Below, one piece after another: positions 1 to 64,000 of a stretch of 64,000 bases of DNA; the first letter of the stretch is position 1, and each line of letters starts with the position of its first letter. A program made the translations under genes and the position numbers. A model generated the notes under the pieces. That model did not search any database. It was not told the origin of the DNA and saw only the letters and a list, made by a program, of their open reading frames with translations. Origin of the DNA: an uncultured Thermodesulfobacteriota bacterium (GTDB lineage: Bacteria > Desulfobacterota > WTBG01 > CAIYCZ01 > CAIRTM01); the NCBI GenBank assembly GCA_964566035.1, contig CAZMHH010000003.1:5220-69219 (forward strand), in the 5' to 3' direction.

Positions 1-787
1 CACCGTATATAGCGTTGAATATGACACGGATGAATTGGTAAAAAAAGCAGCCAAAGCAGTTTCCCAAATGCCGCGGGTAAAAAAGGCTGTAATAAAGACA
101 ACAAAAACAGCCTTGGAATTTGATGATACCGGCATTGTCATGGAAACCAAAGCCTCTTATACAACGGCTCTTGATGGAGTTTTCAGTATTCCCGACATAC
201 TTCTTTATATTCAGGAAAGAACGGAACTCACGCGGTCAACCATTCTCGAAATATTATTGAAATCGGAACGGCTTGCCGAAATACTTATTAACCCCCAGCT
301 TTTTCTTGATAACGCCATTACGGCAATTCAAGATGTTCTGACGGATTTAATGATAGACGGCATTAAATATAAGAAATTAGGCTCGAAAGAATATGAAATG
401 CGTTTATTTGAAGATTATGAAATTCATGTTAATGAACTGACCTTTAAGATTCAAAAGCAAGATAAAACGATTTACAGCAATCTTGTACCGCTTGATTCCA
501 ATGTAGAATACGATTTCGCCAAAGAATGCGAGAACCGCGACGACATTCAATTTTATTTCAAGCTGCCCTTCTGGTTTAAGATAAAAACACCCATAGGAAA
601 TTATAATCCCGACTGGGCATTAATAAAAAAGAATGAAAAAACCGTTTATTTTGTGGCCGAAACTAAATCCACCGGACAAGAATTAAAGACAAGTGAAAAA
701 AGAAAAATAAAATGCGGACACGCACATTTTAATGAATTTGAGAACGTAAAATACAGAAAGGTATCGACAGTAGGAGAATTGGATTAA
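1..787 (+). CDS. res: Type III restriction-modification Res (endonuclease) subunit, C-terminal part; 5' end lies outside the window
   Basis: Frame is open from nt 2 (TVYSVEYDTDEL...). C-terminal motif YFKLPFWFKIKTPIGNYNPDWA...YFVAETK is the PD-(D/E)xK-type nuclease end typical of type III Res proteins. Confidence 0.85.
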   Translation, partial: TVYSVEYDTDELVKKAAKAVSQMPRVKKAVIKTTKTALEFDDTGIVMETKASYTTALDGVFSIPDILLYIQERTELTRSTILEILLKSERLAEILINPQLFLDNAITAIQDVLTDLMIDGIKYKKLGSKEYEMRLFEDYEIHVNELTFKIQKQDKTIYSNLVPLDSNVEYDFAKECENRDDIQFYFKLPFWFKIKTPIGNYNPDWALIKKNEKTVYFVAETKSTGQELKTSEKRKIKCGHAHFNEFENVKYRKVSTVGELD

Positions 788-944
788 GAACCGTTTACGG
801 ATAAATTTGGGACAGGTGTGTTTTCATCACCCATTACTTTTTCATAAAAAATATTACTAAACTTTATAAGACCTTTTCAGGTTCAGAGACTGTCAAAAGC
901 TAAAAAAGAGGGGTGCTTTATATTTTTCAGGTTTTTTAATAAAG

Positions 945-3626
945 CTAAGAAGGCTCTGTCTGATTTCCTTCTGGAGATATCAGGGGAAGATATATATCAA
1001 AAACAGACCCCAGAGGTACATTTTTTTTAAGTTTTATGCTGCCGCCATGAAGTGAAATTATCTGATTGCACTCGGCAAGACCAAGCCCCGTACCCCTTGT
1101 TTTTGTGGAAAAAAATGGTGTAAAAACCTCCGACATTCCTGATTCCGGTATGCCCACCCCTGTGTCAGACACAGTTACCCTGACCCATGATTCTTCAAGA
1201 AACGTCTGCAGTCCCAGTGTTCCTCCTTCAGGCATTGCTTCCAAGGCGTTGTTTACAAGGTTCTCAATTACTTTTTTTAGTTCGGTACTATCTGCTTTAA
1301 TCAGGGGTATTTCTTGTGCAAGTTCTGTTTTAACAGAAACATTTTTTTCCTGAAGCAGAACCTCAAAAATTTCTACTGTGCTTTTAACCAGTTCGTTAAT
1401 ATCAACTGTCTCAGGATTAAGTTTTTTCTCCCTGACATAGTTCAGCAGATCCTTTAAGGTGCCTTCAAGCCGGTCTATTTCATCCACCATTATATGAAGG
1501 TATTTTTTGTTGGGTGTTTCTTCTTTCTCTTTCTCTTTCTCTTTCTTCAGCATTCTTCGTGCAAAACCACCTATTGCAGATAGAGGATTCCTAATCCCGT
1601 GAGCAACGGTTGCTGCCATCTGACCCACGGCTGCAAGTTTTTCAGCATTTAGAAGTCTGTCTCTGTTATTTTCAATCTCTTTAATCTTTTCCTGGAGACT
1701 CTTGTAGAGATTAGACCTCTCTATTGCAATGCCTGCCTGAAGGGCAAAAGCATAAAGCCTGTCTGTATCCTTCTGAGTTATATGTTTGCCTGTTATGGCG
1801 TTGTCAGCCCATATTATACCGAACACTTCATCCTTGACAATCAATGGCACAATCGCAAAGGCATTGCACCGCAGCTTTTCAAGCAGTTCTTTTGGAACTT
1901 CAGGTTTGTTCCATACATCGGTTACATTGAATGCCTGCTTTTCTTTTACTGCTGTAACTATTAGATTATTCTCTTCGTTTAATGCAATACGAACTGTTTT
2001 AACAATGTTGTTGACATGGGTATCAACTTTTCCCGCTCTGTCCTTGTAAGATAAAAGTATCTCTTTAAGAGAGAGGTTTTTCCCGGTTATTTCACCCCAT
2101 ATCTTCCATGCATCATCGGCGTTTTCTGGGCCTATTGCTGTTCTACCCTCAATATGTGTTTTCTCCTGGTTCAGCAGAAAAAGAAAAGCTCTGTTAAAGC
2201 CCAGTCCCTCGTGCGCAGTTGCTCCGACAAGTATAATATCAAGCACCTCTTCCAGTTCCATAGTGCTTGAAAGAGCCTCGCTTATCTCTTTGAAAATAGA
2301 AAGTTCGGCTACTTTTTCCTGAAGATTGTGATGCACAACAATCAGGTCAGAGGTTCGTTTTCTTACTGTTTCTTCCAAATTTGCGGTATGATTATGAAGT
2401 TCTCTTTCAAGTCTTTTCCTCTCTGTTATATCCCTTAAAATGAGAGTAGCGTTTATTTCCCCATTTCTTTTGAAAAGTGATATGGTACATTCTACGATGA
2501 AAGATGTGCCGTCCTTTTTAACCCCTTTTGATTCAAACACTTTTCCGTACTGGGTAAAGTTCTGGTTTTCAATATCCTGCTTAACAAAACTCCAAATTTC
2601 AGCCGGGGCAATTTCTTTCAGGTGTTTGCCTGTAGCCTCGTTTTTTTCAAAAGCGAAAAGGTGTTCCGCTTTTCTGTTAAAATGGGTGACTATACCATCT
2701 TGATTGGTCAGTATGATAGCATCGCTTGCAGTATTGAAAAGGTTGCGGTAACGCTCCTCTGATATGATAAGCTCCCCTGTTCTGGTTTTTACCTCTTCTT
2801 CAAGTTTATCTGAATAGGATTTTATCTCATCTTCATGCTTTTTCCTTTCTGTTATATCCCTTATTATTGCTGTGATCATATTGCCTTGAGACGTTTTTAA
2901 GGGAGCAAAACCCCTTTCCACAGCAATCATTGTGCCGTCTTTTTTTAAACAGAAACCTTCTGTTATACCTTTAAGATATTCCTGCCCCGGCTCTCCAAAT
3001 GCCGATCGTAAAGAGTCATCTTCTTTGCCTCTTTTCTCCTCAGCCACAAGAACAGTGATTGGTTTTCCGATTATTTCTTCTTTACTGTAGCCAAAAAGTT
3101 TTTCCGCCTGTCTGTTTAAACTTACAATATTGCCATTGATGTTAAAAGTAATAATTGCATCATAGGCATTTTCAATAATCTGTCTGCACTGGGTTTCCAT
3201 TTCGTGCAGGAGTTTTTCATGCATGATTTTTTCTGTAACATCTTCAGAAATCTCAATGGCACCCCATATGTTTCCATCAGGACCTTTAAGTGGTGTAGCA
3301 GAAACCTTGTAAACAAGCCTGCCATCTTTTGACTCTATGAACTCTGTATGTTTTTCCCCGTCTTCAAAACTTTTTACTGCAGGACAGTTTTTACAGATAC
3401 TCTCGCTGTCTCCGTAAAAACATCTGTAGCATATCCGGGGAGAGGAAAAATCAGCCGATGGAAACCACTGTTTTATCATGGAGTTTGCCTCGACAACGTG
3501 GAAATCAGCGGTAATGAGGGCAAGTCCGTAGCTGGTTCCATCAATTAATGACTGAAGCAGGTTGGATTCCTGCTTTAATCTTTGAAACTCTTCTTTTAAA
3601 TATTGCAGTGTTGAAATGGAGTCCAT
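945..3626 (-). CDS. Multi-PAS + GAF sensor histidine kinase
   Basis: Three PAS-like segments ending in RDITERK-type linkers, a GAF segment (GLGFNRAFLFL), H-box AHGIRNPL, and N/G boxes (NLVNNALEAM, DTGVGI, GTGLGL). Confidence 0.92.
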   Translation of the reverse strand: MDSISTLQYLKEEFQRLKQESNLLQSLIDGTSYGLALITADFHVVEANSMIKQWFPSADFSSPRICYRCFYGDSESICKNCPAVKSFEDGEKHTEFIESKDGRLVYKVSATPLKGPDGNIWGAIEISEDVTEKIMHEKLLHEMETQCRQIIENAYDAIITFNINGNIVSLNRQAEKLFGYSKEEIIGKPITVLVAEEKRGKEDDSLRSAFGEPGQEYLKGITEGFCLKKDGTMIAVERGFAPLKTSQGNMITAIIRDITERKKHEDEIKSYSDKLEEEVKTRTGELIISEERYRNLFNTASDAIILTNQDGIVTHFNRKAEHLFAFEKNEATGKHLKEIAPAEIWSFVKQDIENQNFTQYGKVFESKGVKKDGTSFIVECTISLFKRNGEINATLILRDITERKRLERELHNHTANLEETVRKRTSDLIVVHHNLQEKVAELSIFKEISEALSSTMELEEVLDIILVGATAHEGLGFNRAFLFLLNQEKTHIEGRTAIGPENADDAWKIWGEITGKNLSLKEILLSYKDRAGKVDTHVNNIVKTVRIALNEENNLIVTAVKEKQAFNVTDVWNKPEVPKELLEKLRCNAFAIVPLIVKDEVFGIIWADNAITGKHITQKDTDRLYAFALQAGIAIERSNLYKSLQEKIKEIENNRDRLLNAEKLAAVGQMAATVAHGIRNPLSAIGGFARRMLKKEKEKEKEETPNKKYLHIMVDEIDRLEGTLKDLLNYVREKKLNPETVDINELVKSTVEIFEVLLQEKNVSVKTELAQEIPLIKADSTELKKVIENLVNNALEAMPEGGTLGLQTFLEESWVRVTVSDTGVGIPESGMSEVFTPFFSTKTRGTGLGLAECNQIISLHGGSIKLKKNVPLGSVFDIYLPLISPEGNQTEPS

Positions 3627-3641
3627 TTTTTTTCTAAAAGT

Positions 3642-4820
3642 TTAAAAATATTTTTTTGCCACAGTTTCAAATCCAAAAAGAGAATTTTCAATAACCCTGT
3701 CGTCCACACAATAGGCTATCCTGAAAAATCCGGGCATACCGAACCCGCTTCCAGGAACAACCAGTATCCTTTCTTCCTGTAACTCTGCAACAAACCTTAC
3801 ATCATCAACCGGGGTTTGGGGAAAAAGGTAAAAAGCCCCCTCCGGCTTTATAAAAGAATAGCCCATCTCAGATAGAGCGGAACATAGGCTGTCTCTTTTT
3901 CTTTTGTACTTTTCAACGTCAACTTTAACTGCCTGGACACTTTTTACCACGTTCTGCATTAAGGCAGGGGCATTTACAAAACCAAGCGTTCTTGTCGCAA
4001 ATACTATACCATTGAGCATATCATGCAGGGGTTCGAGCTCCGGATTGACGGCAATATAGCCTATTCTCTCTCCGGGTATTGACAAATCCTTTGAATATGA
4101 GTTTATAACAATGCTGTTTCTGTACTCCTTCATTATGCCGGGAACCTTTACGCCGTCATATACGATATTTCTGTAAGGCTCATCTGAGATTAGATATATC
4201 CGCCTGCCCAGTTTTGCAGAAGTTCTTTCAAGCAGCCTCCCAAGTTCTCTTATTGTATTTTCATCATAGAGCCTCCCTGTGGGGTTGTTGGGAGTGTTTA
4301 TCAGAAGAGCTTTTGTGCGCTCTGAAATTGATTTTTCTATCTCATCAAGATCGAGGGAAAAAGTCTCATCTGTTTTAACCGTTCGGCATGTTCCTCCATG
4401 ATTATCAATATAAAAATTATATTCAACAAAATAGGGTGCAGGCACTATAACCTCATCTCCAGGGTCAAGAATGGTCTTCAACACAACATTAAGACCGCCT
4501 CCGGCTCCGCAAGCCATAACAACATGATCCCCTGATAATTTCACGCCCTGTTCTATGGAAATCTGTCGAGCCAGAGACTGTCTTGTTTCCGGATAGCCTG
4601 CATTCGGCATATAAGCATGCCTTTTTGGAGTTCTTCTGTTTACAAAACTTTCAAGGGCATCAAAAAACTGTTCAGGTGGTTCAAGGTTCGGATTGCCGAG
4701 ACTGAAATCAAAGACATTTTCCTCTCCATATTTATTTTTCAGCATAGCGCCCTGTTCAAACATTTTTCTAATCCATGATGCTTTTTCCAAAAAATTCTTT
4801 ACTTTTTCTGATATTGCCAT
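3642..4820 (-). CDS. PLP-dependent class I aminotransferase (aspartate aminotransferase-like)
   Basis: Motifs SLGNP, NTPNNPTG, SDEPY, SYSKDLSIPGERIGY (PLP lysine). Confidence 0.9.
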   Translation of the reverse strand: MAISEKVKNFLEKASWIRKMFEQGAMLKNKYGEENVFDFSLGNPNLEPPEQFFDALESFVNRRTPKRHAYMPNAGYPETRQSLARQISIEQGVKLSGDHVVMACGAGGGLNVVLKTILDPGDEVIVPAPYFVEYNFYIDNHGGTCRTVKTDETFSLDLDEIEKSISERTKALLINTPNNPTGRLYDENTIRELGRLLERTSAKLGRRIYLISDEPYRNIVYDGVKVPGIMKEYRNSIVINSYSKDLSIPGERIGYIAVNPELEPLHDMLNGIVFATRTLGFVNAPALMQNVVKSVQAVKVDVEKYKRKRDSLCSALSEMGYSFIKPEGAFYLFPQTPVDDVRFVAELQEERILVVPGSGFGMPGFFRIAYCVDDRVIENSLFGFETVAKKYF

Positions 4821-5080
4821 AAAACCGTCCTGTAGAATTATTATAAATTTAAAAACTTAAATGGTGTTTTTGTTTCCCTTACAGCCCATAATAGGGTTAT
4901 TCAAAAGATAGATACAAGAAATTACGGGCTATAAGATTTCATAAATACACAACAAAAACTCTTCTTTATATATAAATAAAAAAAATTATTTATTCAAGAC
5001 TCTAAAAAGTGCTGCTTTGTTATACCTGATCTGAACGATTATTTCTTTCTTTGTCGCACCGAACAAGGCGACAGCAATGG

Positions 5081-7531
5081 TTATAGAATAAAAACAGGGT
5101 CAACATCAATTACAGTATTTATCCCTTCTTTTCTGGACAAACTTTCATGTCTGAAAATATCAGAGACAAAATCCCTGAGGGTTTTAGCGGATATTGATTT
5201 TACAAACATCTGAAATCTGTATTTAGAACGTATTTTTTCCCAAGGAGAGGGTGCTGGTCCCAGAATCTCAATAACATCCTTAAACCGTGGCATGCTGCTG
5301 ATTTTTCTTGCAATAGTTCCGGTCTTGTCTGCATGTTTTTCTGCTTTTTCTCTATCGTTTGATTCAAATCTAATGTTTACTATCCTTTTAAAAGGAGGGT
5401 ATCCGCCTGATTTTCTAAAGGTAATTTCATTATTGTAAAACGCTTTATAATCGTGATTACCTGCGCATAGAACCGAATAGTGGTTTGGAGAGTATGTCTG
5501 CACATACACATCTGCGTCAAGTTCTTCTCTCCCCGCCCTTCCAGCAGCCTGGGTTAAAAGCTGAAAAGCTCTTTCCCCTGCCCTGTAATCAGGAAAGTTA
5601 AGGGAATGGTCTGCACATACAATCCCCACAAGAGTAACCCAGGGCAGATGGTATCCTTTTACTATCATCTGGGTACCAATAAGAATGTCAATGTTTCTGT
5701 GATAGACATCATTTATTATTTTTCCCGCAGCACCTTTTTTTTTGGAAGTATCACTGTCAAGTCTTGCTATCTTTGCAGAAGGGAAGCACCGTTTTATTTC
5801 CGACTCAAGTCTTTCTGTTCCCCATCCCATGGGCCCCAGAAAATATTCTTCGCATTCAGGACATTTTTCCGGAACCGCCCTTGACATACTGCAGTAATGA
5901 CAGCAGAGCCTCTGTTTTTGCCTGTAGTATATAAAAGAGACGTCGCAGTTTTGACACTTGAAAACATATCCGCAGTTGCGGCAGAAATAGGAAGGGGAAA
6001 ATCCTCTGCGGTTGAGAAAAAGAAGGGTTTGCTGTTTCAGTTCAAGTCTTGTGGAAATTTCATGGGCGAGTTTTGGTGATATTATCGCCCCCTTATCTTT
6101 GTTTAATGAAGATTCAATTTTCATATCAAGAATTGTCACACGGGGCATGTCTCTCTTTTTTATTCTGTGGTTCAGAATGGTAAGGTTGTATTTCCCGTTG
6201 AGAGCATTGTAATAAGACTCTACAGAAGGGGTTGCAGAGCCAAGTATTACCACTGCTCCGAAAACCCTTGCTTTTACAATGGAAATATCCCTTGCGTTAT
6301 ACCGCAATCCGCTGTCCTGCTTATATCCCGGGTCGTGCTCTTCATCAACCACAATAATTCCAAGATTATTGAAAGGGGCAAATACAGCAGATCTTGCTCC
6401 GATTACAACCTTTATATCTCCTTTTTTAATCTTTCTCCATGCATCATATTTTTGAGCCGCTCCGATGCTGCTGTGAATCATTGTTGCAGCAGCAGACAGT
6501 CTTGAGGTTATTCGTTCGTAGAGCTGATTTGTAAGCGCAATTTCAGGAAGAAGAAAAAGACATTGTCTGCCCCTTTTCAGTGTTTCTTCCATAGCTCTTA
6601 TATATACCTCGGTTTTGCCACTTCCTGTAACACCATAGAGTAGAAAAGGTTTATAGTTCTGTTCTTCAACTGCCTCTTTTATGATCTTTACGGTTTCCTT
6701 CTGTTCACCGGTCAGTTCATTTACAGGTTCGTTAAAGGTTCCTTTTTCAATAATGAAAGACCTGGGGAGTTCCCTTTCCCTGCATATTATCAAGCCTTTT
6801 CTGCAAAGAGCATCAAGCTGCATTTTGCAATTACCAAGGGTCTCTTTGATAACAGTTGTTGAGACGGAACCCTTTTTTTCAACAAAAGAGAAGATCTGCT
6901 GCTGTTTCAGTGTCAATGACTGAGTTTTGGTGTTTGAAGAGACAGAGTAGTGTTTTTCCATTCTTATGCCGGTACCCGGTCTGCTTTTTTTAAAGTCCAT
7001 CTCTATTAATCCCCGGTCCTTAAGTGTGTTTATCACATGATTCATGCTTTTTATTCCGGTTTTTTTCTTAAGAGCAGTTGATGAGCATTGTCGGGAAAGT
7101 GCAAGTTCTTTTAAAACAGGATATCCGTATTCATCTCTGAATTTTTCAAGTTGTCTTGCTCCGGAAGGTGTAATTTTTAAAAAATTATCAAATTCTGCAT
7201 TCAGACCTGGAGGAAGAGCGGTCTGTATTGTCTGACCGAGTGGGTGCATGTAGTAAGTGGATATCCATTTGTAGAATTGAAGGTCTTTTTCCGAGAACAG
7301 AGGTTCACTGTCAAGTATATCTATAATTTCTTTCAGCCTCTGCTTTGGTTTTTCACCGGATGAACCTATTAAAAAACCTGTAATCCTTCTTTTACCAAAA
7401 GGCACAAGTGCGCGAACTCCTGTCAAAGCTCTGTCTGCAAGATTTTCAGGAACAAGATAAGAGTATGAAGAAAACACTGGCAGGGGAAGGGATATATCAA
7501 CTAATTGCAAATCAGGGTTATTAGCAGGCAT
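5081..7531 (-). CDS. priA: Primosomal protein N' (replication restart helicase)
   Basis: Walker A GVTGSGKTEVY, DEEH box, two CxxC...CxxC zinc modules, GTQMIVKG motif. Confidence 0.96.
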   Translation of the reverse strand: MPANNPDLQLVDISLPLPVFSSYSYLVPENLADRALTGVRALVPFGKRRITGFLIGSSGEKPKQRLKEIIDILDSEPLFSEKDLQFYKWISTYYMHPLGQTIQTALPPGLNAEFDNFLKITPSGARQLEKFRDEYGYPVLKELALSRQCSSTALKKKTGIKSMNHVINTLKDRGLIEMDFKKSRPGTGIRMEKHYSVSSNTKTQSLTLKQQQIFSFVEKKGSVSTTVIKETLGNCKMQLDALCRKGLIICRERELPRSFIIEKGTFNEPVNELTGEQKETVKIIKEAVEEQNYKPFLLYGVTGSGKTEVYIRAMEETLKRGRQCLFLLPEIALTNQLYERITSRLSAAATMIHSSIGAAQKYDAWRKIKKGDIKVVIGARSAVFAPFNNLGIIVVDEEHDPGYKQDSGLRYNARDISIVKARVFGAVVILGSATPSVESYYNALNGKYNLTILNHRIKKRDMPRVTILDMKIESSLNKDKGAIISPKLAHEISTRLELKQQTLLFLNRRGFSPSYFCRNCGYVFKCQNCDVSFIYYRQKQRLCCHYCSMSRAVPEKCPECEEYFLGPMGWGTERLESEIKRCFPSAKIARLDSDTSKKKGAAGKIINDVYHRNIDILIGTQMIVKGYHLPWVTLVGIVCADHSLNFPDYRAGERAFQLLTQAAGRAGREELDADVYVQTYSPNHYSVLCAGNHDYKAFYNNEITFRKSGGYPPFKRIVNIRFESNDREKAEKHADKTGTIARKISSMPRFKDVIEILGPAPSPWEKIRSKYRFQMFVKSISAKTLRDFVSDIFRHESLSRKEGINTVIDVDPVFIL

Positions 7532-7566
7532 TGTTTTCGCTTATGGGTAAAAAGGTGATTAATAGC

Positions 7567-8976
7567 TTATTCAAAGTATAACGGATTTGGAAGTTCTTTT
7601 ATGTTATTAAATTTTTTTCTAAACTCGTTTTCATTTAATGCATAGAGAGGGCTTATTTCAACTTCAACGTTGTCAAGACCCTTAAGATCAACATCCGCTT
7701 TTTCAAGCCACTTTCTGTGAAGAGATGACATTGACTTTAATGCTGTTTCCGGACTGTCACTGCCCTGCCTGTTCTTAACAGGAGAAAACTCCTCATGCCT
7801 GTTAACCAGCATGGTGACAGGGTTTTTGGCAAAACCAAGAGCATCGAATATAAACATCTCAAATTTTAAACCTTCTTTTGAAATTTTTTTAAGGTTTCCC
7901 GATTGAAGTTCAAGGCAGTTGATCTGCTTGATAGCGCTGTGATAGGGAAGAGAAAAAAGCCTTTTTTCCGTAAGCCTTTGAACAAATGCTCTGTTTAAAA
8001 TATGAATTGCTGTGTTTGCACTGCCAAAAAGGAGAGAGCCATCGGGGTTTCTCTTCTTTTTGAGATCATCATCAAGTTCACTATACTCGATGCAGCCGAG
8101 TTTTCCATTTATTTTGCCAATAACTCCTACTTTTTCAGCAGGGTCGGTTTTTTGGATAACTTTTGTTGACATTTCAGCTTCATTTTTCAGATGAGCTCCA
8201 ACAAAAACAGGATCTGCAATACGTACAAGAGGATTATCCACCTGAAAATAAAAGATCTCATCTATACCCTGCTTTTCCATCTCATCCAGCGCACCTGATC
8301 TCTTCAGAGCAAAGATACTTCCCCCGTGTCCGTCAGGGTTTCTGCATATTTTCTTATCAGGTGAAACAAGAAGCCTTCCGTCTAAACCAACTGATGGTAT
8401 TTCACCTTGAGAAAAAAAACTTATCTGACTGTTTTTTAATCCAAAAAATGAATGTTTTTCAAAAAAGTTTATTGTATTTTCATGATTTTCTGAAGAGGTC
8501 ATAATGTACCATTTAAAACTGACCTGTAGTTTTTGCTGAAGAGCAAGTATGTATTCAGAGAAAAGCTGAAAAAGGCTCTTTTTTTTGATTGGTGATACGG
8601 GGAAACAGCCTTTTGGATAATCATATCCAAGCCTTGATGCCTGTCCTCCTGCAACCAGAAAAAGGCCAACCCTGCCCTGTTTTATAAAAGATTCCCCCAG
8701 GTCGGAAAGTCCAGTCTTCTCTGTTTCAGAATCAACAGATAAAACCCTGGGTGGCTCAAAGTCTTTTTTAAGTTTTGAATCCGGTGGGTTTTTAAAAGAG
8801 TTATAGAGTCTGTCAATGAGATCAAAATCAATTTTCTGCAGATCATGTATGATTTTTTTCTGCTCCTGCTCTGTCATCAATTCAATACAGCGTAAAAGAT
8901 GGTCCTGGCGGTATTGAATAAGTTTTTGTTCAAGTTTATGTGGTATAAATATTCGGGGCATTTCGATAAATTCCAA
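7567..8976 (-). CDS. UDPGP type 1 / UDP-N-acetylglucosamine pyrophosphorylase-like nucleotidyltransferase
   Basis: Motifs LVAGGQASRLG, PDGHGG, QVDNPL, KFEMFIFD, EFSPVKN. Start uncertain (TTG 8976 or ATG 5 codons later). Confidence 0.85.
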   Translation of the reverse strand: MEFIEMPRIFIPHKLEQKLIQYRQDHLLRCIELMTEQEQKKIIHDLQKIDFDLIDRLYNSFKNPPDSKLKKDFEPPRVLSVDSETEKTGLSDLGESFIKQGRVGLFLVAGGQASRLGYDYPKGCFPVSPIKKKSLFQLFSEYILALQQKLQVSFKWYIMTSSENHENTINFFEKHSFFGLKNSQISFFSQGEIPSVGLDGRLLVSPDKKICRNPDGHGGSIFALKRSGALDEMEKQGIDEIFYFQVDNPLVRIADPVFVGAHLKNEAEMSTKVIQKTDPAEKVGVIGKINGKLGCIEYSELDDDLKKKRNPDGSLLFGSANTAIHILNRAFVQRLTEKRLFSLPYHSAIKQINCLELQSGNLKKISKEGLKFEMFIFDALGFAKNPVTMLVNRHEEFSPVKNRQGSDSPETALKSMSSLHRKWLEKADVDLKGLDNVEVEISPLYALNENEFRKKFNNIKELPNPLYFE

Positions 8977-9123
8977 AAAATAAAAAAGCTATACGGGTAA
9001 TCGGCTATGGAAAAACCGCCAAGATAAATTAGAATCAACGGGTTGCCAAATTATGGATTACGATCAAAAAAACAGATCGGAATTTATAGGCTTTTCTTAG
9101 CAGCTTAGTCATCAGCTTATAAG

Positions 9124-9483
9124 TTATTGCCGATTTATAAGTTTTTCGATCATTTGTATCAAACCTTCAAGATTTGCTGATTTTACAATATATGCATCCG
9201 ATGCCCAGGTTTCAAAATTCTGTTTATACTCTCCATAAGCTGTACAGAGTATTACCGGCATGTCTATGGTTTTTTCTCTTATTCTCTGCAACAGCTCAAT
9301 CCCGTCCATGCCTGGCATCTTAATGTCTATAACCATAAGATCGGGGTTGAATGAATCAAACTTTTCCAGGGCCTCTTCCCCGCTGCCCGCAAGGATAACT
9401 TCATAACCTCTTTCTTCAAACTCTTCCTGGTAGAGAAGTCTTATGCTTTCTTCATCGTCTGTGAACAGAATTTTTTTTGCCAT
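9124..9483 (-). CDS. Single-domain response regulator (REC)
   Basis: ILFTDDE, phospho-acceptor DIKMPGMDG, CTAY, and YIVKS lysine. Confidence 0.93.
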   Translation of the reverse strand: MAKKILFTDDEESIRLLYQEEFEERGYEVILAGSGEEALEKFDSFNPDLMVIDIKMPGMDGIELLQRIREKTIDMPVILCTAYGEYKQNFETWASDAYIVKSANLEGLIQMIEKLINRQ

Positions 9484-9496
9484 TATATAATGTCTC

Positions 9497-10498
9497 CTAT
9501 TCTGTTGATGTTTCTCTTAAATACTGAGCTGCCTGCTCAGGAGGTGTTGGGTTTATATAAAATCCCGATCCCCATTCAAAACCTGCAACCTTTGTCAGCC
9601 GTGGAATAATTTCAATATGCCAGTGATAATATTCGTTATCTGCAATGTCAATGGGAGATGTGTGGAGCATATAGTTATAGGGTGGGGATTCAAGGGCTTC
9701 ATTCTGTTTTTTTAGCACCATGCTTAAAATTTCCGCCATATCTCTGAAAAGGTTCTCAGGGGTGTTTTCAAAAGAGGCTATATGGTTTTTTGGTAATATG
9801 CAGGTCTCAAAGGGAAATCGAGAAGCATAAGGCTCAAAAGCAAGAAAAGATTCGTTTTCCATCACAACCCTGCTACCATTCTCAGCTTCCTGCTTAATAA
9901 TATCACAGTAAATACAGCTTTTCTTTGAAGTAAAGTATGTTTTTGAACCGTCAATCTCTTCCAAAGCTCTTTTAGGTACAACAGGCAGGGCTATAACTTG
10001 AGAATGAGGGTGTTCAAGAGAGGCTCCTGCAACTTCACCGTAATTTTTAAATATGGATATGTATTTAAACCTGACATCTTCCTTGAGATGAATGAGACGA
10101 TGTCTATATGCAAACATAATAAGTTCAAATTCATCAATCGTAAGCGTTGAAGCTGTAGCTGAATGATTCGGGGTTTCAACTATGACCTCATGTACACCTA
10201 TTCCTTTCATTTTGTTATAAATTCCTTCCTCCAGCAAGTCAGGCTCTCCCTGTGCAACAAGAGCCGGAAATTTATTAGGCACAACCCTGAGTTTCCAGCC
10301 TTTTGAATTAGGCGGGGAATCAGGGTCCCTGAAAGCGAATAGTTCTGGAGGGGTTTTATCTTCATTTCCGGGACACAAAGGACAGAACCCCCCATAGGAT
10401 TTTGTTTTATGCATAATCAGGTCAGTTGGTCTCTTTGCACGCTCTGTGGAAATAATCACCCACCTTCCAATAATTGGGTCTCTTCTCAATTCCGGCAC
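9497..10498 (-). CDS. galT: GalT-like nucleotidyltransferase (HIT-like HPH motif)
   Basis: ELRRDP...RAKRP N-terminus, CPLCPGNE, GASLEHPHSQ, YHWHIEI. GTG start with GGAGG RBS. Confidence 0.88.
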   Translation of the reverse strand: MPELRRDPIIGRWVIISTERAKRPTDLIMHKTKSYGGFCPLCPGNEDKTPPELFAFRDPDSPPNSKGWKLRVVPNKFPALVAQGEPDLLEEGIYNKMKGIGVHEVIVETPNHSATASTLTIDEFELIMFAYRHRLIHLKEDVRFKYISIFKNYGEVAGASLEHPHSQVIALPVVPKRALEEIDGSKTYFTSKKSCIYCDIIKQEAENGSRVVMENESFLAFEPYASRFPFETCILPKNHIASFENTPENLFRDMAEILSMVLKKQNEALESPPYNYMLHTSPIDIADNEYYHWHIEIIPRLTKVAGFEWGSGFYINPTPPEQAAQYLRETSTE

Positions 10499-10625
10499 TT
10501 TTTAAAACCTCCATAATAAAATTTCTGATTTATTAAGCTCGTTGTAAAATTAACCTATGAACGGGTATATAACATAAAAACATCAAACTGCTGTTATTTC
10601 CAGCTTTCTCGATCAGCCTGACAGC

Positions 10626-12767
10626 TTAACCTCTATCCTCTATTTTTAACAGAAAAGTTCTTTCCTGAAAGTCATTGTTCTTTATATTGATTTTCCAGTG
10701 TAGCATAATTGTTGAACCCTGATATGTCAACTCAAAACCCTTCTCGGAACGGGAAACAGTCTTAAGGGGAAAACACCACAGCATCGCCATCTGATCAACA
10801 AAAAACTTTACTGCGAATCTTTCAGTTTCATTGCATGCCTCAAAACTCTCAATATTATGAAATTCTCCAGCAAAAGACATTGAGAGCTTTTCCTTCCATC
10901 CTGGAATTCTGAAATACCGTTCCGGGTCATTTTCTGCGAAATAGTTAAGATTGAACTCAACTCCAAACCACAAATCAAGATCCTTTTCTGAGCTGTTAAC
11001 GATTTTATATTTTGCGTGAATTTCCATTAAAGAATCATTTACGGTTATTTTTTTTTCCAGTCTTACAGCAGAATGTTTGTTGTTTTTGCTTACAAATCCA
11101 TCATTGGAAAGCGTAAAACAGACCTCTTGTCCGGATTTTTCAATTGCTGTCATTTTGTAGGAAGTTGTGGTAAAACTACCCAGTTCAGGATATCTGGAAA
11201 AGGAGAAGTTTTCAAGGGTAGTTTTATCGCCCAGGAAATGGTCTAAAAAAGAGAGTCTTCTATACCAATCATATGCAATAATTCCCTGAAAATCTTGGCG
11301 GATATGATCCGAGCCGTCTGTACCACCATGAGAATGTATCAGTTCCTCTGAACAGGTGTCTTTTAACTGACAATGATACCATTCCATATGTCTTGTCATG
11401 GTGTTGAGTAAATTAAATAAGTGTTTTTTGATATCAAGCTCAAACATTGCCCCGCCATATTCAGGCGAGAAATAAACATTGAGTTTTTTACCTGATATTA
11501 AAATATCTTCAGACTTTTTTCTGTGAAAATCATGAAGTGAAAATTCGATCCAGTTCTCAGAACCTTTGGAAAGACTGTCGAGATGATTTTCGCATTTTAT
11601 AAGATGGCGGTAAACCGCATGACGAAGATATCCAAGATAGACTCCTCCGAACATCCCGTGCCAGTAGGCGCATCCGGACTGACCCATATAAAGCTCTTGT
11701 CTTGCCTGATTTATGCTCTCTTCTGTTTTCGAAGATATTTCGATGCGGTCCAGTTTTTGGCTCAGCATTAACATTTTCTTATTCATATTATTGCTTTCAG
11801 GATATTTTGCAAGAAAGTTGTTCCATAATCCTGCATGAAGAAACTGAGAAAATGAGTCAAAAGAACCAAGCTGTTTTAGTTTTTCCCGGAAGTCATTATA
11901 AAGAACTCCTGCTTCTGCTGGAAGTGACCACTCCATCATTTCATCATAGGAAAGTGGGGGAAGATAAACCTGGCCTTCGGGCTTATGACTTTCCATGTAC
12001 TGGGAAAAAGTAAGGGTTTTTATCATGGCTCTGTTGTCTCCAAGAAGTCTAAAAAAAGATTCAAGCCAACCGTTTTCATAAACAAGGGAGTATGTGCCTG
12101 GCCACAGTCCGAACTTTTCTCCGTCATCTGCATAGCTAACAGCAACATCCTCAATATCGCTTGCAACATACCGAAGATAATCTATTGTTTTTTCGGGTTT
12201 TTCAAATGGGATTAAATACCTCAATTTTTGATGGATTGGAAAAACAGAAAGTATGTAACCCTCTTTTTCTGTAACATAATAACCCCTTATTTTTTCTTTC
12301 GGGATCCCTGTCCGGAGAAAAAGGGAGCTATCAAGGAGACTGTAACTGTGCCCTGCAAGACAGAGAATTTTGGGCAGAACGCTGTCCCATATCCTTTCAG
12401 GAATCCAGCAGCCTTCAGGATTTTTTTTGAAAATCTTTTTTATGCGCTGCCGCATCATTTTTATCTGCCCTATAGCATCAGTTTCCGGAATAGAGCAGAG
12501 GACGGGTTCATAAAATCCTCCCCCCATAATTTCAACCTGCCCCTTTTCTGAAAGGGTCTTTACTTTATCCAGAAAAACCTTTTCTTCAATTTCAAGCCAT
12601 TCAACCAGAGAGCCTGAAAGATGCAGGGTTGCCTTTACATAAGGAAACTTTTCAAGAATATTGATAAACGGAGAATAGGCTTTACGGAACGCCTGTTTTA
12701 GAACATGTTCCAGGTTGCCTACAGGCTGGTGACAGTGAACTCCAAATAAAAAGAAAACCTTTTTCAT
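10626..12767 (-). CDS. GH57 alpha-amylase / 4-alpha-glucanotransferase
   Basis: GH57 motifs HCHQP, GGGFYEP, WIPERIW (nucleophile Glu), DDGEKFG (acid/base Asp), YWHGMFGG. Confidence 0.92.
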   Translation of the reverse strand: MKKVFFLFGVHCHQPVGNLEHVLKQAFRKAYSPFINILEKFPYVKATLHLSGSLVEWLEIEEKVFLDKVKTLSEKGQVEIMGGGFYEPVLCSIPETDAIGQIKMMRQRIKKIFKKNPEGCWIPERIWDSVLPKILCLAGHSYSLLDSSLFLRTGIPKEKIRGYYVTEKEGYILSVFPIHQKLRYLIPFEKPEKTIDYLRYVASDIEDVAVSYADDGEKFGLWPGTYSLVYENGWLESFFRLLGDNRAMIKTLTFSQYMESHKPEGQVYLPPLSYDEMMEWSLPAEAGVLYNDFREKLKQLGSFDSFSQFLHAGLWNNFLAKYPESNNMNKKMLMLSQKLDRIEISSKTEESINQARQELYMGQSGCAYWHGMFGGVYLGYLRHAVYRHLIKCENHLDSLSKGSENWIEFSLHDFHRKKSEDILISGKKLNVYFSPEYGGAMFELDIKKHLFNLLNTMTRHMEWYHCQLKDTCSEELIHSHGGTDGSDHIRQDFQGIIAYDWYRRLSFLDHFLGDKTTLENFSFSRYPELGSFTTTSYKMTAIEKSGQEVCFTLSNDGFVSKNNKHSAVRLEKKITVNDSLMEIHAKYKIVNSSEKDLDLWFGVEFNLNYFAENDPERYFRIPGWKEKLSMSFAGEFHNIESFEACNETERFAVKFFVDQMAMLWCFPLKTVSRSEKGFELTYQGSTIMLHWKINIKNNDFQERTFLLKIEDRG

Positions 12768-12932
12768 TAGGGAAAACCTGTTAAGTTAGCAACAAAACAG
12801 CTGATAGGTTGATGACTAATAAGCAAACAGACATCAGATACACAAACCGTTTGTTGCTGTGTGGGGTAGCAAGCAAAAACAGATAAACCGTAAAAAAAAC
12901 AGTACCTGTTTAACATTTGAAAGTTAATATGT

Positions 12933-13292
12933 TTAGTGGTTTGTCTTTTCCTGCTTTTCCTGCTCTTCTTTGCATTTTATACAGAGTGTTGTCACTGGTC
13001 GGGCTTTGAGTCTCTGCTCTGATATATTTTCGCCGCATTCTTCGCACACATCATAGGTATTGTTTTCAATTCTTTCCAAAGCTGTCCTGATTTTTGGTAT
13101 GAGTTTTCTCTCTCTATCTCTTATTCTAAGGTCTCTGTTTCTATCGCTCTCAAGTGATGCCCTGTCGTTTGGATCGGGAAATGTTTCTTCATCAAGAGCC
13201 ATTACATTTACAGTCTCCTTGACCCCTGTTTCAAGTTCTGTGAGCATTGTGGTTAAATGTTTCCTGAAATAGTCTTTTTGTTTTTTGTTCAC
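12933..13292 (-). CDS. dksA: RNA polymerase-binding transcription factor DksA
   Basis: Coiled-coil tip DPNDRAS, C4 zinc finger CEEC...CIKC. GTG start with AAGGAG RBS, overlapping the moaC stop. Confidence 0.93.
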   Translation of the reverse strand: MNKKQKDYFRKHLTTMLTELETGVKETVNVMALDEETFPDPNDRASLESDRNRDLRIRDRERKLIPKIRTALERIENNTYDVCEECGENISEQRLKARPVTTLCIKCKEEQEKQEKTNH

Positions 13293-13801
13293 GGTTTATA
13301 CTCCTTGTTAAATTCCTTGATTGCCTTTTTCCTTTGAAAAAGCCCGCTTTTACCCCCGCTTTTTTCAAGAAGTCCAATATCTGATATGGTAATTTCCTTG
13401 TCCACGGATTTGCACATGTCATATACTGTAAGCCCTGCTATTGAGACCGCTGTCAAAGCCTCCATTTCAACCCCTGTTTTTCCTGTTATTTTAGCAGTTG
13501 CTCTTATCTCTATCTGGTTTTTACCCTGATTGGCAATAAAGTCCATTGATACAGAGGTCAGATTGAGCGGGTGACACATTGGTATCAGTTCAGAGGTTTT
13601 TTTTGCAGCCATTATGCCTGAGACCTGGGCAACGGCAAGGACATCTCCTTTTTTAATGTTTTTATCCATTATCATTTGAAAAGTTTCCTGTTTCATGGAA
13701 ACTGTTGCAGATGCAGTTGCTTCTCTCACAGTTTCAGGTTTTTGTGTAACATCCACCATAGTGGAGCGGCCTGATTTATCAAAATGAGTTAACTCACTCA
13801 T
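13289..13801 (-). CDS. moaC: Cyclic pyranopterin monophosphate synthase MoaC
   Basis: LTHFD...MVDV, LIPMCHPL, TGVEMEALT, YDMCK. Confidence 0.96.
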   Translation of the reverse strand: MSELTHFDKSGRSTMVDVTQKPETVREATASATVSMKQETFQMIMDKNIKKGDVLAVAQVSGIMAAKKTSELIPMCHPLNLTSVSMDFIANQGKNQIEIRATAKITGKTGVEMEALTAVSIAGLTVYDMCKSVDKEITISDIGLLEKSGGKSGLFQRKKAIKEFNKEYKP

Positions 13802-13994
13802 GCATACCTCCGATATTTAAATTGTCTTTATCCACGGTTTACCGCAGATACCGGGAACGGGTTATAACCAATAAGTTTATGGCGAATTCATCTGTTTGTT
13901 GCAAACTTTCAGCTACGGGATAAGTTGCTAACACTTCCTTTACCTATAACAAAAACAAAAAAGAGGTCAAGCTATATTTACTTTTTAAAACAGA

Positions 13995-14022
13995 TTGACA
14001 AATTCAGTGTATATTATATACT
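13995..14022 (+). promoter_or_regulatory. Putative sigma70 promoter of the CoA-transferase/WD40 operon
   Basis: TTGACA-N16-TATACT about 125 nt upstream of the ATG at 14147. Confidence 0.6.
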
Positions 14023-14146
14023 AAAACATTAAGAATTTTCACTAAATAAATTTGAGCCCAATCAGGATTTTTCTTTCGAGAGACATAAAAAAGAAACTGG
14101 TATATTTTAAAATTTATTATTAATTTTTAGTACTAAGGAGGAATGT

Positions 14147-15334
14147 ATGACGCGCGCACTGGAAGGTATTAAGGTTATTGATTTTTCAAGGGCTCTGGCA
14201 GGTCCATATTGTACAATGCTTCTTGCAGACATGGGAGCCGAGGTTGTTAAAATCGAAGTTCCAGGTTCAGGAGATGAATCAAGGGCATGGGGTCCTCCCT
14301 TTATAGAGGGAGAGGCAGCATATTTTTTGAGTATTAACCGAAATAAAAAAAGCATCACCTTGAACCTTAAAAATGAGAAAGCAAAAGCTATTGCACAGAA
14401 ACTTGTTGAGTCAGCTGATGTTTTGCTTGAGAGCAACAGACCCGGTGCAATGGAGAGACTTGGGCTTGGTTATGAAGATGTGAAAAAAATAAATCCAAAG
14501 ATAATTTATGCTTCAATTTCAGGTTTTGGACAGACAGGCCCATACAAGTCAAGGCCCGGGTTTGATCAGGTGCTTCAGGGTTATGGAGGTATAATGGGGC
14601 TTACAGGAGAAAAAGGAGGGGGACCTCTAAAAGTAGGAATAGCGGTGACAGATATTGCAACTGGGATGTTTGCAGCCATTGGAATTGTTACAGCCCTTTA
14701 TCACAGGCAGAAAACAGGAGTAGGACAGCATGTCGATGCGTCCATGCTTGACGGGCAGGTGTCATGGCTTACCTATCAGGCAGGCAGATATCTTGCTTCA
14801 GGTGAGGTTCCGCAGCGTATCGGTTCTGCACATCCTCTTATTGTTCCATATCAGGCTTTTGAAGCAAGCGATGGTTTTATAAATATTGGTGTTGGTAATG
14901 ATAATCTCTGGAAAAAATTCTGTGATGTTGCCGGACTTCAGGATATTGTGGATGACCCTAAATTTGTTACAAATTCAAAACGTGTTGAAAACCGTGATGC
15001 CGTTGTGGAGATAATTGCAAAGGTGATGAAAACAAAGACAATGCAGCAGTGGCTGGATATTTTAAATGATGCAGGCATTCCATGTGGCCCAATCTATACT
15101 GTTGATCAGGTGTTCAATGATCCGCAGGTTCTTGCGCGTGACATGTTGGTGGAAGTGGATCATCCAAAATGCGGCAGGATAAAGGTGACAGGGTGTCCGA
15201 TAAAACTCTCTGAAACCCCTGCTGAGGTTGTCACAGCTCCTCCAATGCTTGGGCAGCACAATGAGGAGATACTTAAAAAACTTGGATACAGTGAAAGTGA
15301 AATTGAAAAAATAAAAGAGGAAAAGGTTATATAA
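14147..15334 (+). CDS. Family III (CaiB/BaiF) CoA-transferase
   Basis: LEGIKVIDFSRALAGP, NRNKKSITLNLK, catalytic Asp in TDIATG. AGGAGG RBS. Confidence 0.93.
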   Translation: MTRALEGIKVIDFSRALAGPYCTMLLADMGAEVVKIEVPGSGDESRAWGPPFIEGEAAYFLSINRNKKSITLNLKNEKAKAIAQKLVESADVLLESNRPGAMERLGLGYEDVKKINPKIIYASISGFGQTGPYKSRPGFDQVLQGYGGIMGLTGEKGGGPLKVGIAVTDIATGMFAAIGIVTALYHRQKTGVGQHVDASMLDGQVSWLTYQAGRYLASGEVPQRIGSAHPLIVPYQAFEASDGFINIGVGNDNLWKKFCDVAGLQDIVDDPKFVTNSKRVENRDAVVEIIAKVMKTKTMQQWLDILNDAGIPCGPIYTVDQVFNDPQVLARDMLVEVDHPKCGRIKVTGCPIKLSETPAEVVTAPPMLGQHNEEILKKLGYSESEIEKIKEEKVI

Positions 15335-15335
15335 G

Positions 15336-17102
15336 TTGAAGATTGAAAAAAAACCTGAAAAAAAATTCGGCAAGGGCTGGATACTGAGTCTTAAGTATTC
15401 TCCTGACGGAAAAATACTTGGCGCCGCCACTTCTGTCGGGATATATCTTTTTGATGCACTAACATACAAAGAGAAACTTTTCCTGGATGGTCATTCTGAT
15501 TATGTCTCCACAATCTTTTTTTCGCCTGACGGAAAAACCCTTGTATCAGGCTCGGATGACACAAACATAAAAACATGGGATTTGGAAACCGGCAGGGAGG
15601 TAACAACCATTAAAGGCCATGCAGGTGGTTTGAACTCTGTACGGTTCAGTCCTGACGGGCTTTTTATTGTTTCCGGAGGTGAAGACAATGTTGTGAAACT
15701 ATGGGATGCCGTTACTGGAAAAGAGATTAGAACATTCAGGGGGCATACAAGCGATGTCAGTGCTGTAAGGTTCAGTCCGGACGGAAAACTTATAGCTTCC
15801 GGGTCTTATGACAACACTATCAGGGTTTGGGATTTGGAAACCGGCAGGGTGTTGCAGATTTTTAAGGGACACAGAAATGTTATAGAGTACATAGACTTTA
15901 GTCCGGATGGAGGGGTTATTGCTTCTGCCTCTGATGATATGACCATAAGATTGTGGAATGTGACAACCGCAGATGAAGTAAGGACTCTCGAGGGCCACAG
16001 AGATTTTGTGGTTACCCTTAGTTTTACCTCTGATGGAAAATATCTGCTTTCGGGTTCTGATGACGGTACGATAAAATTATGGGATGTTGCAACCGGAAGA
16101 GAAAAGAGAACCTATATTGGTCACAGAAGTTTTATCTGGGCTTTAAGTCTCAAACACGATGATAAGAGTTTTGCTACAGGTTCAAGAGACAATACAATAA
16201 AGTTCTGGAATATTGAAAAAAGCAAGCCAATTCACTCAATAGGAGATTTTACCAGGCAGGTCTGGTCTGTGAGGGCATGTCCAGACCTATCATGTATAGT
16301 TTCAGGTTCAAAAAGCCACTCTGTTGATATCTGGGACATAAATACAGGCCGGTTGAGAACATCTTTAAATGCACATAATGACGATGTTAACACACTCTGC
16401 TTCAGTCCTGATGGCAGACTGCTTGCCTCAGGTTCTGATGATTATACAATCAAGTTGTGGGAGACGGATACATGGAAGGAGAAGGCTGTCCTTTCAGGAC
16501 ATACCGATTATGTTGACTCTGTTGCTTTCAGCCCGGATGGTAAAACACTTATTTCAGGCTCGGATGACAACACAGTAAGACTTTGGAGCGTTGAAACGCT
16601 TGAAAACGTAAAAGTTCTCAAAGGGCATAACGGCTATGTATGGTCAGTTGCCTTTTCTCCTGACGGAGATAGGGCAGCATCAGGTTCATGGGATAATACG
16701 ATAAGATTATGGAATCTGGAGACAGGCTCTGCCGTGCATGTTCTTAAAGGACACGGGGGTTATGTATGGTCTCTTGTTTTTACAAACAGCGGCAAGCAGA
16801 TAATATCCGCATCTGATGATAAGACTATCCGGATTTGGGATGTTGAAGCAGGCAGTCTTAAAAAAAAATTCTTTGAAAGTGAAAATTCTGTATGGTGTAT
16901 TGCCCTGTCTTCTGACAACTCTCTTTTAGCTGCAGGGTGCGGAGAGAACCTGATAAATGTCTGGAGTTTTCCGGGTGGCAAATTATTGAAAACATTTGCA
17001 GGGCATACAAATATTGTAGAGTCGCTTCATTTCAGCTCTGATGGCTCATTTCTAGTGGCAGGCTCTGATGACGGAACATGTTCTCTGTGGAAAATAAAAT
17101 AG
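15336..17102 (+). CDS. WD40-repeat protein, 14 repeats (two 7-bladed propellers)
   Basis: Repeated GH...V..V.FSPDG..L.SGS.D.TI.LWD units; 14 blade ends counted. TTG start 1 nt after the upstream stop. Confidence 0.92.
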   Translation: MKIEKKPEKKFGKGWILSLKYSPDGKILGAATSVGIYLFDALTYKEKLFLDGHSDYVSTIFFSPDGKTLVSGSDDTNIKTWDLETGREVTTIKGHAGGLNSVRFSPDGLFIVSGGEDNVVKLWDAVTGKEIRTFRGHTSDVSAVRFSPDGKLIASGSYDNTIRVWDLETGRVLQIFKGHRNVIEYIDFSPDGGVIASASDDMTIRLWNVTTADEVRTLEGHRDFVVTLSFTSDGKYLLSGSDDGTIKLWDVATGREKRTYIGHRSFIWALSLKHDDKSFATGSRDNTIKFWNIEKSKPIHSIGDFTRQVWSVRACPDLSCIVSGSKSHSVDIWDINTGRLRTSLNAHNDDVNTLCFSPDGRLLASGSDDYTIKLWETDTWKEKAVLSGHTDYVDSVAFSPDGKTLISGSDDNTVRLWSVETLENVKVLKGHNGYVWSVAFSPDGDRAASGSWDNTIRLWNLETGSAVHVLKGHGGYVWSLVFTNSGKQIISASDDKTIRIWDVEAGSLKKKFFESENSVWCIALSSDNSLLAAGCGENLINVWSFPGGKLLKTFAGHTNIVESLHFSSDGSFLVAGSDDGTCSLWKIK

Positions 17103-17207
17103 CAGTTTAGCTAATACCTCCTTAGTGAAAAAGAGTAAGTTCAGCCGGTGCTTAACAGCCCTGATTGAACCTGTATACTTATAATTAAACAAAAACAGTT
17201 TCTATCC

Positions 17208-18677
17208 ATGAGTTCTGTTGCAGCAGTAGTTTTTAATGATTGTGATGACTATATTACAGAAGATATATTAAGAGTCTTTTTAAAACTAACCACTTTTGAA
17301 AAGATTTTTTTTGTTTCCAGGCACAAGAAGACTATAAACATTGAGAACATTCAGACTATTGTCACAGATTATCCTTTCGGCGGTGAAACAATAGAACGCG
17401 TTATTGAAAGAGTTTCCGGCTGTGCATATATCATGATTGTTGACACCCCTTCCGGACTTGATATCCTTCCCCGAGAGCTGGACTCTTTTCTGCAATATGC
17501 TCATGAAAAAGAGGGAAGCCTTTATTACTGCGACTATTATTTCAAGGATAGAACCCCCTCCTCTGTGAGACAGACAATAGATTATCAGGTGGGCAGCATA
17601 AGGGATGATTTTTCATTCGGCCCCATCCAGCTTTTTTCAACGGAAAAAATAAAGAATTCGTTCAGCCGTTTTGGTGGTTTGAAACCTTCGAAATGGGCGG
17701 GTCTTTATGAACTCAGGCTCAGAGTCTCTCTTGAAGCGAAGGTTGTAAGAATCCCGTTTCCGCTATGCTGCCATGAAAGGTATGAAAAAAAATCACTCTT
17801 TGGCTATGTTGACAGGAAAAACCTTCAATATCAGAAAGAGATGGAAATAGCGGCATCAGATCATCTTAAAAAAATCATAGCATACTGCAACCATGACTAT
17901 CTCGATACTCCGTCTGAGGATAGAAAATACCCAGTTGAAGCAAGTGTTGTAATACCGGTTAAAAACAGGGAAAAGACAATATCGGATGCAGTAATGAGCG
18001 CCTTAAATCAGAAGACAGATTTTGATTTTAATGTTATAGTTGTTCAAAACCACTCTAATGACAAAACAGGCGATATTGTTGATAATGTTTCAAAGAAAAA
18101 TCCGAAAGTAATCCACCTTGTCCCTAATCATCTGGATTTAAAAATCGGAGGGTGCTGGAATGAGGCGGTAATGTCTCCCCATTGCGGACGATATGTCTGT
18201 CAGCTTGACTCTGATGATCTTTATAGTTCCGATAAAACACTTCAGAGAGTTATAAATCTTTTCAGAGAGGGAATCTATGGTATTGTGGTCGGATCATACA
18301 GAACAGTAAATTTTGAGCTTCAGAATATTCCTCCCGGAATTGTTGATCACAGGGAATGGACAGATGACAATGGAAGAAACAACCTGCTCAGGGTTCATGG
18401 AATAGGTGCTCCAAGGGCTTTTCCTTCAAACCTTTTAAGGATGTTCCCTTTTCCAGATGAAAGCTATGGAGAGGATTATGCCGTGTGTCTCAGAATATCA
18501 AGGGATTACAGGGTTGGCAGAATATATGACCCCATATATCTATGCCGTCGCTGGGAGGACAATACAGATTCTGACATTTCTTTTGAACAGAGCAACAGAA
18601 ATGATTTTTTCAAGGACCTGCTTCGTTCTAAGGAAATATATGAAAGAAAGAACAGAAATTCGGCTAATAGAGCATAG
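17208..18677 (+). CDS. Glycosyltransferase family 2 protein (degenerate N-terminal GT-like half plus C-terminal GT2)
   Basis: ASVVIPVKNR, QLDSDDLY (DxD), GEDY motif. Confidence 0.85.
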   Translation: MSSVAAVVFNDCDDYITEDILRVFLKLTTFEKIFFVSRHKKTINIENIQTIVTDYPFGGETIERVIERVSGCAYIMIVDTPSGLDILPRELDSFLQYAHEKEGSLYYCDYYFKDRTPSSVRQTIDYQVGSIRDDFSFGPIQLFSTEKIKNSFSRFGGLKPSKWAGLYELRLRVSLEAKVVRIPFPLCCHERYEKKSLFGYVDRKNLQYQKEMEIAASDHLKKIIAYCNHDYLDTPSEDRKYPVEASVVIPVKNREKTISDAVMSALNQKTDFDFNVIVVQNHSNDKTGDIVDNVSKKNPKVIHLVPNHLDLKIGGCWNEAVMSPHCGRYVCQLDSDDLYSSDKTLQRVINLFREGIYGIVVGSYRTVNFELQNIPPGIVDHREWTDDNGRNNLLRVHGIGAPRAFPSNLLRMFPFPDESYGEDYAVCLRISRDYRVGRIYDPIYLCRRWEDNTDSDISFEQSNRNDFFKDLLRSKEIYERKNRNSANRA

Positions 18678-18799
18678 CCAAAGATAAAAAGAGATTCAGG
18701 ATTAAAGTTGTATGCTGCTACCCGTTTTTTTAATAATTATTCTATTCTGTTTTTTATCATGGTTTTAATTTATTAATTAGTCGCGAGAGGGGGTATGTT

Positions 18800-20983
18800 A
18801 TGAAAAAGTTGCTTTTCATTATCAAAAACCAGGTGGTTCTTCTTACTTGCTTGCTGGTAGTTGCATGTAACAACAACCTTGAAACCTGTCCGGGATTTAT
18901 TGTTATTACTTCTCCAACCGGAAATGAGGCTTTCTCCACACAAAGCGATTCTATAGATATATCAGGTTTTTGTATGAATCATGAGCCTTTTTCAAATATC
19001 TCCTGGTTGACCAGCAACGGAACAGGCGGTACTATCAGTGCATCACAGAAATGGACAATTGCGGATATACCCCTTGAACCGGGTGATACAGTAATAACGG
19101 TTGAAATGGTTTCTGTTGACGGATCAGAGTTTCAGGATGTTGTGACTGTTAGTCACAATCCTTTCGTATCATTTGCCGGTTCACCCCGTGCTGAGCCGGA
19201 TACTTTTTTTACAGAGGAAGAGACCCAGATTGAATTTACTGTCGCTCTGAATAATACTGACAATCTCACGGTTGAATCCGTGGAGGTTGTTCAGGTTAAT
19301 AATGAATCAGAGGGTGCAGCCTCTGTGGTGGAACTCAAAGATGACGGCAGCGATGATGGAGTGTACTCCGGTATTGCCCTGTTTTCAGAAACTGAAGAAC
19401 AAAAGATAAAACTCCGGGTTGTTGTGACTACCATAGACCAGGGGCAACAACGAACATCCTATAGTGAAGTTTTTATTCTTTCAGTTATAGAACCATTTAC
19501 CGATGATGAGATAGATTTTGCACTTTTATTTCCAGCTCAGGTAAAGCATAAATATGATGAAAATAAAGCCCTGTATGACGAAAAAACAGCCAGGGAAAAC
19601 ACAGTTGCCTGGCTTGTCGCGCAAAGCGAAGTTGTTGACGCCGGTTTTCAGGATCCTGACAGTGGTATATGGTATGAAATGAGTTCGGGATTTGTCCAGG
19701 GGTTGCTGCTGAGTCCGCGTTCCACTACAGGTACACAACACACATCTCTTAAGCGGTTTGATATCAAACAAACTGAACCTGAAAAGGTTATTTCTGCTGA
19801 CTATTCATCTGCGGATGCAGACGAAAGGATTGGCAACAATAAAGCACTGGTGCTTTCCTCTTTTCATACAGAATTTGGAAACTATTCAACTCTACCCGCT
19901 CTTAAAGATATTTTTGCAGAAGCGCCCTGTCCCGGTATGAAGGTAACAACCTTCACAGACAACAACTCAGATGTTTCAGCTTTTAAAACTATGGGGTCAT
20001 ATGGCGCTGTTGTTCTTGACTCACACGGTGACCTGGTCAAAGGCATGGAAATTATCATGACTGGTGAAGTCGCTACCAAAGAAAACGTCCGTTCCTATAC
20101 TGCAGATATAAAAGCCGCAGATAAAAGGCTGATCGGTCACTACCACAATAATACCCTGTACTATGCAATTACCCCGGCATTTGTCCGCTATTACTGTAAA
20201 AATATGCCTGACAGCATTGTAGATGCGGCATGTTGCTACTCCCTGAATAATGGGATGCTTGCAAATGCATTTCTGTCAAGCGGAGCGAAGGTTTACAGTG
20301 GTTATACCCATGACGTTTCTCTGGGGTTTGCCAAAGATGTTGTGGAATTATACTGGTTTGAGCTGGTGTGCCAGACTAATGCCCAGCAGGCATACAGCTC
20401 GGCAACCTCTATAGTTAGCATCTGTGACTCAAGTGCGTGTTTCCTATGGGGCGGAGATGGAGACCGCAGGCTGCCTCCTAAGGGGCCATGCACAACAGAG
20501 GGTTACACGCGTGTTACTCTTTCAGGAACTATAGGGAATGCAGAATACAATTCATACGATGTTATCATGTATGACCCTGTTGAGGGGCAGTACCGTATAA
20601 CAGAGAGGCAGGCAACCTGCTCTGTACAGTATGTTTTTTCTTTGGGTGAAGACATGGAGTATTCAACAACATGCAGCGGTTTGCTTAATGAAACCTATGA
20701 AGAGGGAGAAGAACCCTACAAATTTTCTTTTAGTGACGATGGCACTGATGTATATTTTGATCCTAACCCCGATGCAGAGGATTATCACTGGATAACCTGT
20801 ATTACCTCGTTTGGAGAAGAAAGACAGAGTAACGAATGCTGGGATGCCTCCTGGCCTAAAATATGGCTTGAAGAGGAAGAAATTACCGACAGTGGAATAA
20901 GTGGCACAAGAACCGTGGTGAGTGAACTGGGGACACACAGCTCTACACTTGTTTTTGATTACCTTTTTCCCGAGAAGCAGTAA
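18800..20983 (+). CDS. Hypothetical multidomain lipoprotein: Ig-like N-terminus, putative clan CD (caspase/gingipain-fold) peptidase domain, acidic C-terminal domain
   Basis: Lipobox VVAC at Cys23; beta-rich N-terminus with LKDDGSDDGVYSG; motifs VVLDSHG, IVDAACCYS, AFLSSGAKVYSGYT. Confidence 0.6.
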   Translation: MKKLLFIIKNQVVLLTCLLVVACNNNLETCPGFIVITSPTGNEAFSTQSDSIDISGFCMNHEPFSNISWLTSNGTGGTISASQKWTIADIPLEPGDTVITVEMVSVDGSEFQDVVTVSHNPFVSFAGSPRAEPDTFFTEEETQIEFTVALNNTDNLTVESVEVVQVNNESEGAASVVELKDDGSDDGVYSGIALFSETEEQKIKLRVVVTTIDQGQQRTSYSEVFILSVIEPFTDDEIDFALLFPAQVKHKYDENKALYDEKTARENTVAWLVAQSEVVDAGFQDPDSGIWYEMSSGFVQGLLLSPRSTTGTQHTSLKRFDIKQTEPEKVISADYSSADADERIGNNKALVLSSFHTEFGNYSTLPALKDIFAEAPCPGMKVTTFTDNNSDVSAFKTMGSYGAVVLDSHGDLVKGMEIIMTGEVATKENVRSYTADIKAADKRLIGHYHNNTLYYAITPAFVRYYCKNMPDSIVDAACCYSLNNGMLANAFLSSGAKVYSGYTHDVSLGFAKDVVELYWFELVCQTNAQQAYSSATSIVSICDSSACFLWGGDGDRRLPPKGPCTTEGYTRVTLSGTIGNAEYNSYDVIMYDPVEGQYRITERQATCSVQYVFSLGEDMEYSTTCSGLLNETYEEGEEPYKFSFSDDGTDVYFDPNPDAEDYHWITCITSFGEERQSNECWDASWPKIWLEEEEITDSGISGTRTVVSELGTHSSTLVFDYLFPEKQ

Positions 20984-21222
20984 TATTTAACGGGTGACTC
21001 TGTTATGAAAACCCGTTCCTGGAATCCATATATTTTGCTGCTCCTGAAAGGTTTAATTAATCTTTATGGGTGCAATTAAATAGAAATGTAAAAAGACGGC
21101 AGCATTTTTTTTAATTTTTACGCACTCTAACTTACCAAGTATTTTTTTTAAAAGAAGCTGTGGGGATTATACCTCGGGGGAGATTTATGTTCCGGGCAGT
21201 ATCATAACCTGCAGTGTTTCTA

Positions 21223-22008
21223 TTACTTCAGAATAAAAATCCTTTTGCCTTCTTCAAGTTTTCTCATGTTATCCCAGGCTTTTTCAGTGTACTCAGTACT
21301 GCCTGAAGACTGGAGAGCCAGGCGGTAAACAAACAGTGCCTTTTCTCTATATTTTTCAGCTTCCTGACGATTTCTTATGCTTAGTTGAGGGGAGAAATAA
21401 TACAGTTCGTACAGATAATGGCACCGCCACGCCATTTTGTAAAGTATTTCAGATCTGAGAGAGGTTGCGGGGTAGTTCTGAAGCACCTCTTCCATGTTTT
21501 TGAGTTCCCTTAAAGCTGCTTCAGGCTCTCCTTCAAAATCGTTTTCAAAAGGTATCATTCTGAAGGCGGCTTCATCTGCGATAGGGCTATCAGGGTACTC
21601 TTCGAGTATTATTTTATAATGAACCATGTTATATTTAAGTCCATCGGAAGTCTCTATCCAGCAGTCATAATGACCGTACTTTTCCAGAAAATTCTCTGCT
21701 GTGATGTCAGAAGGATGCCCGCTAACTATTTTTTTTGTATATTCCATTTCAAGAAGCCCTTCCATGGATTCCCCGATTCTTTGAAGAGCCCACGTATAAC
21801 CTTCTGATTTAGGGTATTCTTCAAGAAAAGACTCAAATAATTTTATTGCCTCGACATAGGCTTTAGCATCAAAGGCTTCCTGAGCCTCGGAATAAAGAAG
21901 TTTGTCACCTTTGAGTTTCTTCTCTTTTGGCATGCCCATAAGGCAGCCTGATAAAAAAATAAGGGATATAATAAAAAGCTTGATCAAAGAACTTTTGCAA
22001 ACATGCAT
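21223..22008 (-). CDS. TPR/BamD-like outer-membrane lipoprotein
   Basis: Lipobox FLSGC; helical repeats (AIKLFESFLEEYPKS, LEEYPDSPIADEA, LQNYPATSLRSE). Confidence 0.6.
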   Translation of the reverse strand: MHVCKSSLIKLFIISLIFLSGCLMGMPKEKKLKGDKLLYSEAQEAFDAKAYVEAIKLFESFLEEYPKSEGYTWALQRIGESMEGLLEMEYTKKIVSGHPSDITAENFLEKYGHYDCWIETSDGLKYNMVHYKIILEEYPDSPIADEAAFRMIPFENDFEGEPEAALRELKNMEEVLQNYPATSLRSEILYKMAWRCHYLYELYYFSPQLSIRNRQEAEKYREKALFVYRLALQSSGSTEYTEKAWDNMRKLEEGKRIFILK

Positions 22009-22025
22009 AAAATTTGTTTTCCTTT

Positions 22026-23036
22026 TCAGTATGTATTCTTTACTGCACTCATTTCTTTCACTGTTTCCATAAGACTGTCAAACTCCTCGAGGATTAATGA
22101 CTGAGGACCGTCGCAAAGCGCATGGACAGGGTCGTTGTGAACTTCAACCATCAATCCGTCAGCTCCTACAGCCAACGCTCCTCTTGAAAGAGGAATAACC
22201 TGCTCCCTTCTTCCTGCAGCATGGCTTGGATCAACAATTATTGGAAGGTGACTCAGTGATTTTACGGCAGGTATGGCGCTCAAATCAAGGGTATTTCTTG
22301 TGTGATCCGCAAAAGTCCTGACACCTCTCTCACACAGTATTATCTGTTTGTTGCCGTGATACATAATATATTCTGCAGCCATCAGAAGCTCTTCAATCGT
22401 GGCGGACATACCCCGCTTAAGAAGAATTGGTTTATTGCTTCTACCTGCTCTTTTCAGAAGGGTGAAATGCTGCATATTTCTGGCGCCTATCTGAATAATA
22501 TCGGCATACTCTTCAACCATCTGAATGGTTTCGTGATCAACAGCCTCTGTAACGATAAGAAGCCCGGTCTCCTGCCGGACCTTTGCAAGTATTTTAAGCC
22601 CTTCTTCCCCGAGCCCCTGAAAACTGTAGGGGGAGGTTCTGGGTTTGAATGCACCTCCCCTGAATATTTTAATACCGGCCTTGGCAAGATGCTGCGCAAC
22701 AGCCATGCACTGTTCTATGCTCTCGACAGCACAGGGTCCTGCAATAAGAGTGAAATTCCCTCCCCCAACAGATACATTATTGATGGTTACAACCGTGTCT
22801 TCATCCCGGAATTCTCTGCTTACAAGTTTATATGGTTTTGAAACAGGTATTGCCTCCTTTACTCCTTCAAGGCAGGTAAACTTTACAGCCTCCAAGGGTT
22901 GCTGGTTGCCTGTAATACCTATGGCTGTGCGCTGTGCGCCTGTAACAGGAACAGGAACAAAACCCATATCCCGGATCCTTTGCATAACAACTTTAATCTG
23001 CTGTTCAGTAGCATGTTTATCCATTACAATAAGCAT
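22026..23036 (-). CDS. aroF: 3-deoxy-7-phosphoheptulonate (DAHP) synthase, type I-beta with N-terminal regulatory domain
   Basis: IAGPCAVE, FKPRTSPYSFQG, QIGARNMQ, LCERG, DPSH. Start re-assigned to MLIVM at 23036, which has an AAGGAG RBS. Confidence 0.93.
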   Translation of the reverse strand: MLIVMDKHATEQQIKVVMQRIRDMGFVPVPVTGAQRTAIGITGNQQPLEAVKFTCLEGVKEAIPVSKPYKLVSREFRDEDTVVTINNVSVGGGNFTLIAGPCAVESIEQCMAVAQHLAKAGIKIFRGGAFKPRTSPYSFQGLGEEGLKILAKVRQETGLLIVTEAVDHETIQMVEEYADIIQIGARNMQHFTLLKRAGRSNKPILLKRGMSATIEELLMAAEYIMYHGNKQIILCERGVRTFADHTRNTLDLSAIPAVKSLSHLPIIVDPSHAAGRREQVIPLSRGALAVGADGLMVEVHNDPVHALCDGPQSLILEEFDSLMETVKEMSAVKNTY

Positions 23037-23192
23037 AAAAAATCTCCTTAAGTTAACTTTCAGATGAAATGTAGCAAAAAAACATAAAAGCAAATCAAAA
23101 AAAATAATGGTACGAGGTAAACTTTTAACCCGCTCACTCATTTCACGGTTAACGATTATTATTGTGCTTGCTGCATAATGCACAATTGAGTT

Positions 23193-26100
23193 TTATGAAT
23201 TCTCAAGACACTCCTGCATTACTGAAAATACCATATCTATTTGAAAAGGTTTGTAAAGGAGCCTGTAAAAACCGCTCTTTTTAAGGTTAGCTTCATCTGA
23301 TGCAACCTGCCATCCGGTTACAAGAACAACGGGAACCTTGCTGTCGAGCTTTGCTATTTCTTCTGCAATCTGATATCCGGATAAGTCCGGCATACCAAGG
23401 TCCGTGAATACAACATCAAACTTTCTTTCCCTGAATATTTTCAGGCCTTCTTCCCCGCTTGCTGCTTTCATAACAGTGTAACCGGTTTCTGAAAGTATGT
23501 CAGACAGGGTATCCCGCACATCCTCTTCATCATCAATTACAAGCACTTCCACCTCTCTTTCAGGGGAAGTTCTCTTTGCAGATGATTTTTTTTGTACAAA
23601 AGGTGATTTCGTTAATGCGGGCAGTTCTATTTTAAAAGTTGTTCCTTTTCCTTCAGAACTCTCAAAACCAATAGTTCCCTTGTGTCTGCTTATAATACCA
23701 TAGGACATGCTCATACCAAGTCCTGAGGATTGGGGACCTTTTGTTGTGTAGAAAGGATCAAAAACCTTTTGCCTGAATGTTTCAGGGATACCGCTGCCGG
23801 TATCTGTTATGGTTACATAAACATTGCCATCATGTGTAAATGTCTTAATTGTTATATAACCTCCTTCGGGTAGCGCCTCGACCGCATTTTTTATGCAGTT
23901 TGTAAAGACCTCACGCAATTCAGAGGCAGAACCCTCCACAGGGGGCAGAAGCGCAAGCTCTTGAGAAACGTTTATTGTAATGTTCTTTGCCTCGGCATGA
24001 TCCTTCCATAGGGGGCGTGTGAATTCAAGGGAGTCTTTAACAAGTTCGTTTAAGTCAAGAACCATAAATGTGCTTTCATCCTTGCCTCTCCTGGAAAATT
24101 CCTGAATTCTTCTTACTGTCTCAGAACCGTCAACAGAGGCTTTTTCAATTAATTTCAGGCCTTTTAAAAGCTGCTTACTAAATGAAGTTTCCCTGTTTTT
24201 TTCAAGAAGCCTTTTTAAAAGCTGAGCCCTGCCAAGAATCGCTGCAAGATTGTTGTTGAAGTCATGAGCAATTCCCGCTGCAAGCTCTCCAAGTGATTTA
24301 AGTTTTTCAGACTGAATTATCTGCTCTTCCATCTTTTTTCTTTCTGTAACATCACGTATTATAGAAACCCCTCCTGTGTATCTACCTGTCTCGTCTTTAA
24401 TCATTGAAGATACGCACTCGATCTCAATACGTCTTCTGTCTTTTGTCTCCCATATGGCATTGTAGAATGAGTAACCTTTTGAAAAAAGTTCTTCGGTCCT
24501 GTTTTTAATCTGTTCCCTTATTCCTTTATCGTCAATTACAAGTGAAGATGTATGTTTTCCTATAAAATTTTCTCTCTTGAAACCCGTGGTTTTTTCAAAA
24601 GCACTGTTTAAAGAAAGAATTATACCATAAGAGTCTGTTATTAATATTATGTCCTGACTGCTTTCAATAACGCTTGAAAGAAATTCTTTGGTGTCTTTCA
24701 GGTTTTTCTCGGCAATCTTTCTATCGGTTATCTCTCTGACAAGAGATACCGTATTTGATATTTCCCCATGTTCGTCAAAAAGGACCAGACCGCTGATATC
24801 AACAGGGACAAGCCTTTTGTCTTTTGCTCTCAAATAGGTTTCCCAGTTTGAAATCCTGCCGTTTTCAAATAACTTTTCGTGGTTCTGACGGGTTACGTTT
24901 AGATAGTTATCATCAATTTTTATGAATTCACCTGTTTTAGAAAGAAAGGTACCCGAGCCGTAACTTCCAAGGGAAAACTCTGCCAAGTGTTTTTCAAGAA
25001 CCTCTTCCTTTGTATCTGCGACAAGATCTGCAAATGCCCTGTTAGTCCTTATTATATAGCCTTCTTCATCAGTGATAATAATGCCGTCAGTAGAGTTGTC
25101 AATAATACTTTCAAGGAATTCTTTTGTGTCTTTGAGTTCATGCAGCGCCTTCCTTTTTTCTGTAACATCTCTGCCAACACAGAGAATTGTTTCATCCTCC
25201 CTGATATATGTCAAAATTGTCTCAAAAATCTTTCTGTCTCCGTTAACAGCTGTAATATCATATTCAGAGTCAAGACTTCCTGAACCCTTAGAGACCATCT
25301 CAACGTCCCTGCAGAGGTTTTTCAGGCTTTCAGGAGTAAACATATATAAATCTTCAACGTGTTTGCCTGTGAATTCATCTGACGGGAAACCTGTCAGTTT
25401 TTCTGAAGATGGAGACATGCTGATAATTTTCAAACCGGTGTCAATAACAAAAATGAGGTCTGAGATGTTTTCAAAGTGCAGTCGGTAGGTTCTCTCTGAG
25501 TTTGAAAGGTTACATATTGTTGAACTGAGCTTTTCAGCCATTTCATTGAAGGCTTTAGCAAGGGTTCCTGTCTCGTCTGTGGAAGATATTATAGCTCTAT
25601 GGTTCAAATTCCCGTTAGTAATGGCATCAGCAGTTTCTGTAAGATTTTGTATCGGTTTTGAAATAATATCTGCGATAAGTACCGATAGAAGCACTATTAG
25701 AAATGTTAATACAAGTGTTATAAGTATTGCAGCTTCAAAGTTTGAGGCTGCTTTCATGTCCAGATTTTTAAGTGAAAAACCTATTGAGATCGATCCCAGC
25801 AGGTCTTTCCCTGAATAAATCGGCACACCTGTTATGACACGGTTATTAAAGGTTTCACAATACTGGTCAAAAATCGCTCTCCCATCATAAAAGGATGCTG
25901 ATTCCAAATATTTTCCGACCGGAAGAGATACAAATTCCTCACCCCTGCTGTTGTTGACAACGGCAAAGGAGAAATCCTCTAAAGAGGTCAGTACGCCCAG
26001 GATTGTCATGGCTGTCTCAGTGTCCCCAAACTCAATGGCGGTCCTTATATTATCTGCCGTCATATGGGTAAGTGCGGTTGAATGTTCCTTGAACTGGTTT

Positions 26101-26225
26101 ATGATAAATCTCTTCTGCTGAAAAGGGAAAATCCCAAAGATTAAAATCCCTACAAGAAAAGCAAGGCATATACCCATAAATATCAGCTTGTTGCGTATGC
26201 TTAGGTTGTTGAAGAAAGCTTTCAT
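23193..26225 (-). CDS. Membrane hybrid sensor kinase: 2TM periplasmic sensor, HAMP, 3 PAS, HisKA/HATPase, REC
   Basis: Two hydrophobic segments, HAMP (PIQNL...DETGTLAKAFN), H-box AHDFNNNL, GLGMS G-box, REC LVIDDE/DLGMP/KPF. Confidence 0.92.
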   Translation of the reverse strand: MKAFFNNLSIRNKLIFMGICLAFLVGILIFGIFPFQQKRFIINQFKEHSTALTHMTADNIRTAIEFGDTETAMTILGVLTSLEDFSFAVVNNSRGEEFVSLPVGKYLESASFYDGRAIFDQYCETFNNRVITGVPIYSGKDLLGSISIGFSLKNLDMKAASNFEAAILITLVLTFLIVLLSVLIADIISKPIQNLTETADAITNGNLNHRAIISSTDETGTLAKAFNEMAEKLSSTICNLSNSERTYRLHFENISDLIFVIDTGLKIISMSPSSEKLTGFPSDEFTGKHVEDLYMFTPESLKNLCRDVEMVSKGSGSLDSEYDITAVNGDRKIFETILTYIREDETILCVGRDVTEKRKALHELKDTKEFLESIIDNSTDGIIITDEEGYIIRTNRAFADLVADTKEEVLEKHLAEFSLGSYGSGTFLSKTGEFIKIDDNYLNVTRQNHEKLFENGRISNWETYLRAKDKRLVPVDISGLVLFDEHGEISNTVSLVREITDRKIAEKNLKDTKEFLSSVIESSQDIILITDSYGIILSLNSAFEKTTGFKRENFIGKHTSSLVIDDKGIREQIKNRTEELFSKGYSFYNAIWETKDRRRIEIECVSSMIKDETGRYTGGVSIIRDVTERKKMEEQIIQSEKLKSLGELAAGIAHDFNNNLAAILGRAQLLKRLLEKNRETSFSKQLLKGLKLIEKASVDGSETVRRIQEFSRRGKDESTFMVLDLNELVKDSLEFTRPLWKDHAEAKNITINVSQELALLPPVEGSASELREVFTNCIKNAVEALPEGGYITIKTFTHDGNVYVTITDTGSGIPETFRQKVFDPFYTTKGPQSSGLGMSMSYGIISRHKGTIGFESSEGKGTTFKIELPALTKSPFVQKKSSAKRTSPEREVEVLVIDDEEDVRDTLSDILSETGYTVMKAASGEEGLKIFRERKFDVVFTDLGMPDLSGYQIAEEIAKLDSKVPVVLVTGWQVASDEANLKKSGFYRLLYKPFQIDMVFSVMQECLENS

Positions 26226-26833
26226 GGTTCTGTCCGCCTTTCCTGCTGCCCCACAATGTCTGCCACTCTTAAGAACCTGGATTCAAAGTCAGCGCCCTCA
26301 GCGGTGGCTGAGTTAAGGTTTAAATAAATTCTTGGTCTTTTGTCTTTTTCTCCGACAGCCATTGACAGTGCGTATTTGCGGGCATAATCCACATTTCCGG
26401 TAATGGTCAAAATCTTTGTTCTGCAGGTAAAAGCTTTTATCTCTTTGATAAAACTCTTTTTAGTGGTAGTGATATAGACACAGTCTGCATTCATGAGAGT
26501 TGACTTTTCTTTGAAATCAGCTATTGTTTCATAGCCATGCAGGAATGTTTTAAGCTTCAGACCCTTGACAAGTTTATCCTGATATGCGGAAAGACCGCTG
26601 AAAAATCTCTCTGCTTCCTTTTTAGCTTCAGAACTGTTTTTTAAGTAGAAAACAACTATTACAAGTTCATGTTTCCCGTTTCTGCCAAGGTTCTTATCAT
26701 AGGTGAGGGCAGTAAGAATAAGCTTTGCTTCAAACTCTGAAGGAATTTTGACATGTTGGTCAGCATCTAAATTGGATATGGCAAACAGTAAAACAACAGT
26801 AGTATAAATAAGGTTTCTGATGGTTGAATACAT
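26222..26833 (-). CDS. YfiR/HmsC-like (DUF4154) periplasmic protein
   Basis: Signal peptide and C-terminal signature PRIYLNLNSATAEGADFESRFLRVA; lies between a TonB receptor and a HAMP kinase. Confidence 0.75.
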   Translation of the reverse strand: MYSTIRNLIYTTVVLLFAISNLDADQHVKIPSEFEAKLILTALTYDKNLGRNGKHELVIVVFYLKNSSEAKKEAERFFSGLSAYQDKLVKGLKLKTFLHGYETIADFKEKSTLMNADCVYITTTKKSFIKEIKAFTCRTKILTITGNVDYARKYALSMAVGEKDKRPRIYLNLNSATAEGADFESRFLRVADIVGQQERRTEP

Positions 26834-26844
26834 AAAAATATTCT

Positions 26845-28767
26845 CTATAATGGAAATCTGAATGTTATCTGTCCGTAAATAAGGCGTTCTATCCGGTATG
26901 AACCTACTATATCACTTGTTTCTCTGTGAAGTTTATCAGTTAAGTTCTGCCCGGTCACAGACAGTTCAACACGGTCATGAAAAAGCGATTTTGCAATCCT
27001 TGCATCCAGCCTGAAATAACTGCTGATTTTTTTTCTAGTTCCAAGAGGGGTCATCCATTTTGTATCGTCAACAAAATGACCATTGGAAGAAAAGGTAAAG
27101 CCAAAAGGCAGTTCAAGGCTTGTCATAATATTAAGCTTATGTTTTGGTGTTCCGGGCATTGTCTCATTTTTTCTTCTTTTTTTTACTTCCTCAAATGTAT
27201 AGTTTGCAGAAAAAATCCACCAGTTCGTAAGAGGTATATCAAGAGAGAGTTCAATGCCCTTTGAAACAGCAGTACCCTCGTTTTTAAACCTTACTCTAAA
27301 AGGGATATCCTTTTTGTAAGCAAAAAAGTCAATAAAATCATCAACTTCATAATAGTATAGCTCTGTATTCAGAAAAACTTTTTTAAAAAGTGTTGTGCTG
27401 TATCCAAGTTCCAGGCCATTGAGTTTTTCATCCCTCAGGTTTTTGTTGCCGGAAACCTTTATCAAAGGCCAAGAAAATGGCGGGAGTTTAAAAGATCTTG
27501 TCTGTTCATAAATTTTTTCTGCAAAAGAGGGTGTTCTTATCGCCCTTGATGCTGACAGCCTGATGACATGGTTTTCAGCAGGGGTATATATAAAACAGCT
27601 ACGTGCAGATATATTATTTCCTGTCAAAGAGTTTCGTTCAAATCTGCTACCGAAAACAAAACTTAGACTGTTCAGAAGTTCTATCTCATCCTGGAAGTAC
27701 ATACTAAACAGATTACTGTGTGTCCGTCTTTTTGAAAACAGCCCTGTTTTAACATCATTTCGTCTGTATCCCAGACCCCAGGAAAAAATATGTCTGTTAA
27801 AACCCCTGAAGGTATGCTGCAGGTCAAGATCATAGATGTATTCATTCAGATCGGATTCCCTGTCTCTTGTTTCTGATTCAAATGAACTCCTGTATGCCTG
27901 AATCTGCAAACTGGATGTTTCAGAGAAACTGTGTTCAAAACGCAGCATCTGGTAGTTTGAATCAATATCTGTATCGGTCTTATTGCTGTATCTTGTTCGC
28001 TCTATACCAATCCTGGAGTAGTTTAATCCCCAGAAAAAATTCAGAACAGAGTCAGGGGATAGTTGATATTTAATTCTGCTTGTTGCTTTAGGGACTCTCC
28101 TGTGATCGTGTGTTCCTCTTGAACCGTCATCATCCCGGTAGCCTGCGGTAAGGCTTACTGAAAGAGTGTCACTCAACTTATCTGAATATCTCAGAACAGA
28201 CTCAATATATTTTTTTGTGCCATACCGCTGTGTTACAAGAAAACCTTCTGTATGCTCAGGGTCTTTTGTAATTATGTTTATAGCTCCTGTCACAGCATTT
28301 GCTCCCCATACAGTAGCACCGGGTCCCCTGATAATCTCAATCCTTTCAATATCTTCCAGAAAGATCTGCTCGTTTTCCCACCAGACCCCTGCTGAAAGAG
28401 AGGAATAGATGGTTCTTCCGTCTATCATAACAAGCATCCTCTGAGCAAACCTGTCATTAAAACCCCTTGCTGCAACTCCGTAAGCATTGCCGTATAGGTT
28501 AATAACATCTATTCCGGGAACCATTCTGAACAGATCAGGAAGGTCAACTGCTCCTGAAAGCTCTATCTGTCTATTCGTGATAACATATACTGCATTTGCA
28601 GATTCAATAAGCTTCTGAGGTCTTTTGGCTGCGCTTATAATCTCAGTTTTGAGAAGCGCTTCGATATCAAGCTCTTCAAAATCTTTGAAATCACCTGACG
28701 CCCTTGAGGATAAACAGGTAAAAATCAGAAACATAAAAAAACAGGCAATGCGGTGTTTAAAAGGCAT
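26845..28767 (-). CDS. TonB-dependent receptor
   Basis: Plug motifs AVYVIT...SGA..LPDLFRMVPG, LVMIDGR, IERIEIIRGPGATVWGANAVTGAINIITK; C-terminal NLTD. Start re-assigned to ATG 28767 (GAGGT RBS); the ORF extends to 28848. Confidence 0.9.
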   Translation of the reverse strand: MPFKHRIACFFMFLIFTCLSSRASGDFKDFEELDIEALLKTEIISAAKRPQKLIESANAVYVITNRQIELSGAVDLPDLFRMVPGIDVINLYGNAYGVAARGFNDRFAQRMLVMIDGRTIYSSLSAGVWWENEQIFLEDIERIEIIRGPGATVWGANAVTGAINIITKDPEHTEGFLVTQRYGTKKYIESVLRYSDKLSDTLSVSLTAGYRDDDGSRGTHDHRRVPKATSRIKYQLSPDSVLNFFWGLNYSRIGIERTRYSNKTDTDIDSNYQMLRFEHSFSETSSLQIQAYRSSFESETRDRESDLNEYIYDLDLQHTFRGFNRHIFSWGLGYRRNDVKTGLFSKRRTHSNLFSMYFQDEIELLNSLSFVFGSRFERNSLTGNNISARSCFIYTPAENHVIRLSASRAIRTPSFAEKIYEQTRSFKLPPFSWPLIKVSGNKNLRDEKLNGLELGYSTTLFKKVFLNTELYYYEVDDFIDFFAYKKDIPFRVRFKNEGTAVSKGIELSLDIPLTNWWIFSANYTFEEVKKRRKNETMPGTPKHKLNIMTSLELPFGFTFSSNGHFVDDTKWMTPLGTRKKISSYFRLDARIAKSLFHDRVELSVTGQNLTDKLHRETSDIVGSYRIERLIYGQITFRFPL

Positions 28768-28862
28768 TGAAAACCACCTCTGAGCATGCTTGTACCCATG
28801 TTTTTTTTTGCAGTCTTTTACAGTGGATGAAAAGAAAAGGTATTTCATTTAACCTCTTTTTT

Positions 28863-30230
28863 TCAAAATGCAGTTGTTTCAATCGAACGGTAAACCACAT
28901 CAAGGAGCAGTTGGAGTTCCTTTTCTTTAATTGAAAGCGGAGGCATAAGAATAAGAACATCTCCAAGGGGCCTTATTATAACCCCCTGTTTTCTAGCTTC
29001 AAGTATTACCCTGTGGGCAACCTGTTTTTCAATCGGAAAAGGTTTTTTGGTCTGTTTGTCCGCCACAAGCTCAATACCTGTCATGAAACCGAACTGCCTT
29101 ACATCTCCAACGCATTCAAGCCTTGAAAACTCTGCAAGACGATTCCGGAGATATTGTATCTTCGGTTTTAAATGAGCAAGAACTTCTTCAGTATAGAACA
29201 GATTAATGCTTGCCAGGGCAGCAGCACATGCTAAAGGGTTTCCTGTGTATGTATGACCATGATAAAAGGTTTTGAAATCGCTTATTTCTCCAAGAAAAGC
29301 GTTGTAGATTTCATCTGTTACAAGTGTTGCTGCCAAAGGCAGGGTTCCGCCTGTAATTCCTTTGGCAAGCGCCATAATATCTGGCTTTACCTTTTCATGT
29401 TCACATGCGAACATTTTACCTGTCCTTCCAAACCCGACAGCAACCTCATCTGCAACAAAAAGCACTTCATATTTTGAACATAGTTGCCGTGCTGCTTTTA
29501 AATAACCTTTAGGAAAGACTATCATTCCTGCAGCTCCCTGAACCATTGGCTCTATGATGAAAGCTGCAAGGTTTTTGTGGTTTTTCTTGAGCACATCCTC
29601 GAGGCTGTTGAGACATTCAAAACCGCATGATGGAAAATTTTTTTTGTAAACACAGCGGTAGCAGTAGGGTGATTGCGCTTTGATGCTTTTAAAAAGAAGG
29701 GGACTGTAGATTTTATGAAAAAGATCAATTCCTCCAACGCTGACGGAACCAACCGTGTCACCGTGATATGCATTTGTCAAGCAGGCAAACCCGGTTTTTT
29801 TCTTTGATTTTACTTTTTTCTGCTGCTGGTATTGAAAAGCAATTTTAAGGGCTATTTCAACTGCGGTTGAACCACTGTCTGAATAAAAAACCTTGTTAAG
29901 TCCTGCAGGGGTAATTGTTACAAGTTTTTCCGCCAACTCAATTGCAGGGACATTTGACAAACCAAGCAGAGTGCTGTGAGCAACCTTCTTAACCTGATTG
30001 ATAATTGCCATGTCAATCTCTTTTTTGCGGTGTCCATGCACGTTTACCCACAGAGATGATATTCCATCAAGGTAGCTTTTGCCTTCTGTGTCAAAAAGCC
30101 AGCTCCCCCTTGACTTTTCAATAACCAGAGGCGTTTCCTCGCAATATTTCTTCATCTGAGTGAATGGATGCCACAAAAAATCCTTGTCTTTTTTCACGAT
30201 ACTTGACGTTTTATTCCTGTTCTGTTTCAT
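28863..30230 (-). CDS. bioA: Adenosylmethionine-8-amino-7-oxononanoate transaminase
   Basis: WHPFTQM, DGISSLWVN.HGH, SGSTAVEIALK, YHGDT, DEVAVGFGRTG, AKGITGG, HGHTYTGNP. Confidence 0.95.
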   Translation of the reverse strand: MKQNRNKTSSIVKKDKDFLWHPFTQMKKYCEETPLVIEKSRGSWLFDTEGKSYLDGISSLWVNVHGHRKKEIDMAIINQVKKVAHSTLLGLSNVPAIELAEKLVTITPAGLNKVFYSDSGSTAVEIALKIAFQYQQQKKVKSKKKTGFACLTNAYHGDTVGSVSVGGIDLFHKIYSPLLFKSIKAQSPYCYRCVYKKNFPSCGFECLNSLEDVLKKNHKNLAAFIIEPMVQGAAGMIVFPKGYLKAARQLCSKYEVLFVADEVAVGFGRTGKMFACEHEKVKPDIMALAKGITGGTLPLAATLVTDEIYNAFLGEISDFKTFYHGHTYTGNPLACAAALASINLFYTEEVLAHLKPKIQYLRNRLAEFSRLECVGDVRQFGFMTGIELVADKQTKKPFPIEKQVAHRVILEARKQGVIIRPLGDVLILMPPLSIKEKELQLLLDVVYRSIETTAF

Positions 30231-30328
30231 AATCTTCAGTTTTCCATATTTGTCTTGTTATATGTTAAAAGGATTGTTATAATAATTACTTTAAATTATA
30301 TATCAAATACAGTCAAGAATCATTTACA

Positions 30329-30904
30329 ATGGATATAAAGGAACCAAAAACCACTGAATTCAATCCTAAACGTTTTATTGACAGCTTGTTAGAAGTTTCT
30401 CAACAGGTTGTAACCAGTCCGAGATATTTCTTTCACAATCTTCCAAGAAGCAGTGATATTGTTAATCCGTTTATTTTTCTTCTTCTCTGTGCTTTTCTTG
30501 CTGCACTGTTCATAGCAACTGTAAAAAACGGAAACCTTCAAATTTTCTTCCTTCTGTTTTTTTCAAACATAATTTCAGCTTTTGCAGGAAGTCTTATCTT
30601 CCATTTAATAGCCTTAAAAATCTTTAAATCAAATATGCCCTTTGGAGCTACATTCAGGATACTTGCCTATGCAAGTATTATGGACATTCTTTCCTGGATT
30701 CCGATACTTGGTATAGCAGCTTATTTTTATGGATTGTATATAGTCTTTATAGGGCTTCAGGAAATTCACCACCTGAATTCAAAAAATGCAGGAATTGCAA
30801 TTTTTGGTGTTATAGTGGTTATTACAGTTCTATTGGCTTTAATTTTATCTGCTGTGCCTGAAGGTCTGGAGGAAAGCATAAAAATAATTGGAAATGGCTC
30901 ATGA
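30329..30904 (+). CDS. Yip1-family membrane protein
   Basis: N-terminal SPRYFF motif followed by about 5 TM helices; ATFRILAYAS...IP.LG pattern. Confidence 0.7.
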   Translation: MDIKEPKTTEFNPKRFIDSLLEVSQQVVTSPRYFFHNLPRSSDIVNPFIFLLLCAFLAALFIATVKNGNLQIFFLLFFSNIISAFAGSLIFHLIALKIFKSNMPFGATFRILAYASIMDILSWIPILGIAAYFYGLYIVFIGLQEIHHLNSKNAGIAIFGVIVVITVLLALILSAVPEGLEESIKIIGNGS

Positions 30905-31071
30905 GGTGGTAAACTTAAAAAGGGAAAAATTAAGCTAATTTTTAAATACAAAGAACCGGGGGTATCCATAAGGAGTTTATGAGTGTAATAAATCCTTAAG
31001 AACAATTCTAAAAGTTGATTAATACATTTACAGGTTATTAGTATATATTTTTTTATAAGGAGAAATTAAAA

Positions 31072-32160
31072 ATGGCAAGGATACATAATTTTTCAGCAGG
31101 ACCTTCTACGCTGCCTTTGGAAGCACTGAAAGAGGCTTCCGAAAAACTGGTTGAGTTTGATAACAAAGGTATGTCACTGATTGAGATGAGTCACAGAGGC
31201 AAGATTTATGAATCTGTTCATAATGAAACAATAGCCCTTGCAAGGGAAATATTGAATATCCCGGATGATTTTCATATCCTTTTTATTCAGGGAGGGGCGA
31301 CATTGCAGTTTGGCATGATACCCATTGCTTTTTTGCAGAGTGGTATGACAGCGGAGTATGTATTAACGGGATCGTGGTCAAAAAAAGCCCATGAAGACGG
31401 AAAGACAGTCGGGCAGACCAATATTGCATGGGATGGAAAAGAGGAGAAATATTCACGAATTCCTGCTCAGGAAGAGCTGAAAATAACACCTGATGCATCA
31501 TACATCCATATCTGTTCAAATGAGACCATAGGGGGTATTCAGTGGAAGTCTTTTCCGGAAACAGCTCCTCAGGTGTCTCTTATTGCAGATATGTCATCTG
31601 AGATAATGTCTCGCCCGCTTCCATGGGACAGAATTGATATGGCTTACGCAGGAACTCAGAAAAACCTCGCCCCTGCAGGGATGGCTCTTGTGATCATAAA
31701 AAACAGCCTTGCTGAAAAAGCAAGAAAAGATGTTCCTGCATACCTTAGATATGACAACCATATAAATAACAACTCTCTTTTCAACACACCTCCTTCATTT
31801 GTTGTCTGGATGACAGGGCTTACTCTTAAATGGATAAAATCAATAGGGGGAATGAGAGAGGTAGAAAGAAGAAGGGATGAAAAAGCAGGGATGCTATATG
31901 AAATGATTGACTCAAGCAGCGGATACTATAACTGCCCTGTTGACATTAACAGTCGCTCTCCAATGAACGTGGTCTGGAGACTCAAAACCGAAGAACTGGA
32001 AGCGCGGTTTATAAAAGAAGCAGAGACAAAAGGGCTAAGCGGACTGAAAGGTCACCGCTCAGTAGGGGGTTGCAGGGCATCTATCTACAATGCAATGCCT
32101 GTAGAAGGCGTAAAAGCCCTTGTTGATTTTATGAAGGATTTTATGAGAATAAACGGATAA
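31072..32160 (+). CDS. serC: Phosphoserine aminotransferase
   Basis: NFSAGPS, EMSHR, NETIGG, ADMSS, AGTQKN, NTPP, GHRSVGGCRASIYNA. Confidence 0.97.
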   Translation: MARIHNFSAGPSTLPLEALKEASEKLVEFDNKGMSLIEMSHRGKIYESVHNETIALAREILNIPDDFHILFIQGGATLQFGMIPIAFLQSGMTAEYVLTGSWSKKAHEDGKTVGQTNIAWDGKEEKYSRIPAQEELKITPDASYIHICSNETIGGIQWKSFPETAPQVSLIADMSSEIMSRPLPWDRIDMAYAGTQKNLAPAGMALVIIKNSLAEKARKDVPAYLRYDNHINNNSLFNTPPSFVVWMTGLTLKWIKSIGGMREVERRRDEKAGMLYEMIDSSSGYYNCPVDINSRSPMNVVWRLKTEELEARFIKEAETKGLSGLKGHRSVGGCRASIYNAMPVEGVKALVDFMKDFMRING

Positions 32161-32170
32161 AACAAAAACA

Positions 32171-32208
32171 GGAAGGTTCCCCGTAAAAGGCAGGAGCCTC
32201 CTTTTTTT
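32171..32208 (+). terminator. Intrinsic terminator after serC
   Basis: GGAAGGTTCC...GGAGCCTCC hairpin (one bulge, G-U pair) followed by a T7 run. Confidence 0.6.
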
Positions 32209-32245
32209 ATTCTCTATGTCCAAAGATATCCAGGCTTGGGATAAT

Positions 32246-34423
32246 TTACCAAAGCAGGTATGGGTAGCCGTCGTTGATTTTTTCAGAAATTGCCCAGGTG
32301 TTTTTAAAATCCCAGAGAGAATCAAATGTACTTTGGTTTTTCATGTTTACTGTTGTCTGGGCTGTTGCTCCTGTTCCAGTGTTTTGCCCTGAGGCGTCAC
32401 TGTCAAAGAAATTAGACTCATAAATGGGGATTCCGCCTTCCTCTTCCCCCCCTACAAAACCTTTGTCCTCCAGGCTCCAGTCAACCCCTGTTGATTGAAA
32501 TACCCTGCCGGTGCTGTAGGAATATTCTATTATGCCGCCATAATTGTTTCCGCAGAATCCTCCAAAACTTGTATTATCATGCCCCCAAATTCTTGTTGCA
32601 CTGCCTTTGCTATAGCAGTTGCTGATAAGACCTGTGTTATATCCTGCGAATCCGCCAAAATAGTTCCATTGCCTTACGTTGCCGATGCTGTAGCAGGCTT
32701 TGATCAGACCATTATCTCCATTCCATCCCACAAAACCTCCATTCCCCGTAACACTATTTTCACTGTAAGAGTTTTTAATTTCGCCTTCATTTCTCCCTGC
32801 GAAGCCCCCTACGGCATCACCATATTCAACAGTGCCTTTGCTGTAACAGTTGTCAATTTTGCCATCATTCCAACCAACAAATCCACCTATCCACCAACGA
32901 TAACCTATGTTATTATAATGATATTCTTCAGTGCCGGATATAACATCCGCATTGGAGTAAGACATTGCAACAGTTCCACCCCGGTTGTATCCAACCGTGC
33001 CACCCACAAATGACATACCATTAACTGATCCCTCAAAGTATGATTGAGTCAAAGTGCCTGAATTGGTTTCCACATTAGCTCCCACAAGCCCGCCAACGGC
33101 ATTTTCACCCTCAACAATTGCATCAGAGTGTGACTGCTCAATTAGACCAGCATTACCTCCTGCCAATCCTCCGATAAACCATAAACCTGTTACAGAGTCA
33201 GTAGTGTATGACATGGTAATTGTGCTGTTCCAGTTAATGCCTACCAAACCTCCAACAAATTCATTGCCAGTTACTGAACCGGTGGAGTGTGAATCAGTAA
33301 TTGTTCCATTCCATTTATATCCGATCAAGCCCCCAGCAACAGTATTATTACCCACTACATCACCGGTTGAATATGACTCTGCAACCGTGCCCCCGTCACC
33401 GCCAATAAGTCCCCCGACATGATCATTTCCTGTTGCAGAACTTTCTGTGTATGATTGAGAAACCATACCGGAACTAGTACCGATTAACCCACCAACATAC
33501 GCATTGCCAGTTGCAGATCCGGAAGAGTGTGACTTGGTCACTGTACCGTTATGACTCCCCATAAGTCCTCCGACATGATCATTTCCTGTTGCAGAAACAT
33601 TTGTGTGCGATTGGAAAACAATACCGATGTTAAAACCTATCAAACCGCCTACATGATCATTGCCGGTTACAGAGCCGGATGTATATGAGTCAGTAATTGT
33701 TCCATTCCATTTATATCCGATCAAGCCCCCAGCAACAGTATTATTGCCTGTTACATCACCGGTTGAATATGACTCTGCAACCGTACCCCCGTCACCGCCA
33801 ATAAGTCCTCCGACAAAATCATTGCCTGTTACTGAAATATCCGTGTATGATTTGGTAACTGTTCCAATATCAACATTAATTCCAATCAAGCCCCCAACAT
33901 AATCATTACCAGCTACAGCACCAGTGGAGTATGACTGAATAACCTCTCCTACATTTCCACCGGCTATTGCTCCAACATATTTACCTCCTGCAACTAAACC
34001 TTCAGGGTCAATCTCAATACCAAGCTTTTCCACCTTGCCATTTTCACCCAACACACCAAAAAAACCGACAAATTCATCTTCAGAACGATTGATCTTAAGA
34101 TTTGTTATCTTTTTGTTGTTGCCGTTGAAAGTTCCTGTGAATTGGTAATAAATATTGCCAATAGGGGACCAGCCCGCACTGCTCTGAGCAAGAAAATCTT
34201 TCAAATCTATGTCATTCATTAATATGAAATGCTTGTCAAAATGATTGCGAACATTGTCAAGCTGTACCACTGTTGTTATATGATATGGATCTGACACTTC
34301 TCCGCTTCCCCCTGAAAACTGTGCCACAGCAGCGCCCGGAATAAAAAACAGTGAAAATATAATAACTGAATATAAGAATAAGCAGGCTTTTAATTTAGTG
34401 AGGTCTTTCTGTTTATTTATCAT
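32246..34423 (-). CDS. Secreted GLUG-motif repeat protein
   Basis: Signal peptide ending AVAQ; FSGGSG...DPY.I N-cap; many (V/I)GG(L/F)(I/V)G.N.G.(V/I)..SYS.G.V.G repeats; C-terminal W...INDGYPYL. Confidence 0.88.
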   Translation of the reverse strand: MINKQKDLTKLKACLFLYSVIIFSLFFIPGAAVAQFSGGSGEVSDPYHITTVVQLDNVRNHFDKHFILMNDIDLKDFLAQSSAGWSPIGNIYYQFTGTFNGNNKKITNLKINRSEDEFVGFFGVLGENGKVEKLGIEIDPEGLVAGGKYVGAIAGGNVGEVIQSYSTGAVAGNDYVGGLIGINVDIGTVTKSYTDISVTGNDFVGGLIGGDGGTVAESYSTGDVTGNNTVAGGLIGYKWNGTITDSYTSGSVTGNDHVGGLIGFNIGIVFQSHTNVSATGNDHVGGLMGSHNGTVTKSHSSGSATGNAYVGGLIGTSSGMVSQSYTESSATGNDHVGGLIGGDGGTVAESYSTGDVVGNNTVAGGLIGYKWNGTITDSHSTGSVTGNEFVGGLVGINWNSTITMSYTTDSVTGLWFIGGLAGGNAGLIEQSHSDAIVEGENAVGGLVGANVETNSGTLTQSYFEGSVNGMSFVGGTVGYNRGGTVAMSYSNADVISGTEEYHYNNIGYRWWIGGFVGWNDGKIDNCYSKGTVEYGDAVGGFAGRNEGEIKNSYSENSVTGNGGFVGWNGDNGLIKACYSIGNVRQWNYFGGFAGYNTGLISNCYSKGSATRIWGHDNTSFGGFCGNNYGGIIEYSYSTGRVFQSTGVDWSLEDKGFVGGEEEGGIPIYESNFFDSDASGQNTGTGATAQTTVNMKNQSTFDSLWDFKNTWAISEKINDGYPYLLW
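33294..33814. repeat. Near-identical internal duplication in the GLUG gene (33294-33418 vs 33690-33814, offset 396 nt)
   Basis: Both copies read TCAGTAATTGTTCCATTCCATTTATATCCGATCAAGCCCCCAGCAACAGTATTATT...ACATCACCGGTTGAATATGACTCTGCAACCGT... Confidence 0.9.
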
Positions 34424-34682
34424 TGTTATCCCCTCTCAATTTAACATATTGATTAATGTTAATATTTATATATTGGTTTTTTTACCAAAAGTCAAGCAAA
34501 AATAAAGTATTAGACTATTGAAAAAAATATACGGCTTAGGATAATCTCCTAAAGCGGCTATTGGGTATTATTTGCTTTGTAAATTCAGGAACAAAGTGTG
34601 CAGATATGGTGAAGAAATTCTATCGTTCAAATGAGTGTATATGTAAAAAGATACAACCGATAAAATTAAGGAATGGTTAGAT

Positions 34683-34720
34683 AAAAAAAAAGAGGCTCAA
34701 ATTGCATTTTGAGCCTCTTT
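34683..34720 (-). terminator. Intrinsic terminator after ppdK
   Basis: AAGAGGCTCAAA-6 nt loop-TTTGAGCCTCTT perfect stem followed by a long T run on the minus strand. Confidence 0.85.
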
Positions 34721-34732
34721 CCAGGGTTTAAC

Positions 34733-37492
34733 TTATTTTCGTTTTTTCTTATCCTGTTTTTTCCCTGCTTTATTGTTTTTCAAAGCAGCCTGAGCTGCTG
34801 CAAGCCTTGCAATTGGTACCCTGAATGGTGAACAGCTGACATAGTTGAGTCCCGCTCTACAGCAAAACTCAACAGATGCAGGCTCACCTCCCTGCTCTCC
34901 GCATATACCTATTTTCAAATCTTTTCGTGTTGAACGTCCTCGTTTGACAGATATTTCAATAAGCTGCCCGACACCATCCTGGTCAATGGTTTGAAACGGA
35001 TCGGCTGGAATAAGTTTCTTGCTTATGTATTCGGGCAAAAACCCTCCTATATCATCTCTGCTGAAGCCAAAGGTCATCTGAGTCAGGTCATTTGTTCCAA
35101 AGGAAAAAAAGTCGGCTTCAGCGGCTATTCTGTCTGAAAGAAGCGCAGCGCGTGGTATTTCTATCATTGTTCCTGCAAGGTATGTAATCTGACGAACCCC
35201 CTTTTTTTTGCATACCTCGTCATAGACACGCGAGATGATTTCCTTCTGATGTTTTATCTCGCTTGCGTCACATGTAACGGGGATCATAATCTCGGGCTTG
35301 CATCTCTTCTTTGCCTTGTTTAGTTCTGCAGCCGCCTCAAATATAGCACGAGCCTGCATTTCTGTGATTTCCGGAAAGGTAATTCCCAGACGCACTCCTC
35401 TGTGTCCCATCATGGGGTTTGACTCATGCAGCGAATTACCGCGTTTACGAGCCTCAGAGAGGCTTATCCCAAGGGCTTTTGCGACCTCCTCCTGCTTGTC
35501 TTTGCTTTGTGGAACAAATTCATGTAATGGAGGATCAAGCAGTCTGATAGTGACAGGACGACCGGCCATTGCCTCCATCGTATTCTTTATATCTTTTTTT
35601 ACAAACGGGAACAGTTCATTTATGGCGCTTTGGCGCTCCTTCTTATTTGAGCTCAGTATCATCTTCCGGAGCAGGAAAAGCGGTTTATCAGATCCTGTGC
35701 CGTAAAACATATGTTCTGTTCTGAAAAGGCCAATACCTTCAGCTCCGAAAGCAAGAGCCATTTTTGCATCTTCAGGAGTATCAGCATTCGTGCGAACACC
35801 GATTGTTCTGAATTTGTCAACCATCTTCATGAATTTCTGGAAACGGGGATTTTCAGATGCATCAATCATCTCAAGCTTTCCTTCATAAACGATGCCCTTT
35901 GTTCCGTTGAGGGTAATCCAGCTTCCTTCACTGTATGTTTTACCGTCAACGCTCATCTTTTTTGCACTTCCCTGAACCTGTATTTCTCCTGCTCCCACAA
36001 TGCAGCATTTGCCCCATCCTCGTGCAACAAGTGCTGCATGAGAAGTCATTCCGCCTCTTGCTGTAAGTACAGCCTCAGCCTCTCTCATTCCCTCCACATC
36101 TTCAGGGTTTGTCTCTTCTCTTACAAGTATTACTTTTTTGCCCTGAGAAGTCTGTTTAACAGCTTCTTCAGCAGTAAATACTATCTGCCCAGCAGCGCCT
36201 CCCGGGCCTGCGGGAAGCCCTTTAGCTATAACTTTTGCCTTCTTTTCAGAAGAAGGATCAACAAACGGATGCAGCAACTGGTCAAGGTGTGCGGGTTCTA
36301 CTCTTGTAACAGCAGTCTTTTGATCTATTAATCTTTCAGAGAGCATATCCATAGCCATATTAAGAGCTGCAGTGCCCGTTCTTTTTCCGTTTCGGCACTG
36401 GAGCATGAAGAGAGTTCCTTCCTGGATTGTGAATTCAATATCCTGCATATCACAATAGTTTTTTTCAAGCTTTTTTCTGATATCAAGAAGCTGTTTGTAT
36501 ATTTTTGGCATTATCTTCTGAAGTGAGGGAAGATGCCTGTTCTGTTCATTGCCTGTATCTTCATTTAACGGGTTCGGGGTGCGTGTGCCGGCAACAACAT
36601 CCTCACCTTGAGCGTTTACAAGCCATTCGCCGTAAAACTTGTTCTCACCTGTTGCAGGATTGCGGGTGAATGCCACGCCTGTGGCTGAAGTGTCGCCCAT
36701 ATTGCCAAATACCATAGACTGAACATTAACCGCTGTACCCCAATTGTCCGGTATTCCTTCAATCCGGCGATATGAAACAGCACGCTTACCGTTCCAGCTC
36801 TTGAAAACTGCTCCGATTCCGCCCCAGAGCTGTTTCCATGGATCGTCAGGAAAATCTGTTTTTAAAACCTTTTTAACCTGTTTTTTAAAATCATCAACCA
36901 GTTTCTTTAAATCATCTGCTGTAAGTTCTGTATCATTTTTGTATTTTTTCTTTTTCTTGTAACCTTCCAGGATATCATCAAGCTGTTTTCTAATACCCAT
37001 ATCCTCCTGAGGTTCTATCCCTTCTGCCTTTTCCATTACAACATCGGAATACATCATAATGAGTCTTCTATATGCATCGTAGACAAACCTTTCATTGCCT
37101 GTCTTTTTAATCATTCCCGGAATGGTTTTTGTCGAAAGACCGATGTTGAGAACGGTCTCCATCATGCCCGGCATTGATTTTACAGCTCCTGAACGGCATG
37201 AAAGAAGAAGGGGTTTTTTAGGGTTGCCGAACTCCAGTCCCATATTTTTTTCTACTCTTTTCAGGGCGGATATCACCTCTTTTTCAGCGCTTTTAGGGTA
37301 TTTTCCGCCTGAGGCAAGAAAGTCAACACAACACTCTGTTGTGATTGTGAAACCTGCAGGAACGGGAAGTCCGATTAAACACATTTCCGCAAGATTGGCG
37401 CCTTTGCCTCCAAGAAGCTCTTTCATTTTTGCATTGCCTTCGGCTTTGTCCTTGCCAAAAAAATATACATATTTCTTTGCCATAAACCTCAT
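34733..37492 (-). CDS. ppdK: Pyruvate, phosphate dikinase
   Basis: LGGKGANLAEM, RSGA..SMPGMM, GGMTSHAALVARG (phospho-His), NPMMGHRGVR, FSFGTNDLTQ. Confidence 0.97.
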   Translation of the reverse strand: MRFMAKKYVYFFGKDKAEGNAKMKELLGGKGANLAEMCLIGLPVPAGFTITTECCVDFLASGGKYPKSAEKEVISALKRVEKNMGLEFGNPKKPLLLSCRSGAVKSMPGMMETVLNIGLSTKTIPGMIKKTGNERFVYDAYRRLIMMYSDVVMEKAEGIEPQEDMGIRKQLDDILEGYKKKKKYKNDTELTADDLKKLVDDFKKQVKKVLKTDFPDDPWKQLWGGIGAVFKSWNGKRAVSYRRIEGIPDNWGTAVNVQSMVFGNMGDTSATGVAFTRNPATGENKFYGEWLVNAQGEDVVAGTRTPNPLNEDTGNEQNRHLPSLQKIMPKIYKQLLDIRKKLEKNYCDMQDIEFTIQEGTLFMLQCRNGKRTGTAALNMAMDMLSERLIDQKTAVTRVEPAHLDQLLHPFVDPSSEKKAKVIAKGLPAGPGGAAGQIVFTAEEAVKQTSQGKKVILVREETNPEDVEGMREAEAVLTARGGMTSHAALVARGWGKCCIVGAGEIQVQGSAKKMSVDGKTYSEGSWITLNGTKGIVYEGKLEMIDASENPRFQKFMKMVDKFRTIGVRTNADTPEDAKMALAFGAEGIGLFRTEHMFYGTGSDKPLFLLRKMILSSNKKERQSAINELFPFVKKDIKNTMEAMAGRPVTIRLLDPPLHEFVPQSKDKQEEVAKALGISLSEARKRGNSLHESNPMMGHRGVRLGITFPEITEMQARAIFEAAAELNKAKKRCKPEIMIPVTCDASEIKHQKEIISRVYDEVCKKKGVRQITYLAGTMIEIPRAALLSDRIAAEADFFSFGTNDLTQMTFGFSRDDIGGFLPEYISKKLIPADPFQTIDQDGVGQLIEISVKRGRSTRKDLKIGICGEQGGEPASVEFCCRAGLNYVSCSPFRVPIARLAAAQAALKNNKAGKKQDKKKRK

Positions 37493-37511
37493 CCTCCTTC
37501 TGCTGTAATGG

Positions 37512-39590
37512 TTATTTTTTTTCGGTTGTTATTTTTGAGAAATCCGCAAAATCAGTAAAAAGTTTTGCTATCTCATATAGCAGAGACAATCTGTTCTGCC
37601 GCAGTTGTTCGTCTTCTGCCATTACAAGAACATTGTCAAAAAATAAGTCAACTTCCGTTTTTATCGTGGATATAAGTTTTAAGGCAGCATCATATTTTTT
37701 GTTTGTCATTAAATCTAATACATTATCATGTATCTTAAGATATTTGTCGTAAAGAAGTTTTTCATTCTCATCTAAAAAAAGGGTTTTGTCAACAGTACCA
37801 AAAGTCTTGCCTTCAAGGATATTGACGACCCTTTTAAATGAGATCGAAAGTGCCTCAAAATCAGGGTCTTTTTTCATCCTGTTCAGTGATTCAATGCGAT
37901 CATTAGCATCTGTTATATCATCAAGCCCTCTTGAAAGAACTGCTTCAACCGCGTCATAGGCGATTCCGTTCAGGGTAAGCATATTTGAAAGCCTTCCGAT
38001 AAAAAAGCCTATAATATCGCTTAAAATATCGGTCTTTGTTCTGGTGATTTTTTCAGAAAGAAGGGATATTGCTTTGTCTGTACACTCTTTTAAGGAGAGG
38101 GTATATCTTCTGCTTATTATTATGTTTATTATCCCGAGCGCCTGTCTTCTGAGAGCATAAGGGTCAGCTGTTCCTGTCGGGGCAAGTCCAATTCCAAAAC
38201 ACCCAGTTATTGTGTCAAGCTTGTCGGCAATGCTCACAACAGCGCCTGTATCGGTTTCGGGCAGTTTGTCTCCTGAAAACCTCGGGAGATAGTGTTCAAA
38301 TACTGCATCATAAACATCTTTTTCTTCTCCTGCAATCTTAGCATATTCTCTTCCCATAACACCCTGAAGTTCAGGAAATTCGCCAACCATTCCTGACACA
38401 AGATCTGCCTTACACAAATATGCAGCCCTGTCAATCTTTTGAGATATTGATTCCAAACCAAGTGTTTGTGCTGTAAAAAGCGCAAGGTTTTTGAAACGCA
38501 TGACCTTTTCATAAGAGGTACCGAGTTTTGCCTGAAAAACAACCTGTTTAAGCGACTCAGTCATGCTGTCAAGAGATTTTTTCTGGTCTTCTGTGAAAAA
38601 AAAGGCTGCATCTGAGAGTCTTGCACGCAGAACCCTTTCATGTCCGTTAATAACAACCTGAGCGTTTGCAACATCTGTGTTGTTTACAGCAATAAAATGC
38701 TGAAGAGGGCGGCTATCTTTTGAAAAAACCGGAAAATATCTCTGGTGTTTTTTCATTGTTAAAACAAGAAGTTCTTTGGGCAGATTTAAAAATTCCTTGT
38801 CAAATCTGCACAGAACAGCATAAGGATACTCAATAAGCCATACAACCTCTTGAATCAGATCTTCATCATCATCTGTTATTCCACCGGCTCTTTCGGAACG
38901 ATCCTTTATCTGTTCTTCCAGCATGTTTTTTCTTGCAAGCGGATCAACAATAACCGATGATTTTTCCATCGCAGTAAAATAGGAAGATATGCAGTCAACT
39001 TCCAATTCGTCTGGCGACATGAATCTGTGTCCTCTGGTCTTATTGCCGGAGGTAATTCCACCAAGAGAAAAAGATACTGTTTTACCGTTAAAGATTGCTA
39101 CAATCCAGTGAACAGGTCTTGCATAACGAATGTCATATGTATGCCAGCGCATGGATTTTGGATATGTAAGACCTGCAATAACAGATGGGATGATTTCAGG
39201 CAGAAGGGTTTCTGTGGGTTTGCCCTGTTCTTTTCTTTCCGCGCTTATATATTCGCCTTTTTCTGTTTTAATGAATTTAATCTGAGATATATCTATGCCC
39301 TGTCCTTTTGCAAATCCTATAGCTGCTTTTGTAGGATTTCCATTGCTGTCAAAAGCAGCCGATCTGGCAGGACCGGTCTTTTGAATGACAATATCTTTCT
39401 GCATCGGGGCTATTCCGTTTGCTGCAAGGACAAGCCTTCTTGGAGTTCCATAAGTTTTTATCTCTCTAAAATCGATTCTTCTTTTCTGCAGTTCACGCTC
39501 CATTAAATCCTTAAACGAGGCAACAGCCGGGGGCATAAACCTGGCAGGTATTTCTTCGGTTCCTATTTCGACAAGCAGTTCTCCGGTCAT
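37512..39590 (-). CDS. glyS: Glycine-tRNA ligase beta subunit
   Basis: LLVEIGTEEIP, TPRRL, SMRW...RPVHW, EFPELQGVMG, DPYALRR. Confidence 0.97.
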   Translation of the reverse strand: MTGELLVEIGTEEIPARFMPPAVASFKDLMERELQKRRIDFREIKTYGTPRRLVLAANGIAPMQKDIVIQKTGPARSAAFDSNGNPTKAAIGFAKGQGIDISQIKFIKTEKGEYISAERKEQGKPTETLLPEIIPSVIAGLTYPKSMRWHTYDIRYARPVHWIVAIFNGKTVSFSLGGITSGNKTRGHRFMSPDELEVDCISSYFTAMEKSSVIVDPLARKNMLEEQIKDRSERAGGITDDDEDLIQEVVWLIEYPYAVLCRFDKEFLNLPKELLVLTMKKHQRYFPVFSKDSRPLQHFIAVNNTDVANAQVVINGHERVLRARLSDAAFFFTEDQKKSLDSMTESLKQVVFQAKLGTSYEKVMRFKNLALFTAQTLGLESISQKIDRAAYLCKADLVSGMVGEFPELQGVMGREYAKIAGEEKDVYDAVFEHYLPRFSGDKLPETDTGAVVSIADKLDTITGCFGIGLAPTGTADPYALRRQALGIINIIISRRYTLSLKECTDKAISLLSEKITRTKTDILSDIIGFFIGRLSNMLTLNGIAYDAVEAVLSRGLDDITDANDRIESLNRMKKDPDFEALSISFKRVVNILEGKTFGTVDKTLFLDENEKLLYDKYLKIHDNVLDLMTNKKYDAALKLISTIKTEVDLFFDNVLVMAEDEQLRQNRLSLLYEIAKLFTDFADFSKITTEKK

Positions 39591-39709
39591 CTAATTAATT
39601 CCTTGTAAAATTAGCTTTTAAGCAAAAGCATGAATCGCTGTTACTTTCCGTAATACCTTTTGCAAATTTTAAGTTTTTTTGTTTTGCTCAATAGCCAACA
39701 GCTTAACAG

Positions 39710-40585
39710 CTAAATTGTTTTTTTCATAAGAGGGAACCCCATCTCTTCTCTCTGTTTGAGATAAGCCTCTGCCGCCAAACGGGCAAGGTTTCTTACCCGT
39801 GCAATGTAGCCTGTTCTTTCTGTGACGCTTATTGCTCCTCTTGCGTCAAGCAGATTAAAAGCATGTGAACATTTGAGACAGTAATCATAAGCAGGCAGAA
39901 TAAGCCCTTTTTTTAAAACCGAAATTGATTCGTTTTCATACATATCAAAAAGCTTAAAAAGCATATCCTTGTTAGAAACCTCAAAATTATATGTTGAAAA
40001 CTCCACCTCACCCCTGTGATGAACATCACCATAGGTTATTCCATGAGCCCATTCAAGGTCAAAAACATTGTCTTTCTGCTGAAGATACATTGCAATGCGC
40101 TCTATTCCGTAGGTTATCTCAACCGAAATAGGTTTAAGGTCTATTCCGCCCGCCTGCTGGAAGTAGGTAAACTGCGTTATTTCCATGCCGTCAAGCCATA
40201 CCTCCCAACCAAGTCCCCATGCTCCAAGTGTTGGGGATTCCCAGTCATCCTCCACAAATCTTATGTCATGTTCAAGTGGGTTGACATTAAAACTTTTGAG
40301 GCTTTCAAGATACATTTCCTGAATATCAAGAGGGGAGGGCTTCATTATTACCTGAAACTGATAATAGTGCTGGAGCCTGTTCGGGTTTTCGCCGTAACGA
40401 CCGTCAGTAGGGCGTCTTGAAGGCTCGATATAAGCAACATTCCAAGGCTCAGGACCAAGTGCCCTTAGAAAAGTTGCAGGGTTAAAAGTTCCTGCACCTA
40501 CTTCAATGTCATAGGGCTGCTGAATAATACACCCCTTTTTTGACCAGAATTCCTGAAGCCTGAGAAAAAGTTCCTGAAAAGTCAA
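39710..40585 (-). CDS. glyQ: Glycine-tRNA ligase alpha subunit
   Basis: [52 protein letters not shown] start. Confidence 0.98.
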
Positions 40586-40597
40586 TTTTTTTCTCCG

Positions 40598-41371
40598 TTA
40601 AAATGAAGGTGAGACCGCTTTGTTTATTTGTTGAATAATCTCCATGGATCTAGGTCTCCTGCCCATGTGAAACTCTATGAACCTGCTGAATATAGCCCTG
40701 CTTTCATCATGTTCTGACCTGGTAAAAAAGATTCTATCCAGTTTAGAAATTCCAAAATCCTTTGCTTTCTGGAACAACCTTATCGTTCCGTTTGAGAGGG
40801 GAATAAGACCGTGCCCGGAACTCCGACAATTGCTGCACACTATACCGCCCCTGTTTACTGAAAACATATAGTTTCTTTCAAGGCTGAAACTCTCGCCGCA
40901 CCCAACGCACTGAAGGAACTGAGGCATATAACCGGTAAGCATAAAAAATCTGTGCTCAAAAAGCCTTAGCATGCTTTCTCTGAGGTTCCCTCCTGAAAGA
41001 AGTTTGATAAAATAATTTAGGAGATAAAATATCCGGGGATTTTTTTGTCTTTCCGGAGTAAACATGTTTACAAGTTCAAGCAGATAACTTCCATAGGCGA
41101 CCATTTTTAAATCAGAAGCAATTTCGGGGTAGGTATTTATGATACGGCAGTTTTCAAGTCTTGCAAGTCCGCTGTTTTCATTATCTGCAAAATAAATCTC
41201 AATGTGTGTGAAGGGTTCAAGCCCGCTTCCAAACCTTTTAAGACTTCGTTTTGCTCCTTTGGCAACAGCTTTTATTCTGCCAAAATCTTTTGTGTAAACA
41301 GAGACAAGCCGGTCGGTTTCTCCCATGTCGCTTGCTGAGAGCATTACAGCTTCTGAGTGTATGTTTCGCAT
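40598..41371 (-). CDS. recO: DNA repair protein RecO
   Basis: GETDRLV..YT..FG.I.AVAKGAKRS, CVGC...CSNC zinc motif; conserved position upstream of glyQ. Confidence 0.93.
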   Translation of the reverse strand: MRNIHSEAVMLSASDMGETDRLVSVYTKDFGRIKAVAKGAKRSLKRFGSGLEPFTHIEIYFADNENSGLARLENCRIINTYPEIASDLKMVAYGSYLLELVNMFTPERQKNPRIFYLLNYFIKLLSGGNLRESMLRLFEHRFFMLTGYMPQFLQCVGCGESFSLERNYMFSVNRGGIVCSNCRSSGHGLIPLSNGTIRLFQKAKDFGISKLDRIFFTRSEHDESRAIFSRFIEFHMGRRPRSMEIIQQINKAVSPSF

Positions 41372-41577
41372 ATTTTTTTAAAGTTAGAATTAAGATATTA
41401 ACTTTTTATTTATATTCTGAACTGCAAAAAAAATCAATAAAAAATTAAAGAGGCAATAATTAAAAGCAACAACTCTCTTGTCTGATAAGAACTGTTAAGA
41501 GAAAACATATAAACATTTAACCTTTTACGAATTGCAGCCACTTTAAAATATGATACAATCTCGGGAGAAACAGATGC

Positions 41578-42939
41578 TTAAACAAAAATAGCCTTAAAGA
41601 AAATTATTGCAAGAATAAAATATACATTTATTGCCACAACATCGTTTGTGGTTGATAACAAAGCGCCCGAAGCTACAGCCGGATCAACTTTCAGTTTTCT
41701 GAAAAGAAGCGGAAGGAGAAGTCCCATTATTGCAGCGTAGGTTATAGTTAAAAACATTGAAACAAAGATTACCAAACCAAGTATTGAATCTCCGCGCCAG
41801 AGCAATCCGAAAACACCGCCTATAAGACCGCAACATACTCCTAGTATTGTACCCACAGTAAATTCTCTAAAAAGGGTTTTTCGCAATCTGTGAATATCTA
41901 TTTTTCCTATGGCAAGCCCCCTGATAATAATGGTTGAGGACTGAACGCTCACGTTTCCGCTCATAGCACAGACAACAGGAACAAAACTTACAAGGGCAAG
42001 AATTTCACTAAACATTGGTTCATAAATCCATAGAAAAAAAGCACTCAGAAAGGTACCGCCCAAGTTGATTAAGAGCCAAGGCAACCTTGTTCTGCAAATT
42101 CCCGAGATATTGTCGCTGTAAACAATGCTCTCCTCCTGGGATATACCTGCCATCATAAGCATATCCTCAGAGCCTTCTTCCTGCATAACATCCAGAATGT
42201 CATCAACGAGAATACGACCGATTATCCTCTTATCATGATCAACAACAGGCATGGAGACAATATCATATTTTCTAAATATTGTAGCAACCTCTTCCTGGTC
42301 GATTTCTGGATGTACATAATGAACAGAGGTATTCATTATATCCCTAAGCGGAGTGAGCTCTTTTGCAAGCAGCAGTTTTTTTAAGGGCAGGGACCCAACA
42401 AGGCGGGACCCTTCATCTGTTACAAAAACATTATGAAAGTTTTCAAGTATCTCGGCTTTCTGCCTTATGAATTCGGTGGCTTCCTTTACTGTGCAGTTTT
42501 GATCAAGGGATATCAACTCTGTCTGCATTATGCCGCCGGCTGTATCTTCAGGGTAGGAAAGCAGTTTTTGGAGTTGTTTAGATTTTTCTCCGTCAATGCT
42601 TCCAAGAACCTGAAGTGCCTGCTCTGTTGAAAGGTCTCCGATAAGGTCTGCAGCATCGTCTGAGGGCATATCCTCAACCAGTTCGGTCAGCCTCTCTTTT
42701 GATATATCCTCAAGTATAAGCTCTCTTGATATATCATTTAAAGCCATGATAACATCCGAGGCAGTATCAATATCAAGAAGTCTGAAGAGTTTTGATCTTT
42801 TTTCCTCCTCCAGGCCGTCTATGAGTTCGGCTATATCGTCAGGATGGACTTTTGCAATAAGGGTCAGTATCTTGAGTTCCTGTCCTTCATCAATAAGTTC
42901 CTCAAGCTGTCTGAGATATTTCTGTTTGAAGGTTTCCAT
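41578..42939 (-). CDS. mgtE: Magnesium transporter MgtE
   Basis: HPDDIAE N-domain, EDTAGGIM plus CBS pair, RLPWL, DPAVASG..L.TTND. Confidence 0.95.
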   Translation of the reverse strand: METFKQKYLRQLEELIDEGQELKILTLIAKVHPDDIAELIDGLEEEKRSKLFRLLDIDTASDVIMALNDISRELILEDISKERLTELVEDMPSDDAADLIGDLSTEQALQVLGSIDGEKSKQLQKLLSYPEDTAGGIMQTELISLDQNCTVKEATEFIRQKAEILENFHNVFVTDEGSRLVGSLPLKKLLLAKELTPLRDIMNTSVHYVHPEIDQEEVATIFRKYDIVSMPVVDHDKRIIGRILVDDILDVMQEEGSEDMLMMAGISQEESIVYSDNISGICRTRLPWLLINLGGTFLSAFFLWIYEPMFSEILALVSFVPVVCAMSGNVSVQSSTIIIRGLAIGKIDIHRLRKTLFREFTVGTILGVCCGLIGGVFGLLWRGDSILGLVIFVSMFLTITYAAIMGLLLPLLFRKLKVDPAVASGALLSTTNDVVAINVYFILAIIFFKAIFV

Positions 42940-43241
42940 AGATTTTTAAAAATAGTTCTTTATTTTTTAGAGTGTTATGTTATGCTTAAAGATAGTGGTT
43001 AAACAAAAGCAAAACCTGAAAAATTATAGCAATCAGGAAAAACAGCCCTGCGCTGAAAAATAAAAATTCTGTGATTGGTTAATCTCTAAAAACTATCATT
43101 AACGGTCAACAAAAGCAAGAAGTGTTGTTTAAAAAACAGGGTTATTTTTTTACAGGCAACGATCTGTTCCTTTTTTTTAACAATGACAGCAAGAAATTTA
43201 AATCCTGAAAAACTTATATATATTTTTACCCGGAGGAAAAC

Positions 43242-44678
43242 ATGACAACCAAAAAAAAAGTACTACCGATTGAACCTGCTCTTGATTATAAGATTGCAGA
43301 CTTAAGTCTTGCTGAATGGGGAATAAAAGAGATGCAGTTATCAGAAAGGGAAATGCCCGGACTTATGGCTGTAAAAGAAAAATACGGACATCAGAAACCT
43401 CTAAAGGGGTTGAAGGTGACAGGAAGTCTTCACATGACTATTCAAACTGCAATGCTTATAGATACTTTATATGAGCTTGGGGCTGATATCAGATGGGCTT
43501 CATGTAACATATTTTCTACTCAGGACCACGCCGCTGCTGCGGTTGTTAAAAAAGGGCTTGCAAAAGTTTTTGCATGGAAGGGTGAAACACTGGATGAATA
43601 CTGGTGGTGTACCGAGCAGGCTCTAACCTGGCCTGATGGTTCAGGTCCTGATTTAATAGTTGATGACGGGGGTGATGCAACCCTGTTTGTTCATGAGGGA
43701 GTTAAGTTTGAAAAAGATCCTTCTCTTGCAGAGAAGCAATATGAAAACAATGAAATGCAAATAATCGCGGAGCGGCTTGCCGAAGGACTAACAAGAGACC
43801 CTGCTCACTGGACGACAATCTCCAGTACCATCAAAGGTGTTTCCGAAGAAACAACAACAGGTGTTAACAGACTATATAAAATGATGTACACAGGCGAGCT
43901 CCTTTTCCCTGCTGTTAATGTAAATGATTCTGTCACAAAATCCAAGTTTGACAACCTTTACGGTTGCAGGGAATCTCTTGCTGACGGGATAAAACGTGCT
44001 ACAGACATAATGCTTGCAGGCAAACTCTGTGTTGTGCTGGGCTATGGAGATGTAGGCAAAGGCTGTGCCTCCTCTATGCGAAGCTATGGGGCGAGGGTAA
44101 CTGTAACCGAAATTGATCCCATATGTGCTCTTCAGGCTTCTATGGGGGGATATGATGTTAAAAAACTTGATGAAGTAGTTTCAGATGCGGATATTTTTAT
44201 TACAGCAACAGGGAATTATCATGTGATAACAGGTGAACATATGGAAAAGATGAAAGATGAAGCGATAATATGCAACATCGGTCATTTTGACAATGAGATA
44301 GAGATGAGCTATCTTGAAAAAAGTCCTGAATGTAAAAAAGAAAATATAAAGCCTCAGGTTGATAAATGGAGTTTAAAATCAGGAAAGACGATTATAGTGC
44401 TTGCAGAAGGAAGGCTTGTAAACTTGGGTTGTGCTACAGGACATCCCAGTTTTGTAATGAGCACAAGTTTTACCAATCAGTGCCTGGCGCAGATTGAGCT
44501 TGCTGTAAAAAATCATGAGAAAAAGGTTTATACATTGCCTAAAAAACTTGATGAAGAGGTTGCAAGGCTGCATTTGGAAAGATTAGGCGCAAGGATTTCA
44601 ACACTGACCAAGGAGCAGGCAGATTATATAGGCGTTCCAATTGAAGGACCGTTTAAGTCGGATCATTACAGGTATTAA
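43242..44678 (+). CDS. ahcY: S-adenosylhomocysteine hydrolase
   Basis: [64 protein letters not shown]. Confidence 0.98.
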
Positions 44679-44828
44679 TAGAGCTGTAAGGTTGTTGGCT
44701 GATAGGCCGTTAAGCAGAAATCAATACCGATTAATAGGTGGGCGCAGGAGAATTAACGGGTTTTACCTATTAACCCATCTATAAGAGTTTGAGCTTTGTG
44801 GCTTCATTTATGTTTCCGAGAGTTTTTT

Positions 44829-45437
44829 ATGGCTTTGATTGAGCTTTTTTTCATTGCGGCAGCCTACCTTGTTGGAAGTATTCCGACAGGGGTTATTGTC
44901 GGACGTTTTTTTTCTGAAAAAGATATCCGGAAATCAGGTAGCGGTAATATAGGGGCTACTAATGCAGGTAGAGTTCTTGGAATCAAGTTTGGAATAATTA
45001 CATTTTTAGGGGATGTGCTTAAGGGGTTTATCCCTGTTTTTACTGCCGCCCTTTTTCTGGATGAAGTCCTGTTTTTATCTCTTACAGGTTTCAGTGCTTT
45101 TGCAGGCCACCTGTTTCCTGTTTATCTGCGTTTCAGAGGTGGAAAAGGTGTTGCCACAGCTTTAGGTGTTTTCATCTTTCTATCCCCATATCCTGCGTTT
45201 ATTTCAATAATTTTCTTTTCGGTTACAGTGGCTCTGTGGCGTTTTGTATCTCTTGGTTCGATAATCGGAGTTTTTGTCCTCCCCATTTCCGCGTATTTAC
45301 TTTCCTGTCCATTGGAAATAACTGTAACTGCTTCAGCAGTTACAGCTCTTGTGATCATAAAACACATAGCAAATATTAAAAGGCTTCTTGATGGAACGGA
45401 AAACAGGATAGGCAGGAGAAGCAATAATCAGTTGTGA
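44829..45437 (+). CDS. plsY: Glycerol-3-phosphate acyltransferase PlsY
   Basis: AYLVGSIP, GSGNIGATN, GH.FPVYL.FRGGKGVAT, KHIANIKRL. Start taken at ATG 44829. Confidence 0.95.
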   Translation: MALIELFFIAAAYLVGSIPTGVIVGRFFSEKDIRKSGSGNIGATNAGRVLGIKFGIITFLGDVLKGFIPVFTAALFLDEVLFLSLTGFSAFAGHLFPVYLRFRGGKGVATALGVFIFLSPYPAFISIIFFSVTVALWRFVSLGSIIGVFVLPISAYLLSCPLEITVTASAVTALVIIKHIANIKRLLDGTENRIGRRSNNQL

Positions 45438-45596
45438 ACCATGAAATTTGAATTTTAAATTCACAAGTATTTTGTCAATTACAAGCCTGTGACGAACATA
45501 TCGATAACAAGAACGAAATGTGCTTTTCCTGATTCCTGACAGTTTTGTTTTTCCCTGCCTCCCACAGAATTGTTTTTAAGACAGGAATAGTAAAAA

Positions 45597-48002
45597 ATGA
45601 ACAGTTTTAATAAACATATAAAAAGCTCAGAGTGTTTTGCTCAGCTGATAGAGCTATTTCCTGATGCTGTGGTTATATGCATAGATTCAGGGGAGATTGT
45701 AATGCATAACAGGGTATTTGCAAATCTGCTGGGTTTGGGTTCTTATGATATGCGTGGGAAAATGCTCCATGACTTGACGGTCAGGGAACAGGGTGTCTAT
45801 AAATGTTCAACAGGCGATAATGTTGAATGTGATGCCGAATATATAAACAGATTTAAAAAATCATTCACAACCTTTCCTGTCAAGGGTGACAATGTAAACC
45901 TGGAAGGCTATATCCTTAATAAGGACAATACAGCAGTTCCTGTTATTTTTTCAGTTTCATACTATTTGGATGAAGAAGCCTATGCCGGAAAATACATTGT
46001 GACTATAAAGGATGCAACACTTCTTAAAAGAGCCGAGCTTGATCAGAGAAAAGCAAGACAGACTGCAGAAGATGCCAACAGAGCCAAAAGTGAATTCCTT
46101 GCAAATATGAGCCATGAAATAAGAACCCCCATGAACGGTGTTCTTGGTATGCTTGCCCTGCTTAAAAAATCCGACCTTACCTCTAAACAACAGCGCTGGG
46201 CAGAGGTTGCCGGTATAGCCGCTGAATCTCTGCTTTTAATAATAAATGATATTCTTGACTTTTCAAAGATAGAATCAGGAAAGTTCAAACTCGATGAAAA
46301 ACCCTTTGACCTCTGGCTGACAATAAAGGACATAGCGGATTTATACAAAGTAAAAGCTGCTGAAAAGAATCTTTCCTTTTCATACAGAATAGATGATGCC
46401 GTTCCGGAAATGCTTATAGGTGATCCGGCGAGGCTGAGACAGATAATAATAAACCTTATTGGAAACGCTATAAAGTTTACAGATTCAGGTTCTGTTTCGA
46501 TATATGTTAAAAGAGATGAAGATCTGGGGGCTGTGATAAAACTTAAAATTTCGGTGACCGATACAGGCAGTGGAATTCCTGAAAATCTGCATAGCCTTCT
46601 TTTTAAAAGGTTTTCAACTTTTGAAGATTGTTCCACAGCAAAAGCCAAAGGTGCTGGACTCGGGCTTGTTATCTCAAAACAGCTCTGTGAACTTATGGGA
46701 GGGGATATCGGATTCAAGAGCATACCGAAAAGAGGTTCAACTTTCTGGTTTACCTGTATCATGAAAAAACAGAAAAAACAGTTACTAAAAGAGTCTTCAT
46801 CTCAAAATATATTGAAAGATAAAAAAATACTTTTAGTTGAAAACATAGAAGAACCCGAATGTGTAATGTTTCAGCTTCAGAAACACGGATGCATTTGTGA
46901 GTTTGCACCTGATGGTAATACCGCTTTGTCACTGCTTAACAAGGGCGTAGCAAAGGGAAAACCTTTTCTTGCAGTTATCCTTGACAGGCAGATGCATGAT
47001 ATGGAAAGCTTGCATTTTGTAAAGATTATAAAAGGAAATACCCTGCTTAAAGACACTCATATAGTAATGGCCGCCTCTTCAGGTATAAGAGGAGATGCAG
47101 CTCATCTTCAAAAAAGCGGGTTTTCAGGATACCTTACAACTACGTTAAACGAGAAAAGCCTTATCAGCTTTTTCACTGCACTTTTTGAAGAGGGCAGTTT
47201 TGTCACACGTCACACTGCCGCTGAAAAAGCAAAACAGAGCAGACTTGTTCTAATTGTAGAGGATAATGATATCAATATGGAAGTTGTATCAGGTATTCTT
47301 GAGTCGCTTGGCTACAGGTTTGAAACATCCTCAAACGGCATAAAAGCAGTTGAAGCTTTTAAGAAAAAGACCTATGATATTATTTTAATGGATGTAAGGA
47401 TGCCGGAGCTTGATGGCTATGGAGCCACAAGACGGATAAGAAGTTTTGAAACAGAAAAAGGCATGCCTCGAGTTCCTATTATTGCCATGTCGGCGGATGT
47501 AACAGAAGAGGCTATGCAGGCTTGCTTTGATGCCGGTATGGACGGGTTTATTGCCAAACCGATCAGTTCGCAGGGCATATCTGAAATTTTAGAAAAATAT
47601 ATTTTCAATTCTGCGGCAGATAACAAAAATGTTTTTTTAGCAGATAACCAAAAAGATAATTATGGGGCATGTTTGTTTGATCTGAAAGAGGTTCTTGAAA
47701 GATTTAACAACAATGAAGGTCTTTTAAGAAAAATAATAAAAGGATTTATTGAAAATTTTCCTGTGGAATTTGAACGTTTACAGAGCATAGTTCAGGAAAG
47801 AAACAATGAGGTTTTGAAGATGCATGCCCATTCCCTGAAAGGCTCTTTTGGGAATATTGGGGCAGGTTCTCTGCGCAGCATAGCACTGGAGTTGGAGAAA
47901 GCAGGAAAAGAGATGTCTTTTGAGAAAGCAGAAGAACTACTGCCTGAACTTCAAAGGGAATTTGAAAGGTTTAAAGTTTTTTCATTAAAAGAGATTTTAT
48001 AA
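45597..48002 (+). CDS. Cytoplasmic unorthodox hybrid kinase: PAS-HisKA-HATPase-REC-REC-Hpt
   Basis: KSEFLANMSHEIRTPMNG, GDPARLRQI..NL.GNAIKFT, GAGLGL, two REC domains (ILDRQM; LMDVRMP), Hpt HAHSLKGS. Confidence 0.93.
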   Translation: MNSFNKHIKSSECFAQLIELFPDAVVICIDSGEIVMHNRVFANLLGLGSYDMRGKMLHDLTVREQGVYKCSTGDNVECDAEYINRFKKSFTTFPVKGDNVNLEGYILNKDNTAVPVIFSVSYYLDEEAYAGKYIVTIKDATLLKRAELDQRKARQTAEDANRAKSEFLANMSHEIRTPMNGVLGMLALLKKSDLTSKQQRWAEVAGIAAESLLLIINDILDFSKIESGKFKLDEKPFDLWLTIKDIADLYKVKAAEKNLSFSYRIDDAVPEMLIGDPARLRQIIINLIGNAIKFTDSGSVSIYVKRDEDLGAVIKLKISVTDTGSGIPENLHSLLFKRFSTFEDCSTAKAKGAGLGLVISKQLCELMGGDIGFKSIPKRGSTFWFTCIMKKQKKQLLKESSSQNILKDKKILLVENIEEPECVMFQLQKHGCICEFAPDGNTALSLLNKGVAKGKPFLAVILDRQMHDMESLHFVKIIKGNTLLKDTHIVMAASSGIRGDAAHLQKSGFSGYLTTTLNEKSLISFFTALFEEGSFVTRHTAAEKAKQSRLVLIVEDNDINMEVVSGILESLGYRFETSSNGIKAVEAFKKKTYDIILMDVRMPELDGYGATRRIRSFETEKGMPRVPIIAMSADVTEEAMQACFDAGMDGFIAKPISSQGISEILEKYIFNSAADNKNVFLADNQKDNYGACLFDLKEVLERFNNNEGLLRKIIKGFIENFPVEFERLQSIVQERNNEVLKMHAHSLKGSFGNIGAGSLRSIALELEKAGKEMSFEKAEELLPELQREFERFKVFSLKEIL

Positions 48003-48022
48003 ACAGATAATATGGGGGAGTT

Positions 48023-48895
48023 ATGGAACTAAGCAGAGAGGAAGCAGTAAAATTTTTTAACAACCTGGATGAGCTGATAAATAATCTAAAAAAAGATATT
48101 GAAAAAACAGATGATTTGTCTGTTGAAGCATTTCCTACAAACAATCTTTTCAGGGCATTTCATTCAATAAAAGTTAATGCAAACATTCTTGGATATGAAC
48201 AGCTATCCAATGTTTGCCAGCTGGCGGGAGATGTTATTTTAAAGATACGTATAGGAAGTCTTAAATTTGATGACAATGTGCGAGAAATTCTGATTAAAAC
48301 AACAGAGCTTCTTTCTACTGTTTCAGAAAACCTGAAAAATGACGGCTGTGAACAAATACTTGAACAGAGCAGCATTCCAGCTTTAATAAGGGATCTTACC
48401 CAACAGGTCCCATCTTCGTCTGGTATTGCAGCTTCAGACCAGTCAAGAACAGGTATCCATGTTGTTTATAAGGATGACAGAAAAAAGCCCGAAAAACTCA
48501 AAAGCCTTGTTGTTGAAGATGAATTTGTTTCAAGGAACATGCTTCTTGATTTTCTCTCGGATTATGGCCAGTGTGATGTGGCGATTAATGGTTCTGAAGC
48601 AGTTGCTGCTTTTAAGGAAGCGCTTAAAAAGAGGGAAAACTCATATAACCTTATTTGTATGGACATAATGATGCCTGAAACAGACGGGATGGAAGCTGCA
48701 AGGATGATAAGACAGCTTGAGGCTGAGAACGGTGTTCCTGCATATGCTGAGGTAAATATTATTATGATTACAGCTCTTGGAGATCCCAAAACAGTAATAA
48801 ATTCATACTATAACTGCGGAGCCACATCGTATCTTGTTAAACCAATAAATTTGAAAAGATTAAAAGTGGAACTGGAAAAGCTGGGGATAATATAG
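48023..48895 (+). CDS. Hpt (CheA-P1-like)-REC fusion protein
   Basis: N-terminal LFRAFHSIK helix bundle; C-terminal REC LVVEDE/CMDIMMP/TA/YLVKPI. GGGGAG RBS. Confidence 0.8.
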   Translation: MELSREEAVKFFNNLDELINNLKKDIEKTDDLSVEAFPTNNLFRAFHSIKVNANILGYEQLSNVCQLAGDVILKIRIGSLKFDDNVREILIKTTELLSTVSENLKNDGCEQILEQSSIPALIRDLTQQVPSSSGIAASDQSRTGIHVVYKDDRKKPEKLKSLVVEDEFVSRNMLLDFLSDYGQCDVAINGSEAVAAFKEALKKRENSYNLICMDIMMPETDGMEAARMIRQLEAENGVPAYAEVNIIMITALGDPKTVINSYYNCGATSYLVKPINLKRLKVELEKLGII

Positions 48896-49073
48896 TTGTT
48901 GAGCTGTCAGGTAAGGACTGTAAAGGGGATGAAAAAAACAATCTTTCACATCGAGTTCAGTTTGTTCTCAATCCCTACAGCTGCAAAACTTAACTGCTTA
49001 CTCTGTGTTCCCCGTCCCGGGTTTTAGTTTTGTCCTGTAAATTGTTTTCTGCCGCTTATAACCCATTAGCGCT

Positions 49074-49586
49074 TTATCCATCATGTCTGTCGACAAGATT
49101 TTTCTGCCATCTGAAGAAAACCTCACCTGTGTGTGTTAAAAAATACAGTTTGCAGCCGCTGTTTCCTCCATAGTTATGGGCGACAAGATGAAGCTTCTCT
49201 GACTCAATGGTTTTTAATGCAATATCAATATTCATCATCCCTATTTTTTTTTTGGCATTTATTGCTGAAAACATATCAGCACCTCCAAAAAGCTTAACAT
49301 CAATATCTTTGCTTTTTACGTTCTTTTTATCAAATTCTTCAATCATTGCAAGAATAGATGTATCAACATATTTGTATGCCTCGGTTCTGTTTAAGCTTTG
49401 CACTACCTCTGCAGGTGCTTTTGGAAGAGCGGCATGGTTCATTGCCGCCAGACCTTTTTTCATGCAGAACATTGTAACAGAGATACATGAACCAAGGACA
49501 GTGCTTAGTATCATTGGTTGATTCGTGAAAAAGATTTCGCCGGATTTTAAAAAATGAACCGGCAGATTTTTTAATGACTGTTTCAT
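49074..49586 (-). CDS. cheD: Chemoreceptor glutamine deamidase CheD
   Basis: LKSGE, TVLGSCISV, NHAALP, YVD, KLFGGADM, IG.MN. Confidence 0.9.
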   Translation of the reverse strand: MKQSLKNLPVHFLKSGEIFFTNQPMILSTVLGSCISVTMFCMKKGLAAMNHAALPKAPAEVVQSLNRTEAYKYVDTSILAMIEEFDKKNVKSKDIDVKLFGGADMFSAINAKKKIGMMNIDIALKTIESEKLHLVAHNYGGNSGCKLYFLTHTGEVFFRWQKNLVDRHDG

Positions 49587-49750
49587 TTTTTGATATTGAT
49601 CTGTAAAAAATTTTAAAATACTGTAAACTTACCTTTGCAGCCCTGAATTGTATTAACAGATTGTATATCTGTTTTTTTTTAACTCTTGAATTAAATAAAT
49701 AATGCAGCAGAACTAAAAAAGCAAGCAAGAAATTGTCATAAAAAGTATTA

Positions 49751-49779
49751 TTGACATTTACAGAACGCTGTTCTATATT
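49751..49779 (+). promoter_or_regulatory. sigma70 promoter with an overlapping palindromic TetR-type operator (49759-49777)
   Basis: TTGACA-N17-TATATT. The spacer contains the near-perfect inverted repeat TACAGAAC-GCT-GTTCTATA. Confidence 0.7.
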
Positions 49780-49829
49780 AAAACAATGTTTCTTCTTTAG
49801 AGATTAATCCTGCAGTGAGAGGAATTTTT

Positions 49830-50471
49830 ATGACAGATTTAAAGGAAGCTATTGAAGCAAGAAACAGGGCAGAGAAAGAAGAAAGGATAAAAAAAATTCT
49901 CAGCTCCGGCAAAAAACTATTTCTTAAAAAAGGATATGCAAACACAACAATGAGGGATATCTGCAGGGAGGCTGTTCTGTCAACAGGGGCTGTATATTTC
50001 TACTTTAAAAGTAAGGAAGAGATATATGCACGTGTTTGTGAAGAATCTTTCCTCTTTCTCCTTGAAATGTTTGAGAAATCAGTTGACAGAGAAGATTCAG
50101 CAATAAGAAGGCTTCAGAATGCAAGGAATGCTTATCTTGATTTCTATAAAAAGCATAATGATCAGTGGATTATGCTTAGCAACGGTTTCAGAAATGCCAT
50201 TACATCCCCTGAACTTCTTAACAAACTTGAAAACATAGATTCCAGGATTCTCTCCTTTTTTCAGGAGATGGTTTCACAATTTCTAAAAGAACACGGTCTT
50301 GAAGAAGAATATGACCACACTGAGGTTACTTTTGCTCTCTGGGCGGGGGTTGAGGGCCTGCTTATTATACACAACCATAAATACCTTGAAATTAAAGGTC
50401 TGAATCTTGAAAGAATGGTCGATAAACAGTTTAGAATCTTTTTAAAAGGTCTTCTGGGAAAAGAGGTTTGA
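49830..50471 (+). CDS. TetR/AcrR family transcriptional regulator
   Basis: HTH IL.S...LF.KKGY.NTTMRDI.REA.LS.GAVYFYFKSKEEIY. ATG 49830 with AGAGGA RBS. Confidence 0.93.
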   Translation: MTDLKEAIEARNRAEKEERIKKILSSGKKLFLKKGYANTTMRDICREAVLSTGAVYFYFKSKEEIYARVCEESFLFLLEMFEKSVDREDSAIRRLQNARNAYLDFYKKHNDQWIMLSNGFRNAITSPELLNKLENIDSRILSFFQEMVSQFLKEHGLEEEYDHTEVTFALWAGVEGLLIIHNHKYLEIKGLNLERMVDKQFRIFLKGLLGKEV

Positions 50472-50473
50472 AT

Positions 50474-51610
50474 ATGGCAGGAAAAGAGTTTAAATCGGAT
50501 TTTTTGCTTTTAAGGGTTTTTATTATTTTATGTTTATTGCCCGCAGCTGCTTTTTCGTGTGCTTCCAACACCGAGGAAGAATCTGCAATTAGGCAGGAGA
50601 AAAGGCTTGTTAAGCTTATTGAAGTTTCCGGATTTTCTCCAACAAAGACAAGAGCATTTCCGGCAATTGCCAAGGCAACAAGAGAGGTTCAACTTGCTTT
50701 TCGTGTAAGGGGTCCTCTGGTGAACTTTCCGGTCAATGTTGGCGACTATGTTGAAAAGGGACAGCTTATAGCTCAGATAGACAGAAGGGATTACAAAGTC
50801 AGGTTAAAATCAGCAAAAGCAGCGCTTGAGACCTGTCGGGCGGAAATGGAGGTTGCAAGACTTCAATACGATAGACACAAAAATCTGCTAAAAACAGAGG
50901 CTGTTGCAAAAGCACGGTATGACAGGGTAAAAGCTGATTTCGAGATGATAACAGCCAAAGCAGATGCTGCACTACAGGAGTTCAGGGCGGCGCAGGATGC
51001 ATTAAGGGACACACGGCTTGAGGCCCCGTTTTCAGGGTTTGTGAATACTAAATTTGTTGAAAATCACGATAATGTTCAGGCAATGCAGCCAATTGTATTA
51101 TTTCTTGACTGTTCTGCAATTGAGGTTGTCGCAGGTCTTCCTGAGGAGATGCTTGTAAAAAGTGTTAAATTGAAGGGTTTTGAATGCGGATTTGAAACAT
51201 ACCCAGGCATCAGGTTCAAAGCGGACTTGAAGGAGCTTGGTACAAAACCTCTGATTTCAAATCAGAGCTATCCATTAACGGTTATATTGAGCATGGAAGA
51301 TTCGGCTAAAGTCAAACCCGGAATGGCAGCGACTGTTTTTGTAACGTTTTTTTCAGAGAATGACCATCCGTTTTACGTTCCTGTAGAGGCTGTTGTGTCT
51401 GATATTGAAGAAAAAAGCTATCTCTGGATATATAACCCTGAAAGCAGCACAGTAAACAGAAGATATGTTGAAACAGGAAGTATTACTTCTTCAGGCATTG
51501 AGGTCAAAAACAATCTCAAGAAAGGCGAGTGGGTTGTAAGGGCTGGAGCTCACTTCCTTAAAGAGGATGAACAGGTAAAACCAGTGTTCCCGGGACAAGA
51601 GATGTTTTAG
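50474..51610 (+). CDS. RND efflux periplasmic adaptor (MFP)
   Basis: LAFRVRGPL...V.VGD.V.KGQLIAQID lipoyl half, LEAPFSG, KPGM, GL-type C-terminal EWVV.AG. Confidence 0.9.
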   Translation: MAGKEFKSDFLLLRVFIILCLLPAAAFSCASNTEEESAIRQEKRLVKLIEVSGFSPTKTRAFPAIAKATREVQLAFRVRGPLVNFPVNVGDYVEKGQLIAQIDRRDYKVRLKSAKAALETCRAEMEVARLQYDRHKNLLKTEAVAKARYDRVKADFEMITAKADAALQEFRAAQDALRDTRLEAPFSGFVNTKFVENHDNVQAMQPIVLFLDCSAIEVVAGLPEEMLVKSVKLKGFECGFETYPGIRFKADLKELGTKPLISNQSYPLTVILSMEDSAKVKPGMAATVFVTFFSENDHPFYVPVEAVVSDIEEKSYLWIYNPESSTVNRRYVETGSITSSGIEVKNNLKKGEWVVRAGAHFLKEDEQVKPVFPGQEMF

Positions 51611-51788
51611 CCCGTTTTATCAAAAAACCTCTAAAACATTGTCGTGTTTAGTCCGGACTGTAGGATATTGAATCTATTGGAAATGCTTCAGACAATGGAA
51701 TGGATGTTATAGGAAAAATCCGGTAAAAAGCGTTATATCTCCAAATTATAAAAGAAAAAAACGAATATTTATTGAAAAAGATTATTAA

Positions 51789-54700
51789 ATGAACTTTCCT
51801 GAATACGCAGTTAAATATACCCCGCTTGTGCTTTTTGCTCTTGTTCTTTTAGTTTTAAGTGGCCTTTACTCATACAACAGGCTGGGCAAACTTGAAGACC
51901 CTGAGTTTACAATCAAGATAGCCACAGTTGTAACATACTACCCCGGAGCCTCAGCTGTTGAGGTTGAACAGCAGGTAACAGATGAGATAGAAAAGGCTGT
52001 TCAGAGACTGGAAGGCATTGATAAAATACGCTCTGTCTCAAAAGCAGGTGTATCAATTGTATATGTTTATATTCTTGAATCATTTCGTCCCAAACAAATT
52101 CCGCAAAAATGGGATATCCTCAGACGCAAGGTGATTGAAGCAGAAAAAGAGCTTCCGCCTGGAGCTTATAAACCAATGGTTTTTGATGACTATGGAGACG
52201 TGTTCGGTGTTTTTTTAGCTCTTACCGGTGATGGATACTCCTATGCCGAGATGAAAAAATATGCCCTTTTTATTCAAAGAGAGCTTCTTCTGGTTGAAGA
52301 TGTGAACAGGGTTGAAATATGGGGCACACGTACTGAATGCATATATGTTGAGATATCAAGGTCCCGTCTTTCTGAAATTGGCATACACCCACAGCAGATT
52401 ATAGATACGCTTCAAAAACAGAATTTAATTGTTGATTCAGGCAGGGTTGATGCAGGTACAGAAAGGATACGTCTCGAACCATCAGGCACTTTCTCAAGTG
52501 TTGAAGAGGTTGAAGGGCTTGTCATAAGAGGTGCGGAAAAACAGGAACTTGTGCTGATGAAGGATGTGGCAAATATAAAAAAGAGCTATGTTGATCCTCC
52601 GCAAAACATGATGCAGTTCAATGGAAAACCGGCTATAGGGATAGCCATTTCAACAGTATCACGTGGAAATGTTGTAAACATGGGACAGGCTGTAAAGAAA
52701 AGGCTTGAAGAGCTTATGCATCAACTTCCCGCAGGTATTGAAGGCGGTGTGGTTTCGTATCAGGCGGAAGATGTTCTGGAGGCTATAAACAGTTTTATTT
52801 TAAATCTTATCATGGCTGTGGCAATTGTTACAGCCATACTGCTTGTTACCATGGGTATCAGAAGCGGACTTCTGATAAGCAGTGCCCTTATATTTACCAT
52901 ACTCGGAACTTTTGTTGTCATGCTTCCTTTGGGCATTGATCTGCAAAGGGCGTCTCTTGGTGCACTTATAATAGCCCTCGGGATGCTTGTTGACAATGCA
53001 ATAGTGGTAACAGAAGGCTCGCTTGTAAGCCTTCAGAAGGGGGATAACAGACTTGCCGCAATGACTCAGCCAGCAAAAAAAACTGCATGGCCCCTTTTAG
53101 GTGCAACAATTATTGCGATTGCAGGTTTTCTGCCAATTGCCCTTGCACGCAACAACACTGGCGAATACTGTTTAAGCCTGTTCCAGGTTGTGGCTATTTC
53201 GCTTGCCATAAGCTGGATTATTGCAATGACTGTAACACCGGTGCTCAGCAGCCTGTTTCTTCGCATTTCTGCAAATAAACAGGGAACAGACCCTTATGCA
53301 AGCCCGTTTTACAGAAACTACAAATTCGTTCTTAAAAAGGCGCTTATTTACAGAAAAGCAACGATTCTGATGATGTTCTTCCTTCTTGTAACGGGTTTAT
53401 ATGCGTTTTCTTATGTCCAGCAAATCTTCTTTCCTGATTCCGACAAAAAAATGTTCATAATAGAATACTGGCTTCCGGAAGGGTCAAATATATATAATGT
53501 TTCTGAAGATGTTGCGGAAATTGAGCAGCATCTTATAGACAAATATCCTGAAATAGTTTCAGTTGCATCATGTATAGGGGAAGGAGCCCCACGATTTAAT
53601 TTAAGCTTTGAACCCGAAATCCCAAATTCAAGCTTTGGACAGCTTATAGTAAATGTTAAAAAGCTTGATGACATTGAAGCCTTGCTTCCTGATATTCAGG
53701 ATTATCTCAAAAATAATTTTCCGCAGGCAGAACCAAGGCTCAGAAGATTTCCGCTTGGTCCTTTCACCCCGTTTAAAATTGAAGCCCGCATAAGCGGACC
53801 TGATCCAGCTGTTCTTAGGCGGCTCTCCAAACAGGCTCAGGATATAATGAGTTCAGACAGGCTTAGCAAGGATACACGTGATAACTGGAGACAGAAGACA
53901 AAGTTATGTGCTCCCGATTTTTCACAGCCAAAGGCAAGAAGAGCAAATGTATCACGCCAGGATTTGGCAACATCGCTTTCAATATTCACCGACGGACTTC
54001 CTGTGGCAATTTACAGGGAGGCAGATGAACTGCTTCCCATAATTGTCAGGGCGCCTGATGAAGAAAGGCGGGATGTTGACAACCTTGAGAACCTTCCTGT
54101 ATGGGGATCCTCGTTTAAGAGCGTTCCTCTTAAACAGATTGTTAATGATATAAAAACAGTATGGGAAGACCCGATTATTCAACGCTATAACAGAAGGAGA
54201 ACCATAACCGCTCAGTGCGATCCGATAGAGGGAATAACATCAAATGAGCTGCTTCAAAGAATTAAACCTGCCGTAGAGGCAATTGAGCTGCCTCGCGGAT
54301 ATTATCTGGAATGGGGGGGAGAGTTTGAAGAGGATGAAAAAGCGGGCGAAGCTGTCTATTCTCAGCTGCCGATTGCTTTTTTAGTAATGGCGTTTGCAAT
54401 TGTTGCCCTTTTTAACGGATTCAGACAGCCTCTTATTATTGTTCTGATTCTGCCCCTTTCATTGATTGGTGTCTCAGCGGGACTGCTTACAACAGGACAG
54501 CCGTTTGGTTTCATGGCTCTGCTTGGTGTTTTGAGCCTATTCGGTATGCTCATTAAAAATGCTGTTGTGCTTCTGAAACAGATTGATTCAACAATCGGCG
54601 AAGGAACAAATCCATATCATGCTGTAGTAGACTCCTCAATAAGCCGTATGAGACCTGTTATGATGGCATCTTTTACCACGGTTCTTGGCATGATTCCTCT

Positions 54701-54833
54701 TTTAACAGACAGGCTTTATGCATCAATGGCGGTTGCAATAATGTTTGGTCTGACATTTGCTACTGTTCTGACCCTTATTGTGGTGCCTGTTTTATATACA
54801 ATGTTTTTCAGGATATCTTCTGAGCCCCTGTAA
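51789..54833 (+). CDS. RND efflux permease (AcrB/AcrD/AcrF family)
   Basis: LGKLEDPEFTI, ALGMLVDNAIVV, GMLIKNAVVL, RMRPVMMASFTTVLGMIPL; about 12 TM. Confidence 0.95.
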   Translation: MNFPEYAVKYTPLVLFALVLLVLSGLYSYNRLGKLEDPEFTIKIATVVTYYPGASAVEVEQQVTDEIEKAVQRLEGIDKIRSVSKAGVSIVYVYILESFRPKQIPQKWDILRRKVIEAEKELPPGAYKPMVFDDYGDVFGVFLALTGDGYSYAEMKKYALFIQRELLLVEDVNRVEIWGTRTECIYVEISRSRLSEIGIHPQQIIDTLQKQNLIVDSGRVDAGTERIRLEPSGTFSSVEEVEGLVIRGAEKQELVLMKDVANIKKSYVDPPQNMMQFNGKPAIGIAISTVSRGNVVNMGQAVKKRLEELMHQLPAGIEGGVVSYQAEDVLEAINSFILNLIMAVAIVTAILLVTMGIRSGLLISSALIFTILGTFVVMLPLGIDLQRASLGALIIALGMLVDNAIVVTEGSLVSLQKGDNRLAAMTQPAKKTAWPLLGATIIAIAGFLPIALARNNTGEYCLSLFQVVAISLAISWIIAMTVTPVLSSLFLRISANKQGTDPYASPFYRNYKFVLKKALIYRKATILMMFFLLVTGLYAFSYVQQIFFPDSDKKMFIIEYWLPEGSNIYNVSEDVAEIEQHLIDKYPEIVSVASCIGEGAPRFNLSFEPEIPNSSFGQLIVNVKKLDDIEALLPDIQDYLKNNFPQAEPRLRRFPLGPFTPFKIEARISGPDPAVLRRLSKQAQDIMSSDRLSKDTRDNWRQKTKLCAPDFSQPKARRANVSRQDLATSLSIFTDGLPVAIYREADELLPIIVRAPDEERRDVDNLENLPVWGSSFKSVPLKQIVNDIKTVWEDPIIQRYNRRRTITAQCDPIEGITSNELLQRIKPAVEAIELPRGYYLEWGGEFEEDEKAGEAVYSQLPIAFLVMAFAIVALFNGFRQPLIIVLILPLSLIGVSAGLLTTGQPFGFMALLGVLSLFGMLIKNAVVLLKQIDSTIGEGTNPYHAVVDSSISRMRPVMMASFTTVLGMIPLLTDRLYASMAVAIMFGLTFATVLTLIVVPVLYTMFFRISSEPL

Positions 54834-54920
54834 CTTTTTATATTGACAAACCATGTAAAATAATTAAAAAGTATAATGAAGGTATAAAATATTAATATTA
54901 TCAGAAAAAGGGGGGCTTTT

Positions 54921-55178
54921 ATGATAGTCGAATGTCCGAAATGCGGAAGTCCGGTAAGTGATCAGGTTTGTGAGAGTTTCTTTTATGGTGAAAACACAAA
55001 TCCATTTTGTGAATACTGCAAATGCAGCCTGAAAGAACATCTCATTTCCATGAAAGATGAGCAGAAATGGGAGGAACGTTTCAGCGGGCTTAATCATTCC
55101 GAGGAGAAGTTTACTAAAAAAGTTAAAGATGGAATTGGAAAAAAAGTTGACGAGACCAAAGAATTTTTCTGGGGATAG
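54921..55178 (+). CDS. Small hypothetical zinc-ribbon protein
   Basis: GGGGG RBS, CPKC...CEYC pairs, charged helical tail; fills an otherwise empty gap. Confidence 0.55.
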   Translation: MIVECPKCGSPVSDQVCESFFYGENTNPFCEYCKCSLKEHLISMKDEQKWEERFSGLNHSEEKFTKKVKDGIGKKVDETKEFFWG

Positions 55179-55896
55179 TATTGATAAAACAGCAAATCAG
55201 TCGCGAAAACTGGTTAATTTTTTTAATTTGATCGCTCCCAGATATGACATGATGAATACCCTGCTCAGTTTCGGGCTCCATTTTTTATGGAGAAGAGAAA
55301 CGATAAAACAGGCTGAAATAAAAAAAGAGAGTATGGTTCTTGACCTTTGTGGAGGAACAGGGGATTTGAGCATCCTTGCAGCAGAAAGTTATTCAGAAAA
55401 CAGTCTGCTTATTTATGATTTCAGTCCCGGAATGATAGCAAGAGGAATGGAGAAGATAAAAAAAAGGGGGCTTTCAGATAAAATTAATTTTATCTGCGGA
55501 GATGTTGAAGACATTGCCGCACAGGATAAAACTTTTGATATTGTCATTACAGGGTTTGGGCTGCGCAATATTGTTGACAGAGAAAAAGTCCTGGCAGAAT
55601 CTTTCAGAGTCTTAAAACAGGGAGGAAGTTTTATCTGTCTTGAATTCTCAACCCCGATGTTTCCCCCGTTTGTTTTCCTTTATAATTTATACTCCAGATA
55701 TGCAATACCATTTTTGGGAAGCGTTGTGGCCGGTTCAAGAAAATCCTACCGTTATCTTGTTGACTCCATAAATGCTTTTCCACCCCCTGAGGAGATTGTA
55801 TCTCTTTTTGAAGAGGCAGGTTTTGAGCAGGTAAGCTTCAAGAGACTGTGTCTGGGAGTAGCAGCGATACATAAGGGGTTTAAGCCGGAGAAATAG
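55129..55896 (+). CDS. ubiE: UbiE/MenG quinone biosynthesis C-methyltransferase
   Basis: IAPRYDMMNTLLSFG.H..WR, VLDLCGGTGD, GFGLRN, RVLKQGG...CLEFS, Y.YL.DSI..FP. Start uncertain; ATG 55129 is the nearest. Confidence 0.88.
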   Translation: MELEKKLTRPKNFSGDSIDKTANQSRKLVNFFNLIAPRYDMMNTLLSFGLHFLWRRETIKQAEIKKESMVLDLCGGTGDLSILAAESYSENSLLIYDFSPGMIARGMEKIKKRGLSDKINFICGDVEDIAAQDKTFDIVITGFGLRNIVDREKVLAESFRVLKQGGSFICLEFSTPMFPPFVFLYNLYSRYAIPFLGSVVAGSRKSYRYLVDSINAFPPPEEIVSLFEEAGFEQVSFKRLCLGVAAIHKGFKPEK

Positions 55897-55954
55897 GGCA
55901 GGGGAATTCTAATGTTGCAGAACAGAAAATAACTTCTGATGAAACAACTCCTTT

Positions 55955-56644
55955 TTATAAATCAGAGGCAGCACTGCCTGACTTATGTCTTATTATTTCA
56001 CCTGTTACAGTATAGATAACCTGTTTTGCCATATTTTTGATATTATCTCCCATACGTTCAATAATAAAGCAGAGAGAATATATATGCAGCAGTGATTCCA
56101 TCTGCCAGGGATCTTGCGGAAGACTGTTCTCAATCTTTTCATTAATCATTTTTATTATTGTTTTTTTAAGTTCGTTTATCTCTCTGTCCGCCCCCCATAC
56201 CTGTCTTGCAAGTTCCTCATCAAGATTCAATACACAGTCAACGGACATTTGAAGCATTTTTTTTGCCTTTTGAGCCATTATCCGAAGTTCATCAACTAAA
56301 CAAACAGAGCTTATCGCAGACAGTTCAATAGCCCTTTCGGCAATGTGCACTGCTTTATCGCCCACCCTTTCAAGCTCATGGTTGATTTTCAAAAGAGTAT
56401 ATATATGCCTTAAATCCTTTCCAACAGGCTGCTGAAGAGCAAGAACCTTTAGCACATCATCCTCTATTTCCACTTCAAGTTCATCAATTATTCTATCATC
56501 CTGAATAACCCTTTGGGCTTTTTCAATATCACTGTCAAAAAGGGCATTGATGCTGTTTTCGAACTCCTGATCAACAAGCAGAAAGAGCCTCTTGAGCTTT
56601 TCTTTAATCTTTTTCAAATCTCTTTCAAAGTGTAAAAGAGCCAT
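55955..56644 (-). CDS. phoU: Phosphate signalling protein PhoU
   Basis: D..IDELE..IE...L..LALQQPV..DLR, ELERVGD.A..IA, ERMGD...N.A. Confidence 0.93.
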   Translation of the reverse strand: MALLHFERDLKKIKEKLKRLFLLVDQEFENSINALFDSDIEKAQRVIQDDRIIDELEVEIEDDVLKVLALQQPVGKDLRHIYTLLKINHELERVGDKAVHIAERAIELSAISSVCLVDELRIMAQKAKKMLQMSVDCVLNLDEELARQVWGADREINELKKTIIKMINEKIENSLPQDPWQMESLLHIYSLCFIIERMGDNIKNMAKQVIYTVTGEIIRHKSGSAASDL

Positions 56645-56789
56645 TATTTAATCCTCTGAATAAATGCTGATATATTGATAAATGACTTATCTCTATATAT
56701 AGCACTTATTTAATCAATTTTCAAAACAATATAACTTTCGAATTGACTCAAAATAAATATTACGAAAAGGCTCTGCTGAAAAGTTGGAG

Positions 56790-56816
56790 TTAACAGTTAA
56801 TTAACGTAAAACTAAC
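56790..56816. promoter_or_regulatory. Putative Pho-box array 1 (three 11-bp-spaced direct repeats)
   Basis: TTAAC at 56790, TTAAC at 56801, CTAAC at 56812, in the phoU/TonB-operon divergent intergenic region. Confidence 0.6.
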
Positions 56817-56900
56817 AAAAGCCGCATCAGTAAAAACGCAACCATTTGACAAAACTTGCGGTTTAATAAAAACACCTGCTACCGATTCACAAAAATACAA

Positions 56901-56939
56901 TTAACAGTATCTTAACTGTAGCTTTATTGAGTATTAACA
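56901..56939. promoter_or_regulatory. Putative Pho-box array 2
   Basis: TTAACA at 56901, TTAACT at 56912, degenerate TTTATT at 56923, TTAACA at 56934; all in an 11-bp register. Confidence 0.6.
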
Positions 56940-56993
56940 CCACGTAGTTAAATTTAAATTCAGAAACTGATAATCAACCAAAGAGGAAAATAA

Positions 56994-57749
56994 ATGCTTA
57001 AAGCAAAACAGTTGTGTCTGCCCTTGTTTATCTCAATTTTTTTTTCATTGCCTGTTAGTGCATATCAGAAAGAAGAGGTGGAGGATACCATCGAAAAAAG
57101 CATAGAGATAAGAGAGCAGACCCAGAATAAAAGCGCACAGTGGCAAAGCAGAAAAGAGAAACTCAAAAGCAGATACTATCAGCTTAAGGATTCCTTTGAT
57201 GCAATTGACGTTGAAGTTAGCCACATGCAGGAAATTGTTGACAGACAAAACGTCTATATAGCCCGTATGGAGAATAGAATTATTGAGATGGAGAAAATAC
57301 GTCAGCACCTGGTTCCTTTTCTTGAAGAGATACTGGACAGTATGCAGGAGACTGTGGATAACGATCTGCCGTTTCTTGTTCAGGAACGTGCCACACGGAT
57401 TAGCGCCCTCAGACAGGTCATACATGATCCGGAGCTGAGCATGGGTGAAAAACTCAGACGGGTATTCGAAAGTCTCAGGGTTGAGATGGATTACGGAAAA
57501 TCTGTTGAAACGACAAAAGAGGAGATCAGTTTCGATGGCGAAGAAATTATTGTAAAGGTATTAAGGCTTGGACGTACAGCTCTGTTGATGCTGACACTTG
57601 ATGATAGCAAAGCTGGAATTTTCTCTCAGGGCCGGTGGATTAGCCTTCCCGGCAAATACCGGGGGGAAATAAAAAAAGCCATCGAGATAACTGAAAGAAG
57701 AAGACCTATTGAATTTGTTAATCTTCCCGTTACAGGAGTGACTAAGTGA
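56994..57749 (+). CDS. DUF3450-family (TtpB-like) periplasmic coiled-coil protein
   Basis: Signal peptide, coiled coil, DLPFL..ER..RI, EKLRRVFE..RVE.DYG, LRLGRTAL. Confidence 0.82.
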   Translation: MLKAKQLCLPLFISIFFSLPVSAYQKEEVEDTIEKSIEIREQTQNKSAQWQSRKEKLKSRYYQLKDSFDAIDVEVSHMQEIVDRQNVYIARMENRIIEMEKIRQHLVPFLEEILDSMQETVDNDLPFLVQERATRISALRQVIHDPELSMGEKLRRVFESLRVEMDYGKSVETTKEEISFDGEEIIVKVLRLGRTALLMLTLDDSKAGIFSQGRWISLPGKYRGEIKKAIEITERRRPIEFVNLPVTGVTK

Positions 57750-59161
57750 AAAAAGTTTTTTTTAGCGGCCTTGCCCTATTTCTACTATTAAGTCAACCTT
57801 TTCTAATTTCTGCTGAAGATGTTCAACAGGATTTAAAATCAACATTAATAGAAAAAGCAAAAAGAAAAGCCTCGGAGGATGAGTCAAAGGCACGCAGAGA
57901 GGCAATAAAGCGGGAGGCTGAGATTCTTTTTGAGAGCGGAGAGCTTGAGAAAAGACTCTCGGAAATTGAGCAGGCATCAAAGAAAAAACAGAAAATGCTG
58001 TCATCTCTCAACAAACGCTATATGGAGAATGACAAAGAGATAGAGAGGCTTCAGAAAAAGATCGAGGATCAGGAAGGTGCAATGAATGAGATATCCGGCT
58101 CTGTACGGGGCATAGCACAGGATACTGCTGTATCCCTGAGAAACTCCATTGTTTCGGGTGAAATCCCTAACAGGAATGATCTTATAGAACCCCTGCTTTC
58201 TGAGATTGAATTTCCATCACTTGAAAATATTACTAAAATGGTTGAAGTAATATTCGGCGAAATTCAACAGAACGGCAGGATATCAACAAAGCCTCTGAAA
58301 TATATCGGAGCTGATGGAAGAGAGACAGAAGGTCTGGTTATGAGAATCGGGGCTTTTAATGCGCTTTATTATAAAGATGGCAAGGCAGGTTATCTTGAAT
58401 ATATTCCTGTAAAACAGGCATTCCATCAACTGACCGTTGAACCACCAAAAGAGATGATAAAAGAAGCGACCCGGTTCTTTGAAGAAAAATCTTCTTCATT
58501 TTATCTTGATCTTTCCTCAGGAAGCGCATTCCGCCAGCTCACAGACATGCCGACCTGGTATGAAGGATTAAAAGCCGGAGGTGTTCTTATATATCCATTA
58601 ATATTTATAGGTGCTATTGCCCTGATACTTATATTCGAGCGGATGATAGTGCTTGTAAAAGAGGGTGGAGAAGCGGAGAGATTGTCGACAGAAATAAATC
58701 CAATGCTCAAGAACAGAGAATGGAATAAAGCAGTTGAGAGATGTCAGAAGAGAAAAAGCAGCCTTTCAAAGGTGGTGGAGGAAGGTATTACTCACCGCAG
58801 CGAACGGGTTGAGGTGCTTGAATCGGTGATGCAGGAAGCAATACAGGGAACACTTCCAAGACTTGAGAGAAATATGTCTGCGCTGCAGATACTTGGTATG
58901 GTAGCGCCGCTTATAGGTCTGCTTGGAACTGTAACAGGTATGATATCAACCTTTCAGATGATAACCCTTTACGGCACCGGAGATCCAAAGATTATGTCAG
59001 GAGGTATATCAGAGGCGCTTGTAACAACAGAATATGGGCTGATAGTGGCTATTCCGATAATTCTGATGCACGGTTACCTTAACAGCAGAATAGACAGGAT
59101 CGTGGGAATACTTGAGGAAAGGGCGATAACAATAGTAAATTCAGTTAAAAAAAGCGGATAG
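57746..59161 (+). CDS. Long MotA/TolQ/ExbB protein with large periplasmic N-domain (TtpC-like)
   Basis: Signal peptide, RIGAFNA, AGG.L.YPL, APLIGLLGTVTGMI.TF, GGISEALVTTEYGL.VAIP. Confidence 0.88.
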   Translation: MKKVFFSGLALFLLLSQPFLISAEDVQQDLKSTLIEKAKRKASEDESKARREAIKREAEILFESGELEKRLSEIEQASKKKQKMLSSLNKRYMENDKEIERLQKKIEDQEGAMNEISGSVRGIAQDTAVSLRNSIVSGEIPNRNDLIEPLLSEIEFPSLENITKMVEVIFGEIQQNGRISTKPLKYIGADGRETEGLVMRIGAFNALYYKDGKAGYLEYIPVKQAFHQLTVEPPKEMIKEATRFFEEKSSSFYLDLSSGSAFRQLTDMPTWYEGLKAGGVLIYPLIFIGAIALILIFERMIVLVKEGGEAERLSTEINPMLKNREWNKAVERCQKRKSSLSKVVEEGITHRSERVEVLESVMQEAIQGTLPRLERNMSALQILGMVAPLIGLLGTVTGMISTFQMITLYGTGDPKIMSGGISEALVTTEYGLIVAIPIILMHGYLNSRIDRIVGILEERAITIVNSVKKSG

Positions 59162-59167
59162 TCAAAA

Positions 59168-59767
59168 ATGATCTGGGACATAACAGTATATGAGTATATA
59201 AAGATGGGGGGCTGGGTCATGATGCCTCTTATCGGTCTTGCTTTTGTACTGGGGTGGCTGATCATTGAAAGGTTTCTCTATTTCAAGCAATTACAGAAAG
59301 ATGATATTACAACCGACGAAATAATTCTGTCGGTGCAGGAAAATAAAATAGGTGCTGTAGAGAAAAACGGCATTCACAGAGAGATAATGCAAGGTCTGAT
59401 TGATAAAAAAAGGTGTTACGGCTATCTGGATGCTCTTGTTGTGGAAGAGGTTGAAAAAAAAGTAGTACCCGAGCTTAGCCGAAATATGCGGAGCATTTCA
59501 GCCCTGACTGCTGCAGCCCCGCTCCTTGGGCTTCTCGGAACAGTTTCGGGCATGATAACAACTTTTAATGTAATGAATGTGTTTGGCACCGGAAACGCAA
59601 AAGCAATGTCGGGCGGAATATCCCAGGCGCTTGTAACGACACAGTTCGGCCTGGTTGTAGCAATTATCGGTCTTTATATGGCAATGATACTGAACCAGCA
59701 TGTAAAAAAGTATGAAACCATAGCCAGAGAAGCAACAGTGCATATCATAAGGAAATTTAACCTATGA
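59168..59767 (+). CDS. exbB: ExbB proton channel
   Basis: GGWVM.PL, APLLGLLGTVSGMI.TF, GGISQALVTTQFGL. Confidence 0.9.
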   Translation: MIWDITVYEYIKMGGWVMMPLIGLAFVLGWLIIERFLYFKQLQKDDITTDEIILSVQENKIGAVEKNGIHREIMQGLIDKKRCYGYLDALVVEEVEKKVVPELSRNMRSISALTAAAPLLGLLGTVSGMITTFNVMNVFGTGNAKAMSGGISQALVTTQFGLVVAIIGLYMAMILNQHVKKYETIAREATVHIIRKFNL

Positions 59768-60171
59768 TTCAAATAAAGAGAAGACGCGCTGCAGGCGCAA
59801 TCGAGCTGAATATGGGACCTCTGATGGATCTTGTCTTTCTGCTTCTCATATTCTTTATTGTTACAACAACGTTTGTAAAAGAAACAGGGCTTGAGGTGCA
59901 CCGGCCTTCGGCTAAGACAGCAGCAAAGCAGGACAAGGCTACTGTGCTGATCGGGGTAAGTAAAGAAGGCACAGTCTATATGGAAAACAGAGTTATTGAT
60001 ATCAGGGCAGTGAGGGCAAATGTTGAAAAAGCGCTGGTTGAAAACCCGGAAGCAGGTGTAATTGTTGTTGCGGATAAAGAGAGCTCAACCGGGGTTGTGG
60101 TAAATGTTATTGATCAGTGCAGGCTTGCCGGTGCAAGGGGCGTGTCCATAGCCGCAAAAAGTGAAGAATGA
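59764..60171 (+). CDS. exbD: ExbD
   Basis: NMGPLMDLVFLLLIFFIVTTTF, ADKES..G.VV.VID. Confidence 0.92.
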   Translation: MIQIKRRRAAGAIELNMGPLMDLVFLLLIFFIVTTTFVKETGLEVHRPSAKTAAKQDKATVLIGVSKEGTVYMENRVIDIRAVRANVEKALVENPEAGVIVVADKESSTGVVVNVIDQCRLAGARGVSIAAKSEE

Positions 60172-60806
60172 CTAAGAATAAGCCACGATATGCTTCGTCT
60201 TTTCTGCTGGCAATATTAGTTACAATTTTTCTGATATGCCTGATGCCGCTGCTTCTTCAGTTGGCAAATCCGCCTCAGAAGGATGAGAACAGGGATGCCA
60301 TAGCACTGATTGGCGCTATCAAGCTGAAGGAACCGCCACCAAAAAAGAAAGTTAAAAGAAAAGAGCCAAAACCGCCACCAAAGGTCAACCCGAAGTTAAA
60401 AGAGATCATGCCCAAGTTTGACTCTGCGTCTCTTCTTGATGTCCCTTTTCAGTTTGATATGGGGCTGTCCTCTGATATAGGTGATGAAGATATGTCTCTT
60501 GGGTTTAAAATATGGAATGAGCAGGATGTGGATGTAAAGCCGGTTGCCCTTTTCAGGGCAAAACCTGTATATCCGGCACAGGCAATGGCAAAAAATATTA
60601 CAGGGAAGGTAACCTTTAAACTTCTGGTTGACAAAGATGGAACTGTGAAAGAAGTCAAAATAATTGAGGCAAATCCTCCCGGGGTCTTTGAGGAAGCAAC
60701 AGTTAAGTCTGTCCATCAATGGAGGTTTCAGCCTGCAAAAGTAAAGGGAGAACCGGTCTCGGCATGGTGTCAATCTGCAATCAGTTATGAGCTGGATTAT
60801 GAATGA
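60168..60806 (+). CDS. tonB: Energy transducer TonB
   Basis: N-terminal TM, Pro/Lys-rich linker (EPPPKKK...PKPPPK), C-domain PVYP..A....I.G.V, WRFQPA...G.PV. Confidence 0.9.
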   Translation: MTKNKPRYASSFLLAILVTIFLICLMPLLLQLANPPQKDENRDAIALIGAIKLKEPPPKKKVKRKEPKPPPKVNPKLKEIMPKFDSASLLDVPFQFDMGLSSDIGDEDMSLGFKIWNEQDVDVKPVALFRAKPVYPAQAMAKNITGKVTFKLLVDKDGTVKEVKIIEANPPGVFEEATVKSVHQWRFQPAKVKGEPVSAWCQSAISYELDYE

Positions 60807-60947
60807 ATATAACGGTAGGCAGAAGGGGGAAGGATGAAAAGAGTCACAAGTATCAAACTGAAAGATGCAAGAAGCGGTAGGGGGCAAGTGGTATCACCAG
60901 AACAGCGAAAGAAAAGAAACCCATTCATCAAACAAAGGAGAGTGCTT

Positions 60948-62195
60948 ATGAAACTATATATTTTATTGCTTTTAATTCTTGTTCTTCCCCCCGGTGTACA
61001 CTCAGCAGAGGAGATTGACTGGACAAACATACACGATCATACAAAAAAAACACTGTTTTCAGCCCAGCAGGCAATGAATGAAAACAGGTTTCAGGACGTC
61101 ATTGAAGACTTATTGGCATTTCAAAGCAAAAAACCAAAATTTAATCATTTTCTGATTGAATTTAATATCGGAACAGCTTATGGTTTGTCCGGCAATACGA
61201 ATAAGGCTATAGAGCATCTGGAAAATGCTGTTGTTCTGGAAGATGTTTATCCGCCCCTTTGGCTAAATCTCGGTAAACTCTATTACCAGAACAAAGATTT
61301 TGATAAAGCCGGTCAGGCTCTGGAAAAAGGATTTACAATAAGCAGTGCCAAAAGTCCTGATATTCTCTTCATGGCAATGGCGGCATACTATCAGGCGGAA
61401 AATTTTAAAAAGTCAATTGAACTAGGAAATTCTCTTGTATTTACATTCGGTAAAGAATCTTTTGAGATAGTCAGTCTGCTTGCAAATTCCTACATTGTTT
61501 CGGAAAGTTATGAGGATGCGGTTGATACTCTCAACAGACTCCTTATAAAAAATCCGTCGGATCCTCAGGTCTGGAAACTTCTTACCCAGTCATATTTTAA
61601 AAATCAGCAGTTAAAGGAAGCAGCAATTGCCTATGAAATATACGGGTATATGGACAGTCTTGACAGAGAAGAGCTTATTATAATGGGAGACCTGTTCACA
61701 ATGATTGGTGTTCCGGCAAGAGCTGCTCAATACTATGAAGAAGCTATGAAGGACGAAGCTGCAGCAGATGAGCTTGATAAGTTGTCTGTTGCCTATTATT
61801 CTGCCTACCGGTTTGATGATGCGATTGTAGCCGTTAACAAAGCTCTTAATAAGGGAACAACATCCGATAGACTGCTGCTTAAGGCTCAGCTCTATTATCT
61901 TCAGGACAGATTTAAAGAAGCGGAAGAAACCTACATTGCCGCTGCAGAACATTCCACAAAGGATGGGCATGAATGGCTGATGGCTGGGTATTGTGCAATG
62001 AGAAACGGCGAAATAAAAAAAGCAAGGGAACTTCTGACAAAAGCGTCGCAGCACCCGGAACAACGCAACGATGCGATTGCAATGATTAAGATGCTTGCCC
62101 CTGTAGAAGAACTCAGAGAACTGATGGCTTCAATGAAGGAAGTGGAAAGCTACCTGAACGATGAAAAACAGTATTCATGGGAACAGGTTTTATAA
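60948..62195 (+). CDS. Secreted TPR protein (TtpD-like)
   Basis: Start re-assigned to MKLYILLL at 60948 (AAGGAG RBS, signal peptide); multiple TPR helices. Confidence 0.8.
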   Translation: MKLYILLLLILVLPPGVHSAEEIDWTNIHDHTKKTLFSAQQAMNENRFQDVIEDLLAFQSKKPKFNHFLIEFNIGTAYGLSGNTNKAIEHLENAVVLEDVYPPLWLNLGKLYYQNKDFDKAGQALEKGFTISSAKSPDILFMAMAAYYQAENFKKSIELGNSLVFTFGKESFEIVSLLANSYIVSESYEDAVDTLNRLLIKNPSDPQVWKLLTQSYFKNQQLKEAAIAYEIYGYMDSLDREELIIMGDLFTMIGVPARAAQYYEEAMKDEAAADELDKLSVAYYSAYRFDDAIVAVNKALNKGTTSDRLLLKAQLYYLQDRFKEAEETYIAAAEHSTKDGHEWLMAGYCAMRNGEIKKARELLTKASQHPEQRNDAIAMIKMLAPVEELRELMASMKEVESYLNDEKQYSWEQVL

Positions 62196-62383
62196 AGAGC
62201 TGTTAATCTGATAGCTTATAAGCAAAAAAACAGGTGTTGGCTGTTAGGCATCAACTGCTTATCCTGTTTAATGCGAAACAACCGGAGGTTATTTAAAAAC
62301 TTTCATTATAGTAGTCATTACAGTATTTATATTCTTGAATAGAGTTGGAAAAGAACGTAATTGTGAATTTTAAATTGTTAGCC

Positions 62384-64000
62384 ATGAATGTTATTCGGGT
62401 CAAACTGACCTGCTTATTGATACTTATTTCAGTGGGCATATCACCCAGCCTGGCGCAATCAGAAGAGGAAAAAGCGACCATAACCGGCTGGGTTCTGGAT
62501 AAGGAAACCGGAAAACCCCTGTCAGAGGCAGGTGTGGAGGCATTAAGTAATGTCGGTGATGGCAGCAGTCATTTTGCTCTGACCAATAAGGAGGGATTTT
62601 TTATCCTGGAGATTGTACCGGGGTCGTGGCTGCTCAAGATCACCTATCCCAATTATGAAACAGCCGTGGTTAAAGATATCAAAACAGCAGGTGGTGAAAA
62701 GACAGAGCATAAAATATACCTCACGGCAGGTATGGTTCAGATTGATGAACTGAAGGTTGTTGGAAAACCCAAAGGAGATGTTGAGTTTGTTCAGATTATG
62801 AAACGAAAAATTGCTTCAAACATTGTGGACAACATTTCTGCTCAGGCAATGTCAAGGATTCCGGAGTCTGATGTAGCAGGGATTCTCACACGTATGCCGG
62901 GGGTGGTGATGGATGAGGGTAAATACATGCAGGCTCGCGGGATGCCCAAACGTTATAACAGAAGCACCCTTAACGGCACTAATACACCTACGACAAGACC
63001 AAATGAGAAGGTAACCCCGCTTGACCTTTTTCCTGCAGGCGTTGTTGAGTCTATAAGTGTTGTAAAGACTTTTACGCCAGACCTGCCAGGAAACTTCTCA
63101 GGTGGGCTCTGTCAGATCACTACAAAATCCATACCTGATAAGTTAATGCTGAGCTTCTCAACAAGCACAAAATTCAATGATGCGACCACAAACCAGAAAT
63201 ACCTGACCTACAGAGGCGGGGCACGGGACTGGCTGGGCTATGATGACGGCACAAGGGGGCTACCGGGGATAATACCGGATGAGAAGCTCGTACGGTGGAG
63301 TAAACTCTCAAAGACAGGCTTTGACCCTTATGATATGGAACGGTTTGGGGAGTCATTTAATAATATCTGGAATATAAAAAGGAAAAAAGCCGCTCCTCAG
63401 AACGATTTCAGCTTCTATATCGGTGAGCGGTTCAATAAATTAGGTGCTGTTCTAAGTCTATATCACAAGAGCAATATCCAGAACAAAAAGGATGAAAAGC
63501 AGATAGCCTATACCATGTCAACTGGCAGTGAAAAGGAGCTGATCCCGCTCAACAGTTACCATTTCACCAGCTCAAAACAGAGCCGAGATCTCGGCGGGCT
63601 TTTGAGTTTCGGGCTTGAACTTGATACTGACCATAAGATAGGTATCAGTAATTTTTATAACAGAACCGCCAATGACGAAGCAAGAATCTATCAGGGATAC
63701 AACGATGATCAAAGCACGAACATCAGGGTTACAAGATTGAGATATCAGACCGAGGAACTGCTGTCAAGCACGTTGAGCGGTGATCATAAAATAGAAAGTC
63801 TGCTGGACAGCAGTATTAAATGGCGGTTTAATTATTCCTTTGCAAACCTGGATGATCCGGATATGCGCCAGAGCATTTACATCCAGAATCCCATTACAAG
63901 GCAGTTTACCCTTTCAGATGACACGGAAGCATTGCTGAGAATGTTTACAAAACAGGAGGAAGACAGCAAAGATATGGCATTAGACTGGGGATTGACCCTT
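62384..64000 (+). CDS. TonB-dependent receptor with N-terminal carboxypeptidase-regulatory-like (Ig) domain; 3' end outside the window, absent from the ORF track
   Basis: Translated by hand over roughly the first 250 codons: signal peptide, ITGWVLDKETGKPL, plug SAQAMSRIPESDVAGILTRMPGV...RG...RYN...VTPLDLFP...VVKTFTPDLPGNFSGG. Confidence 0.88.
   Translation, partial: MNVIRVKLTCLLILISVGISPSLAQSEEEKATITGWVLDKETGKPLSEAGVEALSNVGDGSSHFALTNKEGFFILEIVPGSWLLKITYPNYETAVVKDIKTAGGEKTEHKIYLTAGMVQIDELKVVGKPKGDVEFVQIMKRKIASNIVDNISAQAMSRIPESDVAGILTRMPGVVMDEGKYMQARGMPKRYNRSTLNGTNTPTTRPNEKVTPLDLFPAGVVESISVVKTFTPDLPGNFSGGLCQITTKSIPDKLMLSFSTSTKFNDATTNQKYLTYRGGARDWLGYDDGTRGLPGIIPDEKLVRWSKLSKTGFDPYDMERFGESFNNIWNIKRKKAAPQNDFSFYIGERFNKLGAVLSLYHKSNIQNKKDEKQIAYTMSTGSEKELIPLNSYHFTSSKQSRDLGGLLSFGLELDTDHKIGISNFYNRTANDEARIYQGYNDDQSTNIRVTRLRYQTEELLSSTLSGDHKIESLLDSSIKWRFNYSFANLDDPDMRQSIYIQNPITRQFTLSDDTEALLRMFTKQEEDSKDMALDWGLTL

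Follow-up and report, generated by a model that had tools for sequence, protein, structure and literature searches.

Organization of the Locus

The window, that is, the whole 64,000-nucleotide stretch of DNA analyzed, carries at 55955–64000 a phoU gene on the minus strand that diverges from a seven-gene cluster on the plus strand. By Pfam and the list of open reading frames, the cluster encodes, in order, a DUF3450 protein (TtpB), a long ExbB (TtpC-like), ExbB, ExbD, TonB, a TPR protein and a receptor. The features are as follows.

55955–56644, minus strand: phoU, stand-alone phosphate-signaling protein (Pfam PhoU, 133 bits, two domains)
56790–56817, plus strand: distal Pho-box-like array, TTAACA, TTAACG and CTAACA at 56790, 56801 and 56812, 11-bp phase
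56901–56939, plus strand: proximal four-unit array, TTAACA-N5-TTAACT-N5-TTTATT-N5-TTAACA
56949–56954, plus strand: putative -10-like hexamer TAAATT, 9 nt past the last array unit
56994–57749, plus strand: ttpB-like gene, periplasmic coiled-coil protein with signal peptide (Pfam DUF3450, 230 bits)
57746–59161, plus strand: ttpC-like gene, 471-aa ExbB-type proton-channel protein (Pfam MotA_ExbB, residues 338–457)
59168–59767, plus strand: exbB (Pfam MotA_ExbB, 80.8 bits)
59764–60171, plus strand: exbD (Pfam ExbD, 96 bits)
60168–60806, plus strand: tonB (TonB_C, 75.9 bits)
60834–62195, plus strand: ttpD-like TPR gene (Pfam TPR families)
62345–64000, plus strand, running off the window: TonB-dependent receptor (Pfam CarboxypepD_reg and Plug), 552 of 944 codons inside the window

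Pfam agreed, gene by gene, with the assignments made across this locus in the first-pass annotation. Junctions within the cluster are 4-bp overlaps or gaps of 6–27 bp, the sole exception being 149 bp 5′ of the receptor gene, and an AGAGGA ribosome-binding site precedes the ATG of the ttpB-like gene. The phoU product scores 171.8 bits with the NCBIfam equivalog TIGR02135, above its cut-off of 130, and no pst gene was seen among the window's open reading frames upstream of phoU on its strand. The TtpC-like protein has a periplasmic N-terminal extension of ~280 residues and is 33% identical to its Pseudoalteromonas equivalent over 395 aa, and the best solved relative of TonB is the C-terminal domain of Vibrio anguillarum TonB2 (2K9K, E 1.3e-12). 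Translation of the ttpD-like gene probably begins with the Met at 60948, where the signal peptide MKLYILLLLILVLPPGVHSA starts; the orthologs in relatives are 406–429 aa long.

The receptor also has a signal peptide and a TonB-box-like DELKVVG, and translation probably begins with the Met at 62384. At full length the protein is 944 aa long (P0002). With Logan contig L001 the frame can be followed to residue 895, which takes the sequence of this genome to ~65031, and by extrapolation the gene would end near 65179. All sequencing runs containing the window sequence are DNA metagenomes. The stretch I133–V139 is nearly invariant in 24 orthologs. The first-pass annotation had described a large Ig-domain TonB-dependent receptor; the receptor stands, and the Ig domain is the β-sandwich of CarboxypepD_reg. 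The nearest receptor relatives, at 48–59% identity, all belong to Thermodesulfobacteriota metagenome-assembled genomes, which fits the earlier placement of this DNA in a deltaproteobacterium.

Phased Arrays at the Promoter and Their Conservation

The Pho-box-like arrays proposed to precede the cluster withstood a search of the whole window. Phased arrays of at least three TTAACA-like hexamers occur only twice on either strand, both times in the phoU–ttpB intergenic region, and exact TTAAC-N6-TTAAC likewise occurs only at 56790 and 56901, where 0.14 would be expected in 64 kb. Shuffles at intergenic composition yielded one or more arrays in 0.4% of trials; two or more never occurred in 3000. 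PhoP boxes of Bacillus subtilis are TT(A/T/C)ACA repeats in an 11-bp phase that overlap the -35 region, with four units needed, and cyanobacterial Pho boxes are comparable repeats. The window arrays resemble both in repeat unit, 11-bp period, four units and -35 overlap; they differ from the B. subtilis boxes in that they are putative sites in a Gram-negative Thermodesulfobacteriota host and in their third unit, which is degenerate (TTTAT) throughout. From this layout, the proximal array is a probable site for two dimers of a PhoB/PhoP-type regulator that would replace the -35 element. Both arrays are assigned to the promoter of the TonB cluster, not to one shared with phoU.

The 27-nt pattern TTAAC-N6-TTAAC-N6-TTTAT lies upstream of the orthologous cluster in 12 relatives (in the relative set, L002/L003 and L004/L009 are duplicate fetches), and it is kept even where a relative has no phoU at this place. 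The full layout in relatives is TTAAC-N6-TTAAC-N6-TTTAT-N6-TTAAC, with a -10-like hexamer ~9 nt further on. Sixteen promoters, that of the window and 15 from relatives, can be aligned gap-free; 14 columns are invariant, and a -10-like TAnAnT block sits at the same distance. The promoters of relatives in this alignment include those of pstS and phoB-like genes. A second, distal array lies 80–111 bp 5′ of the proximal one in L002, L004, L007, L008, L011, L013 and L016. In L007 the array precedes pstS, and PstS, PstC and PstB there pass the NCBIfam equivalog cut-offs. In L006 it stands before a gene for a phosphate-selective porin (Porin_O_P) and before a PhoB-like regulator gene, and in L013 and L032 before Porin_5 genes.

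The Fur box that the first-pass annotation had failed to see did not emerge from a search with the E. coli 19-mer, a consensus that may not be that of this phylum: the best intergenic match scores 12/19, and because that score is reached at 130 window positions we do not count it as a box.

Pho Genes beside the Cluster in Relatives

Most relatives have a PhoB/PhoR-like pair next to the cluster (L004, L005, L006, L007, L013, L025, L026 and L032), and in L007 it lies directly before pstSCAB. A further pair, in L010, is assigned by open reading frame sizes and synteny, L015 has the regulator only, and in L016 a PhoU gene lies ~1 kb past the module. The top NCBIfam model of the regulator is PhoB (245–252 bits, ahead by about 30 bits) and those of the kinase are PnpS and PhoR, although both proteins score under the trusted cut-offs. 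In Alteromonas macleodii the order is annotated phoB, phoR, a phosphate-binding protein, a β-helix protein, a TonB-dependent receptor and six Ttp genes. As for the adjacency to phoU on which the phosphate link had initially been built in part, the exact divergent arrangement was observed only in this genome, and other Pho genes substitute for it in relatives. Because the array is shared with the pstSCAB, porin and PhoB-like promoters and a PhoB/PhoR-like pair adjoins the cluster, the phosphate-starvation link proposed earlier has held, and the predicted wiring of the cluster to phosphate starvation is well supported by this genomic context.

Partner Proteins Downstream of the Receptor in Relatives

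Wherever the sequence of a relative continues past the receptor gene, the next genes encode a secreted ElpS/BT4056-type β-helix protein, a lipoprotein and a β-sandwich protein, and we infer that these three partner genes lie 3′ of the receptor in this genome too. The β-helix protein of relatives has an invariant acidic cluster. In this clade it has no lipobox that is conserved, and the small lipoprotein is the product of a gene of its own. The Cys-rich Pfam motif Cu-binding_MopE matches the partner proteins of L005 and L002 and is missing from 520–590-aa variants. The small β-sandwich protein gives a weak, generic match to copper-binding CorA (4bz4, TMq 0.43). Phosphatase, nuclease and phytase genes, which the first-pass annotation had suggested seeking downstream, do not adjoin the cluster in any relative examined; the module thus points to no particular cargo, and the organic or polymeric phosphorus proposed at first pass stays conjectural.

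Comparison with Known Systems

The six-gene order is, as had been noted at first pass, the published order of Vibrio TonB2/TonB3, namely TtpB (DUF3450), TtpC, ExbB, ExbD, TonB and TtpD (PMC6957404). Compared by families and gene order, the window matches in all six genes: TtpB is a DUF3450 protein of ~255 aa, TtpC is a long ExbB-like protein, and the TonB C-terminal domain is nearest that of V. anguillarum TonB2 among solved structures. However, Vibrio TonB2 is iron-regulated and serves siderophores, whereas the window has Pho-type arrays and no Fur box by the E. coli consensus. The TonB3 operon contains a receptor gene, is not under iron control and serves no known substrate (PMC6957404); its receptor gene comes first, whereas that of the window cluster comes last. 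Our literature search found no published phosphate link for TonB2 or TonB3 and none joining TtpC with PhoB. In Pseudomonas aeruginosa, exbB2-exbD2-tonB4 (PA0693–0695) is a secondary Ton motor of the phosphate-starvation response without known cargo, but it has three genes, lacks TtpB/TtpC/TtpD, is controlled via the sigma factor VreI and has other neighboring genes (PMC7035377).

The receptor and its β-helix partner are an already-known phosphate-induced pair (PMC8115612, PMC2996285). Fjoh_0545, a TonB-dependent transporter, and Fjoh_0546, a pectin-lyase-fold lipoprotein (FII), are encoded in the phoBR operon of Flavobacterium johnsoniae with OprP and are induced by log2 8–10 on phosphate depletion (PMC8115612); this pairing is conserved in 621 genera (PMC8115612; bioRxiv 10.1101/2023.03.17.533168). 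As here, Fjoh_0545/Fjoh_0546 and BT4055/BT4056 combine a non-SusC transporter (CarboxypepD_reg-type, Plug) with a pectin-lyase-fold exported protein, and the fold, Pfam PF28492 and synteny suggest that the β-helix protein is homologous to Fjoh_0546/BT4056. In Flavobacterium and Bacteroides, however, no dedicated Ton motor is reported, whereas a six-gene motor is present here, and the partner is itself a lipoprotein, unlike the β-helix protein of this clade with its separate small lipoprotein. ElpS of Caulobacter crescentus (CC0170) is reported to be phosphate-starvation-induced, exported, released by proteolysis, linked to alkaline phosphatase activity and encoded beside the receptor CC0171 (PMC2996285). 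The neighbor there is a type II secretion system rather than a Ton motor; the same family query recovered a matching protein–receptor–type II secretion layout in the alphaproteobacterium Indioceanicola. Unlike elpS, however, cc0171 is reported to be constitutive (PMC2996285), which by analogy would count against the phosphate-starvation reading. The system is of a widespread type, partly described already and not a new discovery; for the coupling of the receptor/β-helix pair to a Vibrio-type six-gene motor, which Alteromonas also has beside phoBR, our literature search found no publication.

Proposed Function and Alternatives

We favor, as rather likely, the hypothesis that the cluster is a member of the Pho regulon and encodes a self-contained outer-membrane import machine. 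At low phosphate, a PhoR-type kinase would phosphorylate a PhoB/PhoP-type regulator, which would bind the two 11-bp-phased TTAACA arrays (56790–56939) as tandem dimers. The proximal array, in the place of a -35 element 9 nt before the -10-like hexamer, would then recruit RNA polymerase, and a single transcript would span ttpB-ttpC-exbB-exbD-tonB-ttpD and the receptor gene. The six inner-membrane and periplasmic proteins would assemble into a Vibrio TonB2/TonB3-type Ton motor powered by protons; its TonB would engage the TonB box of the receptor and open the plug. The β-helix protein, the lipoprotein and the β-sandwich protein probably capture the cargo on the cell surface. This cargo is most likely a phosphorus compound whose size or scarcity puts it beyond the reach of porins. 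Once imported, which is the presumed direction, the cargo would release phosphate for uptake by PstSCAB.

Alternatively, the two-component system and the arrays could form a cargo sensor specific to the cluster and outside the global phosphate response. A precedent is PeuRS, dedicated to the Vibrio parahaemolyticus peuA–TonB2 operon (PMC4141801). A ligand could bind to the extracytoplasmic sCache domain of the kinase, and both proteins fall under the PhoB/PhoR equivalog cut-offs; PhoB is nevertheless the top model of the regulator by a clear interval, and the Alteromonas neighbors are annotated phoB and phoR. We regard such a sensor as unlikely, given that the same four-unit array precedes pstS, the phosphate-selective porin and Porin_5 genes, that the L007 pair directly precedes pstSCAB and that phoU adjoins in the window.

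Export is a second alternative. Myxococcus Oar, likewise a TonB-dependent barrel that carries CarboxypepD_reg at its N terminus, has an outward role. The receptor here has an Oar-like N-terminal domain of that family and might move the β-helix protein, which lacks a conserved lipobox in this clade, to the surface to act there, for example by stimulating phosphatase activity, as ElpS reportedly does; ElpS reaches the Caulobacter surface by a non-type II secretion route (PMC2996285). We find this more doubtful still, as uptake is the default function in this receptor family, the homologous Pseudoalteromonas receptor lacks the N-terminal domain, and in AlphaFold-Multimer work from another group BT4056 forms a lid over the outer side of its transporter (bioRxiv 10.1101/2023.03.17.533168).

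Slightly less credible again is uptake of iron or another metal, as by Vibrio TonB2, with a copper variant suggested by the MopE-type motif. Although Vibrio TonB2-type motors do serve siderophore uptake (PMC6957404), and the MopE matches in L005 and L002 and the CorA likeness could point to copper, that motif is not general among the partner variants and the fold matches are weak and those of a generic β-sandwich. Furthermore, the neighborhood has no genes for siderophores, haem or metals, no Fur box is found by the E. coli consensus, and the regulatory context is all phosphate.

Finally, it is highly improbable that the phoU adjacency and the arrays arose by chance in an AT-rich spacer (28% G+C, TTAACA resembling a -35 hexamer) before a constitutive operon, an explanation already contradicted by the composition-matched shuffles and by the comparative data, in which position, phase and unit order are conserved in the 12 relatives despite the divergence of their receptors.

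A TonB2/TonB3-type energiser beside phoU

The region 55955-64000 contains eight genes, identified from the ORF listing and Pfam assignments. They are listed here together with the features of the 349-bp spacer (28% G+C) between phoU and the ttpB-like gene.

Features of the phoU-ttp-receptor locus (window positions)
55955-56644, minus strand: phoU; two PhoU domains, NCBIfam TIGR02135, 171.8 bits (cut-off 130.25)
56790/56801/56812, plus strand: distal array of TTAACA-like hexamers with an 11-bp period
56901/56912/(56923)/56934, plus strand: proximal array of four units, spanning 56901-56939
56949-56954, plus strand: -10 candidate TAAATT, 9 nt after the proximal array
56994-57749, plus strand: ttpB-like DUF3450 gene; 251 aa, PF11932, 230 bits (cut-off 32.6)
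57746-59161, plus strand: ttpC-like ExbB-family gene; 471 aa, MotA_ExbB restricted to residues 338-457
59168-59767, plus strand: exbB; a normal ExbB of 199 aa, separate from the ttpC-like gene
59764-60171, plus strand: exbD (Pfam)
60168-60806, plus strand: tonB (Pfam)
60834-62195, plus strand: ttpD-like TPR gene (Pfam); translation probably starts at 60948, at the onset of a signal peptide
From 62345, after a 149-bp gap, and running past the window end, plus strand: TonB-dependent receptor; signal peptide, CarboxypepD_reg and Plug (Pfam)

Neighboring motor genes either share 4 bp or lie no more than 27 bp apart, and it is therefore likely that the six form a single transcript. Their order is identical to that reported for TonB2 and TonB3 of Vibrio, that is, TtpB (DUF3450)-TtpC-ExbB-ExbD-TonB-TtpD (PMC6957404). 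Furthermore, the TtpB-like protein has 251 aa compared with approximately 255 aa in the published definition of TtpB as a DUF3450 protein (PMC6957404), and the TtpC-like protein carries a long N-terminal extension on an ExbB-like channel and is encoded beside a normal ExbB, as in TtpC. The C-terminal domain of TonB, which is the only motor part compared with Vibrio proteins by sequence, has V. anguillarum TonB2 (2K9K, E 1.3e-12) as its top PDB match, with E. coli TonB close behind (8.6e-11). A TonB2/TonB3-type energiser with a receptor, arranged in the six-gene Ttp-type order, had been proposed in the first-pass annotation; the ORFs and Pfam assignments confirm the observation and the order, in agreement with PMC6957404.

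The receptor gene is continued by a 7.2-kb Logan contig (L001) to residue 895, where the contig stops inside the gene near window position 65031, and the full-length form of 944 aa additionally has a PF00593 barrel. The window receptor is thus a Plug-bearing TonB-dependent barrel and is not of the SusC type. Its top NCBIfam model is TonB-Xanth-Caul, at 238.8 bits and under the cut-off of 310, and a PDB search returned remote sequence relatives only. An Oar-like secretion transporter, in which a TonB-dependent barrel with an N-terminal CarboxypepD_reg exports a protein, was considered as an unlikely alternative; of its features, the CarboxypepD_reg domain is present in the window receptor.

No pst gene lies upstream of phoU in the window, where phoU stands alone, and no further phosphate-related genes were found within 39710-55896. 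An unrelated efflux operon (TetR regulator, membrane-fusion protein and AcrB-type pump; 49815-54833) is located just upstream of ubiE and phoU, and 45597-49586 encodes an Hpt-bearing hybrid histidine kinase, a receiver-domain protein and CheD.

Relatives of the module

Starting from an alignment of receptor orthologs, we retrieved loci (L numbers) from species-representative genomes and metagenomes other than the window's own genome, and these relatives were annotated locus by locus from ORF lists and family scans. Relatives with 48-60% receptor identity are all Thermodesulfobacteriota, MAGs labeled 'delta proteobacterium' or metagenome contigs. In each relative whose locus extends beyond the receptor, three genes follow it, encoding proteins of 520-640 aa, approximately 190-200 aa and approximately 180-190 aa. 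The motor is reduced in L011 and L015, and L002 encodes a TPR protein, the receptor and the three partners with the rest of the motor absent. P0135 was considered as the window's own sequence and was ruled out, given that its receptor is 52% identical and it derives from a different organism. JGI metagenomes, searched for an exact 60-nt match to the window locus, gave none, and the sequencing runs found to contain the locus are all DNA metagenomes, with no RNA run among them.

Phased repeats as predicted Pho boxes

Several lines of evidence suggest that the module belongs to a phosphate-starvation regulon. First, the two arrays in the spacer stand out from the surrounding DNA. Both exact matches to TTAAC-N6-TTAAC in the 64-kb window fall within them (0.14 expected), and they are the only phased arrays of at least three units on either strand of the window. 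Random sequences of the same composition as the spacer contained one array in 0.4% of cases and two arrays in 0 of 3000. The TonB2 subtype has a Fur-controlled promoter, whereas the window promoter has no match above background to the E. coli Fur consensus: the top score in the spacer was 12/19, which is at background level for this 19-mer, a consensus that may not be that of the host. The earlier statement that no Fur box is present is upheld in these terms.

Second, the arrays are conserved. The 27-nt pattern TTAAC-N6-TTAAC-N6-TTTAT is found upstream of the module in 12 relatives, on the coding strand every time; 13 loci were listed for this pattern, and L002/L003 and L004/L009 are duplicate fetches of identical contigs. 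As in the window, a second array is usually present 80-111 bp farther upstream. A gap-free alignment of 16 array-bearing promoters contains four units, the third of which is degenerate (TTTAT) in all, and a TAnAnT block approximately 9 nt past the fourth. In classical PhoB-dependent promoters, the Pho box replaces the -35 element approximately 10 bp upstream of the -10 hexamer. Based on this promoter geometry and on the presence of the arrays in relatives that have no phoU at that position, we assign both arrays to the promoter of the TonB operon.

Third, the same four-unit element precedes phosphate genes in the fetched loci. It is located before L007 genes that score above the equivalog thresholds of NCBIfam for PstS, PstC and PstB, in L006 before an OprO/P-family phosphate-selective porin and, divergently, the gene of the PhoB-like regulator described below, and before Porin_5 genes in L013 and L032. 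The arrays are consequently best described as predicted Pho boxes.

Finally, the neighborhood of the module is conserved in the relatives, where an OmpR-family regulator and a kinase of 576-584 aa (sCache-HAMP-PAS-HisKA-HATPase) border it. This pair is downstream of the module in L004, L005, L007, L013, L025 and L026 and upstream of it in L006, L032 and, judging by ORF sizes and synteny, L010, while in L015 the regulator alone was seen beside the module. The top NCBIfam model for the regulator is PhoB, at 245-252 bits against a cut-off of 296 and approximately 30 bits above the next family, and the kinase scores best with PnpS, the phosphate kinase of pneumococcus, and with PhoR. Best hits that fall below curated cut-offs, taken together with context, suggest that the two are PhoB/PhoR-like. 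In L007, pstSCAB directly follows the regulator/kinase pair, and in L016 a PhoU gene is found approximately 1 kb beyond the module.

The first-pass annotation had rested its proposal of wiring to phosphate starvation in part on the adjacency of phoU. In its literal form this adjacency is special to the window genome, whereas adjacency to some Pho gene is the rule among relatives. The wiring itself is supported by the conserved cis-elements and the conserved neighborhood, which point to predicted control by phosphate.

The partner proteins and the ElpS/BT4056-type pair

The large partner belongs to Pfam PF28492 (Beta_helix_4), which has thousands of members in many phyla, and its homologs include Hyphomonas, Maricaulis and Bacteroidota proteins. 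The large partner of the relative L005, modeled with 28 homologs, is predicted with high confidence (mean pLDDT 86.9) to fold as a right-handed parallel beta-helix with a helical bundle after it. Among solved structures, this model comes closest to pectate lyases, alginate lyases and epimerases, each with low similarity, and a PDB sequence search with the beta-helix protein returned no relative. Across the 28 homologs, an acidic cluster on successive rungs is invariant (D189, D190, E193, D211, D212, D215 and E241 in L005 numbering). A 'copper-binding MopE' motif is confined to long variants of the large partner, and we reject a role in copper binding, as the 30-residue motif behind this reading is missing from many orthologs.

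The second partner has an invariant cysteine following a hydrophobic stretch and is thus a lipoprotein. The third is a secreted beta-sandwich similar to pre-peptidase and collagen-binding domains. No phosphatase or nuclease likeness was found among the three partners of the relatives, and neither the L005 beta-helix protein nor the small lipoprotein, used as queries for homologs, returned a protein from the source contig.

The receptor-partner pair is an already known phosphate-starvation system. Caulobacter ElpS is a phosphate-starvation-induced surface protein, the gene for which has those of the CC0171 receptor and of a type II secretion system as neighbors (PMC2996285). The 'PhoBR operon' of Flavobacterium johnsoniae encodes the transporter Fjoh_0545 (PF07715, PF13715 and PF14905), the pectin-lyase-fold lipoprotein Fjoh_0546 and an OprP porin, and Fjoh_0545/Fjoh_0546 are induced 250- to 1000-fold on phosphate depletion (PMC8115612). 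A preprint finds the homologs BT4055 and BT4056 side by side in 621 genera and links BT4056 with ElpS (bioRxiv 10.1101/2023.03.17.533168). When plasmid and chromid records were searched by tblastn, the L005 protein identified a protein-TBDR-T2SS locus in the alphaproteobacterium Indioceanicola, the same order as in Caulobacter, and there were matches in Bacteroides and Parabacteroides records too. These tblastn results, as opposed to direct alignment to those references, favor placing the partner in the ElpS/BT4056 family.

The unit outside the phylum

Searches by tblastn with the L005 protein also identified the whole unit in two cultured gammaproteobacteria. In Pseudoalteromonas sp. Bsw20308, chromid pPBSW1 (L051) encodes, in this order, the six Ttp genes, a 931-aa beta-helix protein and a receptor at 3995-14935. 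The TtpC-like protein of the window is 33% identical to its Pseudoalteromonas counterpart over 395 aa, and the L051 receptor is without the N-terminal CarboxypepD_reg domain and is 27% identical to the window receptor over 841 residues. The L051 upstream spacer (3830-3875) contains two CTGTCAT half-sites.

In Alteromonas macleodii NZ_OX359244.1 (L054), the region 2963-19296 has annotated phoB, phoR, a phosphate-binding protein and a 2OG-Fe(II) oxygenase at one end and continues with a 1356-aa beta-helix protein, a TonB-dependent receptor, DUF3450, a long ExbB, ExbB, ExbD, TonB and a TPR protein. This receptor-first order matches that published for the Vibrio TonB3 operon, the substrate of which is not known (PMC6957404). 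Upstream of the beta-helix gene, by eye, is TTGTAAC-AAAA-ATGTCAC, approximately 11 nt before TACTCT, and this box resembles, again by eye, the enterobacterial Pho box. A phosphate-induced three-gene Ton motor with no known role has been described in Pseudomonas aeruginosa (PMC7035377). In the literature searched, we found no paper naming TtpC and PhoB together.

The Vibrio TonB3-type motor and the ElpS/BT4056-type receptor pair are two long-standing puzzles, neither with a known substrate or cargo; the pair is found across hundreds of genera and ranks, in Flavobacterium, with the proteins that rise most under phosphate starvation. Here both halves appear joined as one predicted Pho-controlled unit in anaerobic Thermodesulfobacteriota, with an equivalent unit beside phoBR in a cultured Alteromonas, which gives a concrete testable hypothesis for both the motor and the pair. 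We tentatively raise the possibility, itself rather doubtful, that the six-component Ttp motor is the dedicated energiser of the phosphate-starvation receptor/ElpS-type beta-helix pair in several phyla, that TonB3-type systems are phosphorus scavengers and that the acidic cluster binds an anionic phosphorus polymer via a metal ion. Two parts were not found described previously: the putative single Pho-box-driven operon that joins the pair with the six-part motor, and the predicted TTAACA-type Pho box in a Gram-negative clade. The predicted box of this clade consists of TTAACA repeats, as in Gram-positive bacteria, and would make the Pho regulon predictable in uncultured sulfate-reducer-type bacteria of sediments and microbialites.

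Additional observations

An 808-aa protein without a Pfam family is encoded on the minus strand in L011 (2640-5066), L016 (162-2588) and L015 (2639-5065), two genes upstream of a reduced TonB module. In L011 and L016 the gene is preceded by a matching TTAAC-N6-TTAAC array, and the protein is a possible additional member of the Pho regulon. A weak array-like match at 7547-7573 of the window was dropped, since it fits only with a mismatch allowed and the gene that follows has no relation to this 808-aa Pho-box-linked protein. In L016, a four-unit array (19256-19368, minus strand) is located directly after phoU and before an exported-protein gene (MKGKLFLGLIVAVCFVLPA…), which is missing from the long ORFs, probably through frameshifts in this long-read MAG.

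Downstream of the module in L008, 17075-19432 encodes a 785-aa protein with CarboxypepD_reg domains and multihaem cytochrome c motifs. Between the distal and proximal arrays of L014, a 63-codon ORF (4525-4716) resembles sigma-70 region 4 (…EEKTLDEIASILQLRRERVRQLKQKALRRI…), and at the matching position L006 has an unrelated small ORF between its arrays.
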